Positions 1 to 64,000 of a DNA stretch of 64,000 nt are shown piece after piece (positions within the stretch are counted from its first letter, which is position 1; every line of letters starts with the position of its first letter). Source of the stretch: a bacterium (GTDB taxonomy: Bacteria > Patescibacteriota > Minisyncoccia > Phycocordibacterales > Phycocordibacteraceae); assembly GCA_021836725.1 (NCBI GenBank), contig JAKBHL010000011.1, positions 18,210-82,209 on the forward strand, given 5' to 3'. The translations under genes were made by a program, and so were the position numbers. The notes below the pieces were generated by a model. The model worked only from the letters and a program-made list of their open reading frames with translations. It had not been told where the DNA came from and searched no databases.

Positions 1-263
1 AAAACCGGCACGCACGCACGCTCGGCAATCTGATTGCCGAGCGTGCGTGCGTCCTTCGCAATCGGATTCTCTCCGCCCGCGAGCGTACGCGATTCTCCGA
101 TGACCACCGCGCCGATGTGTTCTTTTTCTATGAGCGTACAAAGTTCTTCCAGAATCCGCGGAGTGTTAGGAATGACAGCATGAGGAAAACCCATGGTCCC
201 CGCATCGTCCGAGAGCGCGAGACCTATCTTGCTGCTTCCATAATCCACGCCGAGATACCGCAT
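1..263 (-). CDS. ruvX: Holliday junction resolvase-like protein RuvX/YqgF (C-terminal part runs off the window edge)
   Basis: Reverse-strand translation gives MRYLGVDYGSSKIGLALSDDAGTMGF...VVIGESRTLAGGENPIAKDARTLGNQIAERA, a YqgF/RuvX-family sequence. ATG is the complement of 261-263. Confidence 0.8.
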   Translation of the reverse strand, partial: MRYLGVDYGSSKIGLALSDDAGTMGFPHAVIPNTPRILEELCTLIEKEHIGAVVIGESRTLAGGENPIAKDARTLGNQIAERACVPV

Positions 264-292
264 GCGGAAAGTGTATGGTATAGTGCGCACAT

Positions 293-568
293 ATGCACGC
301 TTTCGCCCCGTTCTACTCTCCCTATATGCCAGGATTTACGAGCTTGTTCATCCCGTTCCTCTTCGCGATAACGCTGTGGACTATCGTTTTGAAAGGTTTC
401 GCGCTCTGGTATGCCGCGCGCGGCAGCCAGAAAGGGTGGTTTATCGCACTTCTCATCGTTAATACGCTCGGCATCCTTGAAATCATCTACCTTATTTGGT
501 TTCGCCCGAAAAATCAGCCTGCTACGCATGACGATGCGCCGGTGCACATATCATCATCGGCGCAGTAG
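293..568 (+). CDS. small hypothetical membrane protein (2 predicted TM)
   Basis: 91-aa ORF with hydrophobic segments (FIPFLFAITLWTIVLKGFALWY / FIALLIVNTLGILEIIYLIWF). It is divergent from ruvX. The exact start is uncertain. Confidence 0.45.
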   Translation: MHAFAPFYSPYMPGFTSLFIPFLFAITLWTIVLKGFALWYAARGSQKGWFIALLIVNTLGILEIIYLIWFRPKNQPATHDDAPVHISSSAQ

Positions 569-571
569 TTC

Positions 572-659
572 GGATGGTTGGCTGAGAGGTCTAAAGCAGC
601 GGACTTGAAATCCGCCGTACCGCAAGGTACCGCAGGTTCGAATCCTGCACCATCCGCCA
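572..659 (+). tRNA. tRNA-Ser(TGA), long variable arm, no encoded CCA
   Basis: Acceptor ggatggt/accatcc, anticodon loop cttgaaa, long variable arm, T-arm ggttcgaatcc. Confidence 0.85.
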
Positions 660-687
660 ATCGAAAAGAGACTGTGTATGTAAACAA

Positions 688-730
688 AAAAAGAGCCCTG
701 AATTGTAATTCAGAGCTCTTTTGGTTTTTG
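688..730. terminator. bidirectional intrinsic terminator hairpin
   Basis: agagccctgaatt-gta-aattcagagctct stem with one mismatch, flanked by an A-run upstream and ttttggttttt downstream. It lies between tRNA-Ser (+) and the minus-strand CDS ending at 733. Confidence 0.6.
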
Positions 731-732
731 AG

Positions 733-1413
733 CTAGAAGCTCACCGACGCCATCAGCGTGTCTGCGCCCCAGAAAATCGCGGGGACGCTGTCGCCACGGG
801 CCCGTACCGCATACAACTGATCCGTCAGCGTCCAACGGCCGAGCCGTACGCCAGCTCCGAAAACCTGAGCGACTTCCCAACGCGTATGGTGCGCAACGTA
901 CAGATTGCGGGCCGGAACCGACAATGACGGTTGCCAATGATACACGTGTTCTTCCCATCGTACTCGATTGATGTAGAGGCCGGCGCTCAAGAAGAACCAT
1001 CCGCCGCGGCCGAAGTGCCGCGCAAATGAAAGAGCCAGTCCGGACGTCGATCCGTTGCCTACGAAGCGGGCCATAGGAGCACACGTTCCGTAACAGCGGT
1101 GTTCCACGCGATTGTAATTCCCACCAGCTGACGTGTCCAATGAATTGGACGCCGCCGAACCCAAGGACACCCAATCGATATGCGCCGTAACATGACGCGT
1201 GAGCGGTTGCCGCCAGCCCACCATCCACGCGGCGCTGCGGAGTTTGAGATGATACGGGAATCCTTTTTCGTACCAGGTTCCGTTTGGAACGGCGCGGTAA
1301 TTCGTCATCCCCGCGCCGAACTCGAGAGTGCCGCTTGAGGCCCGAGCCGGGGCCGAGAATGCCGATAAGGCCGCTACGAAACAGCAGGATGCTGTGATAT
1401 GCACTATGTTCAT
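733..1413 (-). CDS. secreted hypothetical protein (signal peptide; C-terminal Phe; possible beta-barrel or acyloxyacyl-hydrolase-like fold)
   Basis: 226-aa ORF with N-terminal signal peptide MNIVHITASCCFVAALSAFSAPARA. It is rich in Gly/aromatic residues and ends in ...SVSF. The overlapping 710..1447 ORF in the other frame is judged spurious. Confidence 0.5.
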   Translation of the reverse strand: MNIVHITASCCFVAALSAFSAPARASSGTLEFGAGMTNYRAVPNGTWYEKGFPYHLKLRSAAWMVGWRQPLTRHVTAHIDWVSLGSAASNSLDTSAGGNYNRVEHRCYGTCAPMARFVGNGSTSGLALSFARHFGRGGWFFLSAGLYINRVRWEEHVYHWQPSLSVPARNLYVAHHTRWEVAQVFGAGVRLGRWTLTDQLYAVRARGDSVPAIFWGADTLMASVSF

Positions 1414-1601
1414 TACGCCCTCCAGGATGATACGTCGTTGATTCCAAAGAAAATTCTCCCTGCGAAGGCTTATGCCTCCGGAATATTTATATCAAATTAT
1501 GCTTTATTGTCAAGTCTACAGTGGCCCGATACCGCGGACGTTTGTACACAAACGGGCCCGCTGCGACAAAGCCGTAGTGCGCATTCTGGTATGATTCCTC
1601 T

Positions 1602-2075
1602 ATGCCACGAAGCGTTATTCTCGAATGGGAAGGTAGGGAGCACGATTATAATCCGAAAAGCGCCGATTGGTATTGGGTACTCGGCATCATCGCCACTGCT
1701 CTCGCCATTGCGTTGGTGCTCTTCAGTAATTATCTGCTTGCGGTCCTTGTCGTCGTTGCGGCAGCCGCGCTTGCGCTTCATGCGGCGAAGCATCCGTCCC
1801 TGCATCGTTTCCGTCTCGTCGAACAAGGGCTCTATGTCGGCGACGAACTGCACCCCTTTGGGCGGATGCTTTCTTTTTCCGTCCTTGAAGATATCGAAGG
1901 AGAGTTTCCGCCTATACTCTCCATAAAAAATGAGAGTTGGTTCTCGCCGCATTTGCTTGTACCGCTTGTGGGCGTTGATGCGGATGCGGTATACGCGTAT
2001 TTCCTCCAGCACGTTGACGAGAATGAACACCATCATACGTTTACCGACCTTGTGGCGGCATGGCTCGGATTTTGA
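1602..2075 (+). CDS. hypothetical membrane protein
   Basis: 157-aa ORF with one strong TM segment (WYWVLGIIATALAIALVLFSNYLLAVLVVVAAAALAL). Confidence 0.5.
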   Translation: MPRSVILEWEGREHDYNPKSADWYWVLGIIATALAIALVLFSNYLLAVLVVVAAAALALHAAKHPSLHRFRLVEQGLYVGDELHPFGRMLSFSVLEDIEGEFPPILSIKNESWFSPHLLVPLVGVDADAVYAYFLQHVDENEHHHTFTDLVAAWLGF

Positions 2076-2108
2076 AAAAACTCGCGTACGCGGTAGAGTC
2101 AACCGACC

Positions 2109-2180
2109 GCCCTCGTCGTTCAACGGATAGGACACCGGCTTGCGGAGCCGGCAATAGAGGTTCGATTCCTCTCGAGGGCA
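2109..2180 (+). tRNA. tRNA-Arg(GCG), no encoded CCA
   Basis: Acceptor gccctcg/cgagggc with discriminator a, anticodon stem ccggc/gccgg, loop ttgcgga, T-arm agaggttcgattcctct. Confidence 0.7.
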
Positions 2181-2203
2181 CTAAAATGGCGAAGCACACT
2201 TTT

Positions 2204-2367
2204 GTGCCCTCGAAGCAGGCCGTCTGCACGGCCTGCGAGAGGAATCGAAAGGCGGAGCGATGTTTGGCCAGCAGGCGAAACCGCGAGCCCTGCCCAGATA
2301 AACTTTTGCGGCGGCAAAAGTTTAATCGAGGGAGATACGGCGTATTCGCCGGTCCTCTCGAGGGCAC
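2204..2367. repeat. tRNA-Arg-derived structured element: an inverted 3'-end copy with a GC hairpin insert, plus a direct 3'-end fragment
   Basis: 2206-2249 is the reverse complement of a tRNA 3' half (T-loop, T-stem 3' side, acceptor 3' side) with the hairpin gcaggccgtctgcacggcctgc (2215-2236) inserted between T-stem and acceptor. 2353-2367 (tcctctcgagggcac) repeats the tRNA 3' end directly. Further hairpins lie inside (cttttgcggcggcaaaag). Confidence 0.5.
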
Positions 2368-2379
2368 CCTGTACTTCTC

Positions 2380-2721
2380 ATGATCGAGTACTTTTTCGCA
2401 TTTATCGCGGGCGGTGCGTTCACCATGATTGTAACCGCATTTCAGCTTTCCGGATTCCCGACGCTTTCGCGCATCGCGGCGCTCTTTCCGATTGTGACCT
2501 GGCTTTCGTACCTCTTCATTGGGCATATTGACGGCGCTCTGGCGGTTTCTCAGCATGCGCGTTTCGTCATATTTGGAACGATTGTCGCGTGGATACCGTA
2601 CATGTTCATCATTTATTATTTCGCGCCGCGCATCGGCGTCACGCGGGCGATAATGTTCGGCATCATTGTGTTTTTGCTGCTCGCATTCGCCTTTGCCGCG
2701 GTGTATAACAAGTGGGCTTAG
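2380..2721 (+). CDS. hypothetical 4-TM membrane protein
   Basis: 113-aa ORF, four hydrophobic helices, ATG at 2380 immediately after the structured element. Confidence 0.55.
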   Translation: MIEYFFAFIAGGAFTMIVTAFQLSGFPTLSRIAALFPIVTWLSYLFIGHIDGALAVSQHARFVIFGTIVAWIPYMFIIYYFAPRIGVTRAIMFGIIVFLLLAFAFAAVYNKWA

Positions 2722-2725
2722 GAAG

Positions 2726-2797
2726 GCTTCCGTCGTTCAATGGATAGGATATCTCCCTCCGAAGGAGGTGATACTGGTTCGATTCCAGTCGGAAGCA
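2726..2797 (+). tRNA. tRNA-Arg(CCG), no encoded CCA
   Basis: Acceptor gcttccg/cggaagc, anticodon stem tctcc/ggagg with loop ctccgaa, T-arm ctggttcgattccag. Confidence 0.8.
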
Positions 2798-2799
2798 CA

Positions 2800-2840
2800 A
2801 AAAACAACACGCGCCGTTTCGCGGCGCGTGTTGTTTTTTC
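2800..2840. terminator. intrinsic terminator (bidirectional)
   Basis: acaacacgcgccg-tttc-gcggcgcgtgttgt stem followed by tttttt, with an A-run on the other side. Confidence 0.75.
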
Positions 2841-2852
2841 TCCCTCTGCTTT

Positions 2853-3119
2853 TTACGCGCGTGCGCGGCGGATAATGCCCGCAACACGCGATTTCTTGCG
2901 GTTAGCGGTATTGTCTTTGATAACGCCGCGTTTGCACGCCTTGTCTATCGCGGCATACACCGCAGGCAGGAGTTTCTCGGCCTCGGCAACGTCTCGAGCG
3001 GCAAGCGCCTTCGTAAACGCTTTGACCGTGTCGCGCATAGCGTCCTTACGGCGCAGGTTAAAGACACGCTTCTTTGCCGAAGAACGGATAGCTTTCTTTG
3101 CTGAGCTGGTGATTGCCAT
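2853..3119 (-). CDS. rpsT: 30S ribosomal protein S20
   Basis: MAITSSAKKAIRSSAKKRVFNLRRKD...KRGVIKDNTANRKKSRVAGIIRRARA (88 aa) is a typical S20. The longer track ORF (to 3596) is an artefactual upstream extension that overlaps ruvA. Confidence 0.9.
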   Translation of the reverse strand: MAITSSAKKAIRSSAKKRVFNLRRKDAMRDTVKAFTKALAARDVAEAEKLLPAVYAAIDKACKRGVIKDNTANRKKSRVAGIIRRARA

Positions 3120-3194
3120 GTCCGCACAATCTACCGCTAACGCGCGTGAACTGCAAGTATGCGCCACCGGGCGCGGGAGTGCTAGGATACGCTT

Positions 3195-3740
3195 ATGATC
3201 CGGCAAATTCGCGGACACGTGCTTTCTATCGGTGCGGCAAGCGCCGTCGTTGAAGTCGCGGGCCTCGGCATCGAAGTGCGCATGAGCGCGCCGGAGACGC
3301 TTGCAGTGGGCAGTGAGGTGCAGCTTGTGACGCACCTTGCGGTCAAGCAAGACGGCATGGAACTCTACGGCTTCCTGGACGCGGCGGATCGCGATTTCTT
3401 TGAACGCATGCTTTCGGTCTCGGGCGTAGGGCCCAAGACGGCGCTTTCTCTGCTGCGCCGCGCGCCGCGCGCCGCGCTTGAAGGCGCCATCGGCAAGCGC
3501 GATCTTGCTTACCTCACCAAAGTTGTCGGCCTCGGCAAAAAAAGCGCAGAGAAAATGCTTGTCGAGCTTGCCGATAAGATCGGGCCGCACGGCCATGACG
3601 GCGCGGACGGCGAAGTTTTCGACACGCTTGTCGCACTCGGTTACACCGAACGCGAAGCTCGTGCAGCGCTCCGAACGATCCCCGAGAAAACGGTTGGCAA
3701 GGAAGCCCGCCTCAAGGCGGCGCTCTCTGCCGCTCTTTAA
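3195..3740 (+). CDS. ruvA: Holliday junction DNA helicase RuvA
   Basis: MIRQIRGHVLSIGAASAVVEVAGLGIEVRMS...LYGF...VSGVGPKTALSLL...GLGKKSAEKMLVEL: OB-fold then HhH motifs of RuvA. Confidence 0.9.
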   Translation: MIRQIRGHVLSIGAASAVVEVAGLGIEVRMSAPETLAVGSEVQLVTHLAVKQDGMELYGFLDAADRDFFERMLSVSGVGPKTALSLLRRAPRAALEGAIGKRDLAYLTKVVGLGKKSAEKMLVELADKIGPHGHDGADGEVFDTLVALGYTEREARAALRTIPEKTVGKEARLKAALSAAL

Positions 3741-3754
3741 ATCGATACGGCCTT

Positions 3755-5032
3755 ATGTACGAATTCGTTAATCGTATCGTCCATTTCCTCAAGAAGATCG
3801 TGCCTGAACCGCTCGTGCGCGTTCTGCGGCCCGCGTATCATCGCGCGCTCGCGTTTTTTATGGCGCTTTCCTACGGGTTCCCCGCTCAGCACCTCACGAT
3901 TATCGGCATCACCGGAACGAAAGGCAAATCGACGACCGCGGAGATGCTTTTCGCCATCCTGCGCGGAGCTGGCTACAACACTGCGCTCATTTCGACTATC
4001 CGTTTTGCGATCAATGACCTCTCGGAGCCGAATCTTTACAAGATGACGCTGCAAGGTCGCGGATTCGCCCAAGCGTTTATGCGCAAAGCGCTCCGCGCCG
4101 GCTGCACGCACATAGTCATAGAGATAACCTCTGAAAGCGTGCCGCAGCATCGGCATCTGTTCCTCAATCTCGACGGGCTCATCGTCACGAACATCCAGCG
4201 CGAACATATCGAGAGCCACGGATCGTTTGAAAATTACGTTGCGGCGAAACGTGCGATCGTACGGACGCTCGCCCGATCGCCCAAACGCGCCCGCATACTC
4301 GTCGCAAACGAAGATATACCGGAAAGCCGATCCTTTCTGTCGACGCGCGGCGCGCACGCCATAGGATTTAGCGCCCATGAGCTCAGCGCGTGCGAGAGCG
4401 ACGACGCGCGCGTGACCTGCACCTATGCCGGTGTCCCCGTCACCGTCCCTCTTCCCGGGAAATTCAATGCTTTGAATGCGCTTGCCGCGATGAAGATGAG
4501 CGAGGCGCTCGGTATGTCCGTTCCGGATGCCGCACGCGCGCTTGCGCATCTCCCCGTCGTCCGCGGACGCGTTGAACGCGTGGATTTGGGACAGGATTTT
4601 CTCGCTATCGTCGATTACGCGCACACGCCGGACTCATTGCAGGCGCTCTATGATGCGTTTCCGAAACGGAGGAAAATATGCGTCCTCGGAAATACCGGCG
4701 GCGGACGAGACCTGTGGAAGCGCCCCTTGATGGGCAAGATTGCGGACGAGGCGTGCGACAAAGTCATCCTGACGAATGAGGATCCGTATGACGAGGACCC
4801 GCGCGGCATCGTCGACGCCATGGCGCACGGCATGGAGCGTGCGCCCGAGATCATCATGGACCGACGCGCCGCCATACGCGCGGCGCTGGCGTATGCGCGG
4901 CAAGGCGATGCGGTTTTGATTTCCGGCAAAGGTACCGACCCATTTATCATGGAAGCGCATGGCGCTAAGACTCCCTGGAGCGACGCGCAGGTTGTGCGAG
5001 AGGAGCTTGCGCGGCTCCGCGCGCAAAATTGA
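3755..5032 (+). CDS. Mur ligase family protein (MurE/MurF-like)
   Basis: P-loop GITGTKGKSTT near the N-terminus, central Mur-ligase domain, C-terminal ...TNEDPYDEDPRGIVD. It lacks a MurE N-terminal domain, so the exact paralog is uncertain. Confidence 0.75.
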   Translation: MYEFVNRIVHFLKKIVPEPLVRVLRPAYHRALAFFMALSYGFPAQHLTIIGITGTKGKSTTAEMLFAILRGAGYNTALISTIRFAINDLSEPNLYKMTLQGRGFAQAFMRKALRAGCTHIVIEITSESVPQHRHLFLNLDGLIVTNIQREHIESHGSFENYVAAKRAIVRTLARSPKRARILVANEDIPESRSFLSTRGAHAIGFSAHELSACESDDARVTCTYAGVPVTVPLPGKFNALNALAAMKMSEALGMSVPDAARALAHLPVVRGRVERVDLGQDFLAIVDYAHTPDSLQALYDAFPKRRKICVLGNTGGGRDLWKRPLMGKIADEACDKVILTNEDPYDEDPRGIVDAMAHGMERAPEIIMDRRAAIRAALAYARQGDAVLISGKGTDPFIMEAHGAKTPWSDAQVVREELARLRAQN

Positions 5033-5055
5033 AGTTTCCCTGGTAGTATCTCTCT

Positions 5056-6012
5056 ATGGAGCACGACGCGTGGTTTTTTGTCGGGATATTCGCCTTTATA
5101 TTCCTCGTCTGGATCGCTACGGGCGGTCCATTGCATCCGATTGCGTTCTCCGGTCCCACTCTCGCCGAACCGGGCGCGCTCGGCGGCGGCACATACCTTT
5201 CGTTCCCGCGTGCCCCCTTTTCAGTCGGGAGCGGATACGTTTCCCTGCCGGGCTCCTCAAGCGGCGGCGGCATCCCGGGCAGTACGGGCGTATCGTTTCC
5301 CGCGCTTGTAGGAGGCGTCGGTTTTGGCACACCTTCTCCCTACTACGGGATCGTTTCGATGAATCACTATGTCTCGGGTGCCGGTTCGGCGAATCCCGGG
5401 AATGAATATATCGAGATAATGGTTGCTCAGAGTGCGACCGTGCCGGTCGACATCTCCGGATGGACGCTTGAGAGCGCCGCGACCGGCGCCGCGGCGATCA
5501 TTCCGAAAGGAACGGAAGTCCCGACCTCCGGTATCGTGAATGCCGTGCAGGACATCGTGCTTACTCCAGGCACGCAGGCGCTTATTATCTCCGGACAATC
5601 GCCCATCGGCGCGTCCTTCCGCGACAATAAATGCATCGGCTATTTCAGCACTTTTCAGAAATTCTCCCCGCCATTGCCTCAGAACTGCCCCCTGCCCTCC
5701 GACGAGCTTGCGTCATTTTATGGAGGTTCCGGCTATATCCGCGATGCCGCCTGTGTTGATTATGTGAATACCCTTTCGCGCTGCCAGGCAGTGCTCTCGC
5801 CGCCTGCAAACACCTCGGGCGCGTGCCAGAGCTTTTTGGTGAACTATCTGAACTACAACGGCTGCGTCAATGCGCATAAAAATGACGCCAATTTCGAGGG
5901 CGCCACGTGGCGCATCTACCTGGGCCGCACGAGCTCAATGTGGCGCCCCCAGAACGAAGTGGTGAAGCTTCTTGATGCGCAAGGGAAAACCGTCGACGCA
6001 TTCAGTTACTAG
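5056..6012 (+). CDS. membrane-anchored lamin-tail-domain (LTD) protein
   Basis: N-terminal TM (WFFVGIFAFIFLVWIA), then NEYIEIMVAQSATVPVDISGWTLES...QALIISG resembling an LTD fold. The C-terminus is Cys-containing. Confidence 0.6.
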   Translation: MEHDAWFFVGIFAFIFLVWIATGGPLHPIAFSGPTLAEPGALGGGTYLSFPRAPFSVGSGYVSLPGSSSGGGIPGSTGVSFPALVGGVGFGTPSPYYGIVSMNHYVSGAGSANPGNEYIEIMVAQSATVPVDISGWTLESAATGAAAIIPKGTEVPTSGIVNAVQDIVLTPGTQALIISGQSPIGASFRDNKCIGYFSTFQKFSPPLPQNCPLPSDELASFYGGSGYIRDAACVDYVNTLSRCQAVLSPPANTSGACQSFLVNYLNYNGCVNAHKNDANFEGATWRIYLGRTSSMWRPQNEVVKLLDAQGKTVDAFSY

Positions 6013-6061
6013 AAAAAACTACGCAGAGTGTTAGATTGGTAACGTTCTTTTCGTCTTGTCT

Positions 6062-6134
6062 TGCGCCCATAGCTCAGTTGGTAGAGCAGCTCCCTTTTAA
6101 GGAGACGGTCCCAGGTTCGAGCCCTGGTGGGCGC
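6062..6134 (+). tRNA. tRNA-Lys(TTT), no encoded CCA
   Basis: Acceptor gcgccca/tgggcgc, anticodon loop cttttaa, T-arm ccaggttcgagccctgg. Confidence 0.85.
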
Positions 6135-6138
6135 ACAT

Positions 6139-6840
6139 TCAGAGTGAAAGCGCGAAGCGCTCGAGGGAAAGGGAGAGATTCAGCCCGCCGCGGCGAGAGT
6201 CTTGCAGAAGCGTTATGAGTGTAAGCGATAGGCGCCGCGACTCTTCCGGTTTCCATGCGCGGCCGCCTGTAGATACGAGGTCGCGCGCTTTCCACTGCAA
6301 GAGACCGTGGAGCATTTCCGGCGCATCGCCGCGGCGAAGCGCGCGATTGATCTCCAGCCAGAGCTTCTCTCGATTCTTTGCCGCGAGCGCGTTTACCAGA
6401 TCGCTATTGAATCGGCGCGCGGTGGCTCTTTCGGGCGGGAGGTCGAATGCGTATTCCACTGTCGCCTGTGCTCCGAGCTTCTTTGCTTTCGCCGCCGCGA
6501 GCTTTGGCGCAAGAATGAGGATAGCGTTATCGGAAGCGGCGAGCGGCTCGATGTGGGCCTCGAGCACGCTCTCTGCCGGCTCTTCTCCGTCACTTTCGTT
6601 TTCATCCTGTTCGCTCGCTTTCGTCTGCGCCGAAGGAAACGGATCGTCGATGAGCACCAAAAGCCGTTTGGTGAAAAGGCTTGCCGAAAGCGCGGCGTCT
6701 TCGAGCGCGGCGGGGGTTATGTCTTCGCGAGAAAGGCGCACATACGTGAGACCTGGATCCTTCGCTTTCGCGGCCGCTACCCACGCAAACGCTTTCGCGC
6801 GCGTTTTCGCCACATCGGTGCCGTAAAAAAGATAGATCAT
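6139..6840 (-). CDS. holA: DNA polymerase III delta subunit (HolA-like)
   Basis: Begins MIYLFYGTD... and its ATG overlaps the polA stop as ATGA. The N-terminal extension in the track ORF is dropped. Confidence 0.6.
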   Translation of the reverse strand: MIYLFYGTDVAKTRAKAFAWVAAAKAKDPGLTYVRLSREDITPAALEDAALSASLFTKRLLVLIDDPFPSAQTKASEQDENESDGEEPAESVLEAHIEPLAASDNAILILAPKLAAAKAKKLGAQATVEYAFDLPPERATARRFNSDLVNALAAKNREKLWLEINRALRRGDAPEMLHGLLQWKARDLVSTGGRAWKPEESRRLSLTLITLLQDSRRGGLNLSLSLERFALSL

Positions 6841-9242
6841 GCTTCGTGCATGGCTCCCCAATCGGTTCCGGATTTCATGAGCGCGAGTATCGGCACGCCA
6901 TGCGTTTCCCTATCGAGGAGGACGGACTCCATAATCTGTTTTATTTGCATGCCGAGCGTGTTCGTGCGAGCGGTGCGTATCTCATACACGAGCTCATCGT
7001 GCACCTGGAGAAGCAGGTGCACGTCCTCGAGCGCGTTTTCCTTCGCGAGCAGGTCGTGCACGCGTACCATCGCAAGCTTGATGATGTCCGACTGCGTTCC
7101 CTGCAACGGCGCGTTGACGGCCATGCGTTCCGCTTGGGAGCGCACATAGGGCAGAGATGACTTTATTTCCGGGAATTGCCGGCGGCGCCCGAAGAGAGTC
7201 TCGGTGTACCCGTGTTTGCGCGCGAAACCTTTCGTCTTTTCCATATAGTCGGAAAGCGTCCCGAATTGGCCGAAATACTCCTCGTAAAAAGCGTGCGCCT
7301 CGGCGGTCGTGCTGACGAGCTGTTGCCGCAGCGCGTTCACGCCCATGCCATAGAGGATGCCGAAGTTTATGACTTTCGCTCGGCGGCGCATTTCCTGGTC
7401 GACCCGCTCTGGCGCAACATGAAAGACACGGGCCGCGACTTCCGTATGCACGTCGCGGCCGGTGCGAAAAATCTCGCACAGTTTTTCATCGCCTGAGAGG
7501 ATTGCCGCAAGCCGTAATTCTATCTGCGAGTAATCGAGCGCAACGAGCGTGAAATCGGGCGACGCGATAAACGCGTGGCGTACCGCGCGCCCGCGCTCTG
7601 AATGTAGCGGGATATTCTGGAGATTCGGATTCTGGGATGCGAGGCGACCGGTTGTCGTACCGGTCTGGAGAAATTCCGCATGGAGACGGTGCTCGGCATC
7701 GAGCATCGGCGGCAGATTCTCGATATAGGTCGAGAGAAGTTTCTTCAGTTCGCGATACTCGATGATATCGCCGACAATGGGATGTGCGTCGCGGATTTTC
7801 TCGAGCTCGCTTTCGCGCGTGGAGCGCTCGCCGAGCGCGGTTTTCTTTTGCCGTTGCGGAATGAGTTTGAGCTCGTCAAAGAGCACTTCGCCGAGCTGTT
7901 TCGGCGAGCTCACGTTGAACGTGCGGCCGGCGGCGGTGTGGATGCGGCCTTCGATCGTCTTGAGTTCGGCCCGATACTTTTCGCCAAGCGTCGTGAGCAC
8001 GTTCAAATCGATAAGGATGCCGCGCGTCTCCATCGCGCGCAAAATCGGCATGAGCGGTTTCTCTATGCGCTCATACACTTCTTTCACCTTTCCGAGCCCC
8101 GTCAATTGTTTTTCAAGAGCGGCGTAGGCGCCCGCAAACGAACGTTCTTTGGTAAATGCGAGGATATCGTCCAGGGACGGATTCGTAAATTCAGAAGAGA
8201 TGAGCCAGAGCATCAGCGCGGCCTCCGCGAGCCGTGTTTGATCCACCTCCTCAGGAGCGGGTTCGGGCGGGGCGTCCGTATCTGCCGGCGCATCCTCCTG
8301 TGCGAGGCGAGCTGACGAGGATTTCGTAAGGACGTTGCGTGCCCGTTCCCGAAGCGACCGGAAACCGAGCTCGTCAAGAAGCGACAGCACTTTCCGCGTA
8401 TCGACAGTTTCTCGCCAGGACCGATCGGGAAGCGCAAAAGCGATGGGCGCATCAAGGCGTATCGTTGCAAGCGCTTTCGAGAGACGAGCTTCCTCTTCGT
8501 GTTCTTTAAGCAGTGCAATCGTGCGCGGCTTGATGCCCTTTTTGCCGAGTAGCGCTTCATTTTTTGCGAGAGCCGCGTAGAGCTTCTCGAGCGTGCCGAA
8601 GTTCGTTACGAGTTCCGTTGCGATCTTCTCGCCGATGCCGGGAACGCCTTTTATGTTATCGGAGGGATCGCCGCGCAGCCCTTTCCAGTCCGGGATGAGC
8701 TCGGGCGGGAATCCGAATCGGGCCTGCACCGCTTTCTCGTCGTAGAGAATCGTGTCCTGTATGCCCCTCTTCAGCGTGTAGACGCGCACCTGTTCATCGA
8801 CCACCAGTTGCAACGTATCCATATCGCCCGAAGCGATGATGATGTCTACTCCCTTCTCCTTTCTCAGCTCATGTGCGATGGTGCCGAGAAGATCATCGGC
8901 TTCAAATCCCTCGCGCTCGTATCGAGGGATCCCGAACGCTTCAAAAACCTTGCGCGAGGTCTGCAACTGCAGCGCGAGCGCGTCATCGGTTTTCACTCGC
9001 GTCGCTTTATAGAGCGCGTATGCTTCGTGTCGCAGGGTCGGTTTGGGCAGGTCATAGCAGGCGGCTAGGTAATCCGGCGCGAGATCGGTAATGATTTTAA
9101 GCATCATTGAAACGAGACCATAGAGCGCGCCGACCGGCGCTCCGGAGGGACTGGTGAACTCCGGAAGCGCGTGATACGCGCGGTGGATAATCGCATGCGT
9201 ATCGAGAAGCACGATGCGTTTTTTTTGTGTTGATCTAGCCAT
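6837..9242 (-). CDS. polA: DNA polymerase I (5'-3' exonuclease plus polymerase domains; 3'-5' exonuclease domain appears missing or vestigial)
   Basis: MARSTQKKRIVLLDTHAIIHRAYHAL (5' nuclease), ...RRAKVINFGILYGMG..., ...VHDELVYE... polymerase motifs. Start chosen at ATG 9242, after the tsaE stop overlap. Confidence 0.9.
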   Translation of the reverse strand: MARSTQKKRIVLLDTHAIIHRAYHALPEFTSPSGAPVGALYGLVSMMLKIITDLAPDYLAACYDLPKPTLRHEAYALYKATRVKTDDALALQLQTSRKVFEAFGIPRYEREGFEADDLLGTIAHELRKEKGVDIIIASGDMDTLQLVVDEQVRVYTLKRGIQDTILYDEKAVQARFGFPPELIPDWKGLRGDPSDNIKGVPGIGEKIATELVTNFGTLEKLYAALAKNEALLGKKGIKPRTIALLKEHEEEARLSKALATIRLDAPIAFALPDRSWRETVDTRKVLSLLDELGFRSLRERARNVLTKSSSARLAQEDAPADTDAPPEPAPEEVDQTRLAEAALMLWLISSEFTNPSLDDILAFTKERSFAGAYAALEKQLTGLGKVKEVYERIEKPLMPILRAMETRGILIDLNVLTTLGEKYRAELKTIEGRIHTAAGRTFNVSSPKQLGEVLFDELKLIPQRQKKTALGERSTRESELEKIRDAHPIVGDIIEYRELKKLLSTYIENLPPMLDAEHRLHAEFLQTGTTTGRLASQNPNLQNIPLHSERGRAVRHAFIASPDFTLVALDYSQIELRLAAILSGDEKLCEIFRTGRDVHTEVAARVFHVAPERVDQEMRRRAKVINFGILYGMGVNALRQQLVSTTAEAHAFYEEYFGQFGTLSDYMEKTKGFARKHGYTETLFGRRRQFPEIKSSLPYVRSQAERMAVNAPLQGTQSDIIKLAMVRVHDLLAKENALEDVHLLLQVHDELVYEIRTARTNTLGMQIKQIMESVLLDRETHGVPILALMKSGTDWGAMHEA

Positions 9243-9678
9243 AGACAAGGATGCGCGAACCGTCCGGAAGCGCCGTAAGCGCGATACGGACAGCTGGCTC
9301 GGGTAGCCGATCGGAAACTTTTTCCGGCCACTCGAGGAGGATGAGATTCTCGGCGTCACGCATGAGCTCGTCGAACCCGAGCGCGGCGAGATCGGCGCCC
9401 GAGTCGAGCCGATACGCGTCAATATGGATGAGATGCTTAAAATGCTTGCCGTCGGGAAGTCTGTAGATTTTCTCAAGTACGAACGTTGGGCTACTCACCG
9501 TCTCTTCGACGGAAAGCGAGCGTGCAACCGCCTGGACGAAAGCGGTCTTCCCCGCCCCAAGCTCGCCTGAAAGCGTGATCAGCGTTGCCGTCTGCGCGTT
9601 TGGCGACAGAGCGCTTGCGAATGCGCCGGCTTCAAGCGAAAGCGCTTCGATGTCCGTTATGTGCGCATTTCTTTCCAT
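9235..9678 (-). CDS. tsaE: tRNA threonylcarbamoyladenosine biosynthesis protein TsaE
   Basis: P-loop TLSGELGAGKT in a ~148-aa protein. ATG is the complement of 9676-9678. Confidence 0.8.
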   Translation of the reverse strand: MERNAHITDIEALSLEAGAFASALSPNAQTATLITLSGELGAGKTAFVQAVARSLSVEETVSSPTFVLEKIYRLPDGKHFKHLIHIDAYRLDSGADLAALGFDELMRDAENLILLEWPEKVSDRLPEPAVRIALTALPDGSRILVYG

Positions 9679-9770
9679 GCATGGATTGTACCGCCGAATG
9701 GAAAATACGCCCGTCCTTCCGAAAGGACGGCGCACCTGCCGAGGGCGCGTAGCGATGGTATGATTCCCTC

Positions 9771-11441
9771 ATGGATTTGCCATTTGATGCCGAGCGCACG
9801 ACGAGAAAGCTTGCCGAAGTGCGTGAACAGGAAGAAGAGGACCTCACGCGCATCCTCTCGGAAAAGTACGCCATCCCTTACACCGACCTCTCGCTCCACG
9901 CGGTTGACGTCGAGGCGCTCCGCACGATCCCCGAAGAGAAAGCGCGGGCGGCCGAAGCGGCCGCTTTCGCCCGTACCGCAGAGGATCTTTCTCTCGCAGT
10001 CCATAATCCGAATAACCCGGCGCTTGCGGAACTTCGTGCCGAGCTCGCGCAAAACGGCTTCCGGGTTCGGGAATTCTTCGTTTCAAAAAAAGGCCTCGAT
10101 AAGGTGCTATCGCGTTATAGCGAGCTCTCTTTCGCGACAAAATCGAAGACGGGCGTCTTCGTTGTCCCGGAAAACGTATCCGCTGAGTTCGCGAAGGGAT
10201 CAGCGACCCGGGCGTCATTGGACCGGAAACTCACCGAGGCGGCCGCTTCCAAATCGCTTGAGCACGTCTCGAATCTCCTTGAAACCATTTTCGCGGGCGC
10301 GTTTGCGCTTCGCGCTTCTGACATTCATTTCGAGCCGGAAGAAAAAGAGACGCGTTTGCGCTTGCGGATTGACGGGCTTCTTGCCGACGCGCATTCCTTC
10401 GACCCGAATATTTCCCACCAGCTTAATTCGCGCCTGAAGCTTCTTTCGGGCGTGAAGCTCAATGTCACCAATCGGGCGCAAGACGGCCGTTTCAGCGTGT
10501 CGCGTTCGAGCGGCGAATTGGAGATGCGCGCTTCTTTTATTCCGGGCAAATACGGCGAAGCGATTGTGCTGCGCATTCTCGACCCCGAAACGACCAAGGT
10601 TTCCTATAAAGAGCTCGGTATCAACCCGAAGCTGCTCGCGCGCCTCGAAAAAGAGATCCGACGGTCAAACGGGATGCTGCTCACCACCGGCCCGACCGGA
10701 AGCGGTAAGACGACTACGTTGTATTCTTTCCTGCGAGAGATTTACGCGCCGGAAATAAAAATAATCACCATTGAAGATCCTATCGAATATCATCTGCGCG
10801 GTATCGTGCAAACGCAGGTGGAGGATAAGAAATACACTTTCGCCGAAGGGCTTCGCTCCATCGTGCGCCAGGACCCGGATATCATCATGGTCGGCGAGAT
10901 CCGAGACGGCGAGACGGCGAATATCGCCATCCAGGCGGCGCTCACGGGCCACTTCGTCTTCTCCACGCTCCACACCAACGACGCGGCCGGTACGTTCCCG
11001 CGTCTTGCCGATCTGGGCGCCGATCCGAAATCGTTCGGGTCGGCGGTTACCGTTTCGATGGCGCAGCGTCTTCTCCGGAAACTTGATCCCGACACAAAGA
11101 AGGAGAGAGCGCTCACGGACGAAGAGAAGCGGATAATCGCAAAAGTATTCGATTCGCTTGCCGACAAGACGCTTATTCCGGAAAAGATAGAGACGGTGTG
11201 GGAAGCGGCCCCTGCGCATGCCGAAGAGACCGGTTATAAAGGCCGCATCGGTCTCTATGAGGCCATTTTCATGGATGATGAGCTCGCGGAATTCTTGCGC
11301 GACAATCCTCCCGCAAACGAAATTGCGAAAGTCGCTGCAAAAAAGGGGTACCTGACCATGGCGCAAGACGGCATACTGAAAGCTCTCGCGGGCATCACCT
11401 CTCTCTCGGAGGTGGCCGCGACCGTTGATCTGCCGCAATAA
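9771..11441 (+). CDS. GspE/PilB-family secretion/pilus assembly ATPase (standalone copy)
   Basis: Walker A LLTTGPTGSGKTTTLY, Asp box, His box (FSTLHTN), and an N-terminal GspE-N-like domain. Confidence 0.85.
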   Translation: MDLPFDAERTTRKLAEVREQEEEDLTRILSEKYAIPYTDLSLHAVDVEALRTIPEEKARAAEAAAFARTAEDLSLAVHNPNNPALAELRAELAQNGFRVREFFVSKKGLDKVLSRYSELSFATKSKTGVFVVPENVSAEFAKGSATRASLDRKLTEAAASKSLEHVSNLLETIFAGAFALRASDIHFEPEEKETRLRLRIDGLLADAHSFDPNISHQLNSRLKLLSGVKLNVTNRAQDGRFSVSRSSGELEMRASFIPGKYGEAIVLRILDPETTKVSYKELGINPKLLARLEKEIRRSNGMLLTTGPTGSGKTTTLYSFLREIYAPEIKIITIEDPIEYHLRGIVQTQVEDKKYTFAEGLRSIVRQDPDIIMVGEIRDGETANIAIQAALTGHFVFSTLHTNDAAGTFPRLADLGADPKSFGSAVTVSMAQRLLRKLDPDTKKERALTDEEKRIIAKVFDSLADKTLIPEKIETVWEAAPAHAEETGYKGRIGLYEAIFMDDELAEFLRDNPPANEIAKVAAKKGYLTMAQDGILKALAGITSLSEVAATVDLPQ

Positions 11442-11442
11442 C

Positions 11443-11476
11443 AAAGACCGCGGGAACACCGCGGTCTTTGCTTTCC
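11443..11476 (+). terminator. intrinsic terminator after the PilB-like gene
   Basis: aaagaccgcgg-gaacac-ccgcggtcttt stem followed by gctttcc. Confidence 0.6.
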
Positions 11477-11672
11477 CGCACATACTCCTCCAGGCAGAAC
11501 CCGCAGTAACGCGGGGTAGACAAAACACCTGAGGAGATTCCCAGAACCGCCGCCCGAAAGCAGCAGCCCAGAAAGTCCTTGGGGAGTCGCCCTGAAGCCG
11601 TCAAGCCTTGCCCAGAGGAGTATGAACAGGAACAAGAAAACTGTGATAGAATGCTAGCACTACACCATTTAT

Positions 11673-12653
11673 ATGTCAACCCCTCCGCGAAAGTCCGAGC
11701 CCCTTCCCCAAGCGCTCGATGCTGCGCTCCGGCCGGCGCATTGGGATGACTATGTCGGTCAGAAACAGATAAAAGCGAATATACGCATCGCCATTGACGC
11801 CGCTAAAAAGCGCGGCGGGATGCCCGAGCATATCCTCTTCTACGGCCCGCCGGGAGTCGGGAAAACGACCCTTGCCCATCTTGTCGCCGCGACGCTCGGA
11901 TCCCAGCTCAAAAGCACCTCCGGAGTTGCCATAGAGCGTGCCGGAGATCTTGCGGCGATACTTACCGCTCTCGAACCGAATACGGTTCTTTTTATCGACG
12001 AGATTCACCGCCTCTCGCGCAAAATCGAGGAACTTCTCTACCCCGCGCTCGAGTCTGGGCATCTCGACATTGTGCTGGGGAAAGGTCCCTCGGCGCGTAC
12101 CGTCGAACTCGCGCTTCCGCCTTTCATGCTCATCGGCGCGACAACGCGCGTCGCGGAGCTGTCGGGCCCGCTGCGTTCCCGTTTCGGCGGCGGCGTGTAC
12201 CAGCTCGATTTTTACAGTGACGACGACTTGCGCGACATCATCCGCCGCTCGGCTCTCCTTCTGGAGCTTTCGGCTCCCGAGGAAGTCATTGAACGCATCG
12301 CGGCGCGCAGTCGCGCCACCCCCCGCGTCGCGAATGCGCTTCTGAAACGCGTGCGCGACTTTTCCGAAGTGCATGAGCGCGCGCTCTCCGCCGCGCTCTG
12401 CGATGAGGCATGTGCGCTTTTTGGCATTGATTCATGCGGGCTGACAAAAGATGACCGCCGCTATCTCCTTACGCTCGCCGAGGGTTTCCGCGGCGGCCCT
12501 GCGGGTATCCGCGCGCTCGCGGCTGCTTTGCATGAAGACCCCGACACGGTTGAGTACATGTACGAGCCTTTTTTGCTTCGACTTGGTTTTATCGAACGCT
12601 CCGCACGCGGCCGCGTGCTCACCTCAAAAGGCCGTTCCTATCTCCAAAACTGA
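11673..12653 (+). CDS. ruvB: Holliday junction DNA helicase RuvB
   Basis: HILFYGPPGVGKTTLAHLVA Walker A, LFIDEIHRL, sensor motifs. An extended -10 element tgtgatagaat sits at 11642-11652. Confidence 0.95.
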   Translation: MSTPPRKSEPLPQALDAALRPAHWDDYVGQKQIKANIRIAIDAAKKRGGMPEHILFYGPPGVGKTTLAHLVAATLGSQLKSTSGVAIERAGDLAAILTALEPNTVLFIDEIHRLSRKIEELLYPALESGHLDIVLGKGPSARTVELALPPFMLIGATTRVAELSGPLRSRFGGGVYQLDFYSDDDLRDIIRRSALLLELSAPEEVIERIAARSRATPRVANALLKRVRDFSEVHERALSAALCDEACALFGIDSCGLTKDDRRYLLTLAEGFRGGPAGIRALAAALHEDPDTVEYMYEPFLLRLGFIERSARGRVLTSKGRSYLQN

Positions 12654-12693
12654 CTCGCACCGCGCGGTGCTCCGTATTTGCTATAGTGCAGGC

Positions 12694-13251
12694 ATGTCAG
12701 GGCACAGCAAATGGTCTCAAATCAAGAGACAGAAATCGGCAACCGATGCGGCAAAAAGCCGGATTTTTGCGCGCTACGCGCGCCTGATAGCCCTTGAATC
12801 GAAAAAAGCCGCGGGAAATGCCTCGGCGCCATCCCTATCCGTTGCCATTTCCCGAGCAAAAGCGGCGAATATGCCGAAAGAAAATATAGAGCGGGCAGTG
12901 GCGAAAGGAATGGCAAAAGATTCCGGCGACTTTGAGCGGGTACTCTACGAAGCGTTCGGCCCGGGTGGCGCCGCACTGCTCATTGACGCGCTCACCGACA
13001 ACAAGAATCGTACGACGCAAGAGATAAAACACTTGCTTATAACGCATGGGGTCGAACTCTCCGCCCCGGGCGCGGCAAGCTGGGCTTTCAGCAAGACCTC
13101 GGACGGTTCCTATGCGCCGCATGAACCGTATGTCGATGTCGTCGGTCCCGATGAGGAACGGCTCGAGACCATCCTGACGGAGCTCGACGAACATGCCGAT
13201 GTGCAGAGGGTGTTTAGCAATGCGCGGGGTTATGAGAATACTGGCGATTGA
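12694..13251 (+). CDS. yebC: YebC/PmpR-family DNA-binding regulator
   Basis: MSGHSKWSQIKRQKSATDAAKS... is the canonical YebC N-terminus. Confidence 0.9.
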   Translation: MSGHSKWSQIKRQKSATDAAKSRIFARYARLIALESKKAAGNASAPSLSVAISRAKAANMPKENIERAVAKGMAKDSGDFERVLYEAFGPGGAALLIDALTDNKNRTTQEIKHLLITHGVELSAPGAASWAFSKTSDGSYAPHEPYVDVVGPDEERLETILTELDEHADVQRVFSNARGYENTGD

Positions 13252-13708
13252 TCCTGGGTACGATCGCCTCGGCATCGCGGTCATCGAAGGCAATCCGTCG
13301 CGTCCGACGCTCCTTTGGAGCGATTGTGTGCTGCCGGAGAAAGGCGCGCCCGAGCGCCGTCTCGCCGATGTCACCGGTGCCGTCACTGCTGCGCTTCATG
13401 CTTATGCGCCCGATGCGCTTGCTATCGAGACGCTCTTTTTTGGGAAAAATAAAAAAACCGCGCTCGGCGTTGCGGAGGCGCGCGGCGCGGTTTTTGCCGC
13501 CGCCGGCATGGTTTCGGTTCCGGTCGTGGAATATTCTCCGCAACAGATAAAACTCGCGGTTACCGGCTACGGCGGCGCGAACAAAACCGCAATCGCGCAG
13601 ATGATTCCCCGGCTTCTCTCGCTCTCCGAGAAAAAACGGATGGATGATGAAATCGATGCTATAGCCATCGGCATCACCGCGCTTGCCGTCGGATCTCAAA
13701 AACACTAA
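13232..13708 (+). CDS. ruvC: crossover junction endodeoxyribonuclease RuvC
   Basis: MRILAIDPGYDRLGIAVIEG...AIETLFF...DAIAIGITAL. The start overlaps the yebC 3' end. Confidence 0.85.
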   Translation: MRILAIDPGYDRLGIAVIEGNPSRPTLLWSDCVLPEKGAPERRLADVTGAVTAALHAYAPDALAIETLFFGKNKKTALGVAEARGAVFAAAGMVSVPVVEYSPQQIKLAVTGYGGANKTAIAQMIPRLLSLSEKKRMDDEIDAIAIGITALAVGSQKH

Positions 13709-13866
13709 ACCCATCTCAAACCCCCGCTCCCCCGCGAAGGGCATGCGGCAGAAAGAGGCTTACGGAGCGCGGCGGCGCGAGTACGAGCCGCTTTTTCAGC
13801 AGAAAAAGACGGCGTACTCCTTTCTGCCGCATGCCCTTCGCGGGGGTTTTGATTGTTCTAATCCAC
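13709..13866 (+). mobile_element. MITE-like palindromic repeat, copy A
   Basis: ccatctcaaaccccc...gggggttttgattg terminal inverted repeats with internal nested palindromes (gcgaagggcatgcggcagaaag...ctttctgccgcatgcccttcgc). Related copies lie at 29527, 45021, 49410 (partial) and 51088. Confidence 0.7.
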
Positions 13867-13956
13867 ACCAGGGAAGAAAAGTGCTTGCATTGGTAATTTT
13901 TTTTGCTCAAATATATGCGCCCCTTGTCGCGGGGTTAAATCAAATAATGTATTCGC

Positions 13957-14049
13957 ATGGACGAGGATGAAATTCGTGAAGAGGACGATCTGTATGACGA
14001 AGAGGACGAGTTGGAGAGTCCTGACGAGGAGGAAGACGAGCAGTATTGA
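13957..14049 (+). CDS. possible 29-aa highly acidic peptide (MDEDEIREEDDLYDEEDELESPDEEEDEQY)
   Basis: ATG...TGA ORF with 19 of 29 residues D/E, and no obvious SD. It is followed by a perfect 16-bp-stem hairpin (14065-14097) just upstream of PBP1A. Coding status is uncertain. Confidence 0.2.
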   Translation: MDEDEIREEDDLYDEEDELESPDEEEDEQY

Positions 14050-14111
14050 ATACGAGCGTTCCTGCATGCGCGGCCCGGTATTACCGGGCCGCGCATGGTA
14101 GCATACGCACT

Positions 14112-16271
14112 ATGGTCTCATTCCGGCATACATCATGGCGGCACGTTTTTTTGGCGATTACTCTCGCATTCTTCGGGCTCGGATTTCTTGCGGCGGGCGG
14201 TATCCTCATTGCCGTCATCCTTACGCCGGCGCCCGATATCGGCTCTTTCGCCGCGCGCCAGGTTGATCAGTCCACCAAGATTTACGATCGCACCGGCCAG
14301 GTATTGTTGTACGACTACAATCGGGACGCGAAACGGAATGTCGTCCCGCTTTCGGCCATAGCGCCGAATGCCATAAACGCGACCGTCGCGATCGAGGATT
14401 CGAGTTTTTACGAGCATGGGGCAATCCGCATCACGTCGATTATCCGCGCGATGCTTGCCGACATTTTCAGCGGTTCGCTTTCCCAGGGCGGTTCAACCAT
14501 CACGCAACAGGTTGTAAAAAACACTCTCCTCACCGATACGAAAAGCATCATCCGTAAGATACACGAGTTGGTGCTGGCGATAAAACTTGAACAGGTGTAT
14601 TCGAAAAACCAGATTTTGGCGACGTATCTTAACGATATACCGTACGGAGGAACGTTGTACGGCATTGATGCCGCTGCGGAAGCGTATTTCAATATCCCCG
14701 CAAAAGATCTTTCTCTGGCACAATCGGCGTATCTTGCGGCGATGATTCAAGCTCCGACGTATTACTCTCCGTACGGTACGCACCGCGCAGAACTCGATGC
14801 CCGGAAAAATCTTGTCCTTGAGCGGATGCATACGCTCGGTTTTATAGATACCGCCGCCTACACCGCGGCGAAGAACGAGGTGGTCTCTTTTGCTCCGGCA
14901 GGTCATAACTCGATCATTGCCCCGCATTTCGTCTTTTATATCCTCAATCAGCTCGAACAGACCTATGGACCGAACGCGCTCGTCTCGGGACTGAAGGTGA
15001 CGACGACCCTTGACGCGAATCTTGAGCTGCAGGCGGAATCGATCGTGCATCAGTATGCGCCGGGAAATGAAAAGGATTTCAAGGCCTCAAACGCTTCGTT
15101 GGTCGCTATTGATCCGCCCACGGGGCAAATACTGGCAATGGTCGGTTCGCGGAATTTTTTCGATACCAAGATTGACGGGCAGTTCAATTCCGCGCTCGCA
15201 TTGCGGCAACCCGGCTCAACGATGAAGCCCTTTATCTATGCGCTCGCCCTTATGAAGGGTTATACGCGCGATACGGTCGTATTTGATGTACCAACACAGT
15301 TTTCAACCGCTTGCCCGATTTCTGCAGTCACCGACAGCACTCCGCCCTGCTATGCGCCGGTCGATTATGACAACAGGTTCCGGGGGCCGATGACTTTCGA
15401 GACCGCCTTGGCCCAATCGATCAATGTTCCTGCGGTCAAAGTGCTGTATCTGGTCGGCATACAAAATGCCATCAACTTGGCAAAATCGTTCGGCTTGACC
15501 TCGCTTGGCGACCCGAATCAATACGGCCTTACCTTAGTGCTTGGCGGAGGCGAGGTGCGCCTTCTTGACCTTGTGGGCGCTTACGCGGCATTCGCTAATG
15601 ATGGCGTGAAGAATACGCCCACTGGCATCCTTGAGGTCGATAATTCGCAGGGACAGGTTCTTCAGAAATATACTCCTCAGCCGGTGCGTGTGATTCCGGC
15701 GCATATCGCGCGCGACATATCGGCGATGCTCTCGGATGCTCCCGCGCGCTTGCCGGAATATTCGCTTAATTCACCGCTTTCTTTCCCGGGATACGACGTT
15801 GCGGTTAAGACCGGTACGACCAATGATACGCGCGACGCATGGGTGATCGGTTATTCTCCTTCGATAGCGCTCGGCGTGTGGGCCGGCAATAACAACGATA
15901 CTCCTATGGTGAAGTCGATCGCGGGTTTCATTGCGGCACCAATGTGGCATGCGGCGATGGCGTACGCGCTTTCAAAATATCCGAAGATGTATTTCGGAGA
16001 ACCGGATCCTATCCCGGCCACCGTGCCTCCGATGCTCCAAGGGAATTGGCGCATACCGGATAAAAACGGCATGATCGTACCGCACAGCCTGTTGTACTGG
16101 GTCGATAAAAATAATCCGCTCGGACCGCCGCCTGTAAACCCTTCGAGTGACCCACAATTCGCGTACTGGGAGTACGGTATTTCGGCATGGTACGCTTCTC
16201 ATCCGAACGATTTCTCCGGCGGAGTCATGCTTCCGGTCCCCCTCTCGACCGCCGCAACGACCACGCCCTAA
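14112..16271 (+). CDS. mrcA: bifunctional class A penicillin-binding protein (transglycosylase/transpeptidase, PBP1A)
   Basis: TM anchor, a GT51 motif (GGSTITQQVVKN), transpeptidase SxxK (PGSTMKPF) and KTGT. Start chosen at the in-frame ATG 14112 rather than the track's TTG at 14046. Confidence 0.9.
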   Translation: MVSFRHTSWRHVFLAITLAFFGLGFLAAGGILIAVILTPAPDIGSFAARQVDQSTKIYDRTGQVLLYDYNRDAKRNVVPLSAIAPNAINATVAIEDSSFYEHGAIRITSIIRAMLADIFSGSLSQGGSTITQQVVKNTLLTDTKSIIRKIHELVLAIKLEQVYSKNQILATYLNDIPYGGTLYGIDAAAEAYFNIPAKDLSLAQSAYLAAMIQAPTYYSPYGTHRAELDARKNLVLERMHTLGFIDTAAYTAAKNEVVSFAPAGHNSIIAPHFVFYILNQLEQTYGPNALVSGLKVTTTLDANLELQAESIVHQYAPGNEKDFKASNASLVAIDPPTGQILAMVGSRNFFDTKIDGQFNSALALRQPGSTMKPFIYALALMKGYTRDTVVFDVPTQFSTACPISAVTDSTPPCYAPVDYDNRFRGPMTFETALAQSINVPAVKVLYLVGIQNAINLAKSFGLTSLGDPNQYGLTLVLGGGEVRLLDLVGAYAAFANDGVKNTPTGILEVDNSQGQVLQKYTPQPVRVIPAHIARDISAMLSDAPARLPEYSLNSPLSFPGYDVAVKTGTTNDTRDAWVIGYSPSIALGVWAGNNNDTPMVKSIAGFIAAPMWHAAMAYALSKYPKMYFGEPDPIPATVPPMLQGNWRIPDKNGMIVPHSLLYWVDKNNPLGPPPVNPSSDPQFAYWEYGISAWYASHPNDFSGGVMLPVPLSTAATTTP

Positions 16272-16277
16272 TTTAAT

Positions 16278-17378
16278 TTATTGATTCATCGGTGAAATGA
16301 GATAGAGGAGGGAAGGGTCGCCGACTCCTTTTATAATGAGCGGGCGCCCGATACCGGCGGCGGTGAGCGAAAGGCTTTCTGTATTTGTGAGCGCAAGCAC
16401 GGCTGAAAGGTAACGGTGGTTAAAAGAGAGATCGAGAGCGCTTCCGGTTATTTGCGCAGAAAGCGTTTCTGCCGATTCTCCGATATCGGTATTGTGTGCA
16501 AAGAAAGAAAAGTGATTTTTTTTAGGATCGAAATTGATGCGTATTTTTTGGAAAGAATCTGAAAAAATAGCCGTTCTTTTTAGCGCGGTTTCAAAATCCC
16601 TCCTAAGAACCATAGCTTCGACGATGGATTCCTTCGGAATAATCTGCCGGTAATCGGGATAGGCGGCGTTTGTAAGCCGTGAGACAATCATCCCGGCCGC
16701 GCTGGTGAATGCGCATTGATGCTCATCAAACACAATGGTAACGTCGCCATCGGGCAGGGCTTGCGCGATTTCTACGGCATTTTTTGCCGGGATGAGGAGT
16801 TTTCCTTGTATCCCTTTATTGCCGAGTGTTATTTTCTTTTCAGCAAGCCGGAATGAGTCCGTTGCGACCGCTATGAGCATCCCTCCTTCCAGGGAAAGGT
16901 AAATGCTTGAGAGTTCAGGGCGTATGGTTGAGTTTGATGCGCAGGAGGCGATCGAGGTGAAAAGGGTGCGGAGGAGGGTTCCGGAAAGGATTATTTTATT
17001 TTTTTGATTTTCAGGAAATGGGATTGAGGGGAAATCGTCGTGGGGTACTGTTTTTACCGAGCTTTTGCCGGTACCGCTTGCAAGAGAGACGATGTCACCA
17101 GTATGTTCGAGTGTTATTTTCCCTTCCTGAGTGAGTGATCCTGCTATTTGTTGCAGAATAGCCGCCGGAATGGCGACAACCCCCTTGCTTTTACATTCTC
17201 CCTCGAGTGTGAGATCGATGCCGGTCTCGAGATTTGTCGCGCGCATTTTTATTCCATCATCTCCGGCGATGATAAGGATAGAAGAGAGGGCGGGGAGAGA
17301 AGCGCTTTTGCGTTCGGCGAATCGAGCGACTTTATACACTGCCTCAATAAATATCTTTTTTTCTATTGAAATATACAT
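16278..17378 (-). CDS. dnaN: DNA polymerase III beta sliding clamp
   Basis: 366 aa in three clamp-like domains, begins MYISIEKKIFIEAVYKVARFAERK, and sits just downstream of dnaA. Confidence 0.9.
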   Translation of the reverse strand: MYISIEKKIFIEAVYKVARFAERKSASLPALSSILIIAGDDGIKMRATNLETGIDLTLEGECKSKGVVAIPAAILQQIAGSLTQEGKITLEHTGDIVSLASGTGKSSVKTVPHDDFPSIPFPENQKNKIILSGTLLRTLFTSIASCASNSTIRPELSSIYLSLEGGMLIAVATDSFRLAEKKITLGNKGIQGKLLIPAKNAVEIAQALPDGDVTIVFDEHQCAFTSAAGMIVSRLTNAAYPDYRQIIPKESIVEAMVLRRDFETALKRTAIFSDSFQKIRINFDPKKNHFSFFAHNTDIGESAETLSAQITGSALDLSFNHRYLSAVLALTNTESLSLTAAGIGRPLIIKGVGDPSLLYLISPMNQ

Positions 17379-17489
17379 ACGACTTTTATTAAGGCTGTTG
17401 ATAAGGGGATAAACGAAAATCAGAACTCAATGACTCGATATTTTTACAACCACGGAACACATAATGTGTGGATAAAGGGAGTGAAAGGT
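17379..17489. promoter_or_regulatory. putative oriC core (dnaA-dnaN spacer with DnaA boxes)
   Basis: AT-rich spacer containing a perfect DnaA box TTATCCACA (minus strand, 17467-17475) and the near-consensus TTATCAACA (17396-17404). Confidence 0.55.
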
Positions 17490-18845
17490 TCATACAAGAA
17501 GCGTACGGATATTTTGAATCTCTTTTGCGAGCTCACTATCCACAACAACTTCACGTTTTATCTTCTCACAAGAGTGGATAACTGTCGTGTGGTCTCTACC
17601 ACCAAGTTTCACACCGATCGTTGGGTATGAAATACTAAAATCTTCACGAAGAATGTACATAATAACCTGACGCGGCCGCACCACCTCTCTCCGCCGCGTC
17701 TTTTCATAGATGCTTTCCTCATCAATGCCGTAAAATTCAGCAACCTTATCCACCACATTCTTTACGGATATATTCTTCTGCGGCCGCGTAAACGAACGCA
17801 GCGACTGACGCACCTCCGCTATATCAGGCGCAAAACCCTTTACTTGAGCATGGCAGATAATGCTGTTTACCATGCCTTCCAATTCCCGTATGGACCCGCT
17901 CATAGAGGTCGCCACATACTCAACAACCTCATCGGAAAGCATCACCCCATGAGAGGCGGCCTTTTTCCGCACTATGGCCATACGCGACTCCGGATCCGGT
18001 TCCCCGATATCGATGGCCATACCGCTCGCTAAACGGCCCTTCAGCCGCTCCGCGACGTCTGGAATGGCCGCCGGAGCCCGGTCTGAGGAGAAGATAATCT
18101 GCTTGTTTGTATCATGAAGCGCATTGAAAAGGTGGAAAAGCTCCTCCTGTGTCCGGTCTTTTTTTGAAAGAAACTGCACATCATCCATGATAAGTAGATC
18201 GTACTGACGATATTTATCCTTGAAGCGATTCGCGGTGCCTGCCTGAACGGAGTCGGTATAATCAACCGCGAATTTCTCCGAAGTAAGGTAGAACACCTTC
18301 CGACCCGGGTATTGTTTCTTAAAATGGTTCCCGATGGCCTGGATAAGATGTGTTTTTCCGCGCCCCGTGTCGCCATAAATGAAGAGTGGGTTATAAGAGA
18401 TGCCTGGGCGCTGCAAGGTCGCCTGCGCAGCGGCATACGCGAGATTATTGAAAGAACCAATAACAAACGTATCAAACGTGTAACGGGGGTTCAGGTTATC
18501 ACTCTTGTTTATGTAAAACTCATCGAGCGGAAGCTCAAGCGCTCCCCGCACGTTCTTGGCCTCCTTTGAGGGCAGTTTACGGCGTTCATCCTTCACAATG
18601 AGATATTCGATATTGCGGAATTCATAGGACACATCCCGCAGGATCTTCAAAAGAAGCGTATGGAACTTCTTCAGATACCAATCCTTGAAGAATTGGCTCG
18701 GCACGCCGATGTACACCACCCCATCCTCGCCTATTTTCACGATAAAACTGTTCCGGAACCACGTATTGAAATTCGCGGGCGATATCGAAAGCTCAACTTG
18801 CGTGAGCACGTATTCCCACAACTCCTTCGGGTTCCCTTTGTCCAT
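17490..18845 (-). CDS. dnaA: chromosomal replication initiator DnaA
   Basis: GDTGRGKTHLIQAIGN Walker A, IDDVQFL, C-terminal DNA-binding domain. Start at MDKGNPKELWEYV... (ATG complement of 18843-18845). Confidence 0.95.
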   Translation of the reverse strand: MDKGNPKELWEYVLTQVELSISPANFNTWFRNSFIVKIGEDGVVYIGVPSQFFKDWYLKKFHTLLLKILRDVSYEFRNIEYLIVKDERRKLPSKEAKNVRGALELPLDEFYINKSDNLNPRYTFDTFVIGSFNNLAYAAAQATLQRPGISYNPLFIYGDTGRGKTHLIQAIGNHFKKQYPGRKVFYLTSEKFAVDYTDSVQAGTANRFKDKYRQYDLLIMDDVQFLSKKDRTQEELFHLFNALHDTNKQIIFSSDRAPAAIPDVAERLKGRLASGMAIDIGEPDPESRMAIVRKKAASHGVMLSDEVVEYVATSMSGSIRELEGMVNSIICHAQVKGFAPDIAEVRQSLRSFTRPQKNISVKNVVDKVAEFYGIDEESIYEKTRRREVVRPRQVIMYILREDFSISYPTIGVKLGGRDHTTVIHSCEKIKREVVVDSELAKEIQNIRTLLV

Positions 18846-18937
18846 GATACCCAAGAGTATACGCTTTTGGAGGCGGAGCGGCACACTGGTGTTTCGGGGA
18901 GAACCTGTTACTATCATGTGCATAACCAAATTTCGAC

Positions 18938-19075
18938 ATGGCCAAACAAACCTATCAACCGAAGAAACGCAAGCGTGCCCGAACCCACGGGTTTCGTGCG
19001 CGTATGAAAACGAGCGCCGGCCGTAAAATAGTGCAGAGCCGCCGCCGCACCGGCCGTACGCGCCTCACGGCCTGA
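18938..19075 (+). CDS. rpmH: 50S ribosomal protein L34
   Basis: [45 protein letters not shown], 45 aa. It is too short for the ORF track but canonical, and sits at the classic position divergent from dnaA. Confidence 0.9.
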
Positions 19076-19082
19076 TTTTTCC

Positions 19083-19394
19083 GTGTTTCCGCGCAAAGAA
19101 CGGCTTGCGCGCGACGCGTTTCCCGCGCTGCTTTCAGGCGGAAAAAGGTTCTCGTCGGCGAACTTCACCGCGCTCGCTTCAAGCGAAGGAAAGGGATACG
19201 CAGTCGTCGTATCGAAAAAGGTTGCGCGGCTCTCGGTCACGCGACACCGCATAAAACGCCGCGTTCTTGAAGCGCTGCGCACCCTCCCCCTCCCCCGATC
19301 CCTGGTCCTTTTCCCAAAATCCGCAACAAATTCTATGAGTTTTCAAGATATCCAAAAAGAGCTGTCCGGTCTCCTTTCAAAAATCCGCCACTAA
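19083..19394 (+). CDS. rnpA: RNase P protein component
   Basis: 103-aa basic protein after rpmH with ...VVVSKKVARLSVTRHRIKRRVLEAL. Confidence 0.8.
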   Translation: MFPRKERLARDAFPALLSGGKRFSSANFTALASSEGKGYAVVVSKKVARLSVTRHRIKRRVLEALRTLPLPRSLVLFPKSATNSMSFQDIQKELSGLLSKIRH

Positions 19395-19408
19395 CGTAGA
19401 ATGAACTT

Positions 19409-20173
19409 GTGATATCGACTTTCTTCCACGCGGTTTTCTACAATCCGATTTACAACGCGCTCGTCGCGCTCGTCGCGCTCGTTCCCGGGTCGAATGTGGG
19501 TGTCGCGGTCATTCTCATCACGATCGTTATCCGGCTCGTGCTCCTTCCCTTCTCGCTTTCGGCAGCCCGCACTCAGCGGGCAATGAAGTTTTTGGAGCCG
19601 AAAATAAAAGATCTGAAAGAGAAGCATAAGGGCGACAAAGAAAAAGAAGCGCTCGAAACCCTCGCGCTCTATCGCGAAGCGCGCGTGAATCCTTTCGCAA
19701 GCATCCTGACGGTCTTTATACAGATCCCCGTTCTCCTCGCGCTCTACTGGGTGTTCCTTTACGAACCGTTTTCAACGATCGATACCGCACGGCTCTACGC
19801 ATTCACCCCCATTCCGCACGCCGTTTCGCTCGAGTTCCTCGGACTCGCTTCGATCGCCGGCAAAAGCATAGTTCTCGCGGCGCTCGCGGGCTTCACCCAG
19901 TTTCTTCAGGCGCATATGGCTCTCTCGGGCACGATGAAACCCTCAGCAACCGGCGGCATGCAGGGGGATTTCCAAAAGGTAATGGGCATGCAGCTCAAGT
20001 ACGTCTTCCCGTTCCTTATCGCAACTATTTCCTACACCACCTCCGCCGCCATCGCCCTTTACTTCATCACGACGAACCTCGCCGGATCATTGCAGGAATG
20101 GCATGTCCGCCGAAAAATCCACGCGGAGTTCGGGCCGCAAAATCCGATTCCCGAAACAGTCTCCGCGGCGTAA
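19409..20173 (+). CDS. yidC: membrane protein insertase YidC (short form)
   Basis: 254-aa polytopic protein with ...IRLVLLPFSL...KFLEPKIKDLKEKHKGDKEK...LYREARVNPFAS (YidC/Oxa1 core). GTG start. Confidence 0.85.
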   Translation: MISTFFHAVFYNPIYNALVALVALVPGSNVGVAVILITIVIRLVLLPFSLSAARTQRAMKFLEPKIKDLKEKHKGDKEKEALETLALYREARVNPFASILTVFIQIPVLLALYWVFLYEPFSTIDTARLYAFTPIPHAVSLEFLGLASIAGKSIVLAALAGFTQFLQAHMALSGTMKPSATGGMQGDFQKVMGMQLKYVFPFLIATISYTTSAAIALYFITTNLAGSLQEWHVRRKIHAEFGPQNPIPETVSAA

Positions 20174-21388
20174 TCAGAGCTTATACGACCACAACGACCC
20201 GTCGTTTTTGTTTATAAAAGCGAGAACGGTGCCGGAAGGATCGATCGCGAGCGCTTCAGCGTCAAGCGGGCTACTCGTCTCTTTCGAGAAATCGAGCACA
20301 AGCTGCGCAAAGCGGCCCGCAACATCTATCTTCCAGATGCGATCGGAGAAGTGCACCGCGCCCTGGTACCAGTCGTCGGGGTATGCGTAATTTTTAGGCG
20401 GGTTCATGGGGATACCGCAATACACTGCGGAATTGTCAGCCGCCCACACGCACTTGTCCGCGATGGTCGCTACGGGGAGCGGCACCACTGCGCCCGTTGC
20501 CACGTTCACAAGCTCCATCTGCATGCCTTGCGGGAGCGTATAGCTTACCAACACCCACTTCCCGGACGGGCTTGCGAGGGCGACAAGGCCGTTCAAGGGC
20601 CCCGCGATGCGCGAAAAGCGTCCGGCGCTATCAACGATGAACGCATCGCCCGGAAGCGTTGCCGAAGGTTTTGTGAACGCAAGATACTGATTCTTCCCCG
20701 CAAAGGAGACGCGGAGCGAGGAGAGCGGCGTGGTGAATATCTCCGAGGAGTGCGTGCCGTCCGTGCGCATGAGCGAGGCGGATGAACCGTTCACTCCGGA
20801 GGCGAGTGCGAGCACGCTTGTCGAGGAAACGGCCAGGTCGGAAAGGTTTTGCGGCAGGAAGAAGCCGTTTCCGTCGTTTGCCGAGAGCGCGTAGGTATTG
20901 ATGGTAGAAAAGTCAGCGCCCGAAAGATAACGCACGAAAGCTAAAGAAGCATTCGGAAGCCACGAGGCCTCCTCGATGCCCGGGAGAGTTTTGTTTGAGG
21001 TGCGGGTGAGCACGCCCGTGCCGATTTGATATGAAAATACATTGCCGCTTTGCCGCTCGATATACGTAACTACGGTATCCGGAGAAGAACTCGCGTTTTT
21101 CGCAGAAATATCCACGACGGCCTCTCCTGGTACGACCGGGCCGGCGCTTATCTTCACTAGCCGCGCAGAAACCACGGTAGGCACGGGCGCACTGGAGGCT
21201 GAGGAAGTCGGTGTTTGACTGGTAGATGTCGGCACCGCTCCCTGCCCTGCCGTGGGCAGATTCGCACTTCCGCTCGGCGCCACTGTCACGCCCGGGGCGT
21301 TTGCGAAGAAATAAAAATACGCGACCACCCCCGCCCCGAGGGCGACTATCACAAGCGCGGCGATGATGAGGTAGCGGCGCATACTCAT
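20174..21388 (-). CDS. membrane-anchored hypothetical protein (possible periplasmic beta-propeller)
   Basis: N-terminal TM (RRYLIIAALVIVALGAGVVAYFYFF), a Ser/Thr-rich linker, and a C-terminal region ending ...DGSLWSYKL. The start could also be 21382. Confidence 0.55.
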   Translation of the reverse strand: MSMRRYLIIAALVIVALGAGVVAYFYFFANAPGVTVAPSGSANLPTAGQGAVPTSTSQTPTSSASSAPVPTVVSARLVKISAGPVVPGEAVVDISAKNASSSPDTVVTYIERQSGNVFSYQIGTGVLTRTSNKTLPGIEEASWLPNASLAFVRYLSGADFSTINTYALSANDGNGFFLPQNLSDLAVSSTSVLALASGVNGSSASLMRTDGTHSSEIFTTPLSSLRVSFAGKNQYLAFTKPSATLPGDAFIVDSAGRFSRIAGPLNGLVALASPSGKWVLVSYTLPQGMQMELVNVATGAVVPLPVATIADKCVWAADNSAVYCGIPMNPPKNYAYPDDWYQGAVHFSDRIWKIDVAGRFAQLVLDFSKETSSPLDAEALAIDPSGTVLAFINKNDGSLWSYKL

Positions 21389-22353
21389 TGGAATGGCGTC
21401 CAACTTGGATTGTCGGCACATTTAGTATCCAAATTACCGTACCAAGAGACGTCTTCGCACGTTAATTTTTCAGGATAACATTTCCAAGATGTTCCATACG
21501 AGGGATCATTTTTTGTCAACTGACAAGGAACTGAAGAATAGGTTATGTGTAGACCAGAAGTCGGGTCATCACTCACGCAAGTTTTGAATCCAACATTTGC
21601 AGCATGGCATATGTTTGCGAAAGCCATAGCGTCAGCTCCATTGTTCGGTCTTGAAGGATAGTGAACCAAGGGCTGTAATATGTTGATTGTGAGTGAAAAG
21701 AAGCTCTGGTCGTATATGAATACATACCCTTGTTTCCCGGTACAAGTTGCCACATATGTCGGTACTCCGTTCGAAGAATTAGTTATGGAAGTGACAGACA
21801 GGTTTCCATCGGTACAATTCTGCTGACCCCATGTTGTGGCCTGATTATTGGTAAAACACTTTGCTATTTGGAGAATGCCGGGCGTACCGTTCACTGAACA
21901 TTGAGACGGTGTTGGACTGGTAGGTCCCGACCCGCTCCCGCCTCCTGCCGGAGCTGTCAGGTTGACCGGCGACATGCCGATGGAGAGGTTCAGGATGCTC
22001 GGATTGATGATGGAGAAAACGAGCACGGGCAACAAGACAAGAACAAGACCGAAAATAGCGTTATATATCCTCCCTTTGCTGTCCAAAATCTTGCTGACAT
22101 TGTCTTTATTCGTCGCTATCTCAAGACCGCCCCAAATGATCATGATGACCGCGAGAACCGCGGCGGCTCCGATGAGGAACTTGTAGAGATTGTTGAGAAA
22201 AGAGGCAATGCCGCCCGAGGTCGCTTGAACGCCCTGAGTGAGGCCGGGGATGCCCGCGAGCGGAACAAATCCCTGATTATTAGTCTGGGCTAGGGCATGA
22301 GGCACAAATGCGAGAAACGCAAAGAAAATCGACATGATCAGTATTTTTTTCAT
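21385..22353 (-). CDS. T4SS-pilin-like (TrbC/VirB2-type) protein fused to a Cys-rich secreted domain; low-GC gene
   Basis: Signal peptide MKKILIMSIFFAFLAFVPHALA, then ...FLNNLYKFLIGAAAVLAVIMIIWGGLEIATN...FGLVLVLLPVLVFSIINPSIL (two TM hairpin typical of conjugative pilins), then a ~200-aa domain with 12 Cys. GC is about 42% against ~60% flanking. Confidence 0.6.
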   Translation of the reverse strand: MKKILIMSIFFAFLAFVPHALAQTNNQGFVPLAGIPGLTQGVQATSGGIASFLNNLYKFLIGAAAVLAVIMIIWGGLEIATNKDNVSKILDSKGRIYNAIFGLVLVLLPVLVFSIINPSILNLSIGMSPVNLTAPAGGGSGSGPTSPTPSQCSVNGTPGILQIAKCFTNNQATTWGQQNCTDGNLSVTSITNSSNGVPTYVATCTGKQGYVFIYDQSFFSLTINILQPLVHYPSRPNNGADAMAFANICHAANVGFKTCVSDDPTSGLHITYSSVPCQLTKNDPSYGTSWKCYPEKLTCEDVSWYGNLDTKCADNPSWTPFQ

Positions 22354-23354
22354 AGGCCGAAGAGATTACCGCCCGTCTGCGCTCCGAAAGAGAGCGAAAG
22401 ATTCGCCGTCGCCTTGATGAAGTCGCCGGAAGAGGCGACGAGCGAGAGCGACGCGCTCCCTCCCCCGCTTCCGGTCGGACGCAGTGTGATGGAGTTCCCC
22501 GTCTGCGCCGCGGCGCCGTTCAAGAACCACTCCAGGGCAGGCGCCGCGGCGCTGGTCGGGAAAGAAAACGGCGCCGCGTAGAGCGAAGCTTCCGTTCCCG
22601 TGATCGCATAACTGTCGGCAAGAGCGTGATCATACAGGATGCCGAGCAAGGGATCATTTTTATAGATGCGCACCACCGGCTCTTCGGCGGTGAGTGAGGA
22701 CGATGCGCCGCCCGTGATGCTACCGCTTGGGTTTTCGACCGCTACCGAGACCGTACTTTCACGGTACTGTAGCGGCGAGGCGACGATGATCGCGTCCTTG
22801 CCGATGCCCGAAGCGCTTGCGATTTGCGTGCCATTGACCGTCCAGGTGTATGAAAGCGTTCCGGGATCGAGCGTTCGTCCGTTTCCGTCCCGCAGATTCG
22901 CTACAGCGACCATTCGCGTACTCCCTTCGAGCGGTACAAGCGGTTTACCGGCGTAAAGCGGCGGGGCCGAGGAGACCGGTTCAGCGATGAGGCTGACATC
23001 CTGGGGACGGATCGAAAGCGTCTGGCTGTATTGTGTTCCGTTTATGGAAATAACCACTTTTACGTTCATGAGAACTCCCGCTCCGCCGAGCGTCACGGCG
23101 ACCGGCTGCACGTTGCCGCGGTACACCTGTGTGCCGCCGGCAAAGACGGCCATCGTCGCGCCGGAAAGATCGAGCGACGAGGAAAGCTCGGACACCGTAA
23201 CTTGGCTATAGGGCGCCGGATACTGCGGACTCACCGATAGCGTAAAGGATTGAGAGGTATTGATATTGAAGGATTGTGCGCTTGCCGCAAAAGGCGCGGA
23301 AAAAGCCAGTATGACAAGAGCACCGAGAAGCGGTCGCAAAGAGTGCGCGGGCAT
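22350..23354 (-). CDS. secreted hypothetical protein (T4SS-module associated)
   Basis: 334-aa ORF with signal peptide MPAHSLRPLLGALVILAFSAPFAASA and a Ser/Thr/Gly-rich body. Confidence 0.55.
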   Translation of the reverse strand: MPAHSLRPLLGALVILAFSAPFAASAQSFNINTSQSFTLSVSPQYPAPYSQVTVSELSSSLDLSGATMAVFAGGTQVYRGNVQPVAVTLGGAGVLMNVKVVISINGTQYSQTLSIRPQDVSLIAEPVSSAPPLYAGKPLVPLEGSTRMVAVANLRDGNGRTLDPGTLSYTWTVNGTQIASASGIGKDAIIVASPLQYRESTVSVAVENPSGSITGGASSSLTAEEPVVRIYKNDPLLGILYDHALADSYAITGTEASLYAAPFSFPTSAAAPALEWFLNGAAAQTGNSITLRPTGSGGGSASLSLVASSGDFIKATANLSLSFGAQTGGNLFGL

Positions 23355-23383
23355 GCCTCCAGTATATCGCGTGTGCGGGGTCG

Positions 23384-24025
23384 TTATGCCGCTTCGCGAG
23401 TGTCGGCGGGGATTTCCTCGCCGCCATAATCCTCGTCATTTGCGGCCTGCTCTTCCTCCGCCGCGCGCATTTGCATGACTTGCATGACCTGCCGCGCCTG
23501 TATTTCCCGTTCTTGCTCTCGCACGGCAGCCTGTTCTTTTTCATACTGTTTCAGAGCCTTCCTTTCTTTCTTTATCTGAGCGTGATACATCTTCCAGGTT
23601 GTAGCGGTCAATACTGGCACCGTACCCACAAGCGGCACCTCGCTTACGCCGAGACTGAACAGCATCCACAGCGCGTTACCCGCATTCTCCTTGAATATGC
23701 GCGCATCGGTGATCACCAGCATGAGTCCGACCGTCATCCATCCGAGGAATCCGACCGCCATGGCCATGACGATCCCGAGCACTTCAATCGCACCGGCGCC
23801 GAAAATACCCGCCGCGCCGCCCACGACCGTCCCCGCGACATGCCCAGCAGTCCCGCCGCCCACAAGCGCGCTTGTCCCGACGCCGATAAAAAGCGGCGCG
23901 AAAAGCCAGAATTGTTCGAACATGAAACGCAGCGCGTCGAAGATGAGACAGACGACGAGGACCGGCACCGCTTTCGCCCAGGTCATCGTCTTGGGCGGCT
24001 GATTACTGTTTCTGCGCGAGGGCAT
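23384..24025 (-). CDS. polytopic membrane protein (VirB6/TrbL-like candidate)
   Basis: 4-5 TM helices, Gly-rich (GGTAGHVAGTVVGGAAGIFGAGAIEVLG), and a charged C-terminal tail. It lies immediately downstream of the VirB4-like ATPase. The start may be at M14 (MTWAKAV). Confidence 0.5.
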   Translation of the reverse strand: MPSRRNSNQPPKTMTWAKAVPVLVVCLIFDALRFMFEQFWLFAPLFIGVGTSALVGGGTAGHVAGTVVGGAAGIFGAGAIEVLGIVMAMAVGFLGWMTVGLMLVITDARIFKENAGNALWMLFSLGVSEVPLVGTVPVLTATTWKMYHAQIKKERKALKQYEKEQAAVREQEREIQARQVMQVMQMRAAEEEQAANDEDYGGEEIPADTREAA

Positions 24026-25823
24026 GGCGTTCCTTCTCCTCTTTCATCGCAAGAAGCTGCGAAGGATCGGACGTGATGATCTGGTCTTCGGTGTAGCTTG
24101 CGACGACTTTTATGGCAACATGCTTCAATCCCGCGAAAAAGAGGCCCTCGCCCACCCCGGCCTCGAGAAGAAGATATTTTTCCTCATCGGTCAGATTGAA
24201 CGTCTCCTGGAGCACCCCGATCGTCGTTGGCGATTGTTTCAACAGCAATTGCAGGGAAGAGTTGGTGAGAATCGGCCTGCCGTACGGGCTCTTGAGGAAG
24301 TCCTCCACATCCTGCGTTATGGTGCAGACGCCAAGGTAATACTTGCGTCCGCGTTTGGCGACGGAATATAGGAAGGAGGCGGTATCTTCGCTCTTCATCA
24401 TCCACCATGCCTCATCAATTACCAGGAGGCGTTTCTTGAGTTCGTGACGCACCGCGTTCCAGATGTAGTGCGTGATGATATACATAGCCGCAGGCTTGAG
24501 CTCGTCCTCCATATCGCGCACCGAAAAGACCGCGAACTGCTGGTTGATATCGATATTGGTCGGCTGGTTGAGGAATCCGGACCACGTGCCACGCGTGTAT
24601 TTTGAAAGCCGCTCCACCAAGGATTCGCTTCCCTCCATGCCGGAGAGCACTTGTTCGAAATCGGACAGAAGCGGCGGCTCGGCGCCGGTGAAATCCGCAT
24701 CGCCTGTGATGTCTTTGAGCGCATACGTCTCGCTGATGGCACGGTCGACGATAGCATCTTCCTCCGGCGACAATCCCGAGAGCATGATGCGGAAAAGTCC
24801 GACGAGCGCGATGATGTTGGAGCGCAGGATGTCTTTTGGGTCCTCGTCTTCTTTGACGGGCGGGAGGTCGAAAGGATTGATATGGTGTTCCGAAGAAAGC
24901 GAGATGTGGAAGGAGCGGCCGCCGGTCGCCTCGGCAAGCTGCTCGTACTCGTGCTCGGGGTCGATGACGATGACGTCGGTGCCGAACATGAGGGAACGGA
25001 GTATCTCGAGCTTCGTCGCGTAGCTCTTCCCGCTTCCGGACTTCGCGAAGATGACCGAATTGTAGTTCTCAAGCGAGAAGCGATCGAAGAGGATGAGCGA
25101 AGAATTGTGCCGGTTGATGCCGTAGAGGATGCCGCGGTCGCTCGTGAGGTCGAAGGAGATGAATGGGAAGATCGAGGAAAGCGGCGAGGAGTTCAGCTTT
25201 GAATTGACGAGGAGCTCGTCGCTGCCGAGCGGCAGGCAGGAACGGAACCCTTGCTCCTGCTGGAAGAGCGCGGGTTTGGTGTAGACAAGCTTCGCATCAA
25301 GAATGCCGCGGATATCGCCCTCGGTCTTATTAATCTCTTCCTTGGAGTCACCATAGAGCGCAAGGTACAGGCCGACATCGAAAAGCTTTTCCTGCGCCTG
25401 CTGGAGGTTGTCGCGCAGATTTTCAAGATCCTGGTATGCGGTATCGAGCAAGGGGTCGCGCACAAGCCCCCTCGCTTCGCGCTCGCTTATCTGGCTTTGC
25501 ACCTCGGCGACTTTTTTCTGGAATCCGCGGAGCGCCTGCGCCGTCTCTATCGGGTGGATGAATATCGATACGTCAAGCACCTTGTCGAGATTGATGACCG
25601 GCGAGAACCAGCTGTCGGAAAGAAACCGCGGGTAGGAGACGGTATAAAAAGCGCGGACGAATTTTTCTCCGAGCTCAAGCTCGCGCGAACCGATCTTGAG
25701 CGCGGTCGGGGCGATGGTGTCGATGAGATTCAAAGAACCTTGCCGGTAAATGTCTCTCGGCAAGACCGGGACTATGGCCGGCGCCTCCTCTTTTTTACGG
25801 TTTAGGAAGTTGAGAAGTGACAT
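24003..25823 (-). CDS. VirB4/TrbE-family type IV secretion ATPase (core and C-terminal part)
   Basis: Walker A FAKSGSGKSYATK, Walker B LLVIDEAWWMMK, plus DUF87-like features, 606 aa. Confidence 0.8.
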   Translation of the reverse strand: MSLLNFLNRKKEEAPAIVPVLPRDIYRQGSLNLIDTIAPTALKIGSRELELGEKFVRAFYTVSYPRFLSDSWFSPVINLDKVLDVSIFIHPIETAQALRGFQKKVAEVQSQISEREARGLVRDPLLDTAYQDLENLRDNLQQAQEKLFDVGLYLALYGDSKEEINKTEGDIRGILDAKLVYTKPALFQQEQGFRSCLPLGSDELLVNSKLNSSPLSSIFPFISFDLTSDRGILYGINRHNSSLILFDRFSLENYNSVIFAKSGSGKSYATKLEILRSLMFGTDVIVIDPEHEYEQLAEATGGRSFHISLSSEHHINPFDLPPVKEDEDPKDILRSNIIALVGLFRIMLSGLSPEEDAIVDRAISETYALKDITGDADFTGAEPPLLSDFEQVLSGMEGSESLVERLSKYTRGTWSGFLNQPTNIDINQQFAVFSVRDMEDELKPAAMYIITHYIWNAVRHELKKRLLVIDEAWWMMKSEDTASFLYSVAKRGRKYYLGVCTITQDVEDFLKSPYGRPILTNSSLQLLLKQSPTTIGVLQETFNLTDEEKYLLLEAGVGEGLFFAGLKHVAIKVVASYTEDQIITSDPSQLLAMKEEKERHALAQKQ

Positions 25824-25825
25824 GG

Positions 25826-26461
25826 CTAATTGTCGAGACGGATAGGATTCTCGAGTTCTCCCGGATTGAACGAACGATACAAGAGCTCGATGATCTCTTC
25901 GGTACCAAGCGAAACCGCTCGCACACCCGTGCCGGAGAGCCCGCTCGCGACAAGCGCAAGCCGCTGCTCCAGTTGCGCGCGATCCTCTTCGAAAGAAGTT
26001 TCGGCAACGCCGTCTTTCGCGCCCGCGCCGCTGCGCCGCAAAAAACCGACGGCACCCGTCGTAGAAACGTGCGGCGCATACGACACGACGACATAGAACG
26101 ATTTCGTCATGATATTCGCCTGATCGGCGAACGAGCGGACAAACTCGATGTACTCATGCAGCTGAATGCGCAAAAGCTCGGTTTTCTGTTCCGGCATCTT
26201 ATCGGCGAGCAGTGCGAGGTAGGGCCGCAAGTCCATTTTGCGCGAATTCACTACGATTTGAATCGAGAAATCGAGCATGTTGAGGAAATTTTGGAAACCG
26301 AGAGTGATCGCGTGCTGTTCATCTGCTGACTTCAGTCCGAAATTTATCGACGAGCAGATGAGTATGCCGCGATAGCTGCCGTCCTTGAGGACAATGACGC
26401 CGTTCCGAATTTCTTTGATCGGGACGAATTGCTGTGTTGCACCCGGGGCGGAGGTTGCCAT
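25826..26461 (-). CDS. VirB4 N-terminal-domain-like protein (VirB4 split into two ORFs)
   Basis: 211-aa ORF ending 3 nt upstream of the ATPase ORF. Its N-terminus ...FVPIKEIRNGVIVLKDGSYRGILICSSINFGLKSADEQ resembles the N-terminal domain of Gram-positive VirB4 homologs. The two ORFs total ~817 aa, the size of a full VirB4. Confidence 0.5.
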   Translation of the reverse strand: MATSAPGATQQFVPIKEIRNGVIVLKDGSYRGILICSSINFGLKSADEQHAITLGFQNFLNMLDFSIQIVVNSRKMDLRPYLALLADKMPEQKTELLRIQLHEYIEFVRSFADQANIMTKSFYVVVSYAPHVSTTGAVGFLRRSGAGAKDGVAETSFEEDRAQLEQRLALVASGLSGTGVRAVSLGTEEIIELLYRSFNPGELENPIRLDN

Positions 26462-26463
26462 AG

Positions 26464-26910
26464 CTAGGATTCTACACTGCGACGGCTGCCGTCCATAGAT
26501 TTTACATCAAGCGACCATGCGAGCTCCGAGAGTTTCCCTCGCGTGAGTTTCGGCGTGCCGCGCGGCGTGCGCGCCTGCGCATCGGCCGCCGCGGCCGCCG
26601 CGGCCGCGGCGTTTTTCTCCGCCGCTTTCGGTTCGGCGTGTTTCCAGAGAAAGAGTTTGCCGCTTGTGTAGTAATTGAATCCGGCTTCAAGCACTTCAAT
26701 GAAGGGTTTCCCGTTCATTTTATAGAAAGAGAGCGCCACCGCGAGCGCCACCACCGGCGCCGAAAAGAGAAGCGCGAGCACTATCGGCAGATAAACGAAG
26801 AGGACAATGCATATGCCGCCCGCGCCGGCGACATATATGAACTGTTTCAGGGTCAAGGGCCCGATTATCTTGTCCTCGACATCGATAAATTGCGGCACTT
26901 GATATTCCAT
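26464..26910 (-). CDS. PrgI/VirB3-like small two-TM protein
   Basis: MEYQVPQFIDVEDKIIGPLTLKQFIYVAGAGGICIVLFVYLPIVLALLFSAPVVALAVAL..., directly upstream of the VirB4 ORFs, which is the PrgI-family pattern. Start chosen at ATG 26910. Confidence 0.55.
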   Translation of the reverse strand: MEYQVPQFIDVEDKIIGPLTLKQFIYVAGAGGICIVLFVYLPIVLALLFSAPVVALAVALSFYKMNGKPFIEVLEAGFNYYTSGKLFLWKHAEPKAAEKNAAAAAAAAADAQARTPRGTPKLTRGKLSELAWSLDVKSMDGSRRSVES

Positions 26911-26999
26911 CCCGTACAGTATAGCAGTTGCCGCCGCGGCATACTGTCGAGTATAGCCGCCGCGGCATATCGCCGGGCGCACGTTCAATCCTCGCCGCG

Positions 27000-28328
27000 T
27001 CAATCCCGGGAATTCTTCCGGAGCACCTGTTCCGGCGACGCGCCCCGCGGATATTCTATGAGCGTATCGGCGCCCGACTCCCAGGATTTCCGAACCGCAT
27101 CAACGATGCGCCACGATTCGAGCACTTCCCCGCTTGAGGCGAAGAGCGTATGGTCGCCGCACAAAGCATCGAGAAGGACGCGCCCATACGCGTCCGGAAG
27201 CGCGTCGAAATGATCCGCGTAGGTAAATGCGAGCGGTACGCGCTCGATCGTGCGGTCATAGCCCGGACGTTTGGCAAAAAAACAAAGCTCGACGCCTTCG
27301 TTTGGCTGGAGCCTGAGCGTAAGCCGGTTTTGCTGCGGAGCGCCGTCGCGGCGATAGGTGACGACGATATCCGTTCTCTTTTCCGACAAGGCCTTGCCGG
27401 TGGTAAGGGTGATCGGCACGTCCTGCCAGCGCGGGTCCGAGGAAAAAAGAGTGAGCGAGACGAACGTCTCGACTAGGGAAGCCGGGTTGGCGACTTCGGT
27501 GCGGTAATCCTCATACTGTCCGCGCCCCACACTTCCGGGGTCTACCCTGAGCGTTTCGAGGAGCGCGCGGCGCGCTTCCGGGATGCGTCCGAGTTCCCTG
27601 TCCGGCGGCAGGGTCATAAGCGTAAGCGCCGCAAGCTGCAACAGATGGCTCTGCACCAGATCGCGCAGAGCGCCGGTTTGTTCGTAAAAAGCGGCGCGAC
27701 CCTCGATGCCGATCGTTTCGCTCGCGAGAATATCGATGCGTTCGATGGCATCCCGATTCCATGTCCGTTCAAAAAGCGGATTATCTTGGCGGAAGACGAC
27801 GATATTCTGAACCGTTTCCTTGGCGAGATAGTGATCAATGCGATACACCTGCTCTGCCGCAAACGAACGTTCGACATGCGCGACAAGCTCCTCGGCGCTT
27901 ACGCGGTCGATCCCGAATGGTTTTTCAAGGAGCAGCTTTGTGTTTGGCAGACGCGCGAGCCCCGAGTTTCCGAGTCGTTCGATGATAGGCCACGCGGTTG
28001 TCGGCGGGACCGCGAGATACCACAGGCATTGCGCGGCGTCATCCCACAGCTGAGCAATCGTGCGCAGATGCGCCCCCAAACGCTCATAGTCCGCGGCGTC
28101 TTCAAGCGACATCGGAAATACTTCAAGGTGCTCCCGTATATACCCGGCAGCGCGGACTCCCTCGAGAATGTTCGACGGAGTGACCGCGCGTTGCCGCGTG
28201 ATCCCAACGATGCGGAATCGTTTGGGTAAAACGCCGGCAGCGGCCATGTCGCCGATGGCAGGCAGTAATTTGCGTCTTGAAAGATCGCCCGTTACGCCGA
28301 TAATGATGAGGATAGTCGGCGTGTCCAC
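27000..28328 (-). CDS. zwf: glucose-6-phosphate 1-dehydrogenase
   Basis: ...ILIIIGVTGDLSRRKLLPAI...EKPFG...RIDHYLAKE... The start is uncertain. GTG at 28328 avoids overlapping the upstream small gene, while the track ATG is at 28424. Confidence 0.85.
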   Translation of the reverse strand: MDTPTILIIIGVTGDLSRRKLLPAIGDMAAAGVLPKRFRIVGITRQRAVTPSNILEGVRAAGYIREHLEVFPMSLEDAADYERLGAHLRTIAQLWDDAAQCLWYLAVPPTTAWPIIERLGNSGLARLPNTKLLLEKPFGIDRVSAEELVAHVERSFAAEQVYRIDHYLAKETVQNIVVFRQDNPLFERTWNRDAIERIDILASETIGIEGRAAFYEQTGALRDLVQSHLLQLAALTLMTLPPDRELGRIPEARRALLETLRVDPGSVGRGQYEDYRTEVANPASLVETFVSLTLFSSDPRWQDVPITLTTGKALSEKRTDIVVTYRRDGAPQQNRLTLRLQPNEGVELCFFAKRPGYDRTIERVPLAFTYADHFDALPDAYGRVLLDALCGDHTLFASSGEVLESWRIVDAVRKSWESGADTLIEYPRGASPEQVLRKNSRD

Positions 28329-28332
28329 AGCG

Positions 28333-28593
28333 CTACTCGCCGCTCCCGATGATGTCTTTGGATTGGATGGGACTTTCGATGCCGGGCGACCATTTTGCGT
28401 CGATAGTGCCGAATTTTTGTTCATATTCCGCTACCTGATGCGAGAGACTCTGCACAAGCCGCTTCATATGGGGCGGTGTCAGCGCATAGGCATGCGCATT
28501 CTCGCCGACGCTCATGATTACGACAAAATTCTCCTGCGAGTGCCCCGCGACGACATTCTCGCAAAACTGTTTGGGGATTTTATTGAAGTCCAT
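28333..28593 (-). CDS. small hypothetical protein (86 aa)
   Basis: MDFNKIPKQFCENVVAGHSQENFVVIMSVGENAHAYALTPPHMKRLVQ... sits between the M50 protease and zwf on the same strand. The start is at the internal ATG. Confidence 0.4.
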   Translation of the reverse strand: MDFNKIPKQFCENVVAGHSQENFVVIMSVGENAHAYALTPPHMKRLVQSLSHQVAEYEQKFGTIDAKWSPGIESPIQSKDIIGSGE

Positions 28594-28600
28594 AGCGCCA

Positions 28601-29236
28601 CTATATACCCTTGCCGACGAGGAGTCCAAAAATCCAGGAGACAAAATTAAAAAAGGGTCCGACAAAGACAAACGAGAAGATAAGAAGGAAAAGAATGAGC
28701 GAAAGCGTGCCCATCGCGCGGATCCTGTTTTCAAACCGCGCAAGACCAGAAGAGAGATGCCACGGAAGCGCCGCGCGGAGCGCCGTGAAGCCGTCTAAGG
28801 GAGGAAACGGGATAAGATTGAAAAAACCGAGAAAGAGATTGATGAACGCGATGACCGCAGCCAAGGAGAGCGCCATCGCATCAAATCCGAAATAGGCGCC
28901 GAAACGCACGACGAGCGCGAAAATAATCGCAAGAAGGATATTCGTTGCCGAACCCGCGACAGCAACGAATGCCTCTCCCCAGCGCTTATTCTTGAGGTTA
29001 TAGGGATTGTACGGCACCGGTTTCGCCCAGCCGAAAAGTATCGGCGAGCCCGTAAAAACTAGAAGCGCGGGAAGTATGATCGAACCCATGAGATCGATAT
29101 GCGGGAGCGGGTTCAGCGTAAGGCGGCCGGCGAGGCGCGCGGTCGGGTCGCCAAGCGAGTCGGCAGCATAGCCATGCGCCACCTCGTGCGCGATGATAGA
29201 AAGAATGAGGATGATGAGAGGGAGGACGACGGTCAT
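28601..29236 (-). CDS. site-2 protease family (M50) zinc metalloprotease
   Basis: HEVAHG zinc motif in TM1, polytopic protein, 211 aa. Confidence 0.8.
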   Translation of the reverse strand: MTVVLPLIILILSIIAHEVAHGYAADSLGDPTARLAGRLTLNPLPHIDLMGSIILPALLVFTGSPILFGWAKPVPYNPYNLKNKRWGEAFVAVAGSATNILLAIIFALVVRFGAYFGFDAMALSLAAVIAFINLFLGFFNLIPFPPLDGFTALRAALPWHLSSGLARFENRIRAMGTLSLILFLLIFSFVFVGPFFNFVSWIFGLLVGKGI

Positions 29237-29273
29237 ATTGCTCGTTTAGAATCCTATGCTACCATGAGCGGCC

Positions 29274-29516
29274 ATGGCACGCGTCTGCGAGATAACCGGC
29301 AAAAGCACCCAAATAGGCGGGCGGTATTCCAACCGTACCCGCGCGACGCAATTCAATCCGACCGGCAAGGTCCGTAGGAAGGCGAATCTCCAAAGACGCC
29401 GCATCTATGTGAGCGAACTCGGGAAGACGGTCATCGTTGATGTCTCAATGAAGGGCCTGAAGACCATAAAGAAGCACGGTGCGTATGCGGCGCTCAAAAA
29501 AGCGGGAGCTATTTAA
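29274..29516 (+). CDS. rpmB: 50S ribosomal protein L28
   Basis: MARVCEITGKSTQIGGRYSNRTRATQFNPTGKVRRKANLQRRRIYVSELGKTV... Confidence 0.85.
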   Translation: MARVCEITGKSTQIGGRYSNRTRATQFNPTGKVRRKANLQRRRIYVSELGKTVIVDVSMKGLKTIKKHGAYAALKKAGAI

Positions 29517-29526
29517 TTAACAAGTA

Positions 29527-29712
29527 GGGCCGCTCCCCCGCTCGGGTATGCGACAGAAAGGAGTACGCCGTCTTTTTCTGCTCAAAAAGCGGCTCGTACT
29601 CGCGTCGTCACGCTCCGTAAGCCTCTTTCTGCCGCATACCTCTCGCGGGGAGAGGGTCACTCCTAAGCTGACATCTTAGGAGACGCATACCCGAGCGGGG
29701 ATTTGAAACGGA
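29527..29712 (-). mobile_element. MITE-like palindromic repeat, copy B (opposite orientation, right end extended)
   Basis: Reverse complement of the copy A/E core (gcgacagaaaggagtacgccgtctttttctgctcaaaaagcggctcgtactc...cctctttctgccgcatacc), ending ggggatttgaaacgg. Confidence 0.65.
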
Positions 29713-29714
29713 TT

Positions 29715-30284
29715 TTAGCTCTGCGTGATTGTTTCTCCGTCCGACACATACGTACTCCTAGGCGTAGAGGAGGAAATGGAAAGTGTTGTAGCGCCGTAGG
29801 AAATAGCAAGCGTTCCAGGCGCACGAATTTCAATACGCACACCACCAAACATAAACGATGCTCCGTAAGGGACGCTGCGAGTGCCCGCTTGCACGCGCGT
29901 CGAGACGGCATACCGGCTCTCCACATCCGGTAGTCCGCCGGCAAAAAGGGTCCCGGGGTCGGTAAGGATGACGGCGTCGATGCTTCTCTGCCACATCGGT
30001 AACGTCTCTCCAAGGGCGCGCAAAATACTCGCATCCGGCCCGGTATCGATAAGAAGCGTCCGGCCATGCGGCGTGCGCACCAAAACCGGATGGTTTTTCT
30101 TTCCTGCGTCGAGTACGGATACGGTTACTACAGGTGGCGCGAATATCTCTCGGTATACGCCAATATTCCCGAGCACGAGCACAAAACACAGGAGAAGCCA
30201 AAAGCGCAGTGGCCACTGGTTCTCCTTGGAGGGAATAGAGTGTGCTTCGACTGTGTTTTCTAGAGCACTCCCGTGGTGCACCAT
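29715..30284 (-). CDS. membrane-anchored metallo-beta-lactamase-fold protein (ComEC C-terminal-domain-like)
   Basis: TM anchor, then ...VLVRTPHGRTLLIDTGPD...DAVILTDP..., resembling the beta-lactamase-like domain normally fused to ComEC. Confidence 0.55.
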   Translation of the reverse strand: MVHHGSALENTVEAHSIPSKENQWPLRFWLLLCFVLVLGNIGVYREIFAPPVVTVSVLDAGKKNHPVLVRTPHGRTLLIDTGPDASILRALGETLPMWQRSIDAVILTDPGTLFAGGLPDVESRYAVSTRVQAGTRSVPYGASFMFGGVRIEIRAPGTLAISYGATTLSISSSTPRSTYVSDGETITQS

Positions 30285-30313
30285 ACGCGAAGTATATGGT
30301 ACATTTTCTTTCT

Positions 30314-30919
30314 ATGACCTACTCAACAAAAACGTTCAACTTTCCCGCCCTTACGGGGCTTTCGGAAGAACAGATCAAGGTGCATCTCGGTCTCTACGAA
30401 GGCTATGTGAAGCATGCGAATCTCATCATGGAGAAGATACACGCGCTCAAAGAAGCGGATGCCGAAGGGAATGCATACCTTATCGCGGAACTTCGACGCC
30501 GTTTCGCGTTTGAATTCAACGGCATGCGCATGCATGAATACTACTTCTCGCAATTTGAAGGCGAGAAGGGAGGGAGTCCTTCATCAGCGCTTGCCGCGGT
30601 CGCAACAAAGAAATACGGGAGCGGAGAGAACTTCATCAAGCATATAAAAGAAGTCGCGGGAAGCCGCGGCATCGGCTGGGTCGTCGTCTATAGCGACCCG
30701 AGCGTGGAGACGCTCCACACCGTCTTCGTGAACGATCACGAGCTCGGACAGCTTGCAGGATTGCCGGTCATCCTCGCGCTTGATCTCTGGGAGCATGCGT
30801 ACATGGTGGACTACGTCCCGGCGGAAAAGAAAAATTATATCGATGCTTTTTTCGCCAATCTCAATTGGAGCGTCATCGAGAAGCGTTTTGACGACGCACT
30901 GAAAGCGAGCGCGGCATAA
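30314..30919 (+). CDS. sodA: Fe/Mn superoxide dismutase
   Basis: DLWEHAYMVDY metal-binding motif, ...NLNWSVIEKRF C-terminus. Start at MTYSTKTFNFPAL (ATG 30314). Confidence 0.9.
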   Translation: MTYSTKTFNFPALTGLSEEQIKVHLGLYEGYVKHANLIMEKIHALKEADAEGNAYLIAELRRRFAFEFNGMRMHEYYFSQFEGEKGGSPSSALAAVATKKYGSGENFIKHIKEVAGSRGIGWVVVYSDPSVETLHTVFVNDHELGQLAGLPVILALDLWEHAYMVDYVPAEKKNYIDAFFANLNWSVIEKRFDDALKASAA

Positions 30920-32334
30920 GCGACAAGTACGAGCCAGAACGGGAAGACGGGAAGCGTAAAAGCCGCCAGCGGAAGCGCCGCGGCTTTTTGCGCGACAAGC
31001 ACGAGGTATGCGTTTGCAAGATACGCGGGGAACGCAAGCGCGATGCCGGCAAATGGCGCAACGGTGCCGAGCAACATGCCGGCAAAACCGGCGAGTGCCG
31101 ACAGGCCCATCGCGAGAGGAACGACCGGCGCCACGAGGATATTTGCCGGCAGCGCGACGATCGAGAAAAGACCCATGTCATAGGCGAGAAGCGGAAGAAC
31201 GGCGAGTTGCGCGGCGAGCGTTGTCGCGACGGCATTTCTCCAAAAAGCATTTTTGAGAAATGAAAGAAGCGTTTCAATGCGAGGCGCGAGCCAGATGAGT
31301 CCGGCAGTCGCCGCCACCGAGAGATCAAAACCGGGATCAAAGACGAGATAGAGCGGATTCCAAAGGAGCATGAGGCACACGACGACGAGGAGCGCGCGAC
31401 CGGCCGCGTAGGATCGGCCGGTCGCGCGCGCATAAAGCGCTATGAATGCCATGAGCATGGCGCGAAGCGCGGTCGCCGATGCGCCGGCGATGAAGACGAA
31501 GAGAAGCACGGCAAGCACAGCCGCGAGAGCTCCCCACCGTCGCGGTAGCTTCGTAAGCGCAAGCGCCGCGAGTACCCATTCCGCCACGACCATCACGTTA
31601 TAGCCGGAGAGAACGATTATTTGTACGAGTCCGGAACGGACGAACGCATCTTGCAAATCTTTCCCAAGACCGGTCTTCCCGCCGATGACGATGCCGCCGG
31701 CAAGCGAGGAATACGGCTCAGGGAGCGTCGCGGAAAGCCCGCCGAGAAACGCATGCTTCACGCGCGCGAGCGCGGCGGGCGGCGAATACCACGGTGCGTT
31801 CGACTCGACGCGAATGAATGCGTAGTTGAGGATGAACTGCACGCCCTCGCGCGCAAGATATTTGTCGTAGCGGAAGACGCGGCCGTTCTCGCTCGTGAAA
31901 GGTTGCGGCACAAGGAGCGTGCCCGAAACTTTCACACGGTCGCCGACGGCAACCACGGGGGAACGGGGAGCGACCGCAAGCATCTTCGTCGACTGCCCGT
32001 CCGACCCAATACGGATCGTCACGCGCTGATTGGCATCGCGCACATCGGGATCGCTCACGACGACGCCCTCATAGGACACGCGGTGCCGAATCTGGTTCGC
32101 GAATGTTCCCGGCAACGGTGCGTCGGCGTAGAGCGTGCGCAACATGCCGAGCGCGCTGAAGACGCAACAGAGCGCACCAAGCGAGTAGGCATGGCGCGGC
32201 TTCAGAAATGCGGCCGCGCCCAAAAGCGTCGCAAGCAAAAGGACGAACGCGACCGGTTCCCAGCCGAACGCGAAAAGCGAACGAAGAAACACCCCGCTTG
32301 CGAGTCCACCAACTGCAAAGAGCAAAAAGATCAT
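30835..32334 (-). CDS. comEC: competence protein ComEC/Rec2 (membrane channel part)
   Basis: About 12 TM helices plus an N-terminal OB-like/DUF4131 region and the ComEC competence domain. Its 3' end overlaps the sodA 3' end by ~85 bp on the opposite strand. Confidence 0.8.
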   Translation of the reverse strand: MIFLLFAVGGLASGVFLRSLFAFGWEPVAFVLLLATLLGAAAFLKPRHAYSLGALCCVFSALGMLRTLYADAPLPGTFANQIRHRVSYEGVVVSDPDVRDANQRVTIRIGSDGQSTKMLAVAPRSPVVAVGDRVKVSGTLLVPQPFTSENGRVFRYDKYLAREGVQFILNYAFIRVESNAPWYSPPAALARVKHAFLGGLSATLPEPYSSLAGGIVIGGKTGLGKDLQDAFVRSGLVQIIVLSGYNVMVVAEWVLAALALTKLPRRWGALAAVLAVLLFVFIAGASATALRAMLMAFIALYARATGRSYAAGRALLVVVCLMLLWNPLYLVFDPGFDLSVAATAGLIWLAPRIETLLSFLKNAFWRNAVATTLAAQLAVLPLLAYDMGLFSIVALPANILVAPVVPLAMGLSALAGFAGMLLGTVAPFAGIALAFPAYLANAYLVLVAQKAAALPLAAFTLPVFPFWLVLVAYAALAFSASSKRFSMTLQLRLAKKASI

Positions 32335-32750
32335 GCGCCCCGATCCATCGCATCGTTCGCGAGGGCGTCGGCGTCTTTATTTTGCGCACGCGGAACATGG
32401 GAAAAAGAGACGTTTTTGAAAGTCGCGGCGAGCGAAGCGAGCCGCGCGTGCTGCCCCTTCAAGACCGGATGTTTCACTTTGTATTCTCCGCGCATCTGCT
32501 TTACGACAAGCTCGCTGTCCATCTTCACAGTTACGTCGATCACGTCCGCCTTCCCCGTCCCGACGAGTTTCGCGAGCGTCTCGAACGCAAGGATCACCGC
32601 TTCGTACTCCGCAAAATTATTCGTGCGCGTTCCGAGAAATTGCGAGACGCTCGCGACCGAATTGCCAAACTCGTCGCGGATCATCGCGCCGGCTCCGGCC
32701 GGCCCCGGGTTCCCTCTTGCGCCGCCGTCGGCATGAATGGTGAAATGCAT
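32331..32750 (-). CDS. rnhA: ribonuclease HI
   Basis: MHFTIHADGGARGNPGPAGAGAMIRDEFGN...NNFAEYEAVILAFE...DSELVVKQM. The N-terminal track extension is dropped. Confidence 0.85.
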   Translation of the reverse strand: MHFTIHADGGARGNPGPAGAGAMIRDEFGNSVASVSQFLGTRTNNFAEYEAVILAFETLAKLVGTGKADVIDVTVKMDSELVVKQMRGEYKVKHPVLKGQHARLASLAATFKNVSFSHVPRAQNKDADALANDAMDRGA

Positions 32751-32757
32751 ACGTCCA

Positions 32758-34479
32758 CTATAGCAAGCGGATATCGAGAAGCCGCAGGCGCACCAGGGCA
32801 CCGCGCGAGAAGGTGTCGCGCTCGAGATGCGCAAGCAGATTCGCGCGGCTCCCCGCCACAAGCGTGTCCGCCGCGCGCGCGACGGTCCCTTTTGCAAAGA
32901 AGGTGACCGCATCGATATCCCCTTTTCCTTTGACATCGATTTTTAATTTCAAATGTTCCGCTCCTTTCCCAAAACGTGAAATCTCTCTTGCAACGACTTC
33001 GCGTAACAGAAACACCGGCTTTGGATTTTGCATACCGAACGGGGCGAACGACTCTATTTTTTTCAAGAACGCGCTCGTCGCCTCTTCCGGCGCGATCTCG
33101 GCATCGGCGCGCACCGAAAAAGCGTCGTGCGTCGTGCCGTCTTCAGCCAGGCGCGCATACGCCGCGACCAACCGATCCTCAAGAAAGAAAACCGCGTCGT
33201 CGCGCACGGTGAAACCGCCCGCGGCTTTGTGGCCGCCGAATTCGACGAAGGTGTCTTCCGTCGCGCGCATGAGTTCAAGCGCGTGGATGCTGCCGCTGCG
33301 CACCGATCCTTTGATGCTCATGTTCCCTTCGCGCCCCCAGAGGAACACCGGCCGTCCGTATTCTTCCGCGATGCCGTTCGCGACAAGACCGAGAAGCGCC
33401 GGCCGCCACGCAGGGTCGCCAAGCGCGATGACGCTGCGCAACTCTCCGCGCTCTTTCAAGCGCGCGTGCACCGCGCGGGTGAGCGCGCCCGCTTGCGCTT
33501 TGCGCTCCCGATTCGCCTTTTCCAATTTCTTCGCGAGCAGGTCGGCATCGTCTTCGTTCAAAGTGGTAAAAAGGTCGAAGGCATCGCGCGCGTCACCCAT
33601 GCGGCTCGCCGCATTCACGCGCGGCGCGATCATGAAGCCGATATCGTCTTCAGTAAGCGCGCGCTGGTCGGCGCGTATCGTGCGGCATAGTTTTTGGAGG
33701 CCGATACGCGGCGACTTGCGCATCACAAGGAGCCCGTACGTCGCGAGCACCCTGTTTTCGCCGACAAGCGCCACCATGTCGGCGACGGTCGCGAGAGCGA
33801 CCATATCGAGAAGCCATTTTTCCCATCCGACCGGGACCCGCTCGCGGACATCCGGCGCGACAGCAAGCGTTGCGCATACGAGTTTCCACGCGACTCCCGC
33901 GCCGCAGAGATCGCGGAAAGGATATGTCTCATCGGCGCGCGCATTGGGGTTTACAACGGCAAACGCCTCCGGCAATGCCGCGCCCGGAAGGTGGTGATCG
34001 GTCACGATGACTTCCATGCCAAGTTCGTTCGCCCGTGCGACGGCCTCGACGTCGGTGATGCCGGAATCCACCGTAACGATGAGTTTCACGCCTTTCTCGG
34101 CAAGTTTTTCTACACCGGCGACGTTCACGCCGTAGCCTTCCGCATGGCGGTGCGGAATATAATTTTCAAAATGCGCACCCGCTTTTTTCAGGAAATCGTG
34201 CAGCAGGACGCCGCCCGGGATGCCATCGCAGTCGTAATCGCTCCAGACGGCGATGCTTTCTCCGGAGCGTATCGCGTCCGCAAACCGCCGTGCCCCCTTT
34301 TCCATATCGCGCATGAGAAGCGGATCATGCAGATGTTTTTCGTAGGAAGGGTGCAAAAACCGTTCGGCCTCTTCTTCCGTTTCGACGCCGCGGCGCGCGA
34401 GAAGCGCCGCGGTGAGATCGTCGTAGGAAGCGAGCTCCGCGCGGACGTTTTCATCGAGCGGATCATGAAGCGGGGACAT
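32758..34479 (-). CDS. recJ: single-stranded-DNA-specific exonuclease RecJ
   Basis: DHH motifs (SDYDCDGI, TVDSGITD, VIVTDHH) and DHHA1. Start at MSPLHDPLDENV. Confidence 0.9.
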   Translation of the reverse strand: MSPLHDPLDENVRAELASYDDLTAALLARRGVETEEEAERFLHPSYEKHLHDPLLMRDMEKGARRFADAIRSGESIAVWSDYDCDGIPGGVLLHDFLKKAGAHFENYIPHRHAEGYGVNVAGVEKLAEKGVKLIVTVDSGITDVEAVARANELGMEVIVTDHHLPGAALPEAFAVVNPNARADETYPFRDLCGAGVAWKLVCATLAVAPDVRERVPVGWEKWLLDMVALATVADMVALVGENRVLATYGLLVMRKSPRIGLQKLCRTIRADQRALTEDDIGFMIAPRVNAASRMGDARDAFDLFTTLNEDDADLLAKKLEKANRERKAQAGALTRAVHARLKERGELRSVIALGDPAWRPALLGLVANGIAEEYGRPVFLWGREGNMSIKGSVRSGSIHALELMRATEDTFVEFGGHKAAGGFTVRDDAVFFLEDRLVAAYARLAEDGTTHDAFSVRADAEIAPEEATSAFLKKIESFAPFGMQNPKPVFLLREVVAREISRFGKGAEHLKLKIDVKGKGDIDAVTFFAKGTVARAADTLVAGSRANLLAHLERDTFSRGALVRLRLLDIRLL

Positions 34480-34504
34480 GTGCGAACTATTGTATACTTC
34501 CCGG

Positions 34505-34915
34505 ATGGAAGACACTATTTTCATGAAAATCATCCGGCGCGAGATTCCCGCGGACATCGTCTACGAAGACGAAGATACGCTTGCCTTTCTTGACGCAAAA
34601 CCGGTCGTGCCCGGCCACACGCTGGTGATACCGAAGAAGTACGCGCAGAATATTTTCGATATAGATGACGCATCGCTTGCCGCGACGATGCGTACGGTGC
34701 GGAAGATCGCGCCCGCGGTGCGCGACGCGGTCGGCGCGCGCGGCGTGCATATCAATTCAAACCATGGCGCCGCCGCCGGACAGATCGTCTTTCACATGCA
34801 TTTCCACATCATTCCGCGCCGCGACCGGAGTGAATTTTCTTTTTGGCCCCAGAAAGAATACCCCGCGGGTAGTGCGGCGGGCATAGCCGAAAAGATCCGT
34901 CAGGCGCTCGTGTAA
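34505..34915 (+). CDS. HIT-family (histidine triad) hydrolase
   Basis: HxHxHxx motif FHMHFHIIPR and an IFCKI-like N-terminus. Confidence 0.8.
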   Translation: MEDTIFMKIIRREIPADIVYEDEDTLAFLDAKPVVPGHTLVIPKKYAQNIFDIDDASLAATMRTVRKIAPAVRDAVGARGVHINSNHGAAAGQIVFHMHFHIIPRRDRSEFSFWPQKEYPAGSAAGIAEKIRQALV

Positions 34916-36063
34916 AGTTCGAGCGCCTCGATGCCGACGAGCGTTCCTTTTGCGAGGAAGTCGAGCATGGCGCCGCCGCCGGTCGAGACGAAAGAGAAAT
35001 GCGGCAAGAGCCCGAGGTTCTCAATAGAGGCGACCGTATCGCCTCCGCCGACGACCGAATGCGCGCCGGAGGCGGCGATGGCGCGCGCGAGAGCGTCCGT
35101 CGCATCGATGAATCCGTTCTCGTAATTCCCGAGCGGGCCGTTCCAGAGGATGTTTTTCATTTTCCGCGTGAGAGCGGCGAGGAGCGCGCTCGTCGCCGGC
35201 CCGTGATCGAGTATGATCTCGTCCTTCGCCACCTGCTCCACGGGCACTACCCGCGCCTCCGCCCGCGCATTGAGAGTATCGAGCGCATCCGCGTGTATGA
35301 CGAGCGCGTCGACCGGAATGACGAGTTTCGGATTGGCGAGCAGCTCCTTCACCCGAGCCGGATCGGCATCCGAGGCGAGCGACTTCCCCACTTCTTTTCC
35401 CGCCGCCTTCAGAAAATCATTTGCGAGCGCGCCGCCGACAAAAACATGATCGTAGCTCGCAAGGAGCGCCGTCAACACCGCTTCTTTTGTCTTGAATTTC
35501 GCCCCGCCGATAACCGCGAATGCGGGATGCGCGGGATGCAGCGCCCCGCGAAGCGCCACGGTCTCCTCTTCAAGCAGGAGCCCCGCGTAGGCGGGCAGGA
35601 ATTTCGGCACGCCGATTATCGATGCGTGCGCCCGATGGCAGGTATCGAACGAGTCCTCGACGAAAACATCGGCGAGCGCCGCGAGCTCTCTCGAAAACGC
35701 GGGATCGTTCGCCTGCTCTCCCGCATTGCGGCGCAGATTCTCGAGCACGAGTATGTCGCCGGGCGCCATAGCGCGAATCGCTTCGCGCGCACCGGCGCCG
35801 ATCGTCTCCGAACAAAACGAGACTCCCCGTATGAGTGTCGCAAGCGCGCGCGCAACGGGCGCGAGCGTCTCGGTTCCTTTGTTTCCAATGTGGCTTATGA
35901 GTATGACTTTTGCTCCCCGCTCGGTGAGGAAGCGAACCGTCGACAACGCGCGGCGGAGGCGATAGTCGTTCACCACATGATCATTTTCAACAGGTACGTT
36001 GAGCGCTGAGCGTACCAGTATCGGGATATTTTCGAATGCGGGGATAGAGCGGACGGAACGCAT
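34900..36063 (-). CDS. pgk: phosphoglycerate kinase
   Basis: ...RVDFNVP-like N-terminus (ALNVPVEND), ...GGGASLE-like..., 387 aa. Confidence 0.9.
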   Translation of the reverse strand: MRSVRSIPAFENIPILVRSALNVPVENDHVVNDYRLRRALSTVRFLTERGAKVILISHIGNKGTETLAPVARALATLIRGVSFCSETIGAGAREAIRAMAPGDILVLENLRRNAGEQANDPAFSRELAALADVFVEDSFDTCHRAHASIIGVPKFLPAYAGLLLEEETVALRGALHPAHPAFAVIGGAKFKTKEAVLTALLASYDHVFVGGALANDFLKAAGKEVGKSLASDADPARVKELLANPKLVIPVDALVIHADALDTLNARAEARVVPVEQVAKDEIILDHGPATSALLAALTRKMKNILWNGPLGNYENGFIDATDALARAIAASGAHSVVGGGDTVASIENLGLLPHFSFVSTGGGAMLDFLAKGTLVGIEALELYTSA

Positions 36064-36065
36064 AC

Positions 36066-36809
36066 CTAAGCAAGATTTTTTACCAGTGCTCCGAATGCGT
36101 GCACGTCGACCGAGGCATGTCCGATGAGGAAACCGTCAATGCCGGAATTCTCCGCGAGAGTGCGTACATTCTCCGGTTCGACCGAGCCGCCATAGAGAAC
36201 GAGAAAGCGTTCGCCGCGCTTCCCGGGCACAAGTTCCGCGAGGACCTTGCGAATGTACAGCACCATTTCCGCGAGGTCGTCGCTCGCTATGGCATCGGCG
36301 GCCGTTTTACCGATCGCCCATATCGGTTCGTAGGCAACAATCACTTTCCCGCGTTCCTTGGGCATGAGCGATTCGAGAGCGACAGTAAGCTCTTCCCGTA
36401 TAAAAGAGAGATAGCGTCCCTCACCGTCGCGCGCTCGCTCGCCGACGCAGAGGATAGGCACGAGGCCGTGCGAGAGAGAGAGCGCAAGCTTTTGGGCGAC
36501 GAGCGCATCCGTATCGCCCGCCGCCCGCCGCTCTGAGTGCCCGATGATGGCGTAGGTGGCACCGGCGCCTGCATATGCCGGCGCGGTCGCTTCGCCGGTC
36601 TGCGCGCCTCCGAGAGTAGCGGACACATCTTGCGCCGCAAAGGCGACCGCGGAGGTATTCCCCGCCGCAAGCGCCCCGAGAAATGGTGCGGGCGGCGCCA
36701 GTACGATGGTGCTGATGTTTCTTTTCGCGAGACTTTTGCTCGTCGCAAAAAGCTTCTTCGCTTTCGGCAGATCTTCAACGTACGCTTTCCAATTGGCGAC
36801 AATGAGCAT
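36066..36809 (-). CDS. tpiA: triosephosphate isomerase
   Basis: MLIVANWKAY... and ...IAYEPIWAIGTGKTA-like (YEPIWAIGKTAA). Confidence 0.9.
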   Translation of the reverse strand: MLIVANWKAYVEDLPKAKKLFATSKSLAKRNISTIVLAPPAPFLGALAAGNTSAVAFAAQDVSATLGGAQTGEATAPAYAGAGATYAIIGHSERRAAGDTDALVAQKLALSLSHGLVPILCVGERARDGEGRYLSFIREELTVALESLMPKERGKVIVAYEPIWAIGKTAADAIASDDLAEMVLYIRKVLAELVPGKRGERFLVLYGGSVEPENVRTLAENSGIDGFLIGHASVDVHAFGALVKNLA

Positions 36810-36844
36810 GTACAGAGTATAGCAGTACGCTCACGCTGCGGCGC

Positions 36845-38260
36845 TCACATCTGTTTCCAGTCCACAAACTGCCATTGCGTCGAGGTCGTGGGCGTGAAAG
36901 GCGGCGGGTTAGTCGAATTCTGCCTGTCGAACACCGACGTGCCGCCCGAATAGCCGGATATTCCGTTGGCGCACGAGCCACCCACGAGCCACGCGGTAAC
37001 AGGACGCAGCGTCGAAACGACGGTACCGAATTGGTTGAGATCCGATCGAGAGGCATACGGACTGCTGCAAGAATAAAAATTGCGCCCAAATACGCCTGAT
37101 TGCGCGACAAAGATACCGTCCATAGTGAGATTTGTAGGCGTGTTCGGACCGATGAGGAGATCGTGTGACGCGATAGCAGTGAGGCCGGCGGAACCGTCGA
37201 AAGCGGTATAGGTGATGTTGTTCGGCACCACGATGTTTGGATAGACGCCTTGATCGGTGACGTCGGCGGCGACTACCGTCACTTTCGAGGAAATAGATCC
37301 CTCAATCCAGGCATTGTCCTCGATAAAGATGACTCCGCACTGCGAAGGGATCGTGTAGGTACCAAGCGTTGTTTCGCTTGAAATGAGCGAGTAGTCGTTT
37401 ACAAACCAATTTGCGGAGCCATCAGCCGGATAGGAATACAGATTCTGATCCACCGCAGTCACCTGCTTCACGGTTACGGTGCCATCGCCGTTGAAAATGA
37501 GGTGATAACCAAGATTTGGATTGTTGTTCGTTGAAACGCGCGGGAAATAGAGGCCGGAAGTCTGGGCTATCGTTTTTAGAGAGGAGAAACTTGAAGCGAT
37601 AGCAGCGAAATCGACTTGCGGCGTCGGATAATTCCAGAAATCCTGGTTCGTTCCGTTGCCGAAAACGCCCGGAACGGTCTGACCGGGATTACAGCCGAAA
37701 GAATAGTCGCAGTACCATGAGGAGAGCGACGAAGTGACAGGAGCGTTGGGAGATCCGTCCATGCGAAGACCGCCATTGCTGTGCACCGGTCCGTAAATCG
37801 GTCCGGCCCCGAACCACGTGCTCGCATTGAGAACCATATTGTAACGGGCGACGGAAGGTTCCGCGTAGCGCGCCCAGAGCGTCGTTGAGACGCCGGGCGC
37901 ATCGCTCGGCACGCCGGTACTCGTGACGTCAATCGACTGCACAACGTTGCAGGCGACATTGCCCGTTATGGAGAGCGAGTACGTTCCCGCCGTGCCGCCC
38001 TGCGGGTCGGCATACGAAGTCACGTATGGGCCGGCGTGGCCGGTACCGTCCTGCGTATTACCGGGGAAATGCGAAAGGAACCAGCGATAGTATTCGAGGC
38101 CGGCGTCGGCGATGCTGAAGCCCTCCGCGCGCGCGCGGGTAATATCCTGCGCGTGATTTTGAGCCAGAACGAAGCCGGAAAGCGCGGCGAGCACCGTAAA
38201 AAATATGCCGCCGAAAATGAGCACGAGGAGAACGATTGAACCGCGCAGTCGATTTTTCAT
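36845..38260 (-). CDS. pilus-associated large secreted/anchored protein
   Basis: N-terminal TM (SIVLLVLIFGGIFFTVLAALSGFVLA), 471 aa, first gene of the pilus operon. The body is rich in N/T/S/G repeats. Confidence 0.55.
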   Translation of the reverse strand: MKNRLRGSIVLLVLIFGGIFFTVLAALSGFVLAQNHAQDITRARAEGFSIADAGLEYYRWFLSHFPGNTQDGTGHAGPYVTSYADPQGGTAGTYSLSITGNVACNVVQSIDVTSTGVPSDAPGVSTTLWARYAEPSVARYNMVLNASTWFGAGPIYGPVHSNGGLRMDGSPNAPVTSSLSSWYCDYSFGCNPGQTVPGVFGNGTNQDFWNYPTPQVDFAAIASSFSSLKTIAQTSGLYFPRVSTNNNPNLGYHLIFNGDGTVTVKQVTAVDQNLYSYPADGSANWFVNDYSLISSETTLGTYTIPSQCGVIFIEDNAWIEGSISSKVTVVAADVTDQGVYPNIVVPNNITYTAFDGSAGLTAIASHDLLIGPNTPTNLTMDGIFVAQSGVFGRNFYSCSSPYASRSDLNQFGTVVSTLRPVTAWLVGGSCANGISGYSGGTSVFDRQNSTNPPPFTPTTSTQWQFVDWKQM

Positions 38261-38850
38261 AATTGGTTCTTGAGATTACGCAGCGTCGCGGCTCCGGAGA
38301 GTGTGAAGGCGACCGGTGCCCGGTTCACGTTCACGTCGACGACGACCGTCGTCTCAACCGATGCTATCTTCGAGATATTTATCGGTGCGGTGAGCTCGGC
38401 CCCGGTATCGTCGAAGTAGCGGAAGACGGGCGTTGCGGCGTCGTTGACGACCGAGGTCGCTATGGTCGTCGTCGCCGAAGGCGTGCCGGCGTACGAGGGC
38501 GGATTCCCCGCTGAGGATTGGACCACCCGGTACAACGTACCTTGCTGGAGCGTGTAGGTCACGCGTGCGATGGAAGGACTTGCACCATTTATGTTTGCGT
38601 AGAAGGTAATGGATGAAGTCGCGACACTCTCGATAGGGTACGATCCATCGTCCCCATAGGACGCCTCGCGCAGATATTTCATTGCATCCTCGACGCCGAG
38701 CCGCGCCTGTCCTACGGCGATGGATTGTTGAAGCGTATAGGCGTTTGTTTTGTAGAAATAAGCGAGGAGCGTGCCAAGCGTGACCATGATAAGCGCTGTC
38801 ATTGCTATGACGACTATGGTTTCTATCAAAGTGAAGCCGCGGTAGATCAT
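38257..38850 (-). CDS. type IV pilin-like protein (major pilin candidate)
   Basis: Prepilin class III leader MIYRGFTLIETIVVIAMTALIMV (G|FTLIE motif). Confidence 0.75.
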   Translation of the reverse strand: MIYRGFTLIETIVVIAMTALIMVTLGTLLAYFYKTNAYTLQQSIAVGQARLGVEDAMKYLREASYGDDGSYPIESVATSSITFYANINGASPSIARVTYTLQQGTLYRVVQSSAGNPPSYAGTPSATTTIATSVVNDAATPVFRYFDDTGAELTAPINISKIASVETTVVVDVNVNRAPVAFTLSGAATLRNLKNQL

Positions 38851-40550
38851 GGCAATGTTACGGTGGTCGTCGCGGTTTGCCCGGAAACATTTATTGCGGG
38901 AATCGTCGTTGTCGCGTATCCCGGGGCGGAAACCGTCGCTGCGTAGGTGCCGGCAGTAAGACCATTAAAGTAAGCGAGACCGCACGAAGAAGTCGGAATG
39001 GTCGCCGCATAGCCGCTTGTCGTGAGCACGACTTTGGCATCGCCGATGGAGCTGCTGGCGGTATTTTCGACCAAAATCGGAAGCGTATTAGTCGAGGGCA
39101 CTCCGACGATAAGCGCGGTACTCGTCGCTGAGGCGGGCGCGAGTTGATACGGCGCGCTCGGACAGCTTTCGATGAGCGACGTGCCGAGCGTGAGCGCATA
39201 GGCGTCCCATTCGAGCGATTCGGTTTTCTGCCCCGCGGCGCCTGTGGTGTCATTCACGACCGTTTTATAGATTGGGGTACTGCTCGCATCGGTACCGATG
39301 GTCTTGGTACCCGTCAGCGTGAAGGCAATATTTGGAAGCGGAAGCGGGCCGGAAGTGTGCGAGAGCGACCAATCGAGAAGCGACGGCGTCGTTGTCGTCG
39401 AGTTGCTCGTGAGCGAGGCGAGAAGCGTGAGCTCAGGATAGCTTGACGTGGCGATGCCGGTGAGCGACACCGGGAACGTTGAAAACCCGTCGCCATTGCC
39501 CGGGAGCACGGTATCGGGGAGCGGGTTGCCTGCGGCATCCGCGACACGGACGAGTACTGAGGTGCCGGAGGGAGTCGAGATATCCGCCGAGAGGATGCCC
39601 CAGCCATCAAGTCCGTTTGGCGCGATCGGTATCGAGAGTGCCGATCCGGCAAGCGACTGACTGGTAAGCACAAGCGCGCCGCCTGCAACCTGCGTGTTCG
39701 TCTCTCCGGAAAGATTGGACGCGTCGGCGAACGTATCGCTGAAGGCGGTCGTTGCCGCCGGCGAAAAGGTCGAGAGCGTGAGCGACGCAAGCAGATCAAT
39801 GGCGAATGTCGCGCTCGTCGTCTGGTCCAGCGTTACGGTGAGATAGCCCGGATTCGGGTTCACGTTCTGGCTCGTGCGCGCATAGGTCTGCGCGCTCGAA
39901 TACCCCGCACGCGATACATATACTTGATATTCCGAAGACGTGGCGGCGCCGCCGATGGTGACAAAGCCATCCGTGTTAGTGAATGTGGTGAAGTTGATCG
40001 TAGGGGAAGTCGAGGCATTGACGATTTGTACGCTCGCGCCACTTACCCCAACGCCGCCGGCATTCACAACGTGCAGGGAGAGCGTGCCGCCGCTCGTGTT
40101 TGATTCGATGCCCGGCGGCGCGAAGTTCGATACCAGTACGACCGATTTCGCGAGTCCGCCGATGGAGTACGAGACGGTCACTTCCCCTATTTTATAATCG
40201 GTCGTAATGCCGTTGGTATCGTTTGCTCCGAGCCCGTCGGCCGGATCGTCGTAGTATTCGATAAAGGTATGCGTCACATACGTCACGCCGTCGACCGTCG
40301 AGGTCGCCGTTTGGGGCACTGCTCCCGCCGGTATGCCGCCGACCGTGCCGATGGAATCGTAGGAAAGGCCGCGCAGGTATTCCATCTGCGTGCTCGCGAG
40401 CTCGACCGCGGCCGCCTTCGCCTTCGCGAAGGTCGAGAGCATGAGCGATGCCCGCAGAACGCCGAACAGCGAGAGAAACAAGATGAGCATGAGCGCGATG
40501 CCGACGATGACATCGATAAGGCCGAATCCTCGGTGCGCGCGCGTCATCAA
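38847..40550 (-). CDS. large pseudopilin-like protein
   Basis: N-terminal prepilin-like motif MMTRAHRGFGLIDVIVGIALMLILFL, then 567 aa of Thr/Ser/Gly-rich sequence. Confidence 0.65.
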   Translation of the reverse strand: MMTRAHRGFGLIDVIVGIALMLILFLSLFGVLRASLMLSTFAKAKAAAVELASTQMEYLRGLSYDSIGTVGGIPAGAVPQTATSTVDGVTYVTHTFIEYYDDPADGLGANDTNGITTDYKIGEVTVSYSIGGLAKSVVLVSNFAPPGIESNTSGGTLSLHVVNAGGVGVSGASVQIVNASTSPTINFTTFTNTDGFVTIGGAATSSEYQVYVSRAGYSSAQTYARTSQNVNPNPGYLTVTLDQTTSATFAIDLLASLTLSTFSPAATTAFSDTFADASNLSGETNTQVAGGALVLTSQSLAGSALSIPIAPNGLDGWGILSADISTPSGTSVLVRVADAAGNPLPDTVLPGNGDGFSTFPVSLTGIATSSYPELTLLASLTSNSTTTTPSLLDWSLSHTSGPLPLPNIAFTLTGTKTIGTDASSTPIYKTVVNDTTGAAGQKTESLEWDAYALTLGTSLIESCPSAPYQLAPASATSTALIVGVPSTNTLPILVENTASSSIGDAKVVLTTSGYAATIPTSSCGLAYFNGLTAGTYAATVSAPGYATTTIPAINVSGQTATTTVTLP

Positions 40551-41761
40551 AATGCCGATGAGAGCGAATAAATCGGCGCGATCATCGCGACGGCGAAAAT
40601 ACCGACAACGGTGCCGATAAGGAGCATAAGGACCGGCTCGATAATGGTCGACAGATCTTTGGTCTTCTCGCTGACATCGGCCTCGTAAAATTCAGCGATC
40701 TGTTTCAGCATCAGAGCGACCTTTCCAGTCTCCTCCCCCACAGAAAGCATCTCGCTCATCAAGATAGGATAGAGCTTTGTGTGTTCGGAGAAAGCAGTCG
40801 AAAGGAGTTCGCCTTTTTTGACGCGCGCTTCCGCTTCCGCCACTACGCGTGCGAAAACTTCCGCATGTACGACATCTTTCGTTATGGAAAGCGCGTCGAG
40901 CACCGGCACGCCGGAAGAGAGCAGTGACGAGAGCGTTCGCGCGGCGCGCGCCGTATAGGTTTCACGCACGAGTTCGGCTACAACCGGCAGGTGAAGCGCG
41001 AGAAAGATCACCGTCCTATTCCCCCGCCGCGAGCGCAGGAAAGCGCTACCGCCGACGACAAGCGCGACAAGCGCGCCGAGCACCAGCACGATGTTCCCCA
41101 CGAGGAAGTTCGACAGAGCGACTATGATGCGCGTGGCAAGCGGCACTTGCACCCCCAGTTCAGTGAAGGTTTTCGTCAAGGTCGGCACGACATAGATGAG
41201 CATGAGGATGCCGACGATGACGATCGCCGTGATGACGATCGCCGGATAGATCATCGCGCCGCGTATCTTGCCCACCAGCTGTTCCGAACGCTCCATCTGG
41301 AGAGCGACGACAGTGAGCGCGTCGGAGAGGGAGCCGGATTCTTCGCCCGCGCGCGCCATCGCGACGAATAATTCGGGGAACACATGGGGATACAGGGCCA
41401 ACGCTTCATGGAATGAAGAACCTTTTTTGACCGATTCCGAAAGCCCCGTCAAAATAGCTTTCAAGTTCTTATTCCCCGATTGCCGTTCGATAACCGAGAG
41501 CGCGCGCGAAAGGGAGAGACCGGCGGAAAGCATCGCGGAGAGGTTCTTCGCCACCCGGATTATTTCGGCATGCTTCACGCCGGTACCGAAGGAGATGGAA
41601 AACCATGACGGGAGTTTCAGTTTCCCTTCGCCTTCCGTAAGCTCGACGACGAATCCGCCATCTTTCTGCACTTGGTCGTATACCGCAAAACGTGACGGCG
41701 CTTCGATGACGCTTATCTGATCCGGAGCGCCCTCTTTTCGTATCGTTGCGCGGAATTTCAT
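40547..41761 (-). CDS. pilC: type IV pilus/T2SS platform protein PilC/GspF
   Basis: Two GspF-type repeats with conserved polytopic topology, 404 aa. It is translationally coupled to pilB. Confidence 0.85.
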   Translation of the reverse strand: MKFRATIRKEGAPDQISVIEAPSRFAVYDQVQKDGGFVVELTEGEGKLKLPSWFSISFGTGVKHAEIIRVAKNLSAMLSAGLSLSRALSVIERQSGNKNLKAILTGLSESVKKGSSFHEALALYPHVFPELFVAMARAGEESGSLSDALTVVALQMERSEQLVGKIRGAMIYPAIVITAIVIVGILMLIYVVPTLTKTFTELGVQVPLATRIIVALSNFLVGNIVLVLGALVALVVGGSAFLRSRRGNRTVIFLALHLPVVAELVRETYTARAARTLSSLLSSGVPVLDALSITKDVVHAEVFARVVAEAEARVKKGELLSTAFSEHTKLYPILMSEMLSVGEETGKVALMLKQIAEFYEADVSEKTKDLSTIIEPVLMLLIGTVVGIFAVAMIAPIYSLSSAF

Positions 41762-41762
41762 G

Positions 41763-43604
41763 TCATTCGCTTATGGCGCGCAGCACCTCTTCGAGACTCG
41801 TAATGCCGCGCGCGGCCTTGTAGAGCCCGTCCTCAAGCATGGTGAGCATGCCCTCCTTTTTTGCCTGCGCCTCGATGGCCTCGCTCGTGCTCGAATGAAG
41901 CATGATCTCCCGAATGGCGGACGAGACTGCGAGGACTTCATGAATGCCGATGCGGCTCTTGTACCCCTCTTCGCATTCAGGCGAGGCGACCGGCCGATAG
42001 AAAGAGAGGTCGTCAAGGCGGGTGTTCTCCTTCACGAGCTTTTCATCGCGGAGCGTCTTGAGCGCGACATCGAATTCCGCTTCGCTCGCGATCTTCGCGC
42101 GCATGGCCTTATCGACCGCATACGTTTCCTTGCTCTCGCAGAGTTTCCGCACAAGCCGCTGGCCGACGATGACGCGGATGGTAGAGACGAGGAGAAACGG
42201 TTCGACGCCCATATCGATGAGCCGCGGGATGGCGCCCGCGGCGCTGTTGGTGTGGATGGTCGAGAGCACCAAGTGGCCGGTTAAGGCGGCATTGATCGCG
42301 AGCGAGGCCGTTTCGCCGTCGCGGATCTCGCCGATCATGATGATATTCGGGTCCTGGCGCACGAGCGCCCGCAACCCGTTCGCGAAAGTGAACCCTATCT
42401 GCGGATTCACCTGCGTCTGATTGACCCGCTTCATCTGGTATTCAATCGGATCCTCGATAGTCGAGATGTTCACATCCGGCTTGTTGAGGATATCAAGCAT
42501 GGTGTAGAGCGTCGTCGTCTTCCCCGAGCCGGTCGGTCCCGAAATAAGGATGATGCCGGTCGTCTGCTTGAGCGCATGGTGTATGCGTTCCATATTCTCG
42601 CCGTGGAGCCCGAGCACCTCGAGCGTGAACCCCTCGCCTGTTTCGCGCAAAAGACGCATCACGATTTTCTCGCCGAAGAATGTAGGCAGTATCGAAACGC
42701 GGAACGAAACCCTGTCGGCCTCGGTTTCCATTTTGAAACGGCCGTCCTGAGGGAGACGCTTTTCATCGAGCTTCAGATTCGAAAGAACTTTGATGCGCGC
42801 CGCGATGCCCGCGGCGGCGACTTTTGGCAGCGTCATGGCGTCGTGGAGGATGCCGTCGATTCGATAACGGACGAGCACCTCGTCTTCCATCGGCTCGATA
42901 TGCACATCGGAGGCGCTTTGCACGATAGCGTGCCGCAGCAACGTATCGACGATGCGCACGATAGGCAAGTCCTCAGCCATCTTTTTGAGATCGTCGCTCG
43001 AAAGGTCCTTGTCGTTTTCTGCAACAACGCGGATTTTTTCCGTTTCGGTCGAGATGATGTCTCCGAACTCGTCCTTCAGCGACTTCTGGTATTCCAACAG
43101 CGCGTGCTTGATGCTCTCGGTATCGGTGAGACGCGGGAGTATCTTGAGACCCGTTTTCTTGCGCATTGCCTCGATTGAAGCGAGATCATCGACGTCGAGC
43201 ATCGCGACTTCAAGCTCGTTCCCCTCTTTTTTGAAGGCGATGATATTGTGCGTGCGCGCGATCGGTTCCGGGATAAGCGCGAGAATTTCCACGGGAATGC
43301 GATGATCTTTCAAATTTACGAAAGGTATGCCGAGCACATACGCTTGGATGCGCCGCAGAGCGTCCTCGGTGAGAGATCCTCGTGCGACGAGCAAGTTGCC
43401 GACCGACTGTCCCCGCTTCTTCGCTTCCTCGGCGGCGGCATCGACTTCCTTCTTGGCGACAAGGCCGGAGTCGGTGATGAATTCCTTCAGCTCTCCTTCC
43501 GAAACGTGCATGATACTTGAAAGTATAGCGTGCATTGCCGCCGCCCGGGCGCGTATTTCACAGAGCATTGACTCGGAGGGGCGTATCTGGTATCGTATGA
43601 GCAT
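41763..43604 (-). CDS. pilB: type IV pilus assembly ATPase PilB/GspE
   Basis: Walker A ILISGPTGSGKTTTLY, Asp/His boxes, and a GspE-N domain. The start may be an internal Met. Confidence 0.9.
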   Translation of the reverse strand: MLIRYQIRPSESMLCEIRARAAAMHAILSSIMHVSEGELKEFITDSGLVAKKEVDAAAEEAKKRGQSVGNLLVARGSLTEDALRRIQAYVLGIPFVNLKDHRIPVEILALIPEPIARTHNIIAFKKEGNELEVAMLDVDDLASIEAMRKKTGLKILPRLTDTESIKHALLEYQKSLKDEFGDIISTETEKIRVVAENDKDLSSDDLKKMAEDLPIVRIVDTLLRHAIVQSASDVHIEPMEDEVLVRYRIDGILHDAMTLPKVAAAGIAARIKVLSNLKLDEKRLPQDGRFKMETEADRVSFRVSILPTFFGEKIVMRLLRETGEGFTLEVLGLHGENMERIHHALKQTTGIILISGPTGSGKTTTLYTMLDILNKPDVNISTIEDPIEYQMKRVNQTQVNPQIGFTFANGLRALVRQDPNIIMIGEIRDGETASLAINAALTGHLVLSTIHTNSAAGAIPRLIDMGVEPFLLVSTIRVIVGQRLVRKLCESKETYAVDKAMRAKIASEAEFDVALKTLRDEKLVKENTRLDDLSFYRPVASPECEEGYKSRIGIHEVLAVSSAIREIMLHSSTSEAIEAQAKKEGMLTMLEDGLYKAARGITSLEEVLRAISE

Positions 43605-43669
43605 CTGAGATGTCCGTGCGCGGACATTTTTGTTAGAGTGGGAACATTAGCTAGACATACATATTCCAT

Positions 43670-45019
43670 ATGATTGATTTGAAAACCATCAATGCAGTGC
43701 TCGGGGAGTTCGAGGATCGCGGCATCGGCCGCGCGACGATGATCGATGCTATCGAAAGCGCCATGGCGACCGCCTACAAGCGCGAGTACGGCAAGCGCGG
43801 ACAAGTCGTACGGGCAAAACTTGATCTCGATACGGGCACGGTCTCTTTCGAACAGGTGAAAACCGTCGTGGATGACACCACAGCGCGCTTCCCGACCGAA
43901 GGCGAAGAGCACGAAAAACACGCGCATGGATTCTATCCGGAAGAGGAGCAGCTTGCCGAGGGCGAATTGCCACGTTTTGATCCCGAGAAGCACATACTGC
44001 TCGCCGATGCGAAACGCATGAAGCGCGGCGCCGCTTTAGGCGAGGAAATCGTATTCCCGCTTGAATCGCAGGACGACTTCGGCCGCATCGCGGCGCAGAC
44101 CGCAAAACAGGTGGTCATCCAGAAGGTGCGCGAGGCCGAAAAGCTTTCAATGATGGAGGAGTTCGGCGAAAAGAAGGGCAAGATCGTCAGCGGTATCGTG
44201 CAGCGCATGGAGCGCGGCGCGATTTTCGTCGATCTCGGGCGTACGACCGGCATCATTCCCTACGAAGAGCAGATCCCGGGCGAGCGCTACCGCATGGGCG
44301 AACGCATTCGCGCATACCTTTACGCGGTTGACGAAGGTTTCCGCGGCGTGTATCTTCGGCTCTCGCGCGCACATCCGAAATTCGTCGTAAAACTTTTCGA
44401 ACTCGAAGCGCCGGAACTCGCGGCGGGATCAATCGAAGTAAAAGCGCTTGCACGCGAGCCGGGCAGCCGCACCAAGATCGCGCTCGTGTCCCTCGACCCG
44501 CACGTGGATCCGGTGGGTTCCCTGGTCGGACAACGGGGCGTACGCGTCTCGACCGTGATGAGCGAGCTCGGCGGCGAGCGCATCGATATCATCGAATGGA
44601 GCGAGGACGCGAAGGAATTCGTGAAAGAGTCGCTCTCGCCCGCAACGCCGATCGATGTCGTGCTCGACGAGGCCGCGCATCGCGCGACAGTCACCGTCTC
44701 CGGCGACGAGCAGTCGCTTGCCATCGGCCGCGGCGGCCAGAACGTCCGTTTGGCGGCGAAGCTCACCGGCTGGAATATCGATATCGTGTCGATAGACGGC
44801 AATGAGATTGCCGAATCCGACGGCGAATCGGCGGCGATCGCCACGGAGGATCCCGCCGAAGCGGCAGGGGTTATGCCGACCGAAAGCGCGGAGGTCATCG
44901 CCGACGCGCCGGCGGAGAAGACCGAGCTCCCCGCCGAGGAAGAATTGACCGAGCTCCCCGCTTCAGACGAAACTATCGCTGACAAGGAGGAGGATCGCGA
45001 TACGGCGAAAGATGATTAG
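43670..45019 (+). CDS. nusA: transcription termination/antitermination factor NusA
   Basis: N-terminal domain, S1 domain (KIVSGIVQRMERGAIFVDLG), two KH domains, and an acidic C-terminal tail. Confidence 0.9.
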   Translation: MIDLKTINAVLGEFEDRGIGRATMIDAIESAMATAYKREYGKRGQVVRAKLDLDTGTVSFEQVKTVVDDTTARFPTEGEEHEKHAHGFYPEEEQLAEGELPRFDPEKHILLADAKRMKRGAALGEEIVFPLESQDDFGRIAAQTAKQVVIQKVREAEKLSMMEEFGEKKGKIVSGIVQRMERGAIFVDLGRTTGIIPYEEQIPGERYRMGERIRAYLYAVDEGFRGVYLRLSRAHPKFVVKLFELEAPELAAGSIEVKALAREPGSRTKIALVSLDPHVDPVGSLVGQRGVRVSTVMSELGGERIDIIEWSEDAKEFVKESLSPATPIDVVLDEAAHRATVTVSGDEQSLAIGRGGQNVRLAAKLTGWNIDIVSIDGNEIAESDGESAAIATEDPAEAAGVMPTESAEVIADAPAEKTELPAEEELTELPASDETIADKEEDRDTAKDD

Positions 45020-45020
45020 A

Positions 45021-45170
45021 ACTCATTTCAAACTCCCCGCTCGGGTATGCGGCAGAAAGGAGTACGCCGTCTTTTTGTGCTCAAAAAGCGGCTCGTACTC
45101 GCGTCGTCACGCTCCGTAAGCCTCTTTCTGCCGCATACCTCTCGCGGAGATATGGGGTTTTGAAATGAGT
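45021..45170 (-). mobile_element. MITE-like palindromic repeat, copy C
   Basis: Terminal inverted repeats actcatttcaaactcccc / ggggttttgaaatgagt and a core about 95% identical to copy B. Confidence 0.7.
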
Positions 45171-45202
45171 TCCAGTACGTTTATAAGGTATACTTGATTC
45201 AT

Positions 45203-45727
45203 ATGAACTTGTGGCACGACATAGACCCCGGTACGAAAGAAGAGATGAACATCATCATCGAGATTCCGAAAGGATCGCACAATAAATACGAGATCGATAA
45301 AAAGACCGGCATGATCAAACTCGATCGGGTCATGCACAGCGCGCAGGACTATCCTTTCGACTACGGTTTCATACCGCAGACACTCTGGGACGACGGCGAC
45401 GCGCTTGATGTCGTACTGCTCACCACGCATCCGCTTGCGATCGGCATCCTCGCTCCCGCACGGCCGATCGGCATCATGCATATGGTGGACGGCGGCGATC
45501 CGGACGAAAAAATCATCGCCGTCGCCTCAGGCGATCCGCGCTACGCGGAAGTAAAGGATATCCGGGACGCGAATCAGCATGTGCTCAAGGAAATAGCGCA
45601 TTTCTTCGCAACGTATAAGCAAATTCAGAAGAAAGAAGTTTCGGTCGGCGATTTTGAAGGCCGTTCTTTCGCCGAGGCGGCATATCTGCGCGCGCGAAAA
45701 ATGTACGATGATAAAAATAAAAAATGA
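45203..45727 (+). CDS. ppa: inorganic pyrophosphatase
   Basis: ...EIPKGSHNKYEIDKKTGMIKLDRVMHSAQDYPFDYGFIPQTLWDDGDALDVVLL... Confidence 0.9.
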   Translation: MNLWHDIDPGTKEEMNIIIEIPKGSHNKYEIDKKTGMIKLDRVMHSAQDYPFDYGFIPQTLWDDGDALDVVLLTTHPLAIGILAPARPIGIMHMVDGGDPDEKIIAVASGDPRYAEVKDIRDANQHVLKEIAHFFATYKQIQKKEVSVGDFEGRSFAEAAYLRARKMYDDKNKK

Positions 45728-45906
45728 GTATTATGGATGATGAAAAAACCCTTCCCGCCGGCGTCCCGTCGCCCAAAGCTCAGTCCTGGGGGGCGGTCAT
45801 TTCCATCGTGCTCATCATGCTTATGGTCATTATCGGAGCCTTCTATGCGTGGGGACAGCGGATTGCGCAGGAGCGATCATTTCCCGTATCATCCACGACA
45901 CCTTAA
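45724..45906 (+). CDS. small hypothetical membrane protein (60 aa)
   Basis: Single TM ([22 protein letters not shown]). ATGA overlap with the ppa stop. Confidence 0.4.
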
Positions 45907-45947
45907 GATGCACTTCCATGTATAAACACACTCAGCCGCATTCTTCG

Positions 45948-46520
45948 ATGCTCGTACCGATGGTCATAGAAAAAAGCCAGTTCGGCGAGCGCGCGTATGA
46001 TATCTACTCGCGCCTTCTCAAGGAACGCATCGTTTTCCTCGGAGGGCCGATAGACGATGACACGGCGAACCTGGTGATTGCGCAGCTGTTGTTCCTCGAG
46101 GCTGAAGATCCAAAAAAAGATATTTCGCTCTATATAAACTCGCCCGGCGGTTCAGTCACCGCGACTCTGGCGATGGTTGATACCATGAATCATGTAAAGC
46201 CGGCGGTCTCTACCGTATGCGTCGGCATGGCGGCTTCGGGCGCGGCCATCCTCCTTTCTGCAGGTGAGAAAGGGAAACGGTTCGCTCTTCCAAATGCCGA
46301 GATCATGATCCACCAGCCGCACGGCGGCGCCGAGGGGCAGGCGACCGATATCGAGATCACCGCGAAACAGATCATAAAGCTCCGCGAACGGCTCAATAAA
46401 ATTCTCGCAAAAAATACCGGCCAGTCGCTTGAGAAAATTGAGAAGGATGTGGAACGCGATTTCTTCATGACCGCGGAGGAAGCGAAGAAGTACGGCCTCG
46501 TCGATCAGGTATACAAGTGA
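45948..46520 (+). CDS. clpP: ATP-dependent Clp protease proteolytic subunit
   Basis: [33 protein letters not shown]...[10 protein letters not shown]...MIHQP. Start chosen at the canonical Met. Confidence 0.9.
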
Positions 46521-46532
46521 TAGAAATTGAAG

Positions 46533-46577
46533 CCATGAAAAACAGCGCGGCGCAAAGCGCCGCGCTGTTTTTCATGG
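46533..46577 (+). terminator. intrinsic terminator after clpP
   Basis: Perfect 21-bp inverted repeat ccatgaaaaacagcgcggcgc / gcgccgcgctgtttttcatgg. Confidence 0.7.
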
Positions 46578-46680
46578 TAGAGTCCAGTGACGCCGTTCCG
46601 CTGCCCGACCTCGCCCTCTGCCCGACCGCACGCCCCTTTTAGAATCTCGCCCCGCAGGATCGGGGATAATTGAACGGGTT

Positions 46681-48210
46681 ATGTCATTTAACATCGTATT
46701 GCTGCTGCTTGCGCTTTCGGGCGTAGGCGGCGTCGCGCTCGGCTATGTGCTGCGCGTCCTCATCGGTCTCGCGCAACGCGGCTCGGTCGAGCTCGATATC
46801 AAACAGAAACTGCTGCAGGCAAAGGAGCAGGCGGCAAAGATACTGGCCGACGCTGAATACAGAGGAGCCGTCATCGAAACGGAGCGTCTCGCGCCCATCG
46901 AGGAGCGCGAAGAGAAAGTCGCGTTACGGGAAGATCGCCTGGCCTCGCGCGAAGAATTCCTCGACTCCCGGCAGCGCGACCTAGATGACAAGGAAAATGA
47001 AGTGCGCTCGCGCGAGCAGACGGTGGCGCGCACGAAAAGCGAAGCGGAGGATCTCGTCGCAGAGCGTTCGAAAGAACTCGCGAAGGTCGCGCATCTTTCA
47101 GAGACGGCGGCGCGCGAAGAACTTTTTTCCGAAATCGAACGCACCCATGAAGAGGCCATCCTGCTGCGGCTGCAGAAACTCGCCGCAAACGGCCGCGAAC
47201 GTCTCGAGGATAAAGCGCGCGCCATCCTCATAAACTCGATCCATCGCCTCGGGAATGCGGTGAATGCCGAGGTCATGTCGCTCTCAGTCGCGCTCCCTTC
47301 CGAGGAAGTAAAGGGAAAAATAATCGGGAAAGAGGGCCGCAATATCAAAGCTTTCGAGCGCGCTACCGGAGTCGACGTCCTCATCGATGACGCTCCGGAT
47401 CGGATAGCGCTTTCGTCTTTCGACCCGCTGCGCAGGGCGATCGCAAAGATTGCGCTTGAAAAACTCATAGCCGACGGCCGTATCCAGCCTGCCAAGATAG
47501 AGGAGACGGTGGAGAAAACGCGCGTCGAGGTTGCGGATATCATGAAGCAGAAAGGCGAAGCCGCAGCGTTTGAAAGCGGCGTCATAGGGCTCGATCCGAA
47601 ACTTATCGCGCTCTTGGGGCGCCTCCATTTCCGGACGAGCTACGGGCAGAACGTACTTCAGCACTCTATCGAAATGGCTCATATCGCCGGCATGCTTGCC
47701 ACGGAGCTCGGCGTTGATGCTTCCGTTGCGCGCACGGGGGCCCTCCTGCATGACATCGGCAAAGCGGTCGATCATGAGGTCCAGGGCACGCACGTCGAGA
47801 TAGGGCGCAGGATCCTTGAGAAATTCGGCGTCGACAAGCGTGTCATCCAGGCGATGCAATCGCACCATGAGGAGTACCCGTACGAGACGCCCGAAGCCAT
47901 CATCGTACAGGTGGCGGACGCCATTTCAGGCAGTCGTCCGGGCGCCCGCCGCGACACGGTCGATCGCTATCTCGAACGTCTCAGCGATCTCGAGCGTCTT
48001 GCCGGCACGTTCGAGGGTGTCGAGAAAGTCTATGCCATTTCGGCAGGCCGCGAACTGCGGGTCTTCGTAAATCCCGGGAAAGTTTCTGATCTCGCGATGC
48101 ACGCACTCGCGCGCGCTATAGCGACGCGCATACAGGCCGAGCTGAAGTACCCGGGTGAGATCAAAGTGAACATCATCCGCGAAAATCGGGTCGTGGAATT
48201 CGCCCGCTGA
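46681..48210 (+). CDS. rny: ribonuclease Y
   Basis: N-terminal TM, coiled coil, KH domain and HD domain (LLHDIGKAVDHE). Confidence 0.9.
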   Translation: MSFNIVLLLLALSGVGGVALGYVLRVLIGLAQRGSVELDIKQKLLQAKEQAAKILADAEYRGAVIETERLAPIEEREEKVALREDRLASREEFLDSRQRDLDDKENEVRSREQTVARTKSEAEDLVAERSKELAKVAHLSETAAREELFSEIERTHEEAILLRLQKLAANGRERLEDKARAILINSIHRLGNAVNAEVMSLSVALPSEEVKGKIIGKEGRNIKAFERATGVDVLIDDAPDRIALSSFDPLRRAIAKIALEKLIADGRIQPAKIEETVEKTRVEVADIMKQKGEAAAFESGVIGLDPKLIALLGRLHFRTSYGQNVLQHSIEMAHIAGMLATELGVDASVARTGALLHDIGKAVDHEVQGTHVEIGRRILEKFGVDKRVIQAMQSHHEEYPYETPEAIIVQVADAISGSRPGARRDTVDRYLERLSDLERLAGTFEGVEKVYAISAGRELRVFVNPGKVSDLAMHALARAIATRIQAELKYPGEIKVNIIRENRVVEFAR

Positions 48211-48249
48211 CTTTATTGCGCATTATCCACGAGGTCTTGTAAAGACCTC

Positions 48250-48277
48250 TTGCATAATGTGGCGCATTTCCTATACT
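48250..48277 (+). promoter_or_regulatory. sigma-70-like promoter for hup
   Basis: TTGCAT - 16 nt - TATACT. A stem gaggtctt-gta-aagacctc lies upstream of the -35. Confidence 0.45.
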
Positions 48278-48332
48278 TTCCCGCATACCCGCTTACACAC
48301 CGTGCCGCGGGGTTACCAGTTAGCAGATACTC

Positions 48333-48605
48333 ATGAACAAAGCAGATATTGTCGACAAGGTGCATGGCGTTCTCGGCTCTACGAAAGCCGACGCCGAACG
48401 CGCCGTTGAGACGGTCATAGACTCCATTGTTTCCGGCCTCAAATCGGGCGACGAGGTTTCTATCGCGGGACTTGGTATCTTTGCAACGAAAGCGCGCCAG
48501 GCGCGCGAAGGCCGCAACCCCCGCACCGGTGAGACGATCCACATCGCGGCTTCGCGGACGGCAAAGTTCCGCCCGGCCAAAGCGCTCAAGGACGCGGTAA
48601 AATAA
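48333..48605 (+). CDS. hup: DNA-binding protein HU
   Basis: MNKADIVDKVHG...IAGLGIFATKARQAREGRNPRTGETIHIAASRTAKFRPAKALKDAV. Confidence 0.95.
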   Translation: MNKADIVDKVHGVLGSTKADAERAVETVIDSIVSGLKSGDEVSIAGLGIFATKARQAREGRNPRTGETIHIAASRTAKFRPAKALKDAVK

Positions 48606-48657
48606 GCCAATAAGACCAACGCTCGCCTGGCGATAAGGACTGCCGGCAGCTATGTGC

Positions 48658-48697
48658 GGAGAAAACCGCGGCACCCGAGGGTGCCGCGGTTTTCTCC
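48658..48697 (+). terminator. intrinsic terminator after hup
   Basis: ggagaaaaccgcggcaccc-gag-gggtgccgcggttttctcc, an 18-bp stem. Confidence 0.65.
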
Positions 48698-48747
48698 GCA
48701 AGGCGTCGCATTTGCTGAACCAACCATGCCACGCTACAATCGGAGCC

Positions 48748-49410
48748 ATGAACTATATTCGGAAAGTAGAAAATGCGAAAAAATTGATACGGGAATCGAT
48801 CGCTACCTATCCGAAAATCATTCTCGGTTCCTCTTTCGGCAAGGATTCGATGGTAACGTTGCATCTCACCTTGTCGGTAAAGCCCGATATCCCCGTATTC
48901 TCGGTCCTTGCCGACACAGAATTCCCGGAAACGTATGCATTTGCGGAAGAAATGGTCCGTAAATACGGATTGAATTACACGCCGTACGTATTCGAGCAGG
49001 TGCAAGGCAAGAAATGCTGCGGAGAGTCCAAAGTTGAAAAAACCAGGGAAGCCCTCAAGCCTTATGACGCCTGGATTTCCGGAGTAAGAAAAACGGAGGG
49101 CATCACCAGAGCCAATTTCAATCCGGTGGAAGAAAAAAACGGGCTGACAAAAATCAATCCGATACTCGAGTTCACGGAATTGGACATCTGGAGATATCTC
49201 GCACTCAATGAGGTTCCGGTAAATCCGAAATACAAAGAGGGTTACAGAAGTCTGGGGTGCAGCCTTTGTTCTTTCCCCGAAGAGGACGAATCCGAAAGTG
49301 AACGCGCGGGAAGGTGGAAAGGGACGACGGACGCCTGCGGCGAATGCGGCATCCATACGCAGCCCCTCAGGAACTCGTTTTCGGAGCCCAGGGAGGCACA
49401 GGTTGCATAG
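48748..49410 (+). CDS. PAPS-reductase-family (CysH/DndC-like PP-loop) protein; standalone, lower GC
   Basis: PP-loop ILGSSFGKDS and a C-terminal Cys cluster (CSLCSF...CGECG). It has its own promoter (TTGCTG - 17 nt - TACAAT, 48712-48740) and a leaderless-type start. GC is about 48%. Confidence 0.7.
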   Translation: MNYIRKVENAKKLIRESIATYPKIILGSSFGKDSMVTLHLTLSVKPDIPVFSVLADTEFPETYAFAEEMVRKYGLNYTPYVFEQVQGKKCCGESKVEKTREALKPYDAWISGVRKTEGITRANFNPVEEKNGLTKINPILEFTELDIWRYLALNEVPVNPKYKEGYRSLGCSLCSFPEEDESESERAGRWKGTTDACGECGIHTQPLRNSFSEPREAQVA

Positions 49411-49497
49411 CCTCTTTCTGCCGCATACCCCTCGCGTCACCCTGTAAATTATATGTTTAACATTTAATTACTCGCGTCGCCCTGGAGTTTTGAAATC
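49410..49497 (-). mobile_element. MITE-like repeat, partial copy D (one half only)
   Basis: cctctttctgccgcatacccctcgcg ... gagttttgaaatcg matches the right half and terminal inverted repeat of copies B/C. Confidence 0.5.
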
Positions 49498-49564
49498 GAA
49501 GCTTACAGCTTCAGTACACCTTGTGGATATTTTGCTTCAGGAAATCGCAAAATATGCTCACAAG

Positions 49565-49797
49565 GTTTTCGATTCTCCTACGCAGGCCTCCCAGGCCTGC
49601 TATCCCGCACAATTTCTCACCAGGTTCTAAATTGTGCGGGATAGGAGAACCGTGATTACACTTTCGGTCACGCATAATTTCTTGCTAGAAATTTGCGCGA
49701 CCCCGCCTCGCGCCGTCGCGCTCCGGCCTTCGATTCTCCGTGCAGGACGCGGAGCGTCCTGCACAATCCCGCACCTCCTCGCTAGAGGGCTCGTCGG
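49565..49797. repeat. tRNA-Gly 3'-end-derived inverted repeats with GC-hairpin inserts
   Basis: Plus-sense fragments at 49568-49614 and 49729-49777 have the form ttcgattctcc[hairpin]atcccgcac. The hairpins are gcaggcctcccaggcctgc and gtgcaggacgcggagcgtcctgcac. Each faces a minus-sense tRNA 3' end (49633-49649; the real tRNA at 49798) across a ~20-nt spacer. Confidence 0.6.
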
Positions 49798-49868
49798 TGC
49801 GGGATAGGAGAATCGAACTCCTGCTCTCAGTTTGGAAAACTGACGTTCTACCATTAAACTAATCCCGC
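49798..49868 (-). tRNA. tRNA-Gly(TCC), no encoded CCA
   Basis: Reverse complement gcgggat...tcagt-tttccaa-actga...aggagttcgattctcct-atcccgc-a. Confidence 0.85.
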
Positions 49869-49906
49869 CTAGAGCGAGAATACCATTTTTAGGATAGTGT
49901 AGTCAC

Positions 49907-51085
49907 ATGTCGCGCTTCGCGCACTATCTCAGCATCATCGCAGCTCTCATCCTCGGAGCTTTCATCGTTGCTTTCTCGAGCCATCCGGCTGTTTCGCATA
50001 CCCCTGTAGCGGCTACCCCTGCCGCCTCTTCAACCCTTTCCGTGGTGTCCGGCTCTGTCGCCTCCACGAGCATTGATTTGAGAGGGAGCGCGACGACGAC
50101 TCGTTCTGAGCAAACGGCTCCTGAGCCCGCTCAGAAAAAGACTGCCGCTCCGAGCGCTCCTACGTCCAAACCCGCTCCCGCTACGCCTGTTTCGACGTCC
50201 ACGCCGCCTGCATCAGAATCGGTTTCCGCTCCATCCCCGCTTCCTTCATCCGGAAGTGCGGAATTTGATGCTTCCGCTGCGGCGCTGCGCGCCGCACTCG
50301 TAAACATCATCTGTTACGCTCCCGCCGGAAGCGGTCTACATTCCATTTCCGGCAGCGGCGTTTTCATCAGTCCCAAGGGGATCATCCTCACCAATGCGCA
50401 TATCGCGCAGTATTTCCTTCTCTTCAATCGCGGCGTTTCCTGCACCATACGTTCCGGAAGCCCCGCAGTGAGCCGCTATACCGCAAAACTCATCTTTATT
50501 TCAAGCGCCTGGGTGCACGCCAATGCGAGAGTGCTCACTGAAGCGACTCCAAGCGGCACGGGCGAATACGATTTTGCCCTCCTCGCCATAGACGCGAGCG
50601 TTACGGCCGACCCGCTCCCCGATCCGTTCCCCTTTGTGCCGCTTGCCACGACCCCTCCGCCCTCCGGCACCCCGGTCGTCATCGCCTCCTATGGCGCGCA
50701 ATTCCTTGACCCAAGCCAAGTGCAGCACGATCTCTTTCCGACGATCGTTTTCGGTTCGGTAAAGAATGTATTCACCTTCGGCACGAACACTATCGATGTG
50801 CTCGCGCTTGGAGGTTCTGCGGCGGCGCAAGAAGGGTCCTCGGGCGGCGGCGTCTCCAATGCCTCCGGCACGCTTGTCGGCACTATCACCACAAGCACGG
50901 TGCAAGGCGCAACCGCCACCCGTTCTCTGAGCGCGATAACCGCTTCCTATATCCGCGCCGAGTATGCAAGTGAAACAGGACAAGCGCTTGATCTCCTGCT
51001 TGCGGAATCGACTTCGACCGCCATCGCAAATTTCGCGCCGCAGATGCCTCCGCTCGAATCAGTATTAACCGCTGCCTTGCCCTAA
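49907..51085 (+). CDS. membrane-anchored trypsin-like serine protease (S1 family)
   Basis: N-terminal TM, a Pro/Ser/Thr-rich linker, then catalytic His (ILTNAHIAQY), an Asp region, and Ser (GSSGGGV). Confidence 0.7.
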   Translation: MSRFAHYLSIIAALILGAFIVAFSSHPAVSHTPVAATPAASSTLSVVSGSVASTSIDLRGSATTTRSEQTAPEPAQKKTAAPSAPTSKPAPATPVSTSTPPASESVSAPSPLPSSGSAEFDASAAALRAALVNIICYAPAGSGLHSISGSGVFISPKGIILTNAHIAQYFLLFNRGVSCTIRSGSPAVSRYTAKLIFISSAWVHANARVLTEATPSGTGEYDFALLAIDASVTADPLPDPFPFVPLATTPPPSGTPVVIASYGAQFLDPSQVQHDLFPTIVFGSVKNVFTFGTNTIDVLALGGSAAAQEGSSGGGVSNASGTLVGTITTSTVQGATATRSLSAITASYIRAEYASETGQALDLLLAESTSTAIANFAPQMPPLESVLTAALP

Positions 51086-51087
51086 AG

Positions 51088-51244
51088 CCATTTTCAACCC
51101 CCAATCTCCCCGCGAAGGGTATGCGGCAGAAAGAGGCTTACGGAGCGCGACGGCGTAAGTTCGAGCTGCTTTTAGAGCAGAAAAAGACAGCGTACTCCTT
51201 TCTGTCGCATACCCTTCGCGGGGGAAGCGAAGTTTTGAAATGGA
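51088..51244 (+). mobile_element. MITE-like palindromic repeat, copy E
   Basis: Terminal inverted repeats ccattttcaaccccc / gttttgaaatgg. The core is about 90% identical to copy A. Confidence 0.7.
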
Positions 51245-51296
51245 TTCTAATCTCGGGCGAATGCTCCGCATTCTCGCCCTCCTTCATTTCTTTCAG

Positions 51297-51367
51297 TCGG
51301 GCCGCCGAGAATTGAACTCGGTCTGCTTGCTCCCAAAGCAAGTGTACTACCGGCATACTCCGGCCCG
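51297..51367 (-). tRNA. tRNA-Pro(TGG), no encoded CCA
   Basis: Reverse complement cgggccg...cttgc-tttggga-gcaag...ccgagttcaattctcgg-cggcccg-a. Confidence 0.75.
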
Positions 51368-51388
51368 TGAATGGCCATTTTAGCAGTT

Positions 51389-51784
51389 TTAGGCTATATG
51401 CGGCAGATAGCGAACCAACGCTTTGCCATCTCCGCGCCGCAGCCATACGAGACACCCGTCTATCTGCCAATCCCCTTCCCATCCTTTTTCAAGAACATAC
51501 CATTCTCCCGTTCGCGCGACCTTCCGTATCTTTGCTTCATGGAGATTGAGCGACGGATCATACTCGTCCCGCGCATTTCTTTCGTCAGGGAATTCACCGG
51601 CGAGAACGGTCTTCACTTCTACAACATGCAGTACGCCGACTTTCTCCGCAACGATGTCGAGCTCTCCGGTTTTACGAGCGACATTGCGATCAACGATCCT
51701 AAATCCATGCCGCCGCAGGTACTCTGCGGCAACCCGTTCCCCCAAAGCACCAATTTCTTTCCGACTTTTAGCCGAGACGTTCAC
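51389..51784 (-). CDS. yraN: YraN-family (UPF0102) predicted endonuclease
   Basis: ...LRRHGFRIVDRNVARKTGELDIVAEKVGVLHVVEVKT... is the PD-(D/E)xK-like YraN signature. Confidence 0.8.
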   Translation of the reverse strand: MNVSAKSRKEIGALGERVAAEYLRRHGFRIVDRNVARKTGELDIVAEKVGVLHVVEVKTVLAGEFPDERNARDEYDPSLNLHEAKIRKVARTGEWYVLEKGWEGDWQIDGCLVWLRRGDGKALVRYLPHIA

Positions 51785-51936
51785 GACCTTTAGAAATACG
51801 GCTCATTTCCTAAGTATACTCTAGGGTCAATCATTTTTGTCATTACAGACAGGTGTCCTTTATCCCCATTGTGCACAGGTTTGTACACAGTTCAAAAATC
51901 GTTTTGTAATCACTATTTATTCGTCTTTTCCCTCGG

Positions 51937-52007
51937 TGCGGGCAAGGGTAATCGAAACCCTGTCTCGTGCTTGGCAAGCACGCGTTCTGCCACTGAACCA
52001 TGCCCGC
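51937..52007 (-). tRNA. tRNA-Gly(GCC), no encoded CCA
   Basis: Reverse complement gcgggca...cgtgc-ttgccaa-gcacg...agggtttcgattaccct-tgcccgc-a. Confidence 0.85.
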
Positions 52008-52013
52008 AGGCTG

Positions 52014-52745
52014 TTATATACTCTCATAATATCCTTCGTTCATCAATTCCCCCGGGAATATCTTTAGCCACTCGAGCACTTTCTCTTTAAAATACGTACT
52101 GGAAACCGCGACGAGGCATACTCCCCACAGTAGCCGTTTAGTCTTATGCCGGCCGATGATTTGCGTGCATTTTGTAAAGTTCGATACCGGTAATCCTGAT
52201 GCTTCCGCCCAATACCGTACACACCTCTCTTTATTCAAATCAGGATACACGAGTATGTGTGCCCTGATTCTATCAATTGGAATTCGGCAGGCATGAGTTA
52301 AGAAGAAAACATATAATTTAATGAGTTGTGGATCAGTATTGGCGAGTCTTACACCGTTTCGTACTTGGCTCTTGTCGCCCTCTCCCCAATAGAGCATGAG
52401 GCCGGCGATAAAAAGAGGGTTGTGTTTCAGTTCTAGAAAGTCGTTTCTGGCCTCTTCTCGTGCCTCTTCATACGCGCGTTTGAGATGTGTTCCCCGTATT
52501 TTGTCCAGTTCAATTAATCGGACGATGTGTTGCTTTTGTACTGCGGCCGCTAATTTTTTGGCCATAGCATTTGACCAATCGATTTTACTGAACCAATCCG
52601 ACAAAGTTGCTTTCGGAATTTTCAGTGCGGCGTGTATCTCATTGTAGCTCTTTCCATTCCTACGCATATCGAAAGCAATTTCCTTGTCTTTTCGCATACA
52701 GTAATTATACCCCAATGAGGGTTCATTTATGGATAGCACACTCAA
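52014..52745 (-). CDS. free-standing homing-endonuclease-like protein (N-terminal HTH; LAGLIDADG-like motif); low GC
   Basis: 243-aa ORF. The N-terminus MRKDKEIAFDMRRNGKSYNEIHAALKIPKATLSDW is HTH-like, and ...NPLFIAGLMLYWGEGDKSQ... resembles a LAGLIDADG box. GC is about 44%. It is wedged between tRNA-Gly(GCC) and tRNA-Arg(TCG). Confidence 0.5.
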   Translation of the reverse strand: MSVLSINEPSLGYNYCMRKDKEIAFDMRRNGKSYNEIHAALKIPKATLSDWFSKIDWSNAMAKKLAAAVQKQHIVRLIELDKIRGTHLKRAYEEAREEARNDFLELKHNPLFIAGLMLYWGEGDKSQVRNGVRLANTDPQLIKLYVFFLTHACRIPIDRIRAHILVYPDLNKERCVRYWAEASGLPVSNFTKCTQIIGRHKTKRLLWGVCLVAVSSTYFKEKVLEWLKIFPGELMNEGYYESI

Positions 52746-52767
52746 TCAAGGCAGCGGAAAACTTTTG

Positions 52768-52839
52768 TGCCCTCGCCAGGATTCGAACCCGGAACGTCTG
52801 ATCCGAAGTCAGATGTGATATCCATTTCACCACGAGGGC
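52768..52839 (-). tRNA. tRNA-Arg(TCG), no encoded CCA
   Basis: Reverse complement gccctcg...tctga-cttcgga-tcaga...ccgggttcgaatcctgg-cgagggc-a. Confidence 0.85.
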
Positions 52840-52893
52840 GTGCGTTTATAGTACGGCACAAATACTAAAAAACCAGACATATCGTGGTACGAT

Positions 52894-54363
52894 TTGAGGA
52901 TGCATTATCGCGTTCCGGAGGAGGTCTCAAGAGTCGGGAAAGACCTGCGGGGCGCAGGCTATGAAGCATATCTTGTCGGCGGGTGTGTCCGCGACCTGCT
53001 CATCGGCCGAGAACCGAAGGATTGGGACATCACCACAAACGCGACACCGGAACAGATTCAGGGTGTATTTCCTGACTCTTTTTATGAAAATGACTACGGC
53101 ACCGTCGGTGTAAAAACAGGCAGCGGAGATGAACGGACGGCCATAATCGAGGTAACGCCTTACCGTACCGAATCCGCATATTCGGATAGACGCCGACCGG
53201 ACAAAGTTGAATTCGGCACTTCCCTTCTTGAAGACCTCGCCCGTCGCGACTTCACCATCAATGCCATCGCACTCGATGATTCTAAAGGACATCTAGTCGA
53301 TCCTTACGACGGTCAAAAGGACATAAAGGACATGATAGTGCGGACTGTCGGCGACCCATCCGAGCGTTTTAACGAAGATGCATTGCGTATGCTTCGCGCG
53401 GTTCGTTTTGTCGCCGAACTTGGGTTCGGGATAGATGGCAACACCGCTGCTGCAATAAGCGAAAATAGCAAGCATTTAAGTGGCGTTTCACGTGAAAGGG
53501 TTCGAGATGAACTCGTTAGAATACTCAATTCGAACCAACCGATGAATGCGCTCGTTCTCGCACAGCAACTCGGTATTCTTGTGTTTATAGCGCCGGATCT
53601 TACGCGCGGTATCGGTGTTGAACAGAACCAGGCGCACAGTTATGACGTTTTTGGGCACCTTATGCGAACCATGCAACACGCCGCAGACAAAAATTGGAAC
53701 TTCGATATACGTCTTGCCGGGCTTTTCCATGATGTCTCAAAACCGGAAACGCGTCGATGGTCTGATGAAAAGAAAGATTGGACATTCCATGGACATGAGG
53801 TTGTTGGTTCACGTGTAACAAAGAAAATACTCGAGGATTTGCACTTTTCACGCGAAACAACTGAAAAAGTCGTAAAATTGGTGCGCTGGCACATGTTTTT
53901 CTCAGATCCAGAGCAAATAACGCTTTCTGCGGTTCGAAGGATGATAAAGAATGTCGGAGAAGAGAATATATGGGATTTGCTAAATCTGCGCATCTGCGAC
54001 CGTATCGGTACGGGAAGACCGAAAGAACAACCGTTCCGATTCAGAAAATATAAAGCAATGGTCGAACAAGCTCTCCGTGACCCTATTTCAGTATCTATGC
54101 TCAAAACGGATGGGAAGCGCATAATGGACTTATTCAAAGAGAAACCAGGGCCAAAAATAGGTTACACGCTCCACGCTCTCCTCGAGGAAGTATTGGATGA
54201 TCCGGATAGGAATACCGAAGAATATATCGATAAACGCACGAAGGAGCTTCTCTCTATGCCTGAGGACGCTCTCAAGAAGCTTGGGGAAGCGGGTAAAAAA
54301 CGTCGTGAAGCGGCAGAAGACGAGGAAATAAAGCAAATAATGGAGAAACACCACGTTTGTTAA
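52894..54363 (+). CDS. cca: CCA-adding tRNA nucleotidyltransferase with HD domain
   Basis: GGCVRDLLIGREPKDWDI head motif, ...RDFTINAIA..., and a C-terminal HD region (HDVSKPE). GC is about 47%. It is consistent with tRNA genes lacking an encoded CCA. Confidence 0.85.
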   Translation: MRMHYRVPEEVSRVGKDLRGAGYEAYLVGGCVRDLLIGREPKDWDITTNATPEQIQGVFPDSFYENDYGTVGVKTGSGDERTAIIEVTPYRTESAYSDRRRPDKVEFGTSLLEDLARRDFTINAIALDDSKGHLVDPYDGQKDIKDMIVRTVGDPSERFNEDALRMLRAVRFVAELGFGIDGNTAAAISENSKHLSGVSRERVRDELVRILNSNQPMNALVLAQQLGILVFIAPDLTRGIGVEQNQAHSYDVFGHLMRTMQHAADKNWNFDIRLAGLFHDVSKPETRRWSDEKKDWTFHGHEVVGSRVTKKILEDLHFSRETTEKVVKLVRWHMFFSDPEQITLSAVRRMIKNVGEENIWDLLNLRICDRIGTGRPKEQPFRFRKYKAMVEQALRDPISVSMLKTDGKRIMDLFKEKPGPKIGYTLHALLEEVLDDPDRNTEEYIDKRTKELLSMPEDALKKLGEAGKKRREAAEDEEIKQIMEKHHVC

Positions 54364-54378
54364 TCGCGTATAAAACAA

Positions 54379-54429
54379 GCCGCCCGTCCCATCCCCGCAG
54401 CGAAGCTGACGGGGTATTGGGCGGGCGGC
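54379..54429 (+). terminator. GC-rich hairpin after cca (possible terminator)
   Basis: gccgcccg...cgggcggc outer stem with inner pairing, followed by gtgttttg. Confidence 0.4.
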
Positions 54430-54801
54430 TACCAGGGTGTTTTGCTGGACAAAGTGCGGCCTCCGCCGCACATATTCTATTTCGGCCATTCATCCCCGCT
54501 GCAAAGCAGTCGGGGGATTCTGGCCGATTCCAGTAAAAATGTTCCACGTGGAACAATGGAAATAAAAAACCGCCCTAAGCGGTTGGATAAAAAAGGAGCG
54601 GGGGCGTAAATGATAGGTATCCAACCAGAGAATTAAGGGCGGTTTTTTAAACATCGGCGCTTTCACGTGGAACACCGTGCGCAGTCGTTTAGTGCGGATC
54701 GCCGCGGCGTAAGCAGGTGTCTCGCTGAGCGCACTGATAACGGACAGAACAACAAAGAACTTCCTGTCCTCAAATCAAGATATACCTGTAAAAGACAATG
54801 T

Positions 54802-54829
54802 AAAGGACACGTTGTGGATAATGTCCTTT
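54802..54829 (-). terminator. hairpin overlapping the xth stop codon (probable xth terminator); its loop carries a DnaA-box-like 9-mer
   Basis: aaaggaca-cgttgtggataa-tgtccttt, an 8-bp stem. The loop contains TGTGGATAA (54813-54821). Confidence 0.45.
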
Positions 54830-55598
54830 AGAGTGCGAGCGTTACCGAAAGAGGGCAGTGATCCGAACCGTATATGTCGGCATGGATTTCAGCTTTTTTT
54901 ACATGCCGCATGAATTCATTTGCAACAAAAAAATAATCAATACGCCAGCCGACATTTCGATCGCGTGCATGGGTCTTCATATCCCAATACGTATACGCAT
55001 GCGCCATATGGGGGTGGAAATGACGAAATGAATCGATATAGCCGGTTCGCACCACTTCGTCGATCCATGCACGTTCTTCGGGAAGAAAGCCCGTATTCCC
55101 TTCATTTTCTTTCGGGCGCGCGAGGTCGATCACTTCGTGGGCGGTATTCACATCTCCGCAAAATATGACCGGTTTCTTTTCGCGGAGTTTCTCCGCGAAT
55201 GCGAGAAAGGCGTCATAGAAGCGCATTTTGTAATCAAGCCGTTCGGGGCCTTGCCCCCCGTTGGGGAAGTACGCGTTCAACAACCAGAAATCCTCATATT
55301 CCGCTCCCACGAGCCGCCCCTCCCGGTCGAACTCTTTGATGCCCATGCCATAGATGACGAACAGTGGCTCGATTTTTGAATAAATCGCGACGCCGCTATA
55401 GCCTTTTTTGACCTGCGCGGAAGAAAAGAAAGAGGAGAAACCGGCGCCATCGCGCATGGCATCCGGAACTTGTTCCGGGTTCGCCTTAGTCTCTTGCAAG
55501 CAGAATATATCGGGCTTCGTTCCTTTCAAAAACGCTTCCCAATAGCCGTTTTTCCCGAGCGATCGGATCCCGTTCACGTTCCAAGAGACGATTTTCAT
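54828..55598 (-). CDS. xth: exodeoxyribonuclease III
   Basis: MKIVSWNVNGIRS...FCLQETK...GDVNTAHE...SDHCPLSV. Confidence 0.95.
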   Translation of the reverse strand: MKIVSWNVNGIRSLGKNGYWEAFLKGTKPDIFCLQETKANPEQVPDAMRDGAGFSSFFSSAQVKKGYSGVAIYSKIEPLFVIYGMGIKEFDREGRLVGAEYEDFWLLNAYFPNGGQGPERLDYKMRFYDAFLAFAEKLREKKPVIFCGDVNTAHEVIDLARPKENEGNTGFLPEERAWIDEVVRTGYIDSFRHFHPHMAHAYTYWDMKTHARDRNVGWRIDYFFVANEFMRHVKKAEIHADIYGSDHCPLSVTLAL

Positions 55599-55625
55599 GC
55601 GCGTATTGTATACCTTCCGTGCGTC

Positions 55626-56543
55626 CTACGCGCGATTTTTACCGTGATATTTCTTATGGATTTCGCGCAGATGCGTATCGGTGACATGAGTGTATATCTG
55701 GGTGGTATTGATCGAGGCGTGCCCGAGAAGCTGCTGGACAGAACGGATATCGGCGCCGTTGCTCAAAAGGTCGGTTGCAAAAGAATGGCGCAATACATGG
55801 GGCGTGACTTTTTTCGTGATCCCCGCTTTTGCCGCAGCGCGTTTGATGATACGTTCGATGGAACGAGGCGTAAGACGCGAAGGAATCTGGGTACCGGTTG
55901 GCATATTCACGAAGAGCGCGTCCGCCATATCCTTGCGCGCTTCGAGATAGGCGGCAATGGCGCTTCGAGCGGTATCGGAAAGGAAAACAACGCGCACTTT
56001 CTCGCCTTTGCCGCGTACCGAGAAGGAATCTCGCGTAAGATCAAGATCATTATCAAGCGCACAAAGTTCGGAAACGCGCAGCCCGGTTGAGAAAAGCGTC
56101 TCAAGTATCGCGGTATCGCGCAGATCCCTTTCCCCGACTCCCCGCGCGGATTTCAAGAGACGCTCAAGCTCAACGGGCGTTATGAGGTCGAGTTCACGCT
56201 CGGGGAGTTTTGCAAGCTCGATGCGTTCAGGAGAAATGCACTCGATCTCGCGCTTGCGCAAGAATTTTAGAAACGCACGAAGCGCGATCATGTAGTAATT
56301 CTGCGTTCGGCGCTTCATGCCGCCGCCGCCGGCACCCGGTTGGCGGTTCAGCCATTGGCGGAACTCGCGTATGTTCTGCTCGGTGATATCGGTGACTCTC
56401 GCAACGCCGGTCTGCGCGAAATAACGCGTCAGATAATGATCATAATTCTCGATGGTTTTCACCGCGCGCCCCCGCTCAATCTCGATGTATTCGAGAAATT
56501 GCCGTTTCGCAGCCTCAGCTTCCATCGAAACAGTATAACGCAC
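55626..56543 (-). CDS. xerC: tyrosine site-specific recombinase (XerC/XerD-like)
   Basis: N-terminal SAM-like domain (...YLTRYF...), catalytic RHxxR...Y (VTPHVLRHSFATDLL...IYTHV). The start may be at the downstream Met (56525). Confidence 0.85.
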   Translation of the reverse strand: MRYTVSMEAEAAKRQFLEYIEIERGRAVKTIENYDHYLTRYFAQTGVARVTDITEQNIREFRQWLNRQPGAGGGGMKRRTQNYYMIALRAFLKFLRKREIECISPERIELAKLPERELDLITPVELERLLKSARGVGERDLRDTAILETLFSTGLRVSELCALDNDLDLTRDSFSVRGKGEKVRVVFLSDTARSAIAAYLEARKDMADALFVNMPTGTQIPSRLTPRSIERIIKRAAAKAGITKKVTPHVLRHSFATDLLSNGADIRSVQQLLGHASINTTQIYTHVTDTHLREIHKKYHGKNRA

Positions 56544-56599
56544 GCAATATTGTGCGACACTTGCATATATGGATAAGCCGTGGTAAGGTAGTGAAATCC

Positions 56600-56866
56600 A
56601 TGCTTACCACAAAGAAAAAGGCGGCAATCATAAAGAATACCGCCCGTCATGACGCGGACACCGGTTCTCCGGACGTGCAGGTCGCGCTTCTTTCGAAACA
56701 AATTGACGAGCTCGCCAAGCATCTCAAGAAGAACCCGAAAGATTTTCACTCGCGCCGCGGCCTTCTCCAGATGGTCGCCGATCGCCGGACGCATTTGCGC
56801 TACCTTGAGACGAACGACAAGCGCCGCTACAGCGCGATCGTAAAAAAGCTCGGTCTCAAGAAGTAA
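56600..56866 (+). CDS. rpsO: 30S ribosomal protein S15
   Basis: MLTTKKKAAIIKNTARHDADTGSPDVQVALLSKQIDELAKHLKKNPKDFHSRRGLLQMVADRR... Confidence 0.9.
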   Translation: MLTTKKKAAIIKNTARHDADTGSPDVQVALLSKQIDELAKHLKKNPKDFHSRRGLLQMVADRRTHLRYLETNDKRRYSAIVKKLGLKK

Positions 56867-57060
56867 GACTTTCTAAAAGCTTCATCTGCGGCGTTGCGGG
56901 TCCCGAAGATTTTCTCGCCGTACATCAGAGTACGTCTCCGAAAATCTTCCTCCCGCGCCTTGCATCTAAAGCTTTTCGAGAAGTCTTTAGAAGGCGGGGA
57001 AGTGGTAGAATGGTCGTAGGCAGGTATTTTATTATTTCGTTTTCATAAGTACTTATTTTT

Positions 57061-57576
57061 ATGGCAGTCATCAAACATCCGGCGCAGCGCGTAGGAGTGT
57101 TCATCGATACCCAGAACCTCTACCACAGCGCCAAGCACCTCTATAAGGCGCGCGTTAATTTCGGTAAAATCCTCGAGGAGGCCGTCGGCGGCCGCATTCT
57201 CGTGCGCGCTATCGCCTACGTCATTTCAACCGAAAGCGGCGAGGAGAAAAACTTCTTCGAAGCGCTCACCAAGATGGGCATAGAGACGAAAGTGAAGGAT
57301 CTCCAGATATTCGCCGACGGCGCGAAGAAAGCCGACTGGGATGTCGGGCTCGCCATTGACGCGGTCAAGCTCGCGCCGAAACTCGATACGGTCGTCCTTG
57401 TGACCGGCGACGGCGACTTCATCCCGCTCATCCAATACCTCGACATGAATGAGGGGTGCCAAGTCGAAGTCATTTCCTTCGGGAAATCTTCCTCCGGCAA
57501 GCTGAAGGAAGCGGCGCATGCGTTCACTGACTTGTGCGACGATCCGCACAAGTTCACCATTGCGTCGCGCGGATAA
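57061..57576 (+). CDS. NYN/LabA-like domain protein (predicted PIN-like RNase)
   Basis: ...VGVFIDTQNLYHSAK...VLVTGDGDFIPLIQYL... is the NYN (DUF88) signature. It occupies the position downstream of rpsO where pnp usually sits. Confidence 0.7.
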   Translation: MAVIKHPAQRVGVFIDTQNLYHSAKHLYKARVNFGKILEEAVGGRILVRAIAYVISTESGEEKNFFEALTKMGIETKVKDLQIFADGAKKADWDVGLAIDAVKLAPKLDTVVLVTGDGDFIPLIQYLDMNEGCQVEVISFGKSSSGKLKEAAHAFTDLCDDPHKFTIASRG

Positions 57577-57596
57577 CTTGCCGCAGGGCGCATCGG

Positions 57597-58781
57597 ATGC
57601 GCTACTATAAGTACCAAATGGACACGAATGCATCCGTAGCGAACGACGTTCCCGAGGAAGAACAGCCGAAGAAGTATATTCGCACGTTCGAGAGCGATAT
57701 GGCGACCCTGCAAAAAGGCGGCGTTCCCGATCTCGCCCCGTTTGCAGGAAGTTCGACGGCGCCGAATGCCGCCGATCATCCGTTGCCAGCTGCGGAGACC
57801 CCGGCGGCTCCCGCGCAAACTCCTCCTCCGCCCGCGGCCATTCCCACTCTGGCGCCGAAGCCGGAACCGTTGCCGCGCCCCGAACCCGTTGCGCCGCCGC
57901 CTCCGGCGAAGCCCAATCCGGCTGAAACATACGCAAGTGATTTTTCAGACCGGATGAAAGAAGCCAACGCCTCAACCCTGACAGTGCTCGCGGCAGAGGA
58001 GGATTCGGCGCCGCGCGCAGCGCAGAAGACAGAACAGAAATCCGCCCATACCGGTCTCTACGTTTCCGTCAGCGTAGCGCTTCTTGTCGCGGGCGCGGCG
58101 GGCGTATACCTCGCCTATGCGCGCTATCACGCCAATACGGCGCCGGTCGCCATCGCGCCAGCGGTCGTGGCGCCAATATTCGTCGACGAACGCGAACAAG
58201 TCTCGGGTACGGGGTCCGTGCTTGCAAACGCAATCGAACAGTCGGTTACCCGTCCGGTGCAGGGTGTCGTCCGGCTCCTGTACCTCACAAACGCAACGAC
58301 CACGGACAATAACGTGTTCCTCGCACTCAATGTGCCGGCTCCCGATATCCTTCTGCGCAACGTGGATGCCATGGGCGGCATGGCCGGCGTCATAAATGTG
58401 AACGGCGCGCAAAGCCCATTTTTCATACTTTCCGTCGCCTCCTACAGCGATACGTTTGCCGGCATGCTTTCGTGGGAAAGCACGATGCCAGGCTCGCTCG
58501 CTGCGCTCTTTCCTCCTTATGCAAATACGACCGCGACGACGACCGCGACAACTACCCAGGCAACGAAACAAAAAACGGCGGCGACGGGCGCCCCCGGCCC
58601 GCAACAGGGTTTCCAGGATGAAATCGTGAGCAATCACGACGTGCGTGTCTATCGCGACGCCTCGGGACGGAGCATCCTCCTCTACGGCTACTGGAACCAG
58701 AGCACGCTTATCATCGCGCGCAATAGCGCGGCGTTTTCCGAGATAGTGCAGCGGCTCGCGACATCGCGCGCGCAAGGCTGA
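57597..58781 (+). CDS. hypothetical Pro-rich membrane-anchored protein
   Basis: Pro/Ala-rich N-terminal region and one TM (GLYVSVSVALLVAGAAGVYLAY). The start is uncertain. Confidence 0.5.
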   Translation: MRYYKYQMDTNASVANDVPEEEQPKKYIRTFESDMATLQKGGVPDLAPFAGSSTAPNAADHPLPAAETPAAPAQTPPPPAAIPTLAPKPEPLPRPEPVAPPPPAKPNPAETYASDFSDRMKEANASTLTVLAAEEDSAPRAAQKTEQKSAHTGLYVSVSVALLVAGAAGVYLAYARYHANTAPVAIAPAVVAPIFVDEREQVSGTGSVLANAIEQSVTRPVQGVVRLLYLTNATTTDNNVFLALNVPAPDILLRNVDAMGGMAGVINVNGAQSPFFILSVASYSDTFAGMLSWESTMPGSLAALFPPYANTTATTTATTTQATKQKTAATGAPGPQQGFQDEIVSNHDVRVYRDASGRSILLYGYWNQSTLIIARNSAAFSEIVQRLATSRAQG

Positions 58782-58804
58782 TACTCTGTTATCATCTGCG
58801 CACG

Positions 58805-59164
58805 ATGAATAAACTTATGAAAACCGAACATTTCAAGCAGAAGCTTTTGGCGGAGAAGGAAAAACTGGAGACGGAGATGGGAAGCGTCGGGCGCAAGAAT
58901 CCGGCGGTACCAAATGATTGGGAGCTTGCACCCTCTGAGACGGGCACGGAATCGGACATCATCGACCAAGCCGATGCGGTGGTGAGCCGCGAGAACAGCG
59001 CGGCAATCCTCGCCGACCTGGAAGCGCGATATGACACTATCCTTGAAGCTCTTGCAAGAATCGAGAAAGGAACATACGGGAAATGCGAGGTATGCGCTCA
59101 GGAAATAGAGGAAGCGCGCCTTGAAGCCGATGCCGCCAGCACGACCTGCGTCGCGCATTTATAA
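58805..59164 (+). CDS. DksA/TraR-family C4 zinc-finger protein
   Basis: Coiled-coil N-terminus and a C-terminal region ...GTYGKCEVCAQEIEEARLEA...C..H. Confidence 0.7.
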   Translation: MNKLMKTEHFKQKLLAEKEKLETEMGSVGRKNPAVPNDWELAPSETGTESDIIDQADAVVSRENSAAILADLEARYDTILEALARIEKGTYGKCEVCAQEIEEARLEADAASTTCVAHL

Positions 59165-59173
59165 CGCTCACTC

Positions 59174-60754
59174 GTGTCTGCACCGCCCTCAAAACGCGTG
59201 CCCAAACAAACGCATTCTTCCGCTCACACCGCGGTGGCAGGGCGCGGATATGCTAAAACGCTCGCCGCGCAGCCGGTCGGGGCGGGAGCGGAAATGGTCA
59301 GCGTCGAGGCCGATCTCATGCGCGGGCTGCACGCTTTCTCGATTGTAGGGCTTGCCGACAAGGCGGTGGAGGAAGCGCGCGACAGGATAAGCGCGGCGAT
59401 ACGCCACTGCGGTTACAAATCTCCCAAACAGCACAACAAGCGGATCGTACTGTCGCTTTCGCCCGCGGATCTGAAGAAAGAGGGTTCGCACTATGATCTT
59501 GCGCTTGCGCTCGCATACCTCATCGCGGCGGGCGACCTCGCGGCGCTTGCGGAAGAGACGCTCTTCATCGGCGAACTTGCTCTTGATGGGACGCTGCAAA
59601 CAGTGCGCGGCGTCCTCCCGCAGGTGCTTGCCGCCAAGCGTCGCGGTGTGAAGACGATCTTCGTTCCGCCGGGGAATGCGCGCGAAGCGCTTCTAGCCGA
59701 GGGAAGCGCCGTGTATGCGCCCGCATCGCTTTCGGAACTTTTGCGGCACTTGAAGGGCGAAAGACCCTTGCCGCGTCTTGTGCGCGACCGTCATGCGCCG
59801 CCTTCACCGGCCGCCATTGACCTAGGCGATATAAAAGGCCAGGAAAGCGCGAAGCGCGCGCTCGAGATAGCCGCTACCGGCCGACATAACATCGTCTTCT
59901 ACGGGCCGCCGGGCACCGGCAAGACCATGCTCGCCCGCGCACTCCCGGGCATCCTCCCGCCGCTCACCGACGATGAGGTGCTTGAGGTGACCGCCATACA
60001 TTCGACCGCGGGACTGCTCGGAGAGGGCGAGGCGATATACTGGCCCCCGTTTCGCGCGCCGCATCACTCGGTATCGCATGTGGCGATCGTGGGCGGCGGC
60101 ACCTTCCCGAAGGCGGGCGAGGTAACGCTCGCGCACAAAGGCGTGCTTTTTCTCGATGAATTCCCAGAATTCGAGTCCCGTTCGCTTGAGGCGCTGCGGC
60201 AGCCGCTTGAGGATCGTGTCGTTACCGTCTCGCGGGCGCGTGCGACCGTCACGTTCCCGGCCGATTGCATGATCGTCGCGGCGATGAATCCCGCGGACAC
60301 CCTCTCAGGCGATGCGCGGGTGGCAGAGCGCGCCGCGCTCAGGCAGGCGCGCCGCATCTCGCGGCCCATTGTCGACCGGCTCGATCTTTGGATCGAAGTG
60401 CCGCTCGTTCCGCATGATACGCTCGCAGAGCTTGCGCGCGGCGAGCCCTCCGCCCTTGTGCGGGAACGCGTCATCACGGCGCGCAAATTTTCCGAAAAGC
60501 GCGGCGGCGCATCGGGCGTGACAAATGCCGCGCTTACAAGCCGCGAGCTTGACGAGAAGAGCAATTTCAGCGCGGCGGCGAAAGAAGCGCTCACGAATGC
60601 CGCGGCACGGATGCATCTCTCGCCGCGCAGTTACCACCGCACCATGCGCGTTGCGCGCACCATCGCGGATCTCGCCGGCTCGCAGTCCGTCATGCCGGCC
60701 CACGTCCACGAGGCTTTGCAGTATCGTCCGCGCGGGCTGTTCCCGTCCGAGTGA
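59174..60754 (+). CDS. comM: Mg-chelatase-like AAA+ protein ComM/YifB
   Basis: Lon-like N-domain, then AAA+ ([35 protein letters not shown]), then a C-terminal domain. Confidence 0.9.
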
Positions 60755-60834
60755 TGCGCAATTAAAAACTTTGAATTACGAAACTCCATTTGCGACCGTC
60801 CGCAAGGCGCTGAGCTTGCTATTCGAGCTCGAGA

Positions 60835-61752
60835 CTACTGCGGGGAGCAGATGCTGCCGACCGGACATTGCGCAAAAGGATTTTTTGCGCCGCGGACTTC
60901 GAAATGGAGGTGTGGCCCGGTCGCCATGCCGGTCATACCGACATAGCCGATGACCTGACCGCCGAGAACCGCCTGCCCGGGCGAAACGATCGCATGGGTC
61001 ATGTGAGCATAGAGCGTCTCGGTATTGTTATCGTGAGTGATGACGACGTAGTTTCCGTAACCGCCATTCCAAGCGCCGTTGCTGCGCGCCACGATGACCG
61101 TGCCGCCCGCGGCTGCGTGGATCGGCGTACCGCGCGGGGCACCGATATCAACCGCGTTCCATCCGTGGATGGATTGTGTGATGATGCCGCCCGGCAGCGG
61201 ATTGTCATAATAACCGGGTTGAGCCGGGCCGCTGCCGCCAAGATAGGGTTCGTAGATGACGCGCCCCGACGAAAATCGTATCCCCGCTCCGGTCCTGGAC
61301 GGTATCGGCGTAGCGACTTCGCCTCCCGGGATTATGATTTTTGAACCGACAACGAGCGGCGTTTCCGGATCAAGGCCGTTGAATTGGGCGATTTCGGTCG
61401 CATCGGCCCGATACTTTTTCGCGATTGATTTGAGCGTATCGCCCTTCACGACCATATGCTCGATTCCGGAAACCGGCAGAATGATAAGCATATCGCCGGG
61501 GTGCACGTCCCGCGTGCTTTTGAGGTTGTTCGCCCATATGATGGTATTCACCGAAACGCCGAACATGTCGGCGATCTCAGAGAGCGTATCTCCCGGGCGT
61601 ACCTCATATACCGAGATGCGGTCCGGCGGGGCTACTTTCGAAATATCGGCGATCGTGCCGCCGGGGCCGCTGTAGGGAACGAGCGCAGAACCGTCGGAAG
61701 TCGCAAGCGCAAGCGGCGCGCCTATGTTCGGATCGGTATTCACCGCCGCCAC
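60835..61752 (-). CDS. LysM domain plus M23 (LytM-type) peptidase; start unresolved
   Basis: Two LysM repeats (YEVRPGDTLSEIADMFGV, MVVKGDTLKSIAKKY) and an M23 domain (HxxxD...GPHLHFEV). The frame stays open upstream through a TM helix with no in-frame ATG/GTG/TTG before the stop at 62014, so the true start is likely non-canonical. Confidence 0.7.
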   Translation of the reverse strand: MAAVNTDPNIGAPLALATSDGSALVPYSGPGGTIADISKVAPPDRISVYEVRPGDTLSEIADMFGVSVNTIIWANNLKSTRDVHPGDMLIILPVSGIEHMVVKGDTLKSIAKKYRADATEIAQFNGLDPETPLVVGSKIIIPGGEVATPIPSRTGAGIRFSSGRVIYEPYLGGSGPAQPGYYDNPLPGGIITQSIHGWNAVDIGAPRGTPIHAAAGGTVIVARSNGAWNGGYGNYVVITHDNNTETLYAHMTHAIVSPGQAVLGGQVIGYVGMTGMATGPHLHFEVRGAKNPFAQCPVGSICSPQ

Positions 61753-62148
61753 GAGCGCAGGCGTCGAGGCACTCGGGACAAACGCGTTCGTCGCCGCATC
61801 CGCGCTCGAGAACGGCCAAAAAGCATTCGCGCGATTCGGCAGAAGCGCTATCGAGAGGGCGACAACCGCGCATCCTGTGATGAACAGGGCGGCTTGTTCG
61901 AATACCCGATATATATCCCGTTTCGTGCACGTCCGCAGCGAATCGGGAAGTTTAGGTTTTGATTCGATAAGGGAAACGAGGGCTGTCGGCGGTTCCGCGC
62001 ATACAAAAATGGCTTACATACCCTGTATATAAGCCATTTCTTGAATACTTCCGTATCAGAAGATGTTGCTAATCTAACGCGAATTGCCCTTCAAATCAAC
62101 CCGGTTTCGTAAGGGTTGGGGAAATCGGCAAAATGCTACAGTGCTCAA

Positions 62149-64000
62149 GTGAAATACCTGGAAGGATTGAATGACGCGCAACGACGCGCGGTTCTCGCCG
62201 TAGACGGTCCGGTATCGGTTCTTGCGGGAGCGGGGAGCGGGAAAACGCGCGTGCTTACGACGCGCATCTATCACCTCGTCCGCGAAGGCGTTCCTCCGGA
62301 AGAGATACTCGCGGTTACGTTTACCAATAAGGCCGCGCGGGAGATGCGCGAGCGGGTCCGCGCGATGCTCGGGGAAGAACATGCCGCGACAGCCCCTTTC
62401 ATAGCGACCTTTCACGGTCTCGGGCGCGAGCTTCTCGAGTCCTACGGAAGCGCAATCGGCATACCGCGTTTTTTCAGCGTCTACGATCGCGATGATTCGG
62501 AGAAAGCGATTGCCGCGGCGCTCAAAGCGCTCGATGTCTCGGCGAAAGAGCTTTCGCCGCGCGCAGTGTTGAGCCGCATCTCGCGCTCAAAGGGCGAGGG
62601 GGTTCGCGCGCGCGAGTTCTACGAGAAACACGCGCGCGGCAGCTTCGGCGGACGCATTGTCGCGGAGGCGTGGCTTCGCTACGAGACAACGCTCAAAGAA
62701 GAGAAGGCGCTCGACTTCGACGATCTCATCGCCGTACCGTTACGGCTCCTTGAAGAGCATGCCGATATCCGCGAACGTGCGCAGAATCGCTGGCGCTATA
62801 TCCACATCGACGAATACCAGGACACGAACGCGCTGCAGGGACGCCTCGCCGACCTGCTCACGCAGAAGCACCGGAATATCTTTGTCGTCGGTGATATCGA
62901 TCAATGCCTCGTTGCCGGGACCAAAGTCACATTGCCGGATGGTTCAACGTCTTCGATAGAGAGTATCAAGAAGAACGATCTCGTCCTCTCGAACTACGGT
63001 AGCGGCGACCTGCGCCCGTCTCGCGTCACGCGCGTCTCGTCGAGGAAGGTGTCAGGCGAGCTCATCCGCATGGTGACAAAGAGCGGCCGCGTTCTCGTGA
63101 GCACGGCAGACCATATGCATTTTGCGGGCTATCGACTCGGTATCACGCCGCAACTCCACTTCACATACCTTATGTTTAAGAAAGGGAAAGGATGGCGGCT
63201 CGGCGTCTCGCAAACGTACACGAACGGCCAACGCGCGTCGATGATCGGATTTCAGCAGCGTTGCAATCAGGAACACGGCGATATGGTCTGGGTTGTCGGC
63301 ACGCACCGGACGTCGCAGGAAGCGCACGTGCTCGAGTACCAGCTTTCGCTTCGGTACGCGATTCCGACATTGCCGTTTATCGCGCGAAAAGGGAGCACGG
63401 GAGGATATGTGCATGACCAGGAGATGCTTGACCGGATATTCGCCTCGTTCGATACGGAAACGGGAGCGCGGCGGCTCTTGAAGGATCATGGGCTTTCGAG
63501 AGAATACTCGCACCATCGTGCGCAGGCGACGCGAAGCGACCGGCGCAATATCGTCGTTACGTTGTGCGGCGACCGTCGTGCCACAGCGCCGCTGCACCAG
63601 ATTTCTATTGTCGGTAGCGATCCGAAAGGGAAGCGAGCGCTTCAAGCGGCCGGATTTTCCGTGCGCCGCGCGAAAGCGGGATCAAAAGCGTGGCGATTCG
63701 AAACGGCATATAAAGAATACGGAAAGCTCCTCGCAGTGGTCGGCAGGCTGCAGGAAATATTTCAGGACGCCGTACTGGTGCGTACAGCTCGACTCGGCGG
63801 GAGAAAAATGCGTCTGAAAGACGGCAATTCGCTACCCCTCCTTCCCGCGGCAAGCGTGCGTCCGGGCATGGCGCTCTTCGACGAGGAGGGCGGGTTCGAT
63901 ATCGTGCAGGAAGTGACACGCGTGGCCTCCGCGCTCACGCGCGTCTACGACCTTGACATCGAGTATACGCATAACTTCATAGCGAATGGCATCGTGACGC
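62149..64000 (+). CDS. uvrD: ATP-dependent DNA helicase PcrA/UvrD, interrupted by an intein (runs off the 3' window edge)
   Basis: VKYLEGLNDAQRRAV...LAGAGSGKTRVLT (motif I), ...IHIDEYQDTN (motif II), ...FVVGDIDQ then CLVAGTKVTL... (intein block A) ... VYDLDIEYTHNFIANGIVT (intein C-terminal block) at the window end. No Met start; GTG at 62149 is assumed. Confidence 0.8.
   Translation, partial: MKYLEGLNDAQRRAVLAVDGPVSVLAGAGSGKTRVLTTRIYHLVREGVPPEEILAVTFTNKAAREMRERVRAMLGEEHAATAPFIATFHGLGRELLESYGSAIGIPRFFSVYDRDDSEKAIAAALKALDVSAKELSPRAVLSRISRSKGEGVRAREFYEKHARGSFGGRIVAEAWLRYETTLKEEKALDFDDLIAVPLRLLEEHADIRERAQNRWRYIHIDEYQDTNALQGRLADLLTQKHRNIFVVGDIDQCLVAGTKVTLPDGSTSSIESIKKNDLVLSNYGSGDLRPSRVTRVSSRKVSGELIRMVTKSGRVLVSTADHMHFAGYRLGITPQLHFTYLMFKKGKGWRLGVSQTYTNGQRASMIGFQQRCNQEHGDMVWVVGTHRTSQEAHVLEYQLSLRYAIPTLPFIARKGSTGGYVHDQEMLDRIFASFDTETGARRLLKDHGLSREYSHHRAQATRSDRRNIVVTLCGDRRATAPLHQISIVGSDPKGKRALQAAGFSVRRAKAGSKAWRFETAYKEYGKLLAVVGRLQEIFQDAVLVRTARLGGRKMRLKDGNSLPLLPAASVRPGMALFDEEGGFDIVQEVTRVASALTRVYDLDIEYTHNFIANGIVT
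62905..64000 (+). mobile_element. intein (Hint N- and C-terminal blocks, at least 365 aa) inserted in helicase motif III
   Basis: Cys1 at 62905-62907 directly after VGDIDQ. Block B ...VLVSTADHMHFAG. The C-terminal ...THNFIANGIVT continues past the window. Central endonuclease motifs are not clearly recognisable. Confidence 0.7.

Follow-up and report, generated by a model that had tools for sequence, protein, structure and literature searches.

Small non-coding elements at the 3' ends of tRNA and tmRNA genes in Parcubacteria: copies of the adjoining gene end around a conserved, strand-specific folded core

The window studied here, a stretch of 64,000 nucleotides, is a chromosomal segment from a Kaiserbacteria-like member of the Parcubacteria. 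It carries dnaA-dnaN, polA and ruvA/B as well as genes for RNase Y, a CCA-adding enzyme and an Xer-like recombinase, and its Mur ligase has a best match of 74% among GTDB species genomes. The dnaN and dnaA genes lie side by side (16278-18929), which makes a replication origin near 19 kb probable. There are eight tRNA genes in all, of which only tRNA-Ser(TGA) (572-659) encodes its CCA; the other seven do not, and the gene for the CCA-adding enzyme (52894-54363) adjoins tRNA-Arg(TCG). Two of the eight, tRNA-Arg(GCG) and tRNA-Gly(TCC), are followed by inverted and direct copies of their own 3' ends, arranged around a folded core (Table 1).

Table 1. Features of the element-bearing tRNA-Arg(GCG) and tRNA-Gly(TCC) loci, in window coordinates.
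Feature	Position	Strand	Remarks
Promoter-like site, TTGAAA-16-TAGAGT	2072-2099	+	about 10 nt 5' of tRNA-Arg(GCG)
tRNA-Arg(GCG)	2109-2181	+	CCA not encoded
Entire insertion, 186 nt	2182-2367	+	spacer, inverted arm, core and direct copy
Spacer, 22 nt	2182-2203	+	centre of the palindrome made by tRNA-Arg end and inverted arm
Mini-hairpin GCGAAGC	2189-2195	+	in the spacer, at the palindrome tip
Inverted arm, part 1, GTGCCCTCGA	2204-2213	+	reverse complement of acceptor 3' strand, discriminator and following C
GC hairpin module, GCAGGCCG-tctgca-CGGCCTGC	2215-2236	+	perfect, 8 bp, 22 nt; at the acceptor/T-stem junction of the inverted arm
Inverted arm, part 2, GAGAGGAATCGAA	2237-2249	+	reverse complement of T-loop and T-stem 3' strand
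Type-A core, divergent subfamily, about 100 nt	2250-2352	+	model R1 match and fold
P2 of core	2251-2289	+	GGA/GA internal loop; fold
P3 of core	2293-2332	+	bulged A; fold
Small hairpin of core	2339-2350	+	fold
Direct copy of tRNA-Arg 3' end, TCCTCTCGAGGGCAC	2353-2367	+	exact, 15 nt; ends 12 nt 5' of the GlpM-like start codon
GlpM-like membrane protein gene	2380-2721		directly after the tRNA-Arg element
tRNA-Gly(TCC)	49796-49868	-	
tRNA-Gly unit 1, left side	49729-49795	-	spacer, inverted acceptor part, GC hairpin, inverted T part
Unit 1 spacer, 20 nt	49776-49795	-	
Unit 1 inverted acceptor part	49766-49775	-	
Unit 1 GC hairpin, GTGCAGGACGC...GCGTCCTGCAC	49740-49764	-	
Unit 1 inverted T part	49729-49739	-	
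Unit 1 core, canonical type A	49650-49728	-	CGGAGC ... GAGGCGGGGUCGCG ... GUGACC; model R1 and fold
Unit 1 direct copy, CGgTTCTCCTATCCCGCAC, 16 nt	49634-49652	-	position 56 to 3' end
tRNA-Gly unit 2, left side	49568-49633	-	spacer, inverted acceptor part, GC hairpin, inverted T part
Unit 2 spacer	49611-49633	-	
Unit 2 inverted acceptor part	49600-49610	-	
Unit 2 GC hairpin, GCAGGCC...GGCCTGC	49582-49600	-	
Unit 2 inverted T part	49568-49580	-	
Unit 2 core, type B	49501-49567	-	ACCUUGUGAG..hairpin..CCACAAGGUGUACUG-GAAGC-UGUAA-GCUUC
Unit 2 closing direct copy, TTCGATTTCAAAACTCC	49484-49500	-	decayed

At tRNA-Arg(GCG), the copied segment comprises the last 22 nt of the gene (2160-2181), from the T-loop through the 3' end. 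The original prediction had described an inverted copy of T-loop, T-stem and acceptor, split by a 22-nt perfect hairpin, and a third, direct copy about 100 nt further on; both are present, and the spacer, which it gave as 24 nt, measures 22 nt. Pairing between the gene end and its inverted copy extends into the trailer (AAAA with TTTT). As DNA, GCGAAGC is an unusually stable mini-hairpin; the motif also occurs in the spacers of related loci L064, L059 and L039, often at the palindrome tip, and it may hint at a single-stranded DNA form of the element. The covariance model R1 described below matches the core at 2242-2338 (30.6 bits, E about 1e-5), with a normal P2 and a variant base of P3 that is common to L059. 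No ORF was found within the 186-nt insertion, and a short core ORF (ATG...TAA, 13 codons in the window) was rejected as a gene since its length and frame are not kept in relatives. The element is probably co-transcribed with tRNA-Arg, because a promoter-like site precedes the tRNA and no terminator-like site was seen between the two in the window sequence. At tRNA-Arg(CCG), by contrast, the tRNA is followed by a strong palindromic terminator (2799-2846) with an A-tract and a T-tract, which does not reach into the tRNA and is a useful contrast to the element-bearing loci.

The architecture had been predicted to recur at tRNA-Gly(TCC), and it does so twice in a row, as two units with two different core types (A, then B). 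Model R1 matches the core of unit 1 at 49659-49736 with 67.4 bits; it finds nothing else in the window, and none of the remaining six tRNAs has such an arrangement. The only tyrosine recombinase in the window is encoded by an xerC-like gene (55626-56543), 6 kb from the tRNA-Gly locus. The original prediction had named it in connection with possible recombinase recognition sites; its product looks like an ordinary chromosomal Xer recombinase.

Several other observations concern tRNA flanks more generally. A 10-nt direct copy of the tRNA-Ser 3' end, ACCATCCGCC, lies 336 nt downstream (996-1005) inside an opposite-strand ORF and may be due to chance. The gap between tRNA-Arg(TCG) and tRNA-Gly(GCC) is filled by an ORF (52014-52745, minus strand) of 227-243 aa, which leaves about 21 nt to the first tRNA at its start and 6 nt to the second at its end; Pfam gives only an N-terminal HTH, and a candidate LAGLIDADG-like motif, FIAGLMLYWGEGDK, was seen by eye. 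At five related loci (L013, L014, L015, L016, L020), an ORF of 275-277 aa starts 0-3 nt past the end of tRNA-Lys(TTT) and combines an N-terminal HTH with a LAGLIDADG_3 domain (E 6e-11). From this domain content its product looks like a free-standing homing endonuclease, which suggests a second kind of selfish insert at tRNA 3' ends in this lineage.

The occurrence of the inverted arms was surveyed in 80 loci of related genomes, in which 232 tRNAs were called and each flank was searched for exact inverted copies, 9 nt or longer, of sequence from the last 24 nt of the same tRNA, at most 130 nt downstream. Such a copy followed 31 of the 232 tRNAs, compared with none upstream, none in shuffled flanks and one when the tRNA 5' half served as query. 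These controls exclude chance, in agreement with the original prediction, which had considered it unlikely on the strength of two loci; the scan of relatives that it called for turned up many loci, so the pattern is not confined to those two. The full two-block inverted copy stands at 16 tRNAs, namely Arg (four anticodons), Gly, Ser, Lys, Val and Pro, and in all 16 of these extended copies the arms match the sequence of their own tRNA. A hairpin of 22-28 nt occupies the same acceptor/T-stem junction in 11 of the 16. Hairpin modules fold in 19 of 19 cases, one of them behind tmRNA; their stem sequences differ, and their common flanks read A-[G(C/A)A ... U(G/U)C]-G(U). Compared with the direct copy, the inverted arm extends two bases further into the T-loop (T54, T55), as well as into the trailer, and hence must have had the tRNA itself as its template, not the direct copy. 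TGG occurs within the arm only where CCA is encoded (L080, L045, L089) and is absent from the window arm. Promoter-like hexamers just 5' of the arm were inconsistent among copies.

The original prediction saw the main conserved feature in the hairpin and overlooked the core between the repeats, which is the unit actually conserved. In type-A cores, the commonest kind, P2 has the form GNC-GGA-GC..hairpin..GC-GA-GNC with a 3x2 internal loop, and P3 the form CGGGGUCGCG..long hairpin with a bulged A..UGUGAC. Sixteen such cores were aligned with MAFFT, and the alignment, from which model R1 was built, contains 19 consensus pairs, with compensatory changes in 12 of them. Paired cells amounted to 94.7% in the 16 cores, compared with 76.5% in shuffles and 32-46% with slid partners, and 58 double changes were observed against 16.8 expected; compensatory changes thus exceed the controls, as for a structured RNA under selection. 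One G.U pair is invariant in all 16 cores, and overall there are 22 G.U against 2 A.C, which identifies the folding strand as the tRNA strand, either as RNA or as single-stranded DNA. Selection maintains the fold of this one particular strand of the core, which is about 90% conserved between genomes whose proteins are only about 60% identical.

The family has at least three core types. Type B, with the form ...CAAGGUGUACUG-stem-UGUAA-stem, is also found behind all five sampled tRNAs in L064, a third type occurs in L047, L052 and L079, and the same tRNA locus carries type A, B or C in different lineages. A scan of three element regions against Rfam 15, with E up to 10, returned tRNA matches only. 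Two candidate assignments were discarded: a K-turn in the P2 internal loop, where the bulge is 1 nt and not 3 nt; and a group I or group II intron, for which the element is too small and has no Rfam match, the paper on tRNA introns of Patescibacteria moreover dealing with position 35/36.

Model R1 detects about 120 copies in Parcubacteria genomes and metagenomes, almost every one just 3' of a same-strand tRNA or tmRNA. In 81 sources (the window and 80 genome loci) it finds 40 copies, 36 of which begin 36-77 nt past a same-strand tRNA. Two of the other four are tandem copies; the remaining matches are both weak: that in L063 comes after a tRNA-like 3' end that has decayed, and that in L041 scores about 19 bits and lies at a large distance from all tRNAs. 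The tRNA of two further copies is cut off by the contig end. As an independent sample, metagenome contigs were scanned for the core pattern. Of the 82 matches obtained, spread over 80 loci, 50 have a tRNA no more than 100 nt away (30 anticodons in all), 10 occur in tandem and seven are at contig ends; one comes after a tmRNA and one after an intron-containing tRNA. About eight of the 82 have no recognisable upstream tRNA, two of them behind a good promoter-like site. The orphan arrays L137 (1-145) and L168 (about 2120-2330) consist of a sigma-70-like promoter (TTGGAA-17-TACAAT), a terminator-like hairpin and then the element.

The family uses tmRNA as well. In L101 (3107-3681, minus strand), a terminator hairpin comes after a tmRNA gene, then the 3' end of the tmRNA in inverted form, interrupted by a hairpin, and finally a type-A core, so that the full arm-plus-hairpin layout is present. 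Scanning of viral contigs yielded 11 pattern matches, with one clear member (L090, 51 bits) and one weak match (L100); phage contigs are essentially free of the element, and the family is not phage-borne. The element load varies from genome to genome, from 5/5 sampled tRNAs in L064, 4/5 in L025 and 3/3 in L083, through 2/8 in the window, to 0/5-0/9 at many loci.

Evidence for insertion comes from the GlpM-like gene, homologues of which were fetched with their flanks. In six related lineages, tRNA-Arg(GCG) is followed by the GlpM-like gene after only 6-15 nt (GlpM-like protein identity 90% in L221, 81% in L222/223, 77% in L227-229, 79% in L230/231, 74% in L232 and 73% in L022), and the tRNA end occupies there the position that the direct copy has in the window. 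The L221 flank after the tRNA (cccgtacttccaATG) matches the window flank after the direct copy (cctgtacttctcATG); when lined up, GAGGGCAC is followed by cccgtacttccaATGATCGAGTAC in L221 and by cctgtacttctcATGATCGAGTAC in the window. The 186 nt thus represent an insertion, acquired since the lineage of the window parted from that of L221, and along with it the tRNA end was duplicated over 15 nt. As a side remark, tRNA-Arg(GCG) of L221 reads ...TTCGATTACTCT... at about 190-210, a change that would disrupt the conserved G53-C61 pair but may stem from a sequencing error, the contig being short and of low coverage. Contigs of the window's own species (L001-L007, seven samples) all carry the element and are identical but for a single SNP in the hairpin loop.

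The junctions follow a rule. Directly after the GUGAC that ends the core, the direct copy begins at tRNA position 56 in 40 of the 54 cases that could be scored; in a minority class it begins at the third base from the tRNA end. It usually stops 0-3 nt past the tRNA end; it either runs from position 56 to the end (about 19-22 nt) or comprises the last 3 nt and trailer, with varying lengths. Some units form tandem arrays: L180 has three identical 134-nt units and a truncated fourth, L067 has four units of alternating type, and L036, L026 and L080 have two or three each. Only fragments were seen in L014, L031 and L018.

Cores and arms behave as separate modules. The P2 of the window tRNA-Arg element is 96% identical over 49 nt to that of an element behind tRNA-Pro(GGG) in L183, in which both arms match tRNA-Pro and P3 is canonical. 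With near-identical P2 and locally fitted arms, cores must have been exchanged or moved on a short time scale. On the other hand, elements at tRNA-Lys loci (L012, L045, L047, L080, L085) are strongly conserved in sequence and appear to be vertically inherited over long distances, which would fit a host function too. A search for large elements, with genes enclosed between the tRNA and a remote copy of its end, gave none. Nor was any copy seen to be linked to a recombinase, a transposase or a reverse transcriptase, and we found neither a coding version of full length nor, in 200 loci, a related autonomous element with a transposase.

The family is one of small (about 100-190 nt), non-coding elements in the tRNA and tmRNA 3' ends of Parcubacteria, each unit consisting of a palindromic spacer, a left inverted arm (T-loop into trailer, often split by the hairpin module at the acceptor/T-stem junction), a folded core and a direct copy from position 56. 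Given that the block was inserted, that its junctions follow a rule, that one strand specifically folds and that the units are modular, we consider a non-autonomous integrative element with the tRNA T-loop as its target, and with its single-stranded fold under selection, to be moderately likely. Among the ideas offered by the original prediction, a small element that targets tRNA 3' ends is the one supported, by insertion polymorphism, tandem arrays, decayed copies and a family with a conserved core.

As for the mechanism, we infer the recombination chemistry, the free form and the enzyme. Integration would occur by recombination at a fixed point of the universally conserved T-loop; it would rebuild the tRNA and leave the displaced 3' segment (position 56 to the end) downstream, by analogy with the segment that tRNA-targeting integrative elements leave. 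In the free form, the left arm could pair with the copy of the tRNA end and so close the core, giving a tRNA-like three-way junction of an acceptor-like helix, a hairpin arm and a T-stem-like helix. The folded single strand would then present a duplex copy of the target to an enzyme acting in trans.

In comparison with known systems, there is a close resemblance to integrase-type tRNA elements, namely tyrosine-integrase islands and prophages with their crossover in the T-loop, and to their integrase-less derivatives, which likewise rebuild the tRNA and leave a direct repeat from T-loop to 3' end; integrase-type elements also share the fixed orientation, the tandem arrays and the use of tmRNA as a target. 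A direct repeat of the tRNA flanks the present elements as well (15 nt in the window, and from position 56 in the 40 of 54 family members noted above). However, they are only 100-190 nt long, have no genes, carry an inverted copy of the target in addition, use any tRNA with matched arms and have a folded core as their cargo. No integrase gene lies inside the 186-nt insertion, and instead of one lineage per tRNA species we find 30 anticodons, with the same P2 at Arg and Pro. An IS91-like GTTC target was also considered and rejected, since the junction at 55/56 is one base off and no transposase is present.

Like MITEs and palindromic repeats (REP/BIME, Correia and Rickettsia palindromic elements), the elements are small, non-coding, multi-copy and unevenly distributed among genomes, with complementary ends that allow the whole unit to fold. 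They differ in their location at tRNA or tmRNA 3' ends and, from MITEs, in that their terminal repeats are local copies of the target that change at every locus, not a fixed transposase site; no terminal inverted repeats common to all copies were found. Integron attC sites and the CTX phage attP site share a variable sequence with a conserved one-strand fold, a bulged base and a wobble pair; in the present family, too, folding of that strand would offer a duplex resembling the target. The target of the present family is, in contrast, a tRNA gene, and single-strand recombination would be its counterpart only by inference. The attC core boxes RYYYAAC and GTTRRRY are absent from the core alignment, and the window has no integron integrase.

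A casposon beside tRNA-Pro has been described whose duplication of about 15 bp overlaps the tRNA 3' end, with the T-loop region as part of the target (PMC5137440). The likeness lies in this duplication with the T-loop in the target; casposons, however, are large, encode Cas1 and have terminal repeats of their own, whereas the duplication here runs from position 56 to the 3' end. The nearest precedents are therefore tRNA-targeting integrative elements and this casposon target. Viral tRNA-like ends, mascRNA and tRNA punctuation would resemble the modelled fold in their acceptor/T-stem stack, single side arm and discriminator; unlike these tRNA-like structures, the element has a core of about 100 nt in place of the T-loop and copies the neighbouring tRNA exactly. 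The TIGR-Tas system we take to be unrelated. Full-text literature searches found no description of the element, and the family is apparently undescribed and absent from Rfam; for the latter reason, the tRNA flanks in these genomes are not annotated for it.

Several points count against the integrative reading. One is that no copy was found linked to an enzyme gene; others are the apparent vertical inheritance at tRNA-Lys loci and the copies without a recognisable tRNA, about eight in the metagenome sample. A further one is the same core with arms for different tRNAs: the target copy in a classical integrative element is fixed and would not allow this, and no step proposed above accounts for the change of arms. 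Another reading, to which we give a minor share of our belief, is a mobile unit programmed by base pairing, with the left arm as a guide to the 3' segment of the target tRNA gene. A host enzyme or some other enzyme would recognise only the conserved fold (hairpin arm, P2 and P3) and cut a fixed point in the T-loop, and the arms would be rewritten from the new target at each move. If true, a protein-free element of about 150 nt could colonise every tRNA and tmRNA of a genome, by a logic akin to bridge-RNA or intron guide pairing but self-updating. We see a real possibility that a new principle of targeting lies behind the self-matching arms.

Another alternative, which we regard as rather unlikely, is a host cis-acting RNA module. 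Transcribed with the tRNA, arm and direct copy would form an acceptor/T-stem mimic that is cut or recognised by RNase P, RNase Z or the CCA-adding enzyme, so as to separate the tRNA from downstream RNA and free a stable RNA whose core might, for example, bind a protein. Such a role would agree with a fold specific to the tRNA strand (the G.U bias), with a core far better conserved than the proteins, and with genomes in which every sampled tRNA carries an element. In the window, tRNA-Arg, the element, the gene and a second tRNA look like one operon, with no terminator after tRNA-Arg, and arm, hairpin and direct copy reproduce the topology of a tRNA in which one hairpin replaces the D and anticodon arms. 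However, close relatives have the same tRNA without the element, and six of the eight window tRNAs carry none, so it is not needed for tRNA maturation. In many relatives the spacer is a strong terminator-like hairpin that separates element and tRNA, and minimal forms of the family, with a closing helix of only 3-5 bp, make no tRNA mimic. A mimic would also have no need of the neighbouring tRNA's sequence, and the decayed copies and arrays look selfish. The original prediction had similarly proposed a tRNA-linked terminator or processing signal, which fails to explain the pattern of presence and absence; a secondary RNA role, such as processing at the predicted tRNA-like helix, is possible and would be compatible with our preferred integrative reading.

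Scars of repeated integration and excision, also among the earlier proposals, would be leftover attachment sites of integrase islands or prophages later deleted from tRNA genes. The block from T-loop to 3' end is the classic identity block of tRNA-targeting integrases; the direct repeat spans it, and tandem repeats of the block occur. Against this stand a covarying core between the repeats that is common to many tRNAs and genomes, the lack of any integrase gene or of a distant tRNA-end repeat enclosing genes, and the use of 30 different tRNAs, not expected of one integrase family. Scars are thus largely refuted already, and we think them very improbable. Least credible of all is a retroelement primer-binding site or T-box-like sensor that pairs with the 3' end of a mature tRNA: over 23 nt the arm can pair with a specific tRNA 3' end, but this complementarity is to the gene and runs into the 3' trailer, not to a mature tRNA with CCA, which refutes it, and there is neither an adjacent reverse transcriptase ORF nor a T-box or other Rfam match.

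The genomes of Patescibacteria are among the smallest and most streamlined of bacteria, yet some of them carry at least one unit at every tRNA sampled. If these units are mobile, they reach any tRNA with exactly matching arms and without a gene of their own; to our knowledge, no described bacterial repeat or integrative element does so, and the mechanism might be reusable for targeted insertion. If they are instead a host RNA, they would constitute a new and abundant class of structured RNA tied to the tRNA genes of a major uncultured lineage.

Follow-up and report, generated by a model that had tools for sequence, protein, structure and literature searches.

Probable non-autonomous transposons (MITEs) inserted at stop-codon TA dinucleotides in genomes of Parcubacteria

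Introduction

Several described families of short bacterial repeats resemble the one reported here, each of them in part. Correia elements (CREE) of Neisseria measure about 100-155 bp, possess terminal inverted repeats (TIRs), duplicate a TA target and occur in many intergenic copies that are co-transcribed and form long hairpins, a description that our family recalls (in part PMC2229807, PMC3049150). Their sequence and the phylum of their host are nevertheless unrelated, and their TIRs are 26 bp long, well conserved and equipped with promoter and IHF motifs, whereas in our family the core is better conserved than the TIRs, copies sit exactly in stop codons and promoter-like ends were not found. 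Correia elements are not known to encode a transposase themselves.

The pneumococcal RUP is a non-coding MITE (miniature inverted-repeat transposable element) of 107 bp which, like our family, uses a TA target; its mobility is attributed to the transposase of an IS630-family element (IS630-Spn1) acting in trans (PMC2229807). However, the TIRs of RUP match a resident IS630 copy and RUP inserts preferentially in or near insertion sequences (IS), whereas the targets here are stop codons of housekeeping genes and there is no known partner IS. BOX repeats of Streptococcus pneumoniae often overlap the extreme 3' ends of genes, 36 of which, in strain ATCC 700669, take their stop codon from the repeat (PMC3049150); both this supply and their transcription as structured RNA are points of likeness. 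Unlike our family, BOX is modular (boxA-B-C), shows no TA duplication and overlaps stop codons occasionally rather than as a rule. Finally, ERIC/IRU and REP/BIME sequences of enterobacteria are extragenic palindromic repeats as well, with transcript hairpins that affect mRNA stability (in part PMC2229807, PMC3184786). In contrast to the present copies, REPs have only 20-40 nt, lack TIRs and target-site duplications and depend on RAYT, and ERIC shows no precision with respect to stop codons.

Here we analyze a repeat family found in one 64-kb stretch of bacterial DNA (below, the window) and in related genomes. A sequence-only reading of the window had called the family MITE-like. We agree and put the probability at about three in four that its members are non-autonomous DNA transposons (MITEs) which insert at TA and are sited in stop codons. 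The kind of element is ordinary; its host and the precision of its location are unusual.

Repeat copies in the window

The window has a G+C content of 56% and, by greedy longest-ORF gene calling, a coding fraction of 89%. It contains four full copies and one remnant of a repeat of about 150 nt (Table 1), which account for about 1.2% of the sequence. All five copies proposed in the sequence-only reading are present essentially where it had placed them, and their limits could be refined. The TIR 15-mer, with at most two mismatches allowed, has five matches in the window against 0.09 expected, and none of 100 shuffles equals this number. BLAST comparisons of copy with copy yield E = 1e-38 to 1e-53 among the window copies, and a profile HMM built from 15 copies recovers exactly the five copies of the window and nothing else. 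Repeat search revealed no second dispersed family in the 64 kb. Copies are 149-216 nt long; their length differences (inserts of 58 and 42 nt) are not multiples of three, they occur in both orientations, and ORFs running across them are not conserved. The family is thus short (less than about 500 bp) and non-coding, as is expected of MITEs.

Table 1. Coordinates of repeat copies and their parts in the window
Feature	Position	Strand	Description
c1	13708..13858	+	Full length, 151 nt; between ruvC and small acidic ORF/PBP1A gene
c1 flanks			TA 13706-13707 (within ruvC stop TAA, 13706-13708) and TA 13859-13860
c1 helix P1, 5' arm	13729..13755	+	Pairs perfectly (27 bp) with 13820-13846
c1 junction J	13756..13766	+	AGGCTTACGGA; predicted unpaired; nearly invariant among copies
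c1 helix P2	13767..13778	+	GCGC-GGCG-GCGC; compensatory changes in 3 of 4 pairs across copies
c1 helix P3	13779..13819	+	GAGTACGAGCCGCTTTTTC AGCA GAAAAAGACGGCGTACTC; closing pair C-G or G-C depending on copy
c1 helix P1, 3' arm	13820..13846	+	
c2	about 29520..29715	-	Between convergent rpmB (stop 29514-29516) and 189-aa minus-strand gene; left limit approximate, rpmB-side TIR lost
c2 end			Stop of 189-aa gene (29715-29717) overlaps element end and its TA (29716-17)
c2 extra 42-nt segment	29654..29695	-	In c2 only; second arm copy (CCCCGCTCGGGTATGCG) and small hairpin 29660-29682
c3	45019..45172	-	Full length, 154 nt; between nusA and pyrophosphatase gene
c3 flanks			nusA stop TAG (45017-45019) is TA plus first G of element; TA on far side missing
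c4	49409..49502	-	Truncated remnant: TIR, arm and P1 5' arm up to J
c4 stop			TAG of PAPS-reductase-like gene (49408-49410), within former J
AT-rich near-palindrome	49446..49470	.	TAATTAAATGTTAAACATATAATTTA; nested in c4, flanked by 13-nt direct repeat AGGG(C/T)GACGCGAG
c5	51085..51247	+	Full length, 163 nt; between S1 protease gene and minus-strand tRNA
c5 flanks			TA 51083-84 (in stop TAA, 51083-85) and TA 51248-49

To judge from its sequence, the extra segment of c2 appears to be left over from an older copy or a nested one. A weak match to the P2-P3 part of the core lies at 49678-49725 on the minus strand (profile E = 0.29; a 19-nt BLAST match with 95% identity), roughly 180 nt from the remnant c4 and adjoining a tRNA gene; judging by similarity and position, it could represent another piece of the decayed c4, or be due to chance.

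A typical element begins and ends with TIRs of 16-19 bp (5'-GAACCCATTTCAAAACCCC ... GGGGTTTGAAATGGGTTC-3'). Most copies carry the motif GAACCCATTTCAAA(ACCCC) at either end, with 0-3 mismatches, as the pair GAACCCATTTCAAA.../...TTTGAAATGGGTTC, which is the terminal structure expected of a MITE. Near-perfect TIRs of 15-17 bp had been reported from the first inspection; TIRs are indeed there, yet they reach 2-4 bases further out (GAAC.../...GTTC) and carry 1-4 mismatches each. They are degenerate at the right end of c1 and the left end of c2. Inwards from the TIR follow a variable C-rich spacer and a conserved core of about 105 nt. As a single strand, the core is predicted to fold into a three-way junction, where the long stem P1 is capped by two small hairpins, P2 and P3, and an unpaired junction. 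The long internal palindrome seen earlier is real, extending over 27 bp that are perfect in c1. Every full copy folds as one long hairpin; for c1, the folding energy is -89.6 kcal/mol (z = -8.9), and that of the opposite strand -91.6 kcal/mol (z = -7.3). None of the copies matched an Rfam family, either at gathering thresholds or at E up to 5. Integron attC sites were rejected on inspection, because core-site motifs and array context are absent.

Target site and mobility of the elements

Relatives for alignment of the ruvC-PBP spacer were found through RuvC homologues. In two of them (L016 and L017; RuvC identity 85-88%) the site is empty and reads ...ACATTAATCCACA..., or, in other extents, CATTAATCC and AAAAACATTAATCCACA. 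In a third relative (L012; 92% RuvC identity) the site is filled and reads ...CATTA|GAACTCATCTCAAACCCC...GGGGTTTGAAATGGGTTC|TAATCCACA..., so that the junctions ...ACATTA|GAAC...GTTC|TAATCC... are common to L012 and the window. Comparison of L016 and L017 with L012 therefore shows that the element spans GAAC to GTTC and that the single TA of the empty site has become two. Neither empty sites nor the gained TA were accessible to the sequence-only reading, and both back its view of a MITE-like family. Most copies, at least 10 of them, are flanked by TA on both sides, which corresponds to the duplicated target of a MITE and, more specifically, to the TA target of MITEs derived from IS630/Tc1-mariner elements. 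Three-base or TTAA duplications (IS5/Harbinger or piggyBac type) were rejected, because the flanks do not fit them. Since TA is itself palindromic, insertion between T and A without any duplication, with TIRs one base longer, fits the data equally.

Other sites behave in the same way. Between nusA and ppa, the window has a spacer of 174 nt and the BP9.bin55-type genome one of 240 nt, compared with 37 nt in L032 and L033 (77-78% S1-protease identity); in these two relatives the S1-protease site is empty as well. Altogether, the family occupies at least 12 independent sites in four genomes, and copies are present or absent at the ruvC, nusA and S1-protease sites among close relatives.

Such empty sites bear directly on the notion that copies are palindromes of REP/BIME type, or intrinsic terminators which resemble each other through shared constraint and not through mobility. 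Their extragenic position after genes, high G+C and palindromic nature would be in keeping with it. However, presence and absence at orthologous sites means insertion, and convergence cannot account for about 93% identity along 105 nt shared by unlinked loci and by different genomes. The unit, 150-215 nt with TIRs and a gained TA, is also far larger than REPs of 20-40 nt, and the terminator scan was negative. Compared with what defines REP/BIME (imperfect palindromes of 20-40 nt with a conserved tetranucleotide head, no TIRs or target-site duplication, a RAYT gene), we found a unit of at least 150 nt with TIRs and a gained TA, and saw no Y1 gene in the loci examined. We consider this explanation hardly conceivable and, owing to the empty sites, refuted for practical purposes. 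The reading as a MITE-like family is supported by TIRs, hairpin, empty sites and TA duplication, and the family matches nothing known in Rfam or in the phage, plasmid and viral collections.

Location in stop codons

At 10 of the 12 independent sites, the TA that is duplicated forms part of the stop of an ORF with at least 100 codons. The genes concerned include gyrA, tatD, nth, ruvC and nusA, and in L003 and L009 both ends of the element abut stops of convergent genes. If intergenic and stop-codon TAs are regarded as permissive, 35 of the 277 permissive TAs in the window belong to stop codons (about 13%, taken as p = 0.13). The binomial probability of 3e-8 was computed for an earlier tally of 11/14; that for 10/12 is expected to be of the same order. 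According to the sequence-only reading, all copies directly follow a stop codon. In the case of ruvC, nusA and the S1 protease, this proved more exact than stated, as the TA of the stop is itself the flanking TA. The stop which abuts c2 is that of the 189-aa gene, with the rpmB stop a few bases away from the degenerate end, and the stop at c4 lies inside the truncated core.

The ruvC gene ends with TAA in the empty sites and with TAG in L012. With G as its first and C as its last base, an element going into TA|A or TA|G rebuilds TAG next to the gene, and the encoded protein stays as it was. The clearest example is the c2 site. In L034 and L036, the element and two TAs fill nearly the whole gap between the 189-aa gene and rpmB, and the reconstructed empty site, ...AAC TAA|CTA AAT..., consists of two convergent stops without any spacer. 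In a genome that is 89% coding and where convergent genes are sometimes not separated by a spacer, TAs of stop codons would be among the few harmless targets. The position of copies would thus be mainly the outcome of survival of harmless insertions only, and a target preference may add to it.

Insertion directly after stops had led the sequence-only reading to propose that copies double as terminators or mRNA stabilizers. Position does not support this conclusion, because the need for TA and the rebuilding of TAG explain it more simply. Besides, the consensus tail TTTGAAAT fails a standard scan for terminators and copies stand in either orientation relative to the upstream gene. The scan for intrinsic terminators left c3-c5 unflagged and marked only a 6-bp sub-hairpin in c1, and the consensus has no canonical U-tract; the same scan flags a real-looking terminator-like site at 46533-46577.

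Different states of the same site

At one and the same site, the state of the copy varies between relatives. At the ruvC and S1-protease sites, the window and the genome of BP9.bin55 type have the whole unit in opposite orientations. All lineages sampled, with protein identities as low as 74%, have an element at the c2 site: in L034 it has the orientation of the window, in L035 it is inverted, and in L036 an internal deletion joins the junction to the 3' TIR. In L009, a full copy stands beside a half copy. The closest relative of a copy is not the one at the same site in another genome: c1 shares 84.6% identity with the copy in L012, but 92.8% with that in L009. The arms of c3 match those of L007, an unrelated locus in another genome, at 59 of 61 positions, and its core matches that of c2 at 94 of 96. 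We rejected the idea that L007 might be the nusA site of a close relative, which would have accounted for the shared arms, because synteny is lacking. These changes of state could arise by repeated insertion at a few safe TAs together with loss of older copies, by recombination between inverted arms, or by conversion between copies.

Two contigs of BP9.bin55 end inside copies (L006:7640-7982 and L002:7400-7562). Contig L006 is chimeric, with a nusA-side flank joined through the repeat to an S1-protease flank. It was rejected as the orthologue of the nusA site and L030 used in its place, because the outer part of L006 is the chimeric end of a contig and has the C-terminus of the S1 protease as its flank. 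The repeats thus break or mis-join contigs of metagenome-assembled genomes (MAGs), as in L002 and L006, which is relevant to assembly of CPR genomes.

Conservation and structure of the core

Mean pairwise identity between copies is 93% in the core of about 105 nt, as against 69% in the arms (TIR plus spacer). When the window species is compared with the species of BP9.bin55 type, four-fold synonymous sites of adjacent genes are only 60-77% identical. The two species have in common that one TA is oddly absent at the nusA site; there, 6 of 96 core positions differ, against 52 of 226 synonymous sites (Fisher p = 2e-4); pooled over three sites, the comparison of core with synonymous sites gives p = 1e-10. 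In the usual MITE, termini are conserved more than the interior, and this family shows the reverse. Judged against synonymous sites, passive decay of old insertions does not explain such conservation. Genome-specific homogenization of the core by concerted evolution was rejected, because distances between cores are equal within and between genomes (about 7/96); they radiate in a star-like manner around one consensus.

The predicted helices are maintained as well. Over the 37 pairs in P1, P2 and P3, 97.5% are paired, and seven pairs have changed on both sides, compared with 2.1 +/- 1.0 in column shuffles (none of 500 reaches seven) and at most one in controls with slid partners. Compensatory-looking changes, suspected at first inspection, are thereby established statistically. 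The covariation is good evidence for a maintained hairpin, not proof of RNA function: template switching, without any selection, can also bring about paired changes in a quasi-palindrome of DNA, and a double change in L012 created a new palindrome while preserving no old pair. Strand could not be deduced from G-U versus A-C mismatches, as a slight excess of G-U on the plus strand of the element does not track transcription; we discarded this approach as uninformative.

Large inserts are confined to loops, namely the P2 loop or the unpaired junction J. Five copies of BP9.bin55 type (L001, L002, L004, L008 and the nusA-site copy in L030) have a 58-nt insert in the P2 loop (CGACC..ACGTTTCTTACGAGCGGAGCGAGTTAGAAACGTGG...GTGGTAA) with a hairpin of its own; the window copy at the nusA site is free of it. 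By its sequence and distribution, this insert can be read as a subfamily marker or a nested insertion. The copy in L034 has a 58-nt AT-rich insert in the junction. The near-palindrome nested in c4 (24-27 nt) recurs in another copy, in L034 (L034:6636-6659), at a different internal position and may, to judge from this recurrence, be a second, even smaller insertion element.

Strong conservation of the core raises the question of whether copies, having spread as mobile elements, are now kept by the host as RNA. In this case, the three-way-junction hairpin in the 3' UTR would end transcripts, block 3' exonucleases or bind a protein, and the position after stops would itself be functional. Such a role is compatible with an origin from MITEs; we regard the module as possible, though on balance doubtful, and the functional meaning of its position with similar reserve. 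The core, at 93% identity, exceeds both the synonymous sites (60-77%) and the arms (69%), compensatory changes affect P1, P2 and P3, and the unpaired junction AGGCTTACGGA hardly varies. Folding is very stable for either strand; several copies are placed between convergent genes, which would benefit from a barrier working in both directions; and the c2 site is filled in all sampled lineages, to 74% protein identity. On the other hand, a canonical U-tract is absent (the tail reads UUUGAAAU) and the terminator scan flags just the sub-hairpin of c1. An asymmetric core that is found in either orientation and flips at a fixed site makes a strand-specific RNA function unlikely; further, a common G-T wobble in P1 keeps to one strand of the element regardless of how the site is transcribed. 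Close relatives lack an element at the ruvC, nusA and S1-protease sites, and, as the L012 case illustrates, template switching could produce paired changes in a quasi-palindrome. A possible role of copies as a symmetric hairpin barrier in 3' UTRs would fit the conservation of the core.

Search for a mobilizing enzyme

The sequence-only reading had seen no transposase in the window. This holds for about 3-61 kb of it, as judged from Pfam lists of syntenic loci. No transposase domain was detected by Pfam in about 200 kb of annotated syntenic loci, relatives of the window included, and none in 50 ORFs from nine unannotated copy-bearing loci, where only housekeeping genes were found; overall, about 300 kb were examined without encountering a transposase. 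A search for a full-length IS with matching TIRs ended likewise, since TIR matches (up to three mismatches) in the loci examined fall at short copies only. Neither an IS630-type DDE transposase gene nor a Y1 transposase gene was seen in these loci, and no locus contains a gene for an HUH enzyme or an extra recombinase, a XerC/D-like integrase being the only one present. We infer a transposase of IS630/Tc1 type from TA duplication and TIRs only.

Alternatively, copies might be single-strand hairpin elements moved by an IS200/IS605-like HUH enzyme or by a recombinase that recognizes hairpins, with insertion between T and A and no true duplication; the conserved folded core would then be the recognition structure. 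Maintenance of core structure by compensatory changes, with large inserts tolerated in loops only (P2 loop, J), agrees with this, and the TA duplication is indistinguishable from insertion at T|A if the TIRs are longer. The loci examined yielded no DDE transposase, and the flips of whole elements recall, by analogy, the flip-flop of parvovirus terminal repeats, which are hairpins that invert in this way. Against it stand the clear TIRs of 16-19 bp at the very ends: such TIRs are typical of DDE elements, and IS200/IS605 elements have none. There is also no orientation bias relative to the likely origin near dnaA (c1 +, c2-c4 -, c5 +), nor an HUH or extra recombinase gene at any locus besides the XerC/D-like integrase. 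When compared with palindrome-associated elements of the IS200/IS605 type (PATEs), copies depart from them by possessing TIRs and by mixed orientation on one replichore, their duplication being ambiguous. Movement by such an enzyme strikes us as improbable, and equally so the role of the core as its recognition structure.

Distribution of the family

The exact core 21-mer occurs in only 3 of 185,579 species-representative genomes, namely BP9.bin55 (8 loci), WY4.bin53 and 'Candidatus Parcubacteria' clean656. GCA_027422635.1 and a number of ENA assemblies represent the species of the window. Flanking proteins have homologues whose annotation is Minisyncoccota, Paceibacterota or Kaiserbacteria, Minisyncoccota being the NCBI phylum that contains Patescibacteria/CPR lineages. 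Going by these matches, the family seems confined to a few related MAGs of Parcubacteria/Minisyncoccota. Collections of plasmids and phages contained no match to the family, and viral contigs none to the core. Three matches of the TIR 18-mer in viral sequences have no further similarity and were dismissed as chance, as was the single match of the core 20-mer in JGI metagenomes (L011), which is in a coding region. The literature searched gave no account of a MITE family in CPR bacteria.

Other features in the neighborhood of copies

Between ruvC and the PBP1A gene, the window contains a small, conserved and extremely acidic ORF of 30-33 residues (MDEDEIREEDDLYDEEDELESPDEEEDEQY) at 13957-14049 on the plus strand. 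It has counterparts in L012:10763-10855, L016:10603-10695 and L017:8397-8498, is called by gene finders in three relatives and has in front of it an AT-rich stretch (TTGCATTGG...TTTTGCTCAAATATATGCG) that is highly conserved and resembles a promoter.

Downstream of the S1 protease gene, L030:11320-11480 and L032:11200-11500 contain a segment of about 170 nt between two copies of the 3' end of the neighboring tRNA gene (TTCAGTCGGGCCGCCGAGA), which is absent in the window and in L033. From its borders, it looks like a scar or small insert of an integrative element that targets tRNA genes.

The genes dnaN (16278-17378, -), dnaA (17490-18929, -) and yidC (19409-20173, +) adjoin each other (region 16278-19400), G+C dips locally and the cumulative GC skew has its minimum near 20-22 kb; by these marks, the window probably contains the replication origin. 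Near this region, at about 20200-28400, there is a chromosomal gene cluster resembling conjugation/type IV secretion systems (T4SS pilin, TraG-like P-loop ATPase, TraC-like and PrgI-like proteins; annotated through L022). It is conserved in all relatives examined.

Discussion

Everything testable that marks a MITE was found in this family with the exception, in the loci examined, of a cognate IS, and the family does not pass as a REP/BIME sequence, an intrinsic terminator, an Rfam family or an IS200/IS605-type element. We therefore favor the following course of events for these MITEs. A TA-specific DDE transposase of IS630/Tc1-mariner type would act on them in trans and insert them at TA, which is duplicated, as seen at the ruvC site. 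Surviving copies are found in the TA of TAA or TAG stops, with TAG rebuilt by the first G of the element, as at the sites described above; selection, perhaps with target preference, would concentrate them at such harmless TAs. There, they are probably co-transcribed in 3' UTRs as a very stable hairpin. Comparison of the same sites across genomes shows the later fate of copies: they invert, lose internal parts, are truncated, receive nested insertions and exchange sequence with one another. The core would be kept by constraint on both sequence and structure, most likely because mobilization needs it, or else through a 3'-end RNA structure that matters to the host.

Several observations weigh against this reading. 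No partner IS or transposase was found in the loci examined, the core is conserved more than TIRs and synonymous sites, the gained TA fits a T|A insertion equally, and flips at the same site need an extra process, be it inversion in situ, re-insertion at the same TA or conversion between copies. Another view is that we are dealing not with passive MITEs of DDE type but with a hairpin-based mobile or recombining module, whose active core, T-shaped like viral repeats, would direct both insertion into stop codons and flip-flop in situ through some novel mechanism, or with a standard 3'-end or gene-boundary structure recruited by this CPR clade. We hold this view to be quite unlikely.

If they are MITEs, as we prefer to think, the copies illustrate the survival of a selfish element where hardly any DNA can be spared, namely through insertion at the TA of a stop codon, which is restored by the element's first base. 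Genomes of CPR/Patescibacteria are tiny and usually called streamlined; here, the family accounts for about 1.2% of the sequence. Taken together, the covarying core and the flips at fixed sites represent a small testable system for studying hairpin dynamics, or a possible function in 3' UTRs, in unculturable organisms.

Follow-up and report, generated by a model that had tools for sequence, protein, structure and literature searches.

The ultra-small Patescibacteria (CPR) keep a conserved non-conjugative type IV secretion system (T4SS) cluster beside the replication origin. This system is widespread in Patescibacteria, monophyletic, devoid of a relaxase and located near dnaA (PMC12102498); in this very large radiation, most of which is uncultured, few other machines are known to be indispensable for living as an epibiont. 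The only experimentally tested member of the system is that of Southlakia (PMC10633639), which cannot grow epibiotically without the T4SS, whereas comEC is dispensable (PMC10633639, PMC12857230). In cultured Paceibacterales, T4SS pilins rank with the unknown extracellular proteins of highest expression (PMC10936435), and a 2026 preprint describes tubular structures where parasite and host meet, together with the acquisition of host RNA. The cluster analysed here, within a 64-kb stretch of DNA (the window), represents a system that is already known, matching point by point the descriptions of Wang et al. 2023 (PMC10633639) and Quinonero-Coronel et al. 2025 (PMC12102498). The statement of the first-pass annotation that such a combination is poorly described is outdated, as these two studies and a review (PMC12857230) cover TrsD, PrgI, VirB2-like pilins, a location close to dnaA and the missing relaxase. 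The cluster is very probably the Patescibacteria T4SS, non-conjugative and with a role in host interaction, a judgement that covers identity and role rather than substrate.

The genes form a tightly packed minus-strand operon encoding seven proteins (20174-26910) in the order PrgI, TrsD-like protein, VirB4, 4-TM protein, secreted Ig-like protein, pilin and propeller protein (Table 1). Consecutive genes are connected by 4-nt ATGA overlaps, as between the pilin stop and the propeller gene start, by 2-nt gaps, or by a single 23-nt overlap, that of the 4-TM gene with the virB4 stop, and the operon beside oriC is one unit of seven translationally coupled genes. The first-pass annotation had correctly placed T4SS-like genes on the minus strand from 21385 to 26910 and had counted seven of them, co-directional, after yidC; seven exist, but only six lie within that interval. 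The seventh, encoding a TM anchor and a beta-propeller, falls outside the start given there and itself abuts yidC, with which it is convergent with zero spacer, so that the pilin is the sixth of seven genes and not, as had been assumed, the last. The operon adjoins yidC-rnpA-dnaA-dnaN and a DnaA-box cluster. Of 15 DnaA-box matches in the window, five fall within this cluster and a sixth at 18917, which supports the proposed proximity to oriC; the cumulative GC-skew minimum lies at about 19-21 kb of the window, and G+C is homogeneous over the region.

Table 1. Coordinates of the T4SS operon, the adjoining origin region and two distant genes in the window.
Feature	Position	Strand	Basis or remark
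dnaN	16278-17378	-	translation; precomputed Pfam on identical contigs
DnaA-box cluster	17396-17754		5 boxes
dnaA	17490-18929	-	translation; precomputed Pfam on identical contigs
rnpA	19083-19394	+	translation; precomputed Pfam on identical contigs
yidC	19409-20173	+	translation; precomputed Pfam on identical contigs
Membrane-anchored beta-propeller protein, 404 aa	20174-21388	-	ATG at 21388
Composite pilin, 322 aa	21385-22353	-	PF18895 residues 46-109, 31.8 bits vs cutoff 26.6
Secreted Ig-like protein, 334 aa	22350-23354	-	cleavable signal peptide read from translation
Small polytopic membrane protein, 213 aa	23384-24025	-	4 TM helices, Gly-rich loops
VirB4-family ATPase core, 606 aa	24003-25823	-	CD1110 positions 185-733, 373 bits vs cutoff 325
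TrsD-like protein, 211 aa	25826-26461	-	homologous to N-terminal domain of monoderm VirB4
PrgI/VirB3-like two-TM protein, 148 aa	26464-26910	-	Pfam PF12666, E 1.5e-9, 38.7 bits vs cutoff 27
Tyrosine recombinase	55626-56543		PF00589, E 7e-42
LysM-M23 peptidase	60835-61752		far from cluster

Conservation was assessed in 80 species-level Paceibacteria genomes, the loci being chosen by VirB4 similarity. The PrgI/VirB3-like two-TM protein, already recognised in the first-pass annotation, scores above the curated PF12666 cutoff; in 77 of the 80 loci its gene is followed directly by trsD and then by virB4. Its start is taken as the ATG at 26910; a purely mechanical ORF runs on to a TTG at 27003 and would overlap zwf, and gene callers give 148 or 172 aa on identical contigs. 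Matches of the TrsD-like ORF, all under the family cutoffs, include NCBIfam CD1110 (positions 1-168, E 3.3e-7), the Mbov_0397 VirB4 (E 6.3e-8) and TrsD NF041427 (E 4.5e-4), and the precomputed Pfam assignment is PF26593, TraC-like. The VirB4 core exceeds the cutoff of the VirB4 profile and contains intact Walker A (AKSGSGKS) and Walker B (LLVIDE) motifs; it also matches Pfam P-loop_TraG (E 6e-25), the solved VirB4 C-domain 4AG5 (E 4.5e-43) and residues 228-772 of pCF10 PrgJ (27% identity, E 5e-44). Both ORFs thus match successive parts of CD1110, in agreement with the earlier reading of VirB4 as an N-domain ORF plus a core ORF, and they meet at a TAG-cc-ATG junction in two different frames. 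As judged from the sequences, this split is ancestral and not a frameshift, because separate ORFs of about 210 (TrsD-like) and about 605 aa (VirB4) are found in 78 of the 80 loci and the arrangement holds for all 120 best database matches, whose VirB4 proteins measure 589-611 aa.

The 213-aa protein encoded next has a long cytoplasmic C-terminal helix with a conserved I-P-x3-R-x-A-A motif, and conserved motifs are seen in 62 homologues. It belongs to a narrow family (298 representatives among 1.84 billion), and a TM-rich ORF directly follows virB4 in most related loci. The small membrane protein is fast-evolving. A VirB6 identity, suggested by its VirB6-like position, found no support: no family was found in Pfam or NCBIfam, fold searches with the AF2 model (mean pLDDT 79.7) returned no specific match, and comparison with PrgH revealed no similarity, so that the "VirB6-like" label failed every test run. 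Among the operon products, no VirB6-type polytopic channel protein was identified, and none of the seven looks like a VirB8-like (NTF2-fold) bitopic protein, the two unassigned extracellular ones being Ig-like and beta-propeller proteins. VirB8 was rarely found outside class ABY1 in the published survey (PMC12102498). Since neither a VirB6 nor a VirB8 homologue was identified in the cluster, the composition of the channel is conjectural.

The 334-aa secreted protein, present at the same position in 76 of 80 loci, probably consists of tandem Ig-like beta-sandwich domains; its family profile matches the phage Hoc Ig-like domains (3SHS, E 3e-4) as well as other Ig folds, with an additional weak BiPBP_C match. 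The operon's last product carries an N-terminal TM helix followed by a disordered Ser/Thr/Pro linker and a beta-propeller. Between these two genes lies the single pilin copy of the window, for which the proposed TrbC/VirB2 type is borne out by a PF18895 match above cutoff and by similarity to TrbC (PF04956, E 2e-5). It is composite, with a signal peptide and a VirB2/T4SS_pilin two-helix domain (residues 1-125) preceding a strain-variable, 10-Cys extracellular domain (residues 126-322). The former is invariant in the alignment and found in 63 of 80 loci, whereas the latter is variable apart from its conserved Cys positions and recognisable in only four of the 80. A new observation is that strain-level divergence forms a block that runs through the pilin gene and on into the propeller gene for ~75 codons, with its peak at the pilin C-terminal domain. 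In otherwise identical strains, all differences between dnaA and the S2P gene are confined to this block, where synonymous divergence is 0.46-1.9.

Across the comparison set, 57-64 of the 80 genomes share the order prgI-trsD-virB4-...-yidC-rnpA-dnaA-dnaN, and synteny is kept in about 60. In 53 of 57 loci, percent identity is higher for VirB4 than for DnaA, a figure biased upward by the VirB4-based selection of loci, and the same bias applies to the most distant tier, with median identities of 75% for VirB4, 54% for DnaA and 38% for DnaN. With that selection in mind, the window illustrates the conservation of the ATPase module above that of DnaA. All VirB4 relatives (120 listed and the 80 loci) are from Patescibacteria, with 74-99% identity as against 27% to pCF10 PrgJ, consistent with placement inside a monophyletic Patescibacteria clade.

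A possible mechanism can be outlined from these components. PrgI/VirB3 and the small 4-TM protein would form the membrane platform, while the TrsD-like protein and the 606-aa VirB4, jointly corresponding to the single VirB4 ATPase of pCF10, would power assembly. The VirB2-like pilin would be pulled from the membrane and polymerised with its variable Cys-rich C-terminal domain outward, and the Ig-like and TM-anchored propeller proteins may act as lineage-specific envelope or extracellular parts that take on the roles of VirB8 and an adhesin, which are missing. The machine would serve the host-dependent lifestyle and not conjugation. Its leading candidate role, put forward tentatively, is that of a contact conduit taking up host macromolecules, with nucleic acids as the best guess. 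Somewhat more speculative is the proposal that in the Paceibacteria T4SS the VirB6, VirB8 and adhesin parts were replaced by the 4-TM, Ig-like and TM-anchored propeller proteins, and that the disulfide-rich C-domain of the single pilin is a host-specificity determinant exchanged among strains by homologous recombination as a ~1.2 kb block including the propeller linker. Some points count against the favoured explanation. Most Patescibacteria genomes encode T4CP homologues at other loci (PMC12102498), so that export dependent on a coupling protein is conceivable, and a VirB2-type filament may not be able to accommodate, for steric reasons, a 197-aa domain on each of its subunits; the composite pilin might instead be a membrane-anchored adhesin.

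Aside from uptake, protein export is the commonest activity among non-conjugative T4SSs, and the machine could in principle deliver effectors into the host cell in the manner of Dot/Icm, Cag or the bacteria-killing T4SS of Xanthomonas. Protein exporters that dispense with a T4CP, such as Ptl and Brucella VirB, are however loaded from the periplasm, and a monoderm has no equivalent compartment. Effector delivery has been the subject of speculation in a PNAS perspective, and Wang et al. suggested that the system "may instead export proteins" (PMC10633639), but a coupling protein is absent in and near the operon, the adjacent genes include no effector- or immunity-like pair, and in Southlakia the T4CP homologue is non-essential while the T4SS is essential (PMC12102498), all of which make this function rather unlikely. 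Improbable too, and more so, is a purely adhesive pilus or surface fibre, in which VirB4 would be a pilin dislocase, nothing would be translocated and the Cys-rich domain would be the host-binding adhesin. The fusion of the pilin to a strain-variable, disulfide-rich extracellular domain, the binding-type folds (Ig-like, beta-propeller) of the accessory proteins, the absence of a substrate-recruiting ATPase and the very high expression of T4SS pilins (PMC10936435) are in keeping with such a fibre; yet adhesion and motility are already provided by type IV pili, of which the window contains two loci, with two PilB-type ATPases far from the cluster, and the extreme conservation of VirB4, TrsD and PrgI exceeds what pilus assembly alone would lead one to expect.

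As to mobility, neither a relaxase nor a coupling protein (VirD4/TcpA) was seen in the 64-kb window by Pfam scans of ten unassigned ORFs and reading of the remaining translations, as the first-pass annotation had stated. It had also seen no integrase marking a conjugative element; the window does contain a tyrosine recombinase, its only recombinase, which looks like a housekeeping Xer. Although VirB4, PrgI and the TrsD-like protein most resemble those of monoderm conjugative elements (pCF10, pGO1, CD1110-type ICEs), an integrated conjugative element, whether intact or decayed to a remnant, that lies near oriC by chance is scarcely credible and the identity as a mobile element was rejected, given the same order beside yidC-rnpA-dnaA-dnaN in about 60 species-level genomes, a constraint on VirB4 stronger than on DnaA in these VirB4-selected loci, the uniform G+C, no relaxase or T4CP seen in the 64 kb, a recombinase ~29 kb away among housekeeping genes, and the occurrence of relaxases in only 103 of 3,035 genomes (PMC12102498). 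Taken together, the family matches, synteny, G+C and the lack of a relaxase or T4CP in the window support the original view that an episymbiont here has a T4SS-like apparatus that is chromosomal and probably not conjugative.

The Patescibacteria T4SS cluster has its relatives in MPF-FATA, a class of monoderm conjugation systems. With the Prg/Pcf system of pCF10 it shares a PrgI family protein and the PrgJ-like VirB4 core, and with Trs of pGO1 the separate TrsD-type N-domain protein. Unlike these plasmid systems, that of the window is chromosomal and vertically inherited and is without equivalents of PcfC/VirD4, the relaxase, the PrgK hydrolase, PrgL/VirB8 and PrgH/VirB6, and it has a VirB2-like pilin that Gram-positive systems lack (PMC12102498). 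H. pylori ComB and archaeal Ced, which serve uptake, likewise combine a VirB4-family ATPase with the absence of a relaxase and coupling protein and are the analogy proposed in the literature for import by the Patescibacteria T4SS; the outer-membrane parts of ComB are irrelevant in a monoderm. The cluster is not a member of the Ced family, because CedB matched with only 32 bits against a cutoff of 700 (E 4.8e-8); CedD reached 24 bits against 600, and no CedA-like match was obtained.

Closer is the T4SS of the saccharibacterium Southlakia epibionticum (SEML1_0006-0019), with prgI, a hypothetical (TrsD-like) gene and a 612-aa virB4 in the same order (SEML1_0010-0008), VirB2-like pilins with PF18895, and no recognisable relaxase or coupling protein in the cluster. 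Southlakia has in addition a large VirB6-like protein, an NTF2-like (VirB8-like) protein, a 998-aa T4SS protein and six short pilins in an array. In the window, by comparison, the pilin is single, long and composite, neither VirB6 nor VirB8 is detectable, and the 213-aa 4-TM, Ig-like and propeller proteins occur instead. Closest of all is the Paceibacteria arrangement of PMC12102498, from which nothing essential differs: VirB4 with a TrsD homologue, PrgI/VirB3, a VirB2-like pilin near virB4, an absent relaxase and dnaA, dnaN and rnpA as neighbours are common to both. The window adds no new kind of system and is a clean, complete example of this arrangement. The survey contains no discussion of Ig-like, beta-propeller or small 4-TM proteins or of pilin C-terminal extensions, and the three lineage-specific accessory proteins conserved in synteny (4-TM, Ig-like and propeller) are new here.

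The minus-strand ORFs across 20174-27003 are packed end to end in the ORF map of the window, with neighbouring genes lying 2 nt apart or overlapping by 4 nt (ATGA) or, at one junction, by 23 nt, a spacing that fits a single, putatively translationally coupled operon of seven genes. The first-pass annotation had drawn the module at 21385-26910 with the pilin gene as its last member; six genes lie inside these bounds, but a seventh, which touches yidC and encodes a TM-anchored beta-propeller protein, falls just outside, and the pilin is therefore sixth in order. The stop codons of yidC and the propeller gene abut at 20173/20174 with zero intergenic bases, leaving no room for a conventional terminator. 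An operon scan with promoter and terminator consensus performed no better than on shuffled sequence, and its result was not used. Past yidC lie rnpA, dnaA, and dnaN. The window has 15 DnaA-box matches, five of them grouped at 17396-17754 and a sixth at 18917, and the cumulative GC skew reaches its minimum at 19-21 kb; the cluster therefore adjoins the probable oriC, in agreement with the location first proposed.

Features of the T4SS operon and its surroundings in the window
Feature	Coordinates	Strand	Remarks
PrgI/VirB3-like product, 148 aa from ATG	26464-26910	-	1st in transcription order; mechanical ORF reaches TTG at 27003
TrsD-like product, 211 aa	25826-26461	-	2nd
VirB4 product, 606 aa	24003-25823	-	3rd
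4-TM product, 213 aa	23384-24025	-	4th
Ig-like secreted product, 334 aa	22350-23354	-	5th
Pilin, 322 aa	21385-22353	-	6th
Propeller product, 404 aa	20174-21388	-	7th, last
yidC	19409-20173	+	Convergent with propeller gene
dnaA	17490-18929		
ComEC (two ORFs)	29715-32334		
ComEC ORF, DUF4131 + Competence	30835-32334		
ComEC ORF, metallo-beta-lactamase-like tail	29715-30284		
Superoxide dismutase gene	30242-30919		Opposite strand to ComEC ORFs, overlaps both
Type IV pilus locus	9771-11441		
Type IV pilus locus	36845-43604		
Low-G+C stretch	51297-52839		47-49% vs ~57%
tRNA gene	51297-51367		
tRNA gene	51937-52007		Flanks 243-aa ORF
243-aa ORF	52014-52745	-	Weak HTH match
tRNA gene	52768-52839		Flanks 243-aa ORF
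318-aa protein	5056-6012		N-terminal TM helix

The prgI product scores above the Pfam PrgI threshold (PF12666, 38.7 bits vs 27), as had been anticipated. The 606-aa ATPase exceeds the curated cutoff of the NCBIfam CD1110 VirB4-like conjugal ATPase model (373 bits vs 325, positions 185-733), also hits 4AG5, a VirB4 C-terminal domain of known structure (E 4.5e-43), and has its Walker A motif (AKSGSGKS) and Walker B motif (LLVIDE) intact. Positions 1-168 of the same CD1110 model are matched by the 211-aa product (E 3.3e-7), which shows further matches to a second VirB4 model (E 6.3e-8) and to TrsD (E 4.5e-4), none of the three reaching its family cutoff; the product's precomputed Pfam family on identical contigs is PF26593, 'TraC-like'. 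Taken together, the two ORFs span one full-length monoderm VirB4, which bears out the suggested division into an N-domain ORF and a core ORF. Between them the sequence runs TAG-cc-ATG, and the two ORFs are in different frames. A frameshift or pseudogene origin of this split is ruled out, and it is not an artefact, because both ORF lengths are conserved in relatives (78/80 related genomes carry a separate ORF of ~210 aa ahead of virB4) and in Southlakia; for the core, the best 120 database relatives all measure 589-611 aa. A published survey names this separate gene the 'TrsD homologue' and ranks it as the most abundant T4SS component (PMC12102498). When the six products other than VirB4 were scanned against PHROGs, a spurious 'terminase' family match for the TrsD-like protein was the only hit.

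The VirB6-like label previously given to the 213-aa protein is not borne out. The protein has no family match in Pfam or NCBIfam. Its AF2 model (pLDDT 79.7) comprises four TM helices followed by a long C-terminal helix, and a 62-sequence alignment revealed conserved motifs (FDALRF..FEQFWFFGP, MAMAVG..GW, SEVP..G..P, QIKKE, and a C-terminal I-P-x3-R-x-A-A). Exhaustive profile searching of 1.84 billion proteins recovered 298 representatives of the family. Some relatives are long (500-620 aa; among them P0329, P0361, and the L007 locus ORF at 11799-13460) and continue past a charged coiled-coil into an additional cytoplasmic C-terminal domain of ~300 aa, for which neither a Pfam match nor any recognisable domain was found. 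The 213-aa product is a fast-evolving positional partner of VirB4, since virB4 is followed by a TM-rich ORF of 120-290 aa in most of the 80 loci, yet a tblastn homologue is recognised in only 30 of them. The 334-aa protein bears a cleavable signal peptide. In sequence-profile searches of the PDB, its family gave only weak matches, to Ig-like domains (phage Hoc 3SHS, E 3e-4), and the propeller family gave none. No NTF2-like (VirB8-like) protein is present among the products of the cluster.

Pilin identity was confirmed by a match of residues 46-109 above the T4SS_pilin threshold (PF18895, 31.8 bits vs 26.6), alongside a sub-threshold TrbC/VirB2 match. Residues 1-125, consisting of the signal peptide and a two-helix VirB2-like domain, are highly conserved, while residues 126-322 form a 10-Cys domain in which the Cys positions are kept and the rest varies. 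The N-domain is detectable in 63/80 loci and the C-domain in only four; the pilin genes of relatives encode 140 to 474 aa (median 295), making a C-terminal extension the usual state in this class.

Comparison of the window with related genomes (L082, L083, and L001) placed strain-level divergence in one block, 20950-22353, covering the pilin gene and, in the propeller gene, ~75 codons at the 5' end (~21164-21388; TM helix and linker), where the divergence of the latter gene is concentrated. Against L082, a near-identical strain (GCA_027422635.1), all nucleotide differences from dnaA to the S2P gene fall within this block, 87 of them in the C-domain of the pilin, 17 in its N-domain, and 62 in the propeller gene, with zero in all other genes of that span; the aligned 12.7 kb holds 175 differences, of which 166 are in the pilin and propeller genes and the other nine in dnaN. 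The pilin of L083 shares only 64.6% identity with that of the window, between flanks that are unchanged (100% for the Ig-like protein, the 4-TM protein, YidC, and DnaA). Synonymous divergence of the block is 0.19-1.9 with dN/dS of 0.03-0.28, and the pilin C-domain gives no average signal of positive selection (dN/dS 0.18-0.28). With dS up to 1.9 at such ratios, the pattern indicates that divergent alleles were probably imported by recombinational replacement rather than arising through rapid point evolution. L083 (ena ERZ27237563 k141_501821) itself looks mosaic against window 16-29 kb, protein identity being 100% from dnaA through the 4-TM gene, then 99.3% for virB4, 97% for trsD, 92% for prgI, and 85% for zwf, which reflects either inter-strain recombination or a chimeric metagenome assembly.

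To place the cluster among relatives, 14 window proteins were mapped onto 80 species-level loci picked from a genome collection by VirB4 similarity and bearing labels such as Kaiserbacteria, Nomurabacteria, Taylorbacteria, and Paceibacterota. The gene order that recurs is prgI-trsD-virB4-(small TM gene)-Ig-like-pilin-propeller, followed by yidC-rnpA-dnaA-dnaN. Among these loci, prgI occurs in 77, trsD in 79, the Ig-like gene in 76, the propeller gene in 64, yidC in 64, dnaA in 59, and dnaN in 57, many of the absences being contig ends. VirB4 identity exceeds DnaA identity in 53/57 loci, a comparison biased upward by selection on VirB4 similarity, and the gap is still large despite this bias: in the most distant tier, median identity is 75% for VirB4, 53% for TrsD, 46% for PrgI, 54% for DnaA, and 38% for both DnaN and YidC. 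G+C is uniform across the region. Pfam scans of the ten unassigned ORFs and reading of the others found neither a relaxase nor a coupling protein in the 64-kb window. The claim that no integrase is present needs amending, as an Xer-like recombinase lies 29 kb from the cluster (and a LysM-M23 peptidase 34 kb away); an integrative conjugative element is nevertheless ruled out by synteny and composition. The operon is vertically inherited beside oriC with no conjugation genes nearby, and the chromosomal, probably non-conjugative reading is supported.

Several other features were noted in the window. Two type IV pilus loci lie within 15 kb either side of the operon, one a lone PilB-like ATPase and the other an operon with PilB, PilC, and pseudopilins, including a 567-aa pseudopilin-like protein with CarboxypepD_reg domains. 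ComEC is encoded as two ORFs, a layout also seen on independent contigs. Among the clustered tRNA genes, the low-G+C stretch is possibly a small insert of foreign origin. The 318-aa protein gives a near-threshold Lamin Tail Domain match (PF00932, 33.7 bits vs 34.3), and such an extracellular domain is unusual in a bacterium this size.

In a plausible mechanism, a VirB3/4-TM membrane platform energised by TrsD plus VirB4 would assemble a VirB2-type fibre with its variable domain facing outward, and the Ig-like and propeller proteins could serve as envelope or contact parts. Uptake of host macromolecules is tentatively the leading candidate for its use, because coupling protein and relaxase are missing from the window, import precedents exist (ComB, Ced), Southlakia can dispense with competence but not with its T4SS, and these organisms are without nucleotide synthesis. 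Export of effectors by the same apparatus is a somewhat less likely alternative, and a purely adhesive pilus is less likely still.

The observation made in the first-pass annotation is confirmed and its interpretation supported, save for the VirB6 label and the notion of a poorly described combination, the system being already known (PMC10633639, PMC12102498). In a survey of 3,035 genomes by Quinonero-Coronel et al. 2025 (PMC12102498), VirB4 was found in 2,417 and formed a monophyletic Patescibacteria clade nested in MPF-FATA; TrsD, PrgI/VirB3, and VirB2-like pilins were commonly neighbours, VirB6 and VirB8 were often undetectable, relaxases occurred in only 103 genomes, dnaA, dnaN, and rnpA were abundant near virB4 in Paceibacteria, and import of DNA or other macromolecules was proposed. 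A 2025 FEMS review counts these systems among the newcomers to the T4SS superfamily (PMC12857230), T4SS pilins rank among the uncharacterised extracellular proteins with the highest expression in cultured Paceibacterales (PMC10936435), a 2026 preprint describes possible T4SS pili where an RNA-feeding Minisyncoccota parasite meets its host, and a PNAS perspective still terms the function 'completely unknown'. The small new points added here are the conservation of the three accessory proteins (4-TM, Ig-like, and propeller) and the recombining block with the pilin C-domain at its centre. Relative to the monoderm system of pCF10, the VirB4 core is 27% identical to PrgJ residues 228-772 (E 5e-44). 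The Saccharibacterium Southlakia shares with the window the order prgI-hypothetical-virB4 (612 aa there); its T4SS has a Gram-positive-like composition with unexpected pilins and is without coupling protein and relaxase, and Tn-seq revealed that epibiotic growth requires the cluster together with its pilin array (Wang et al. 2023, PMC10633639).
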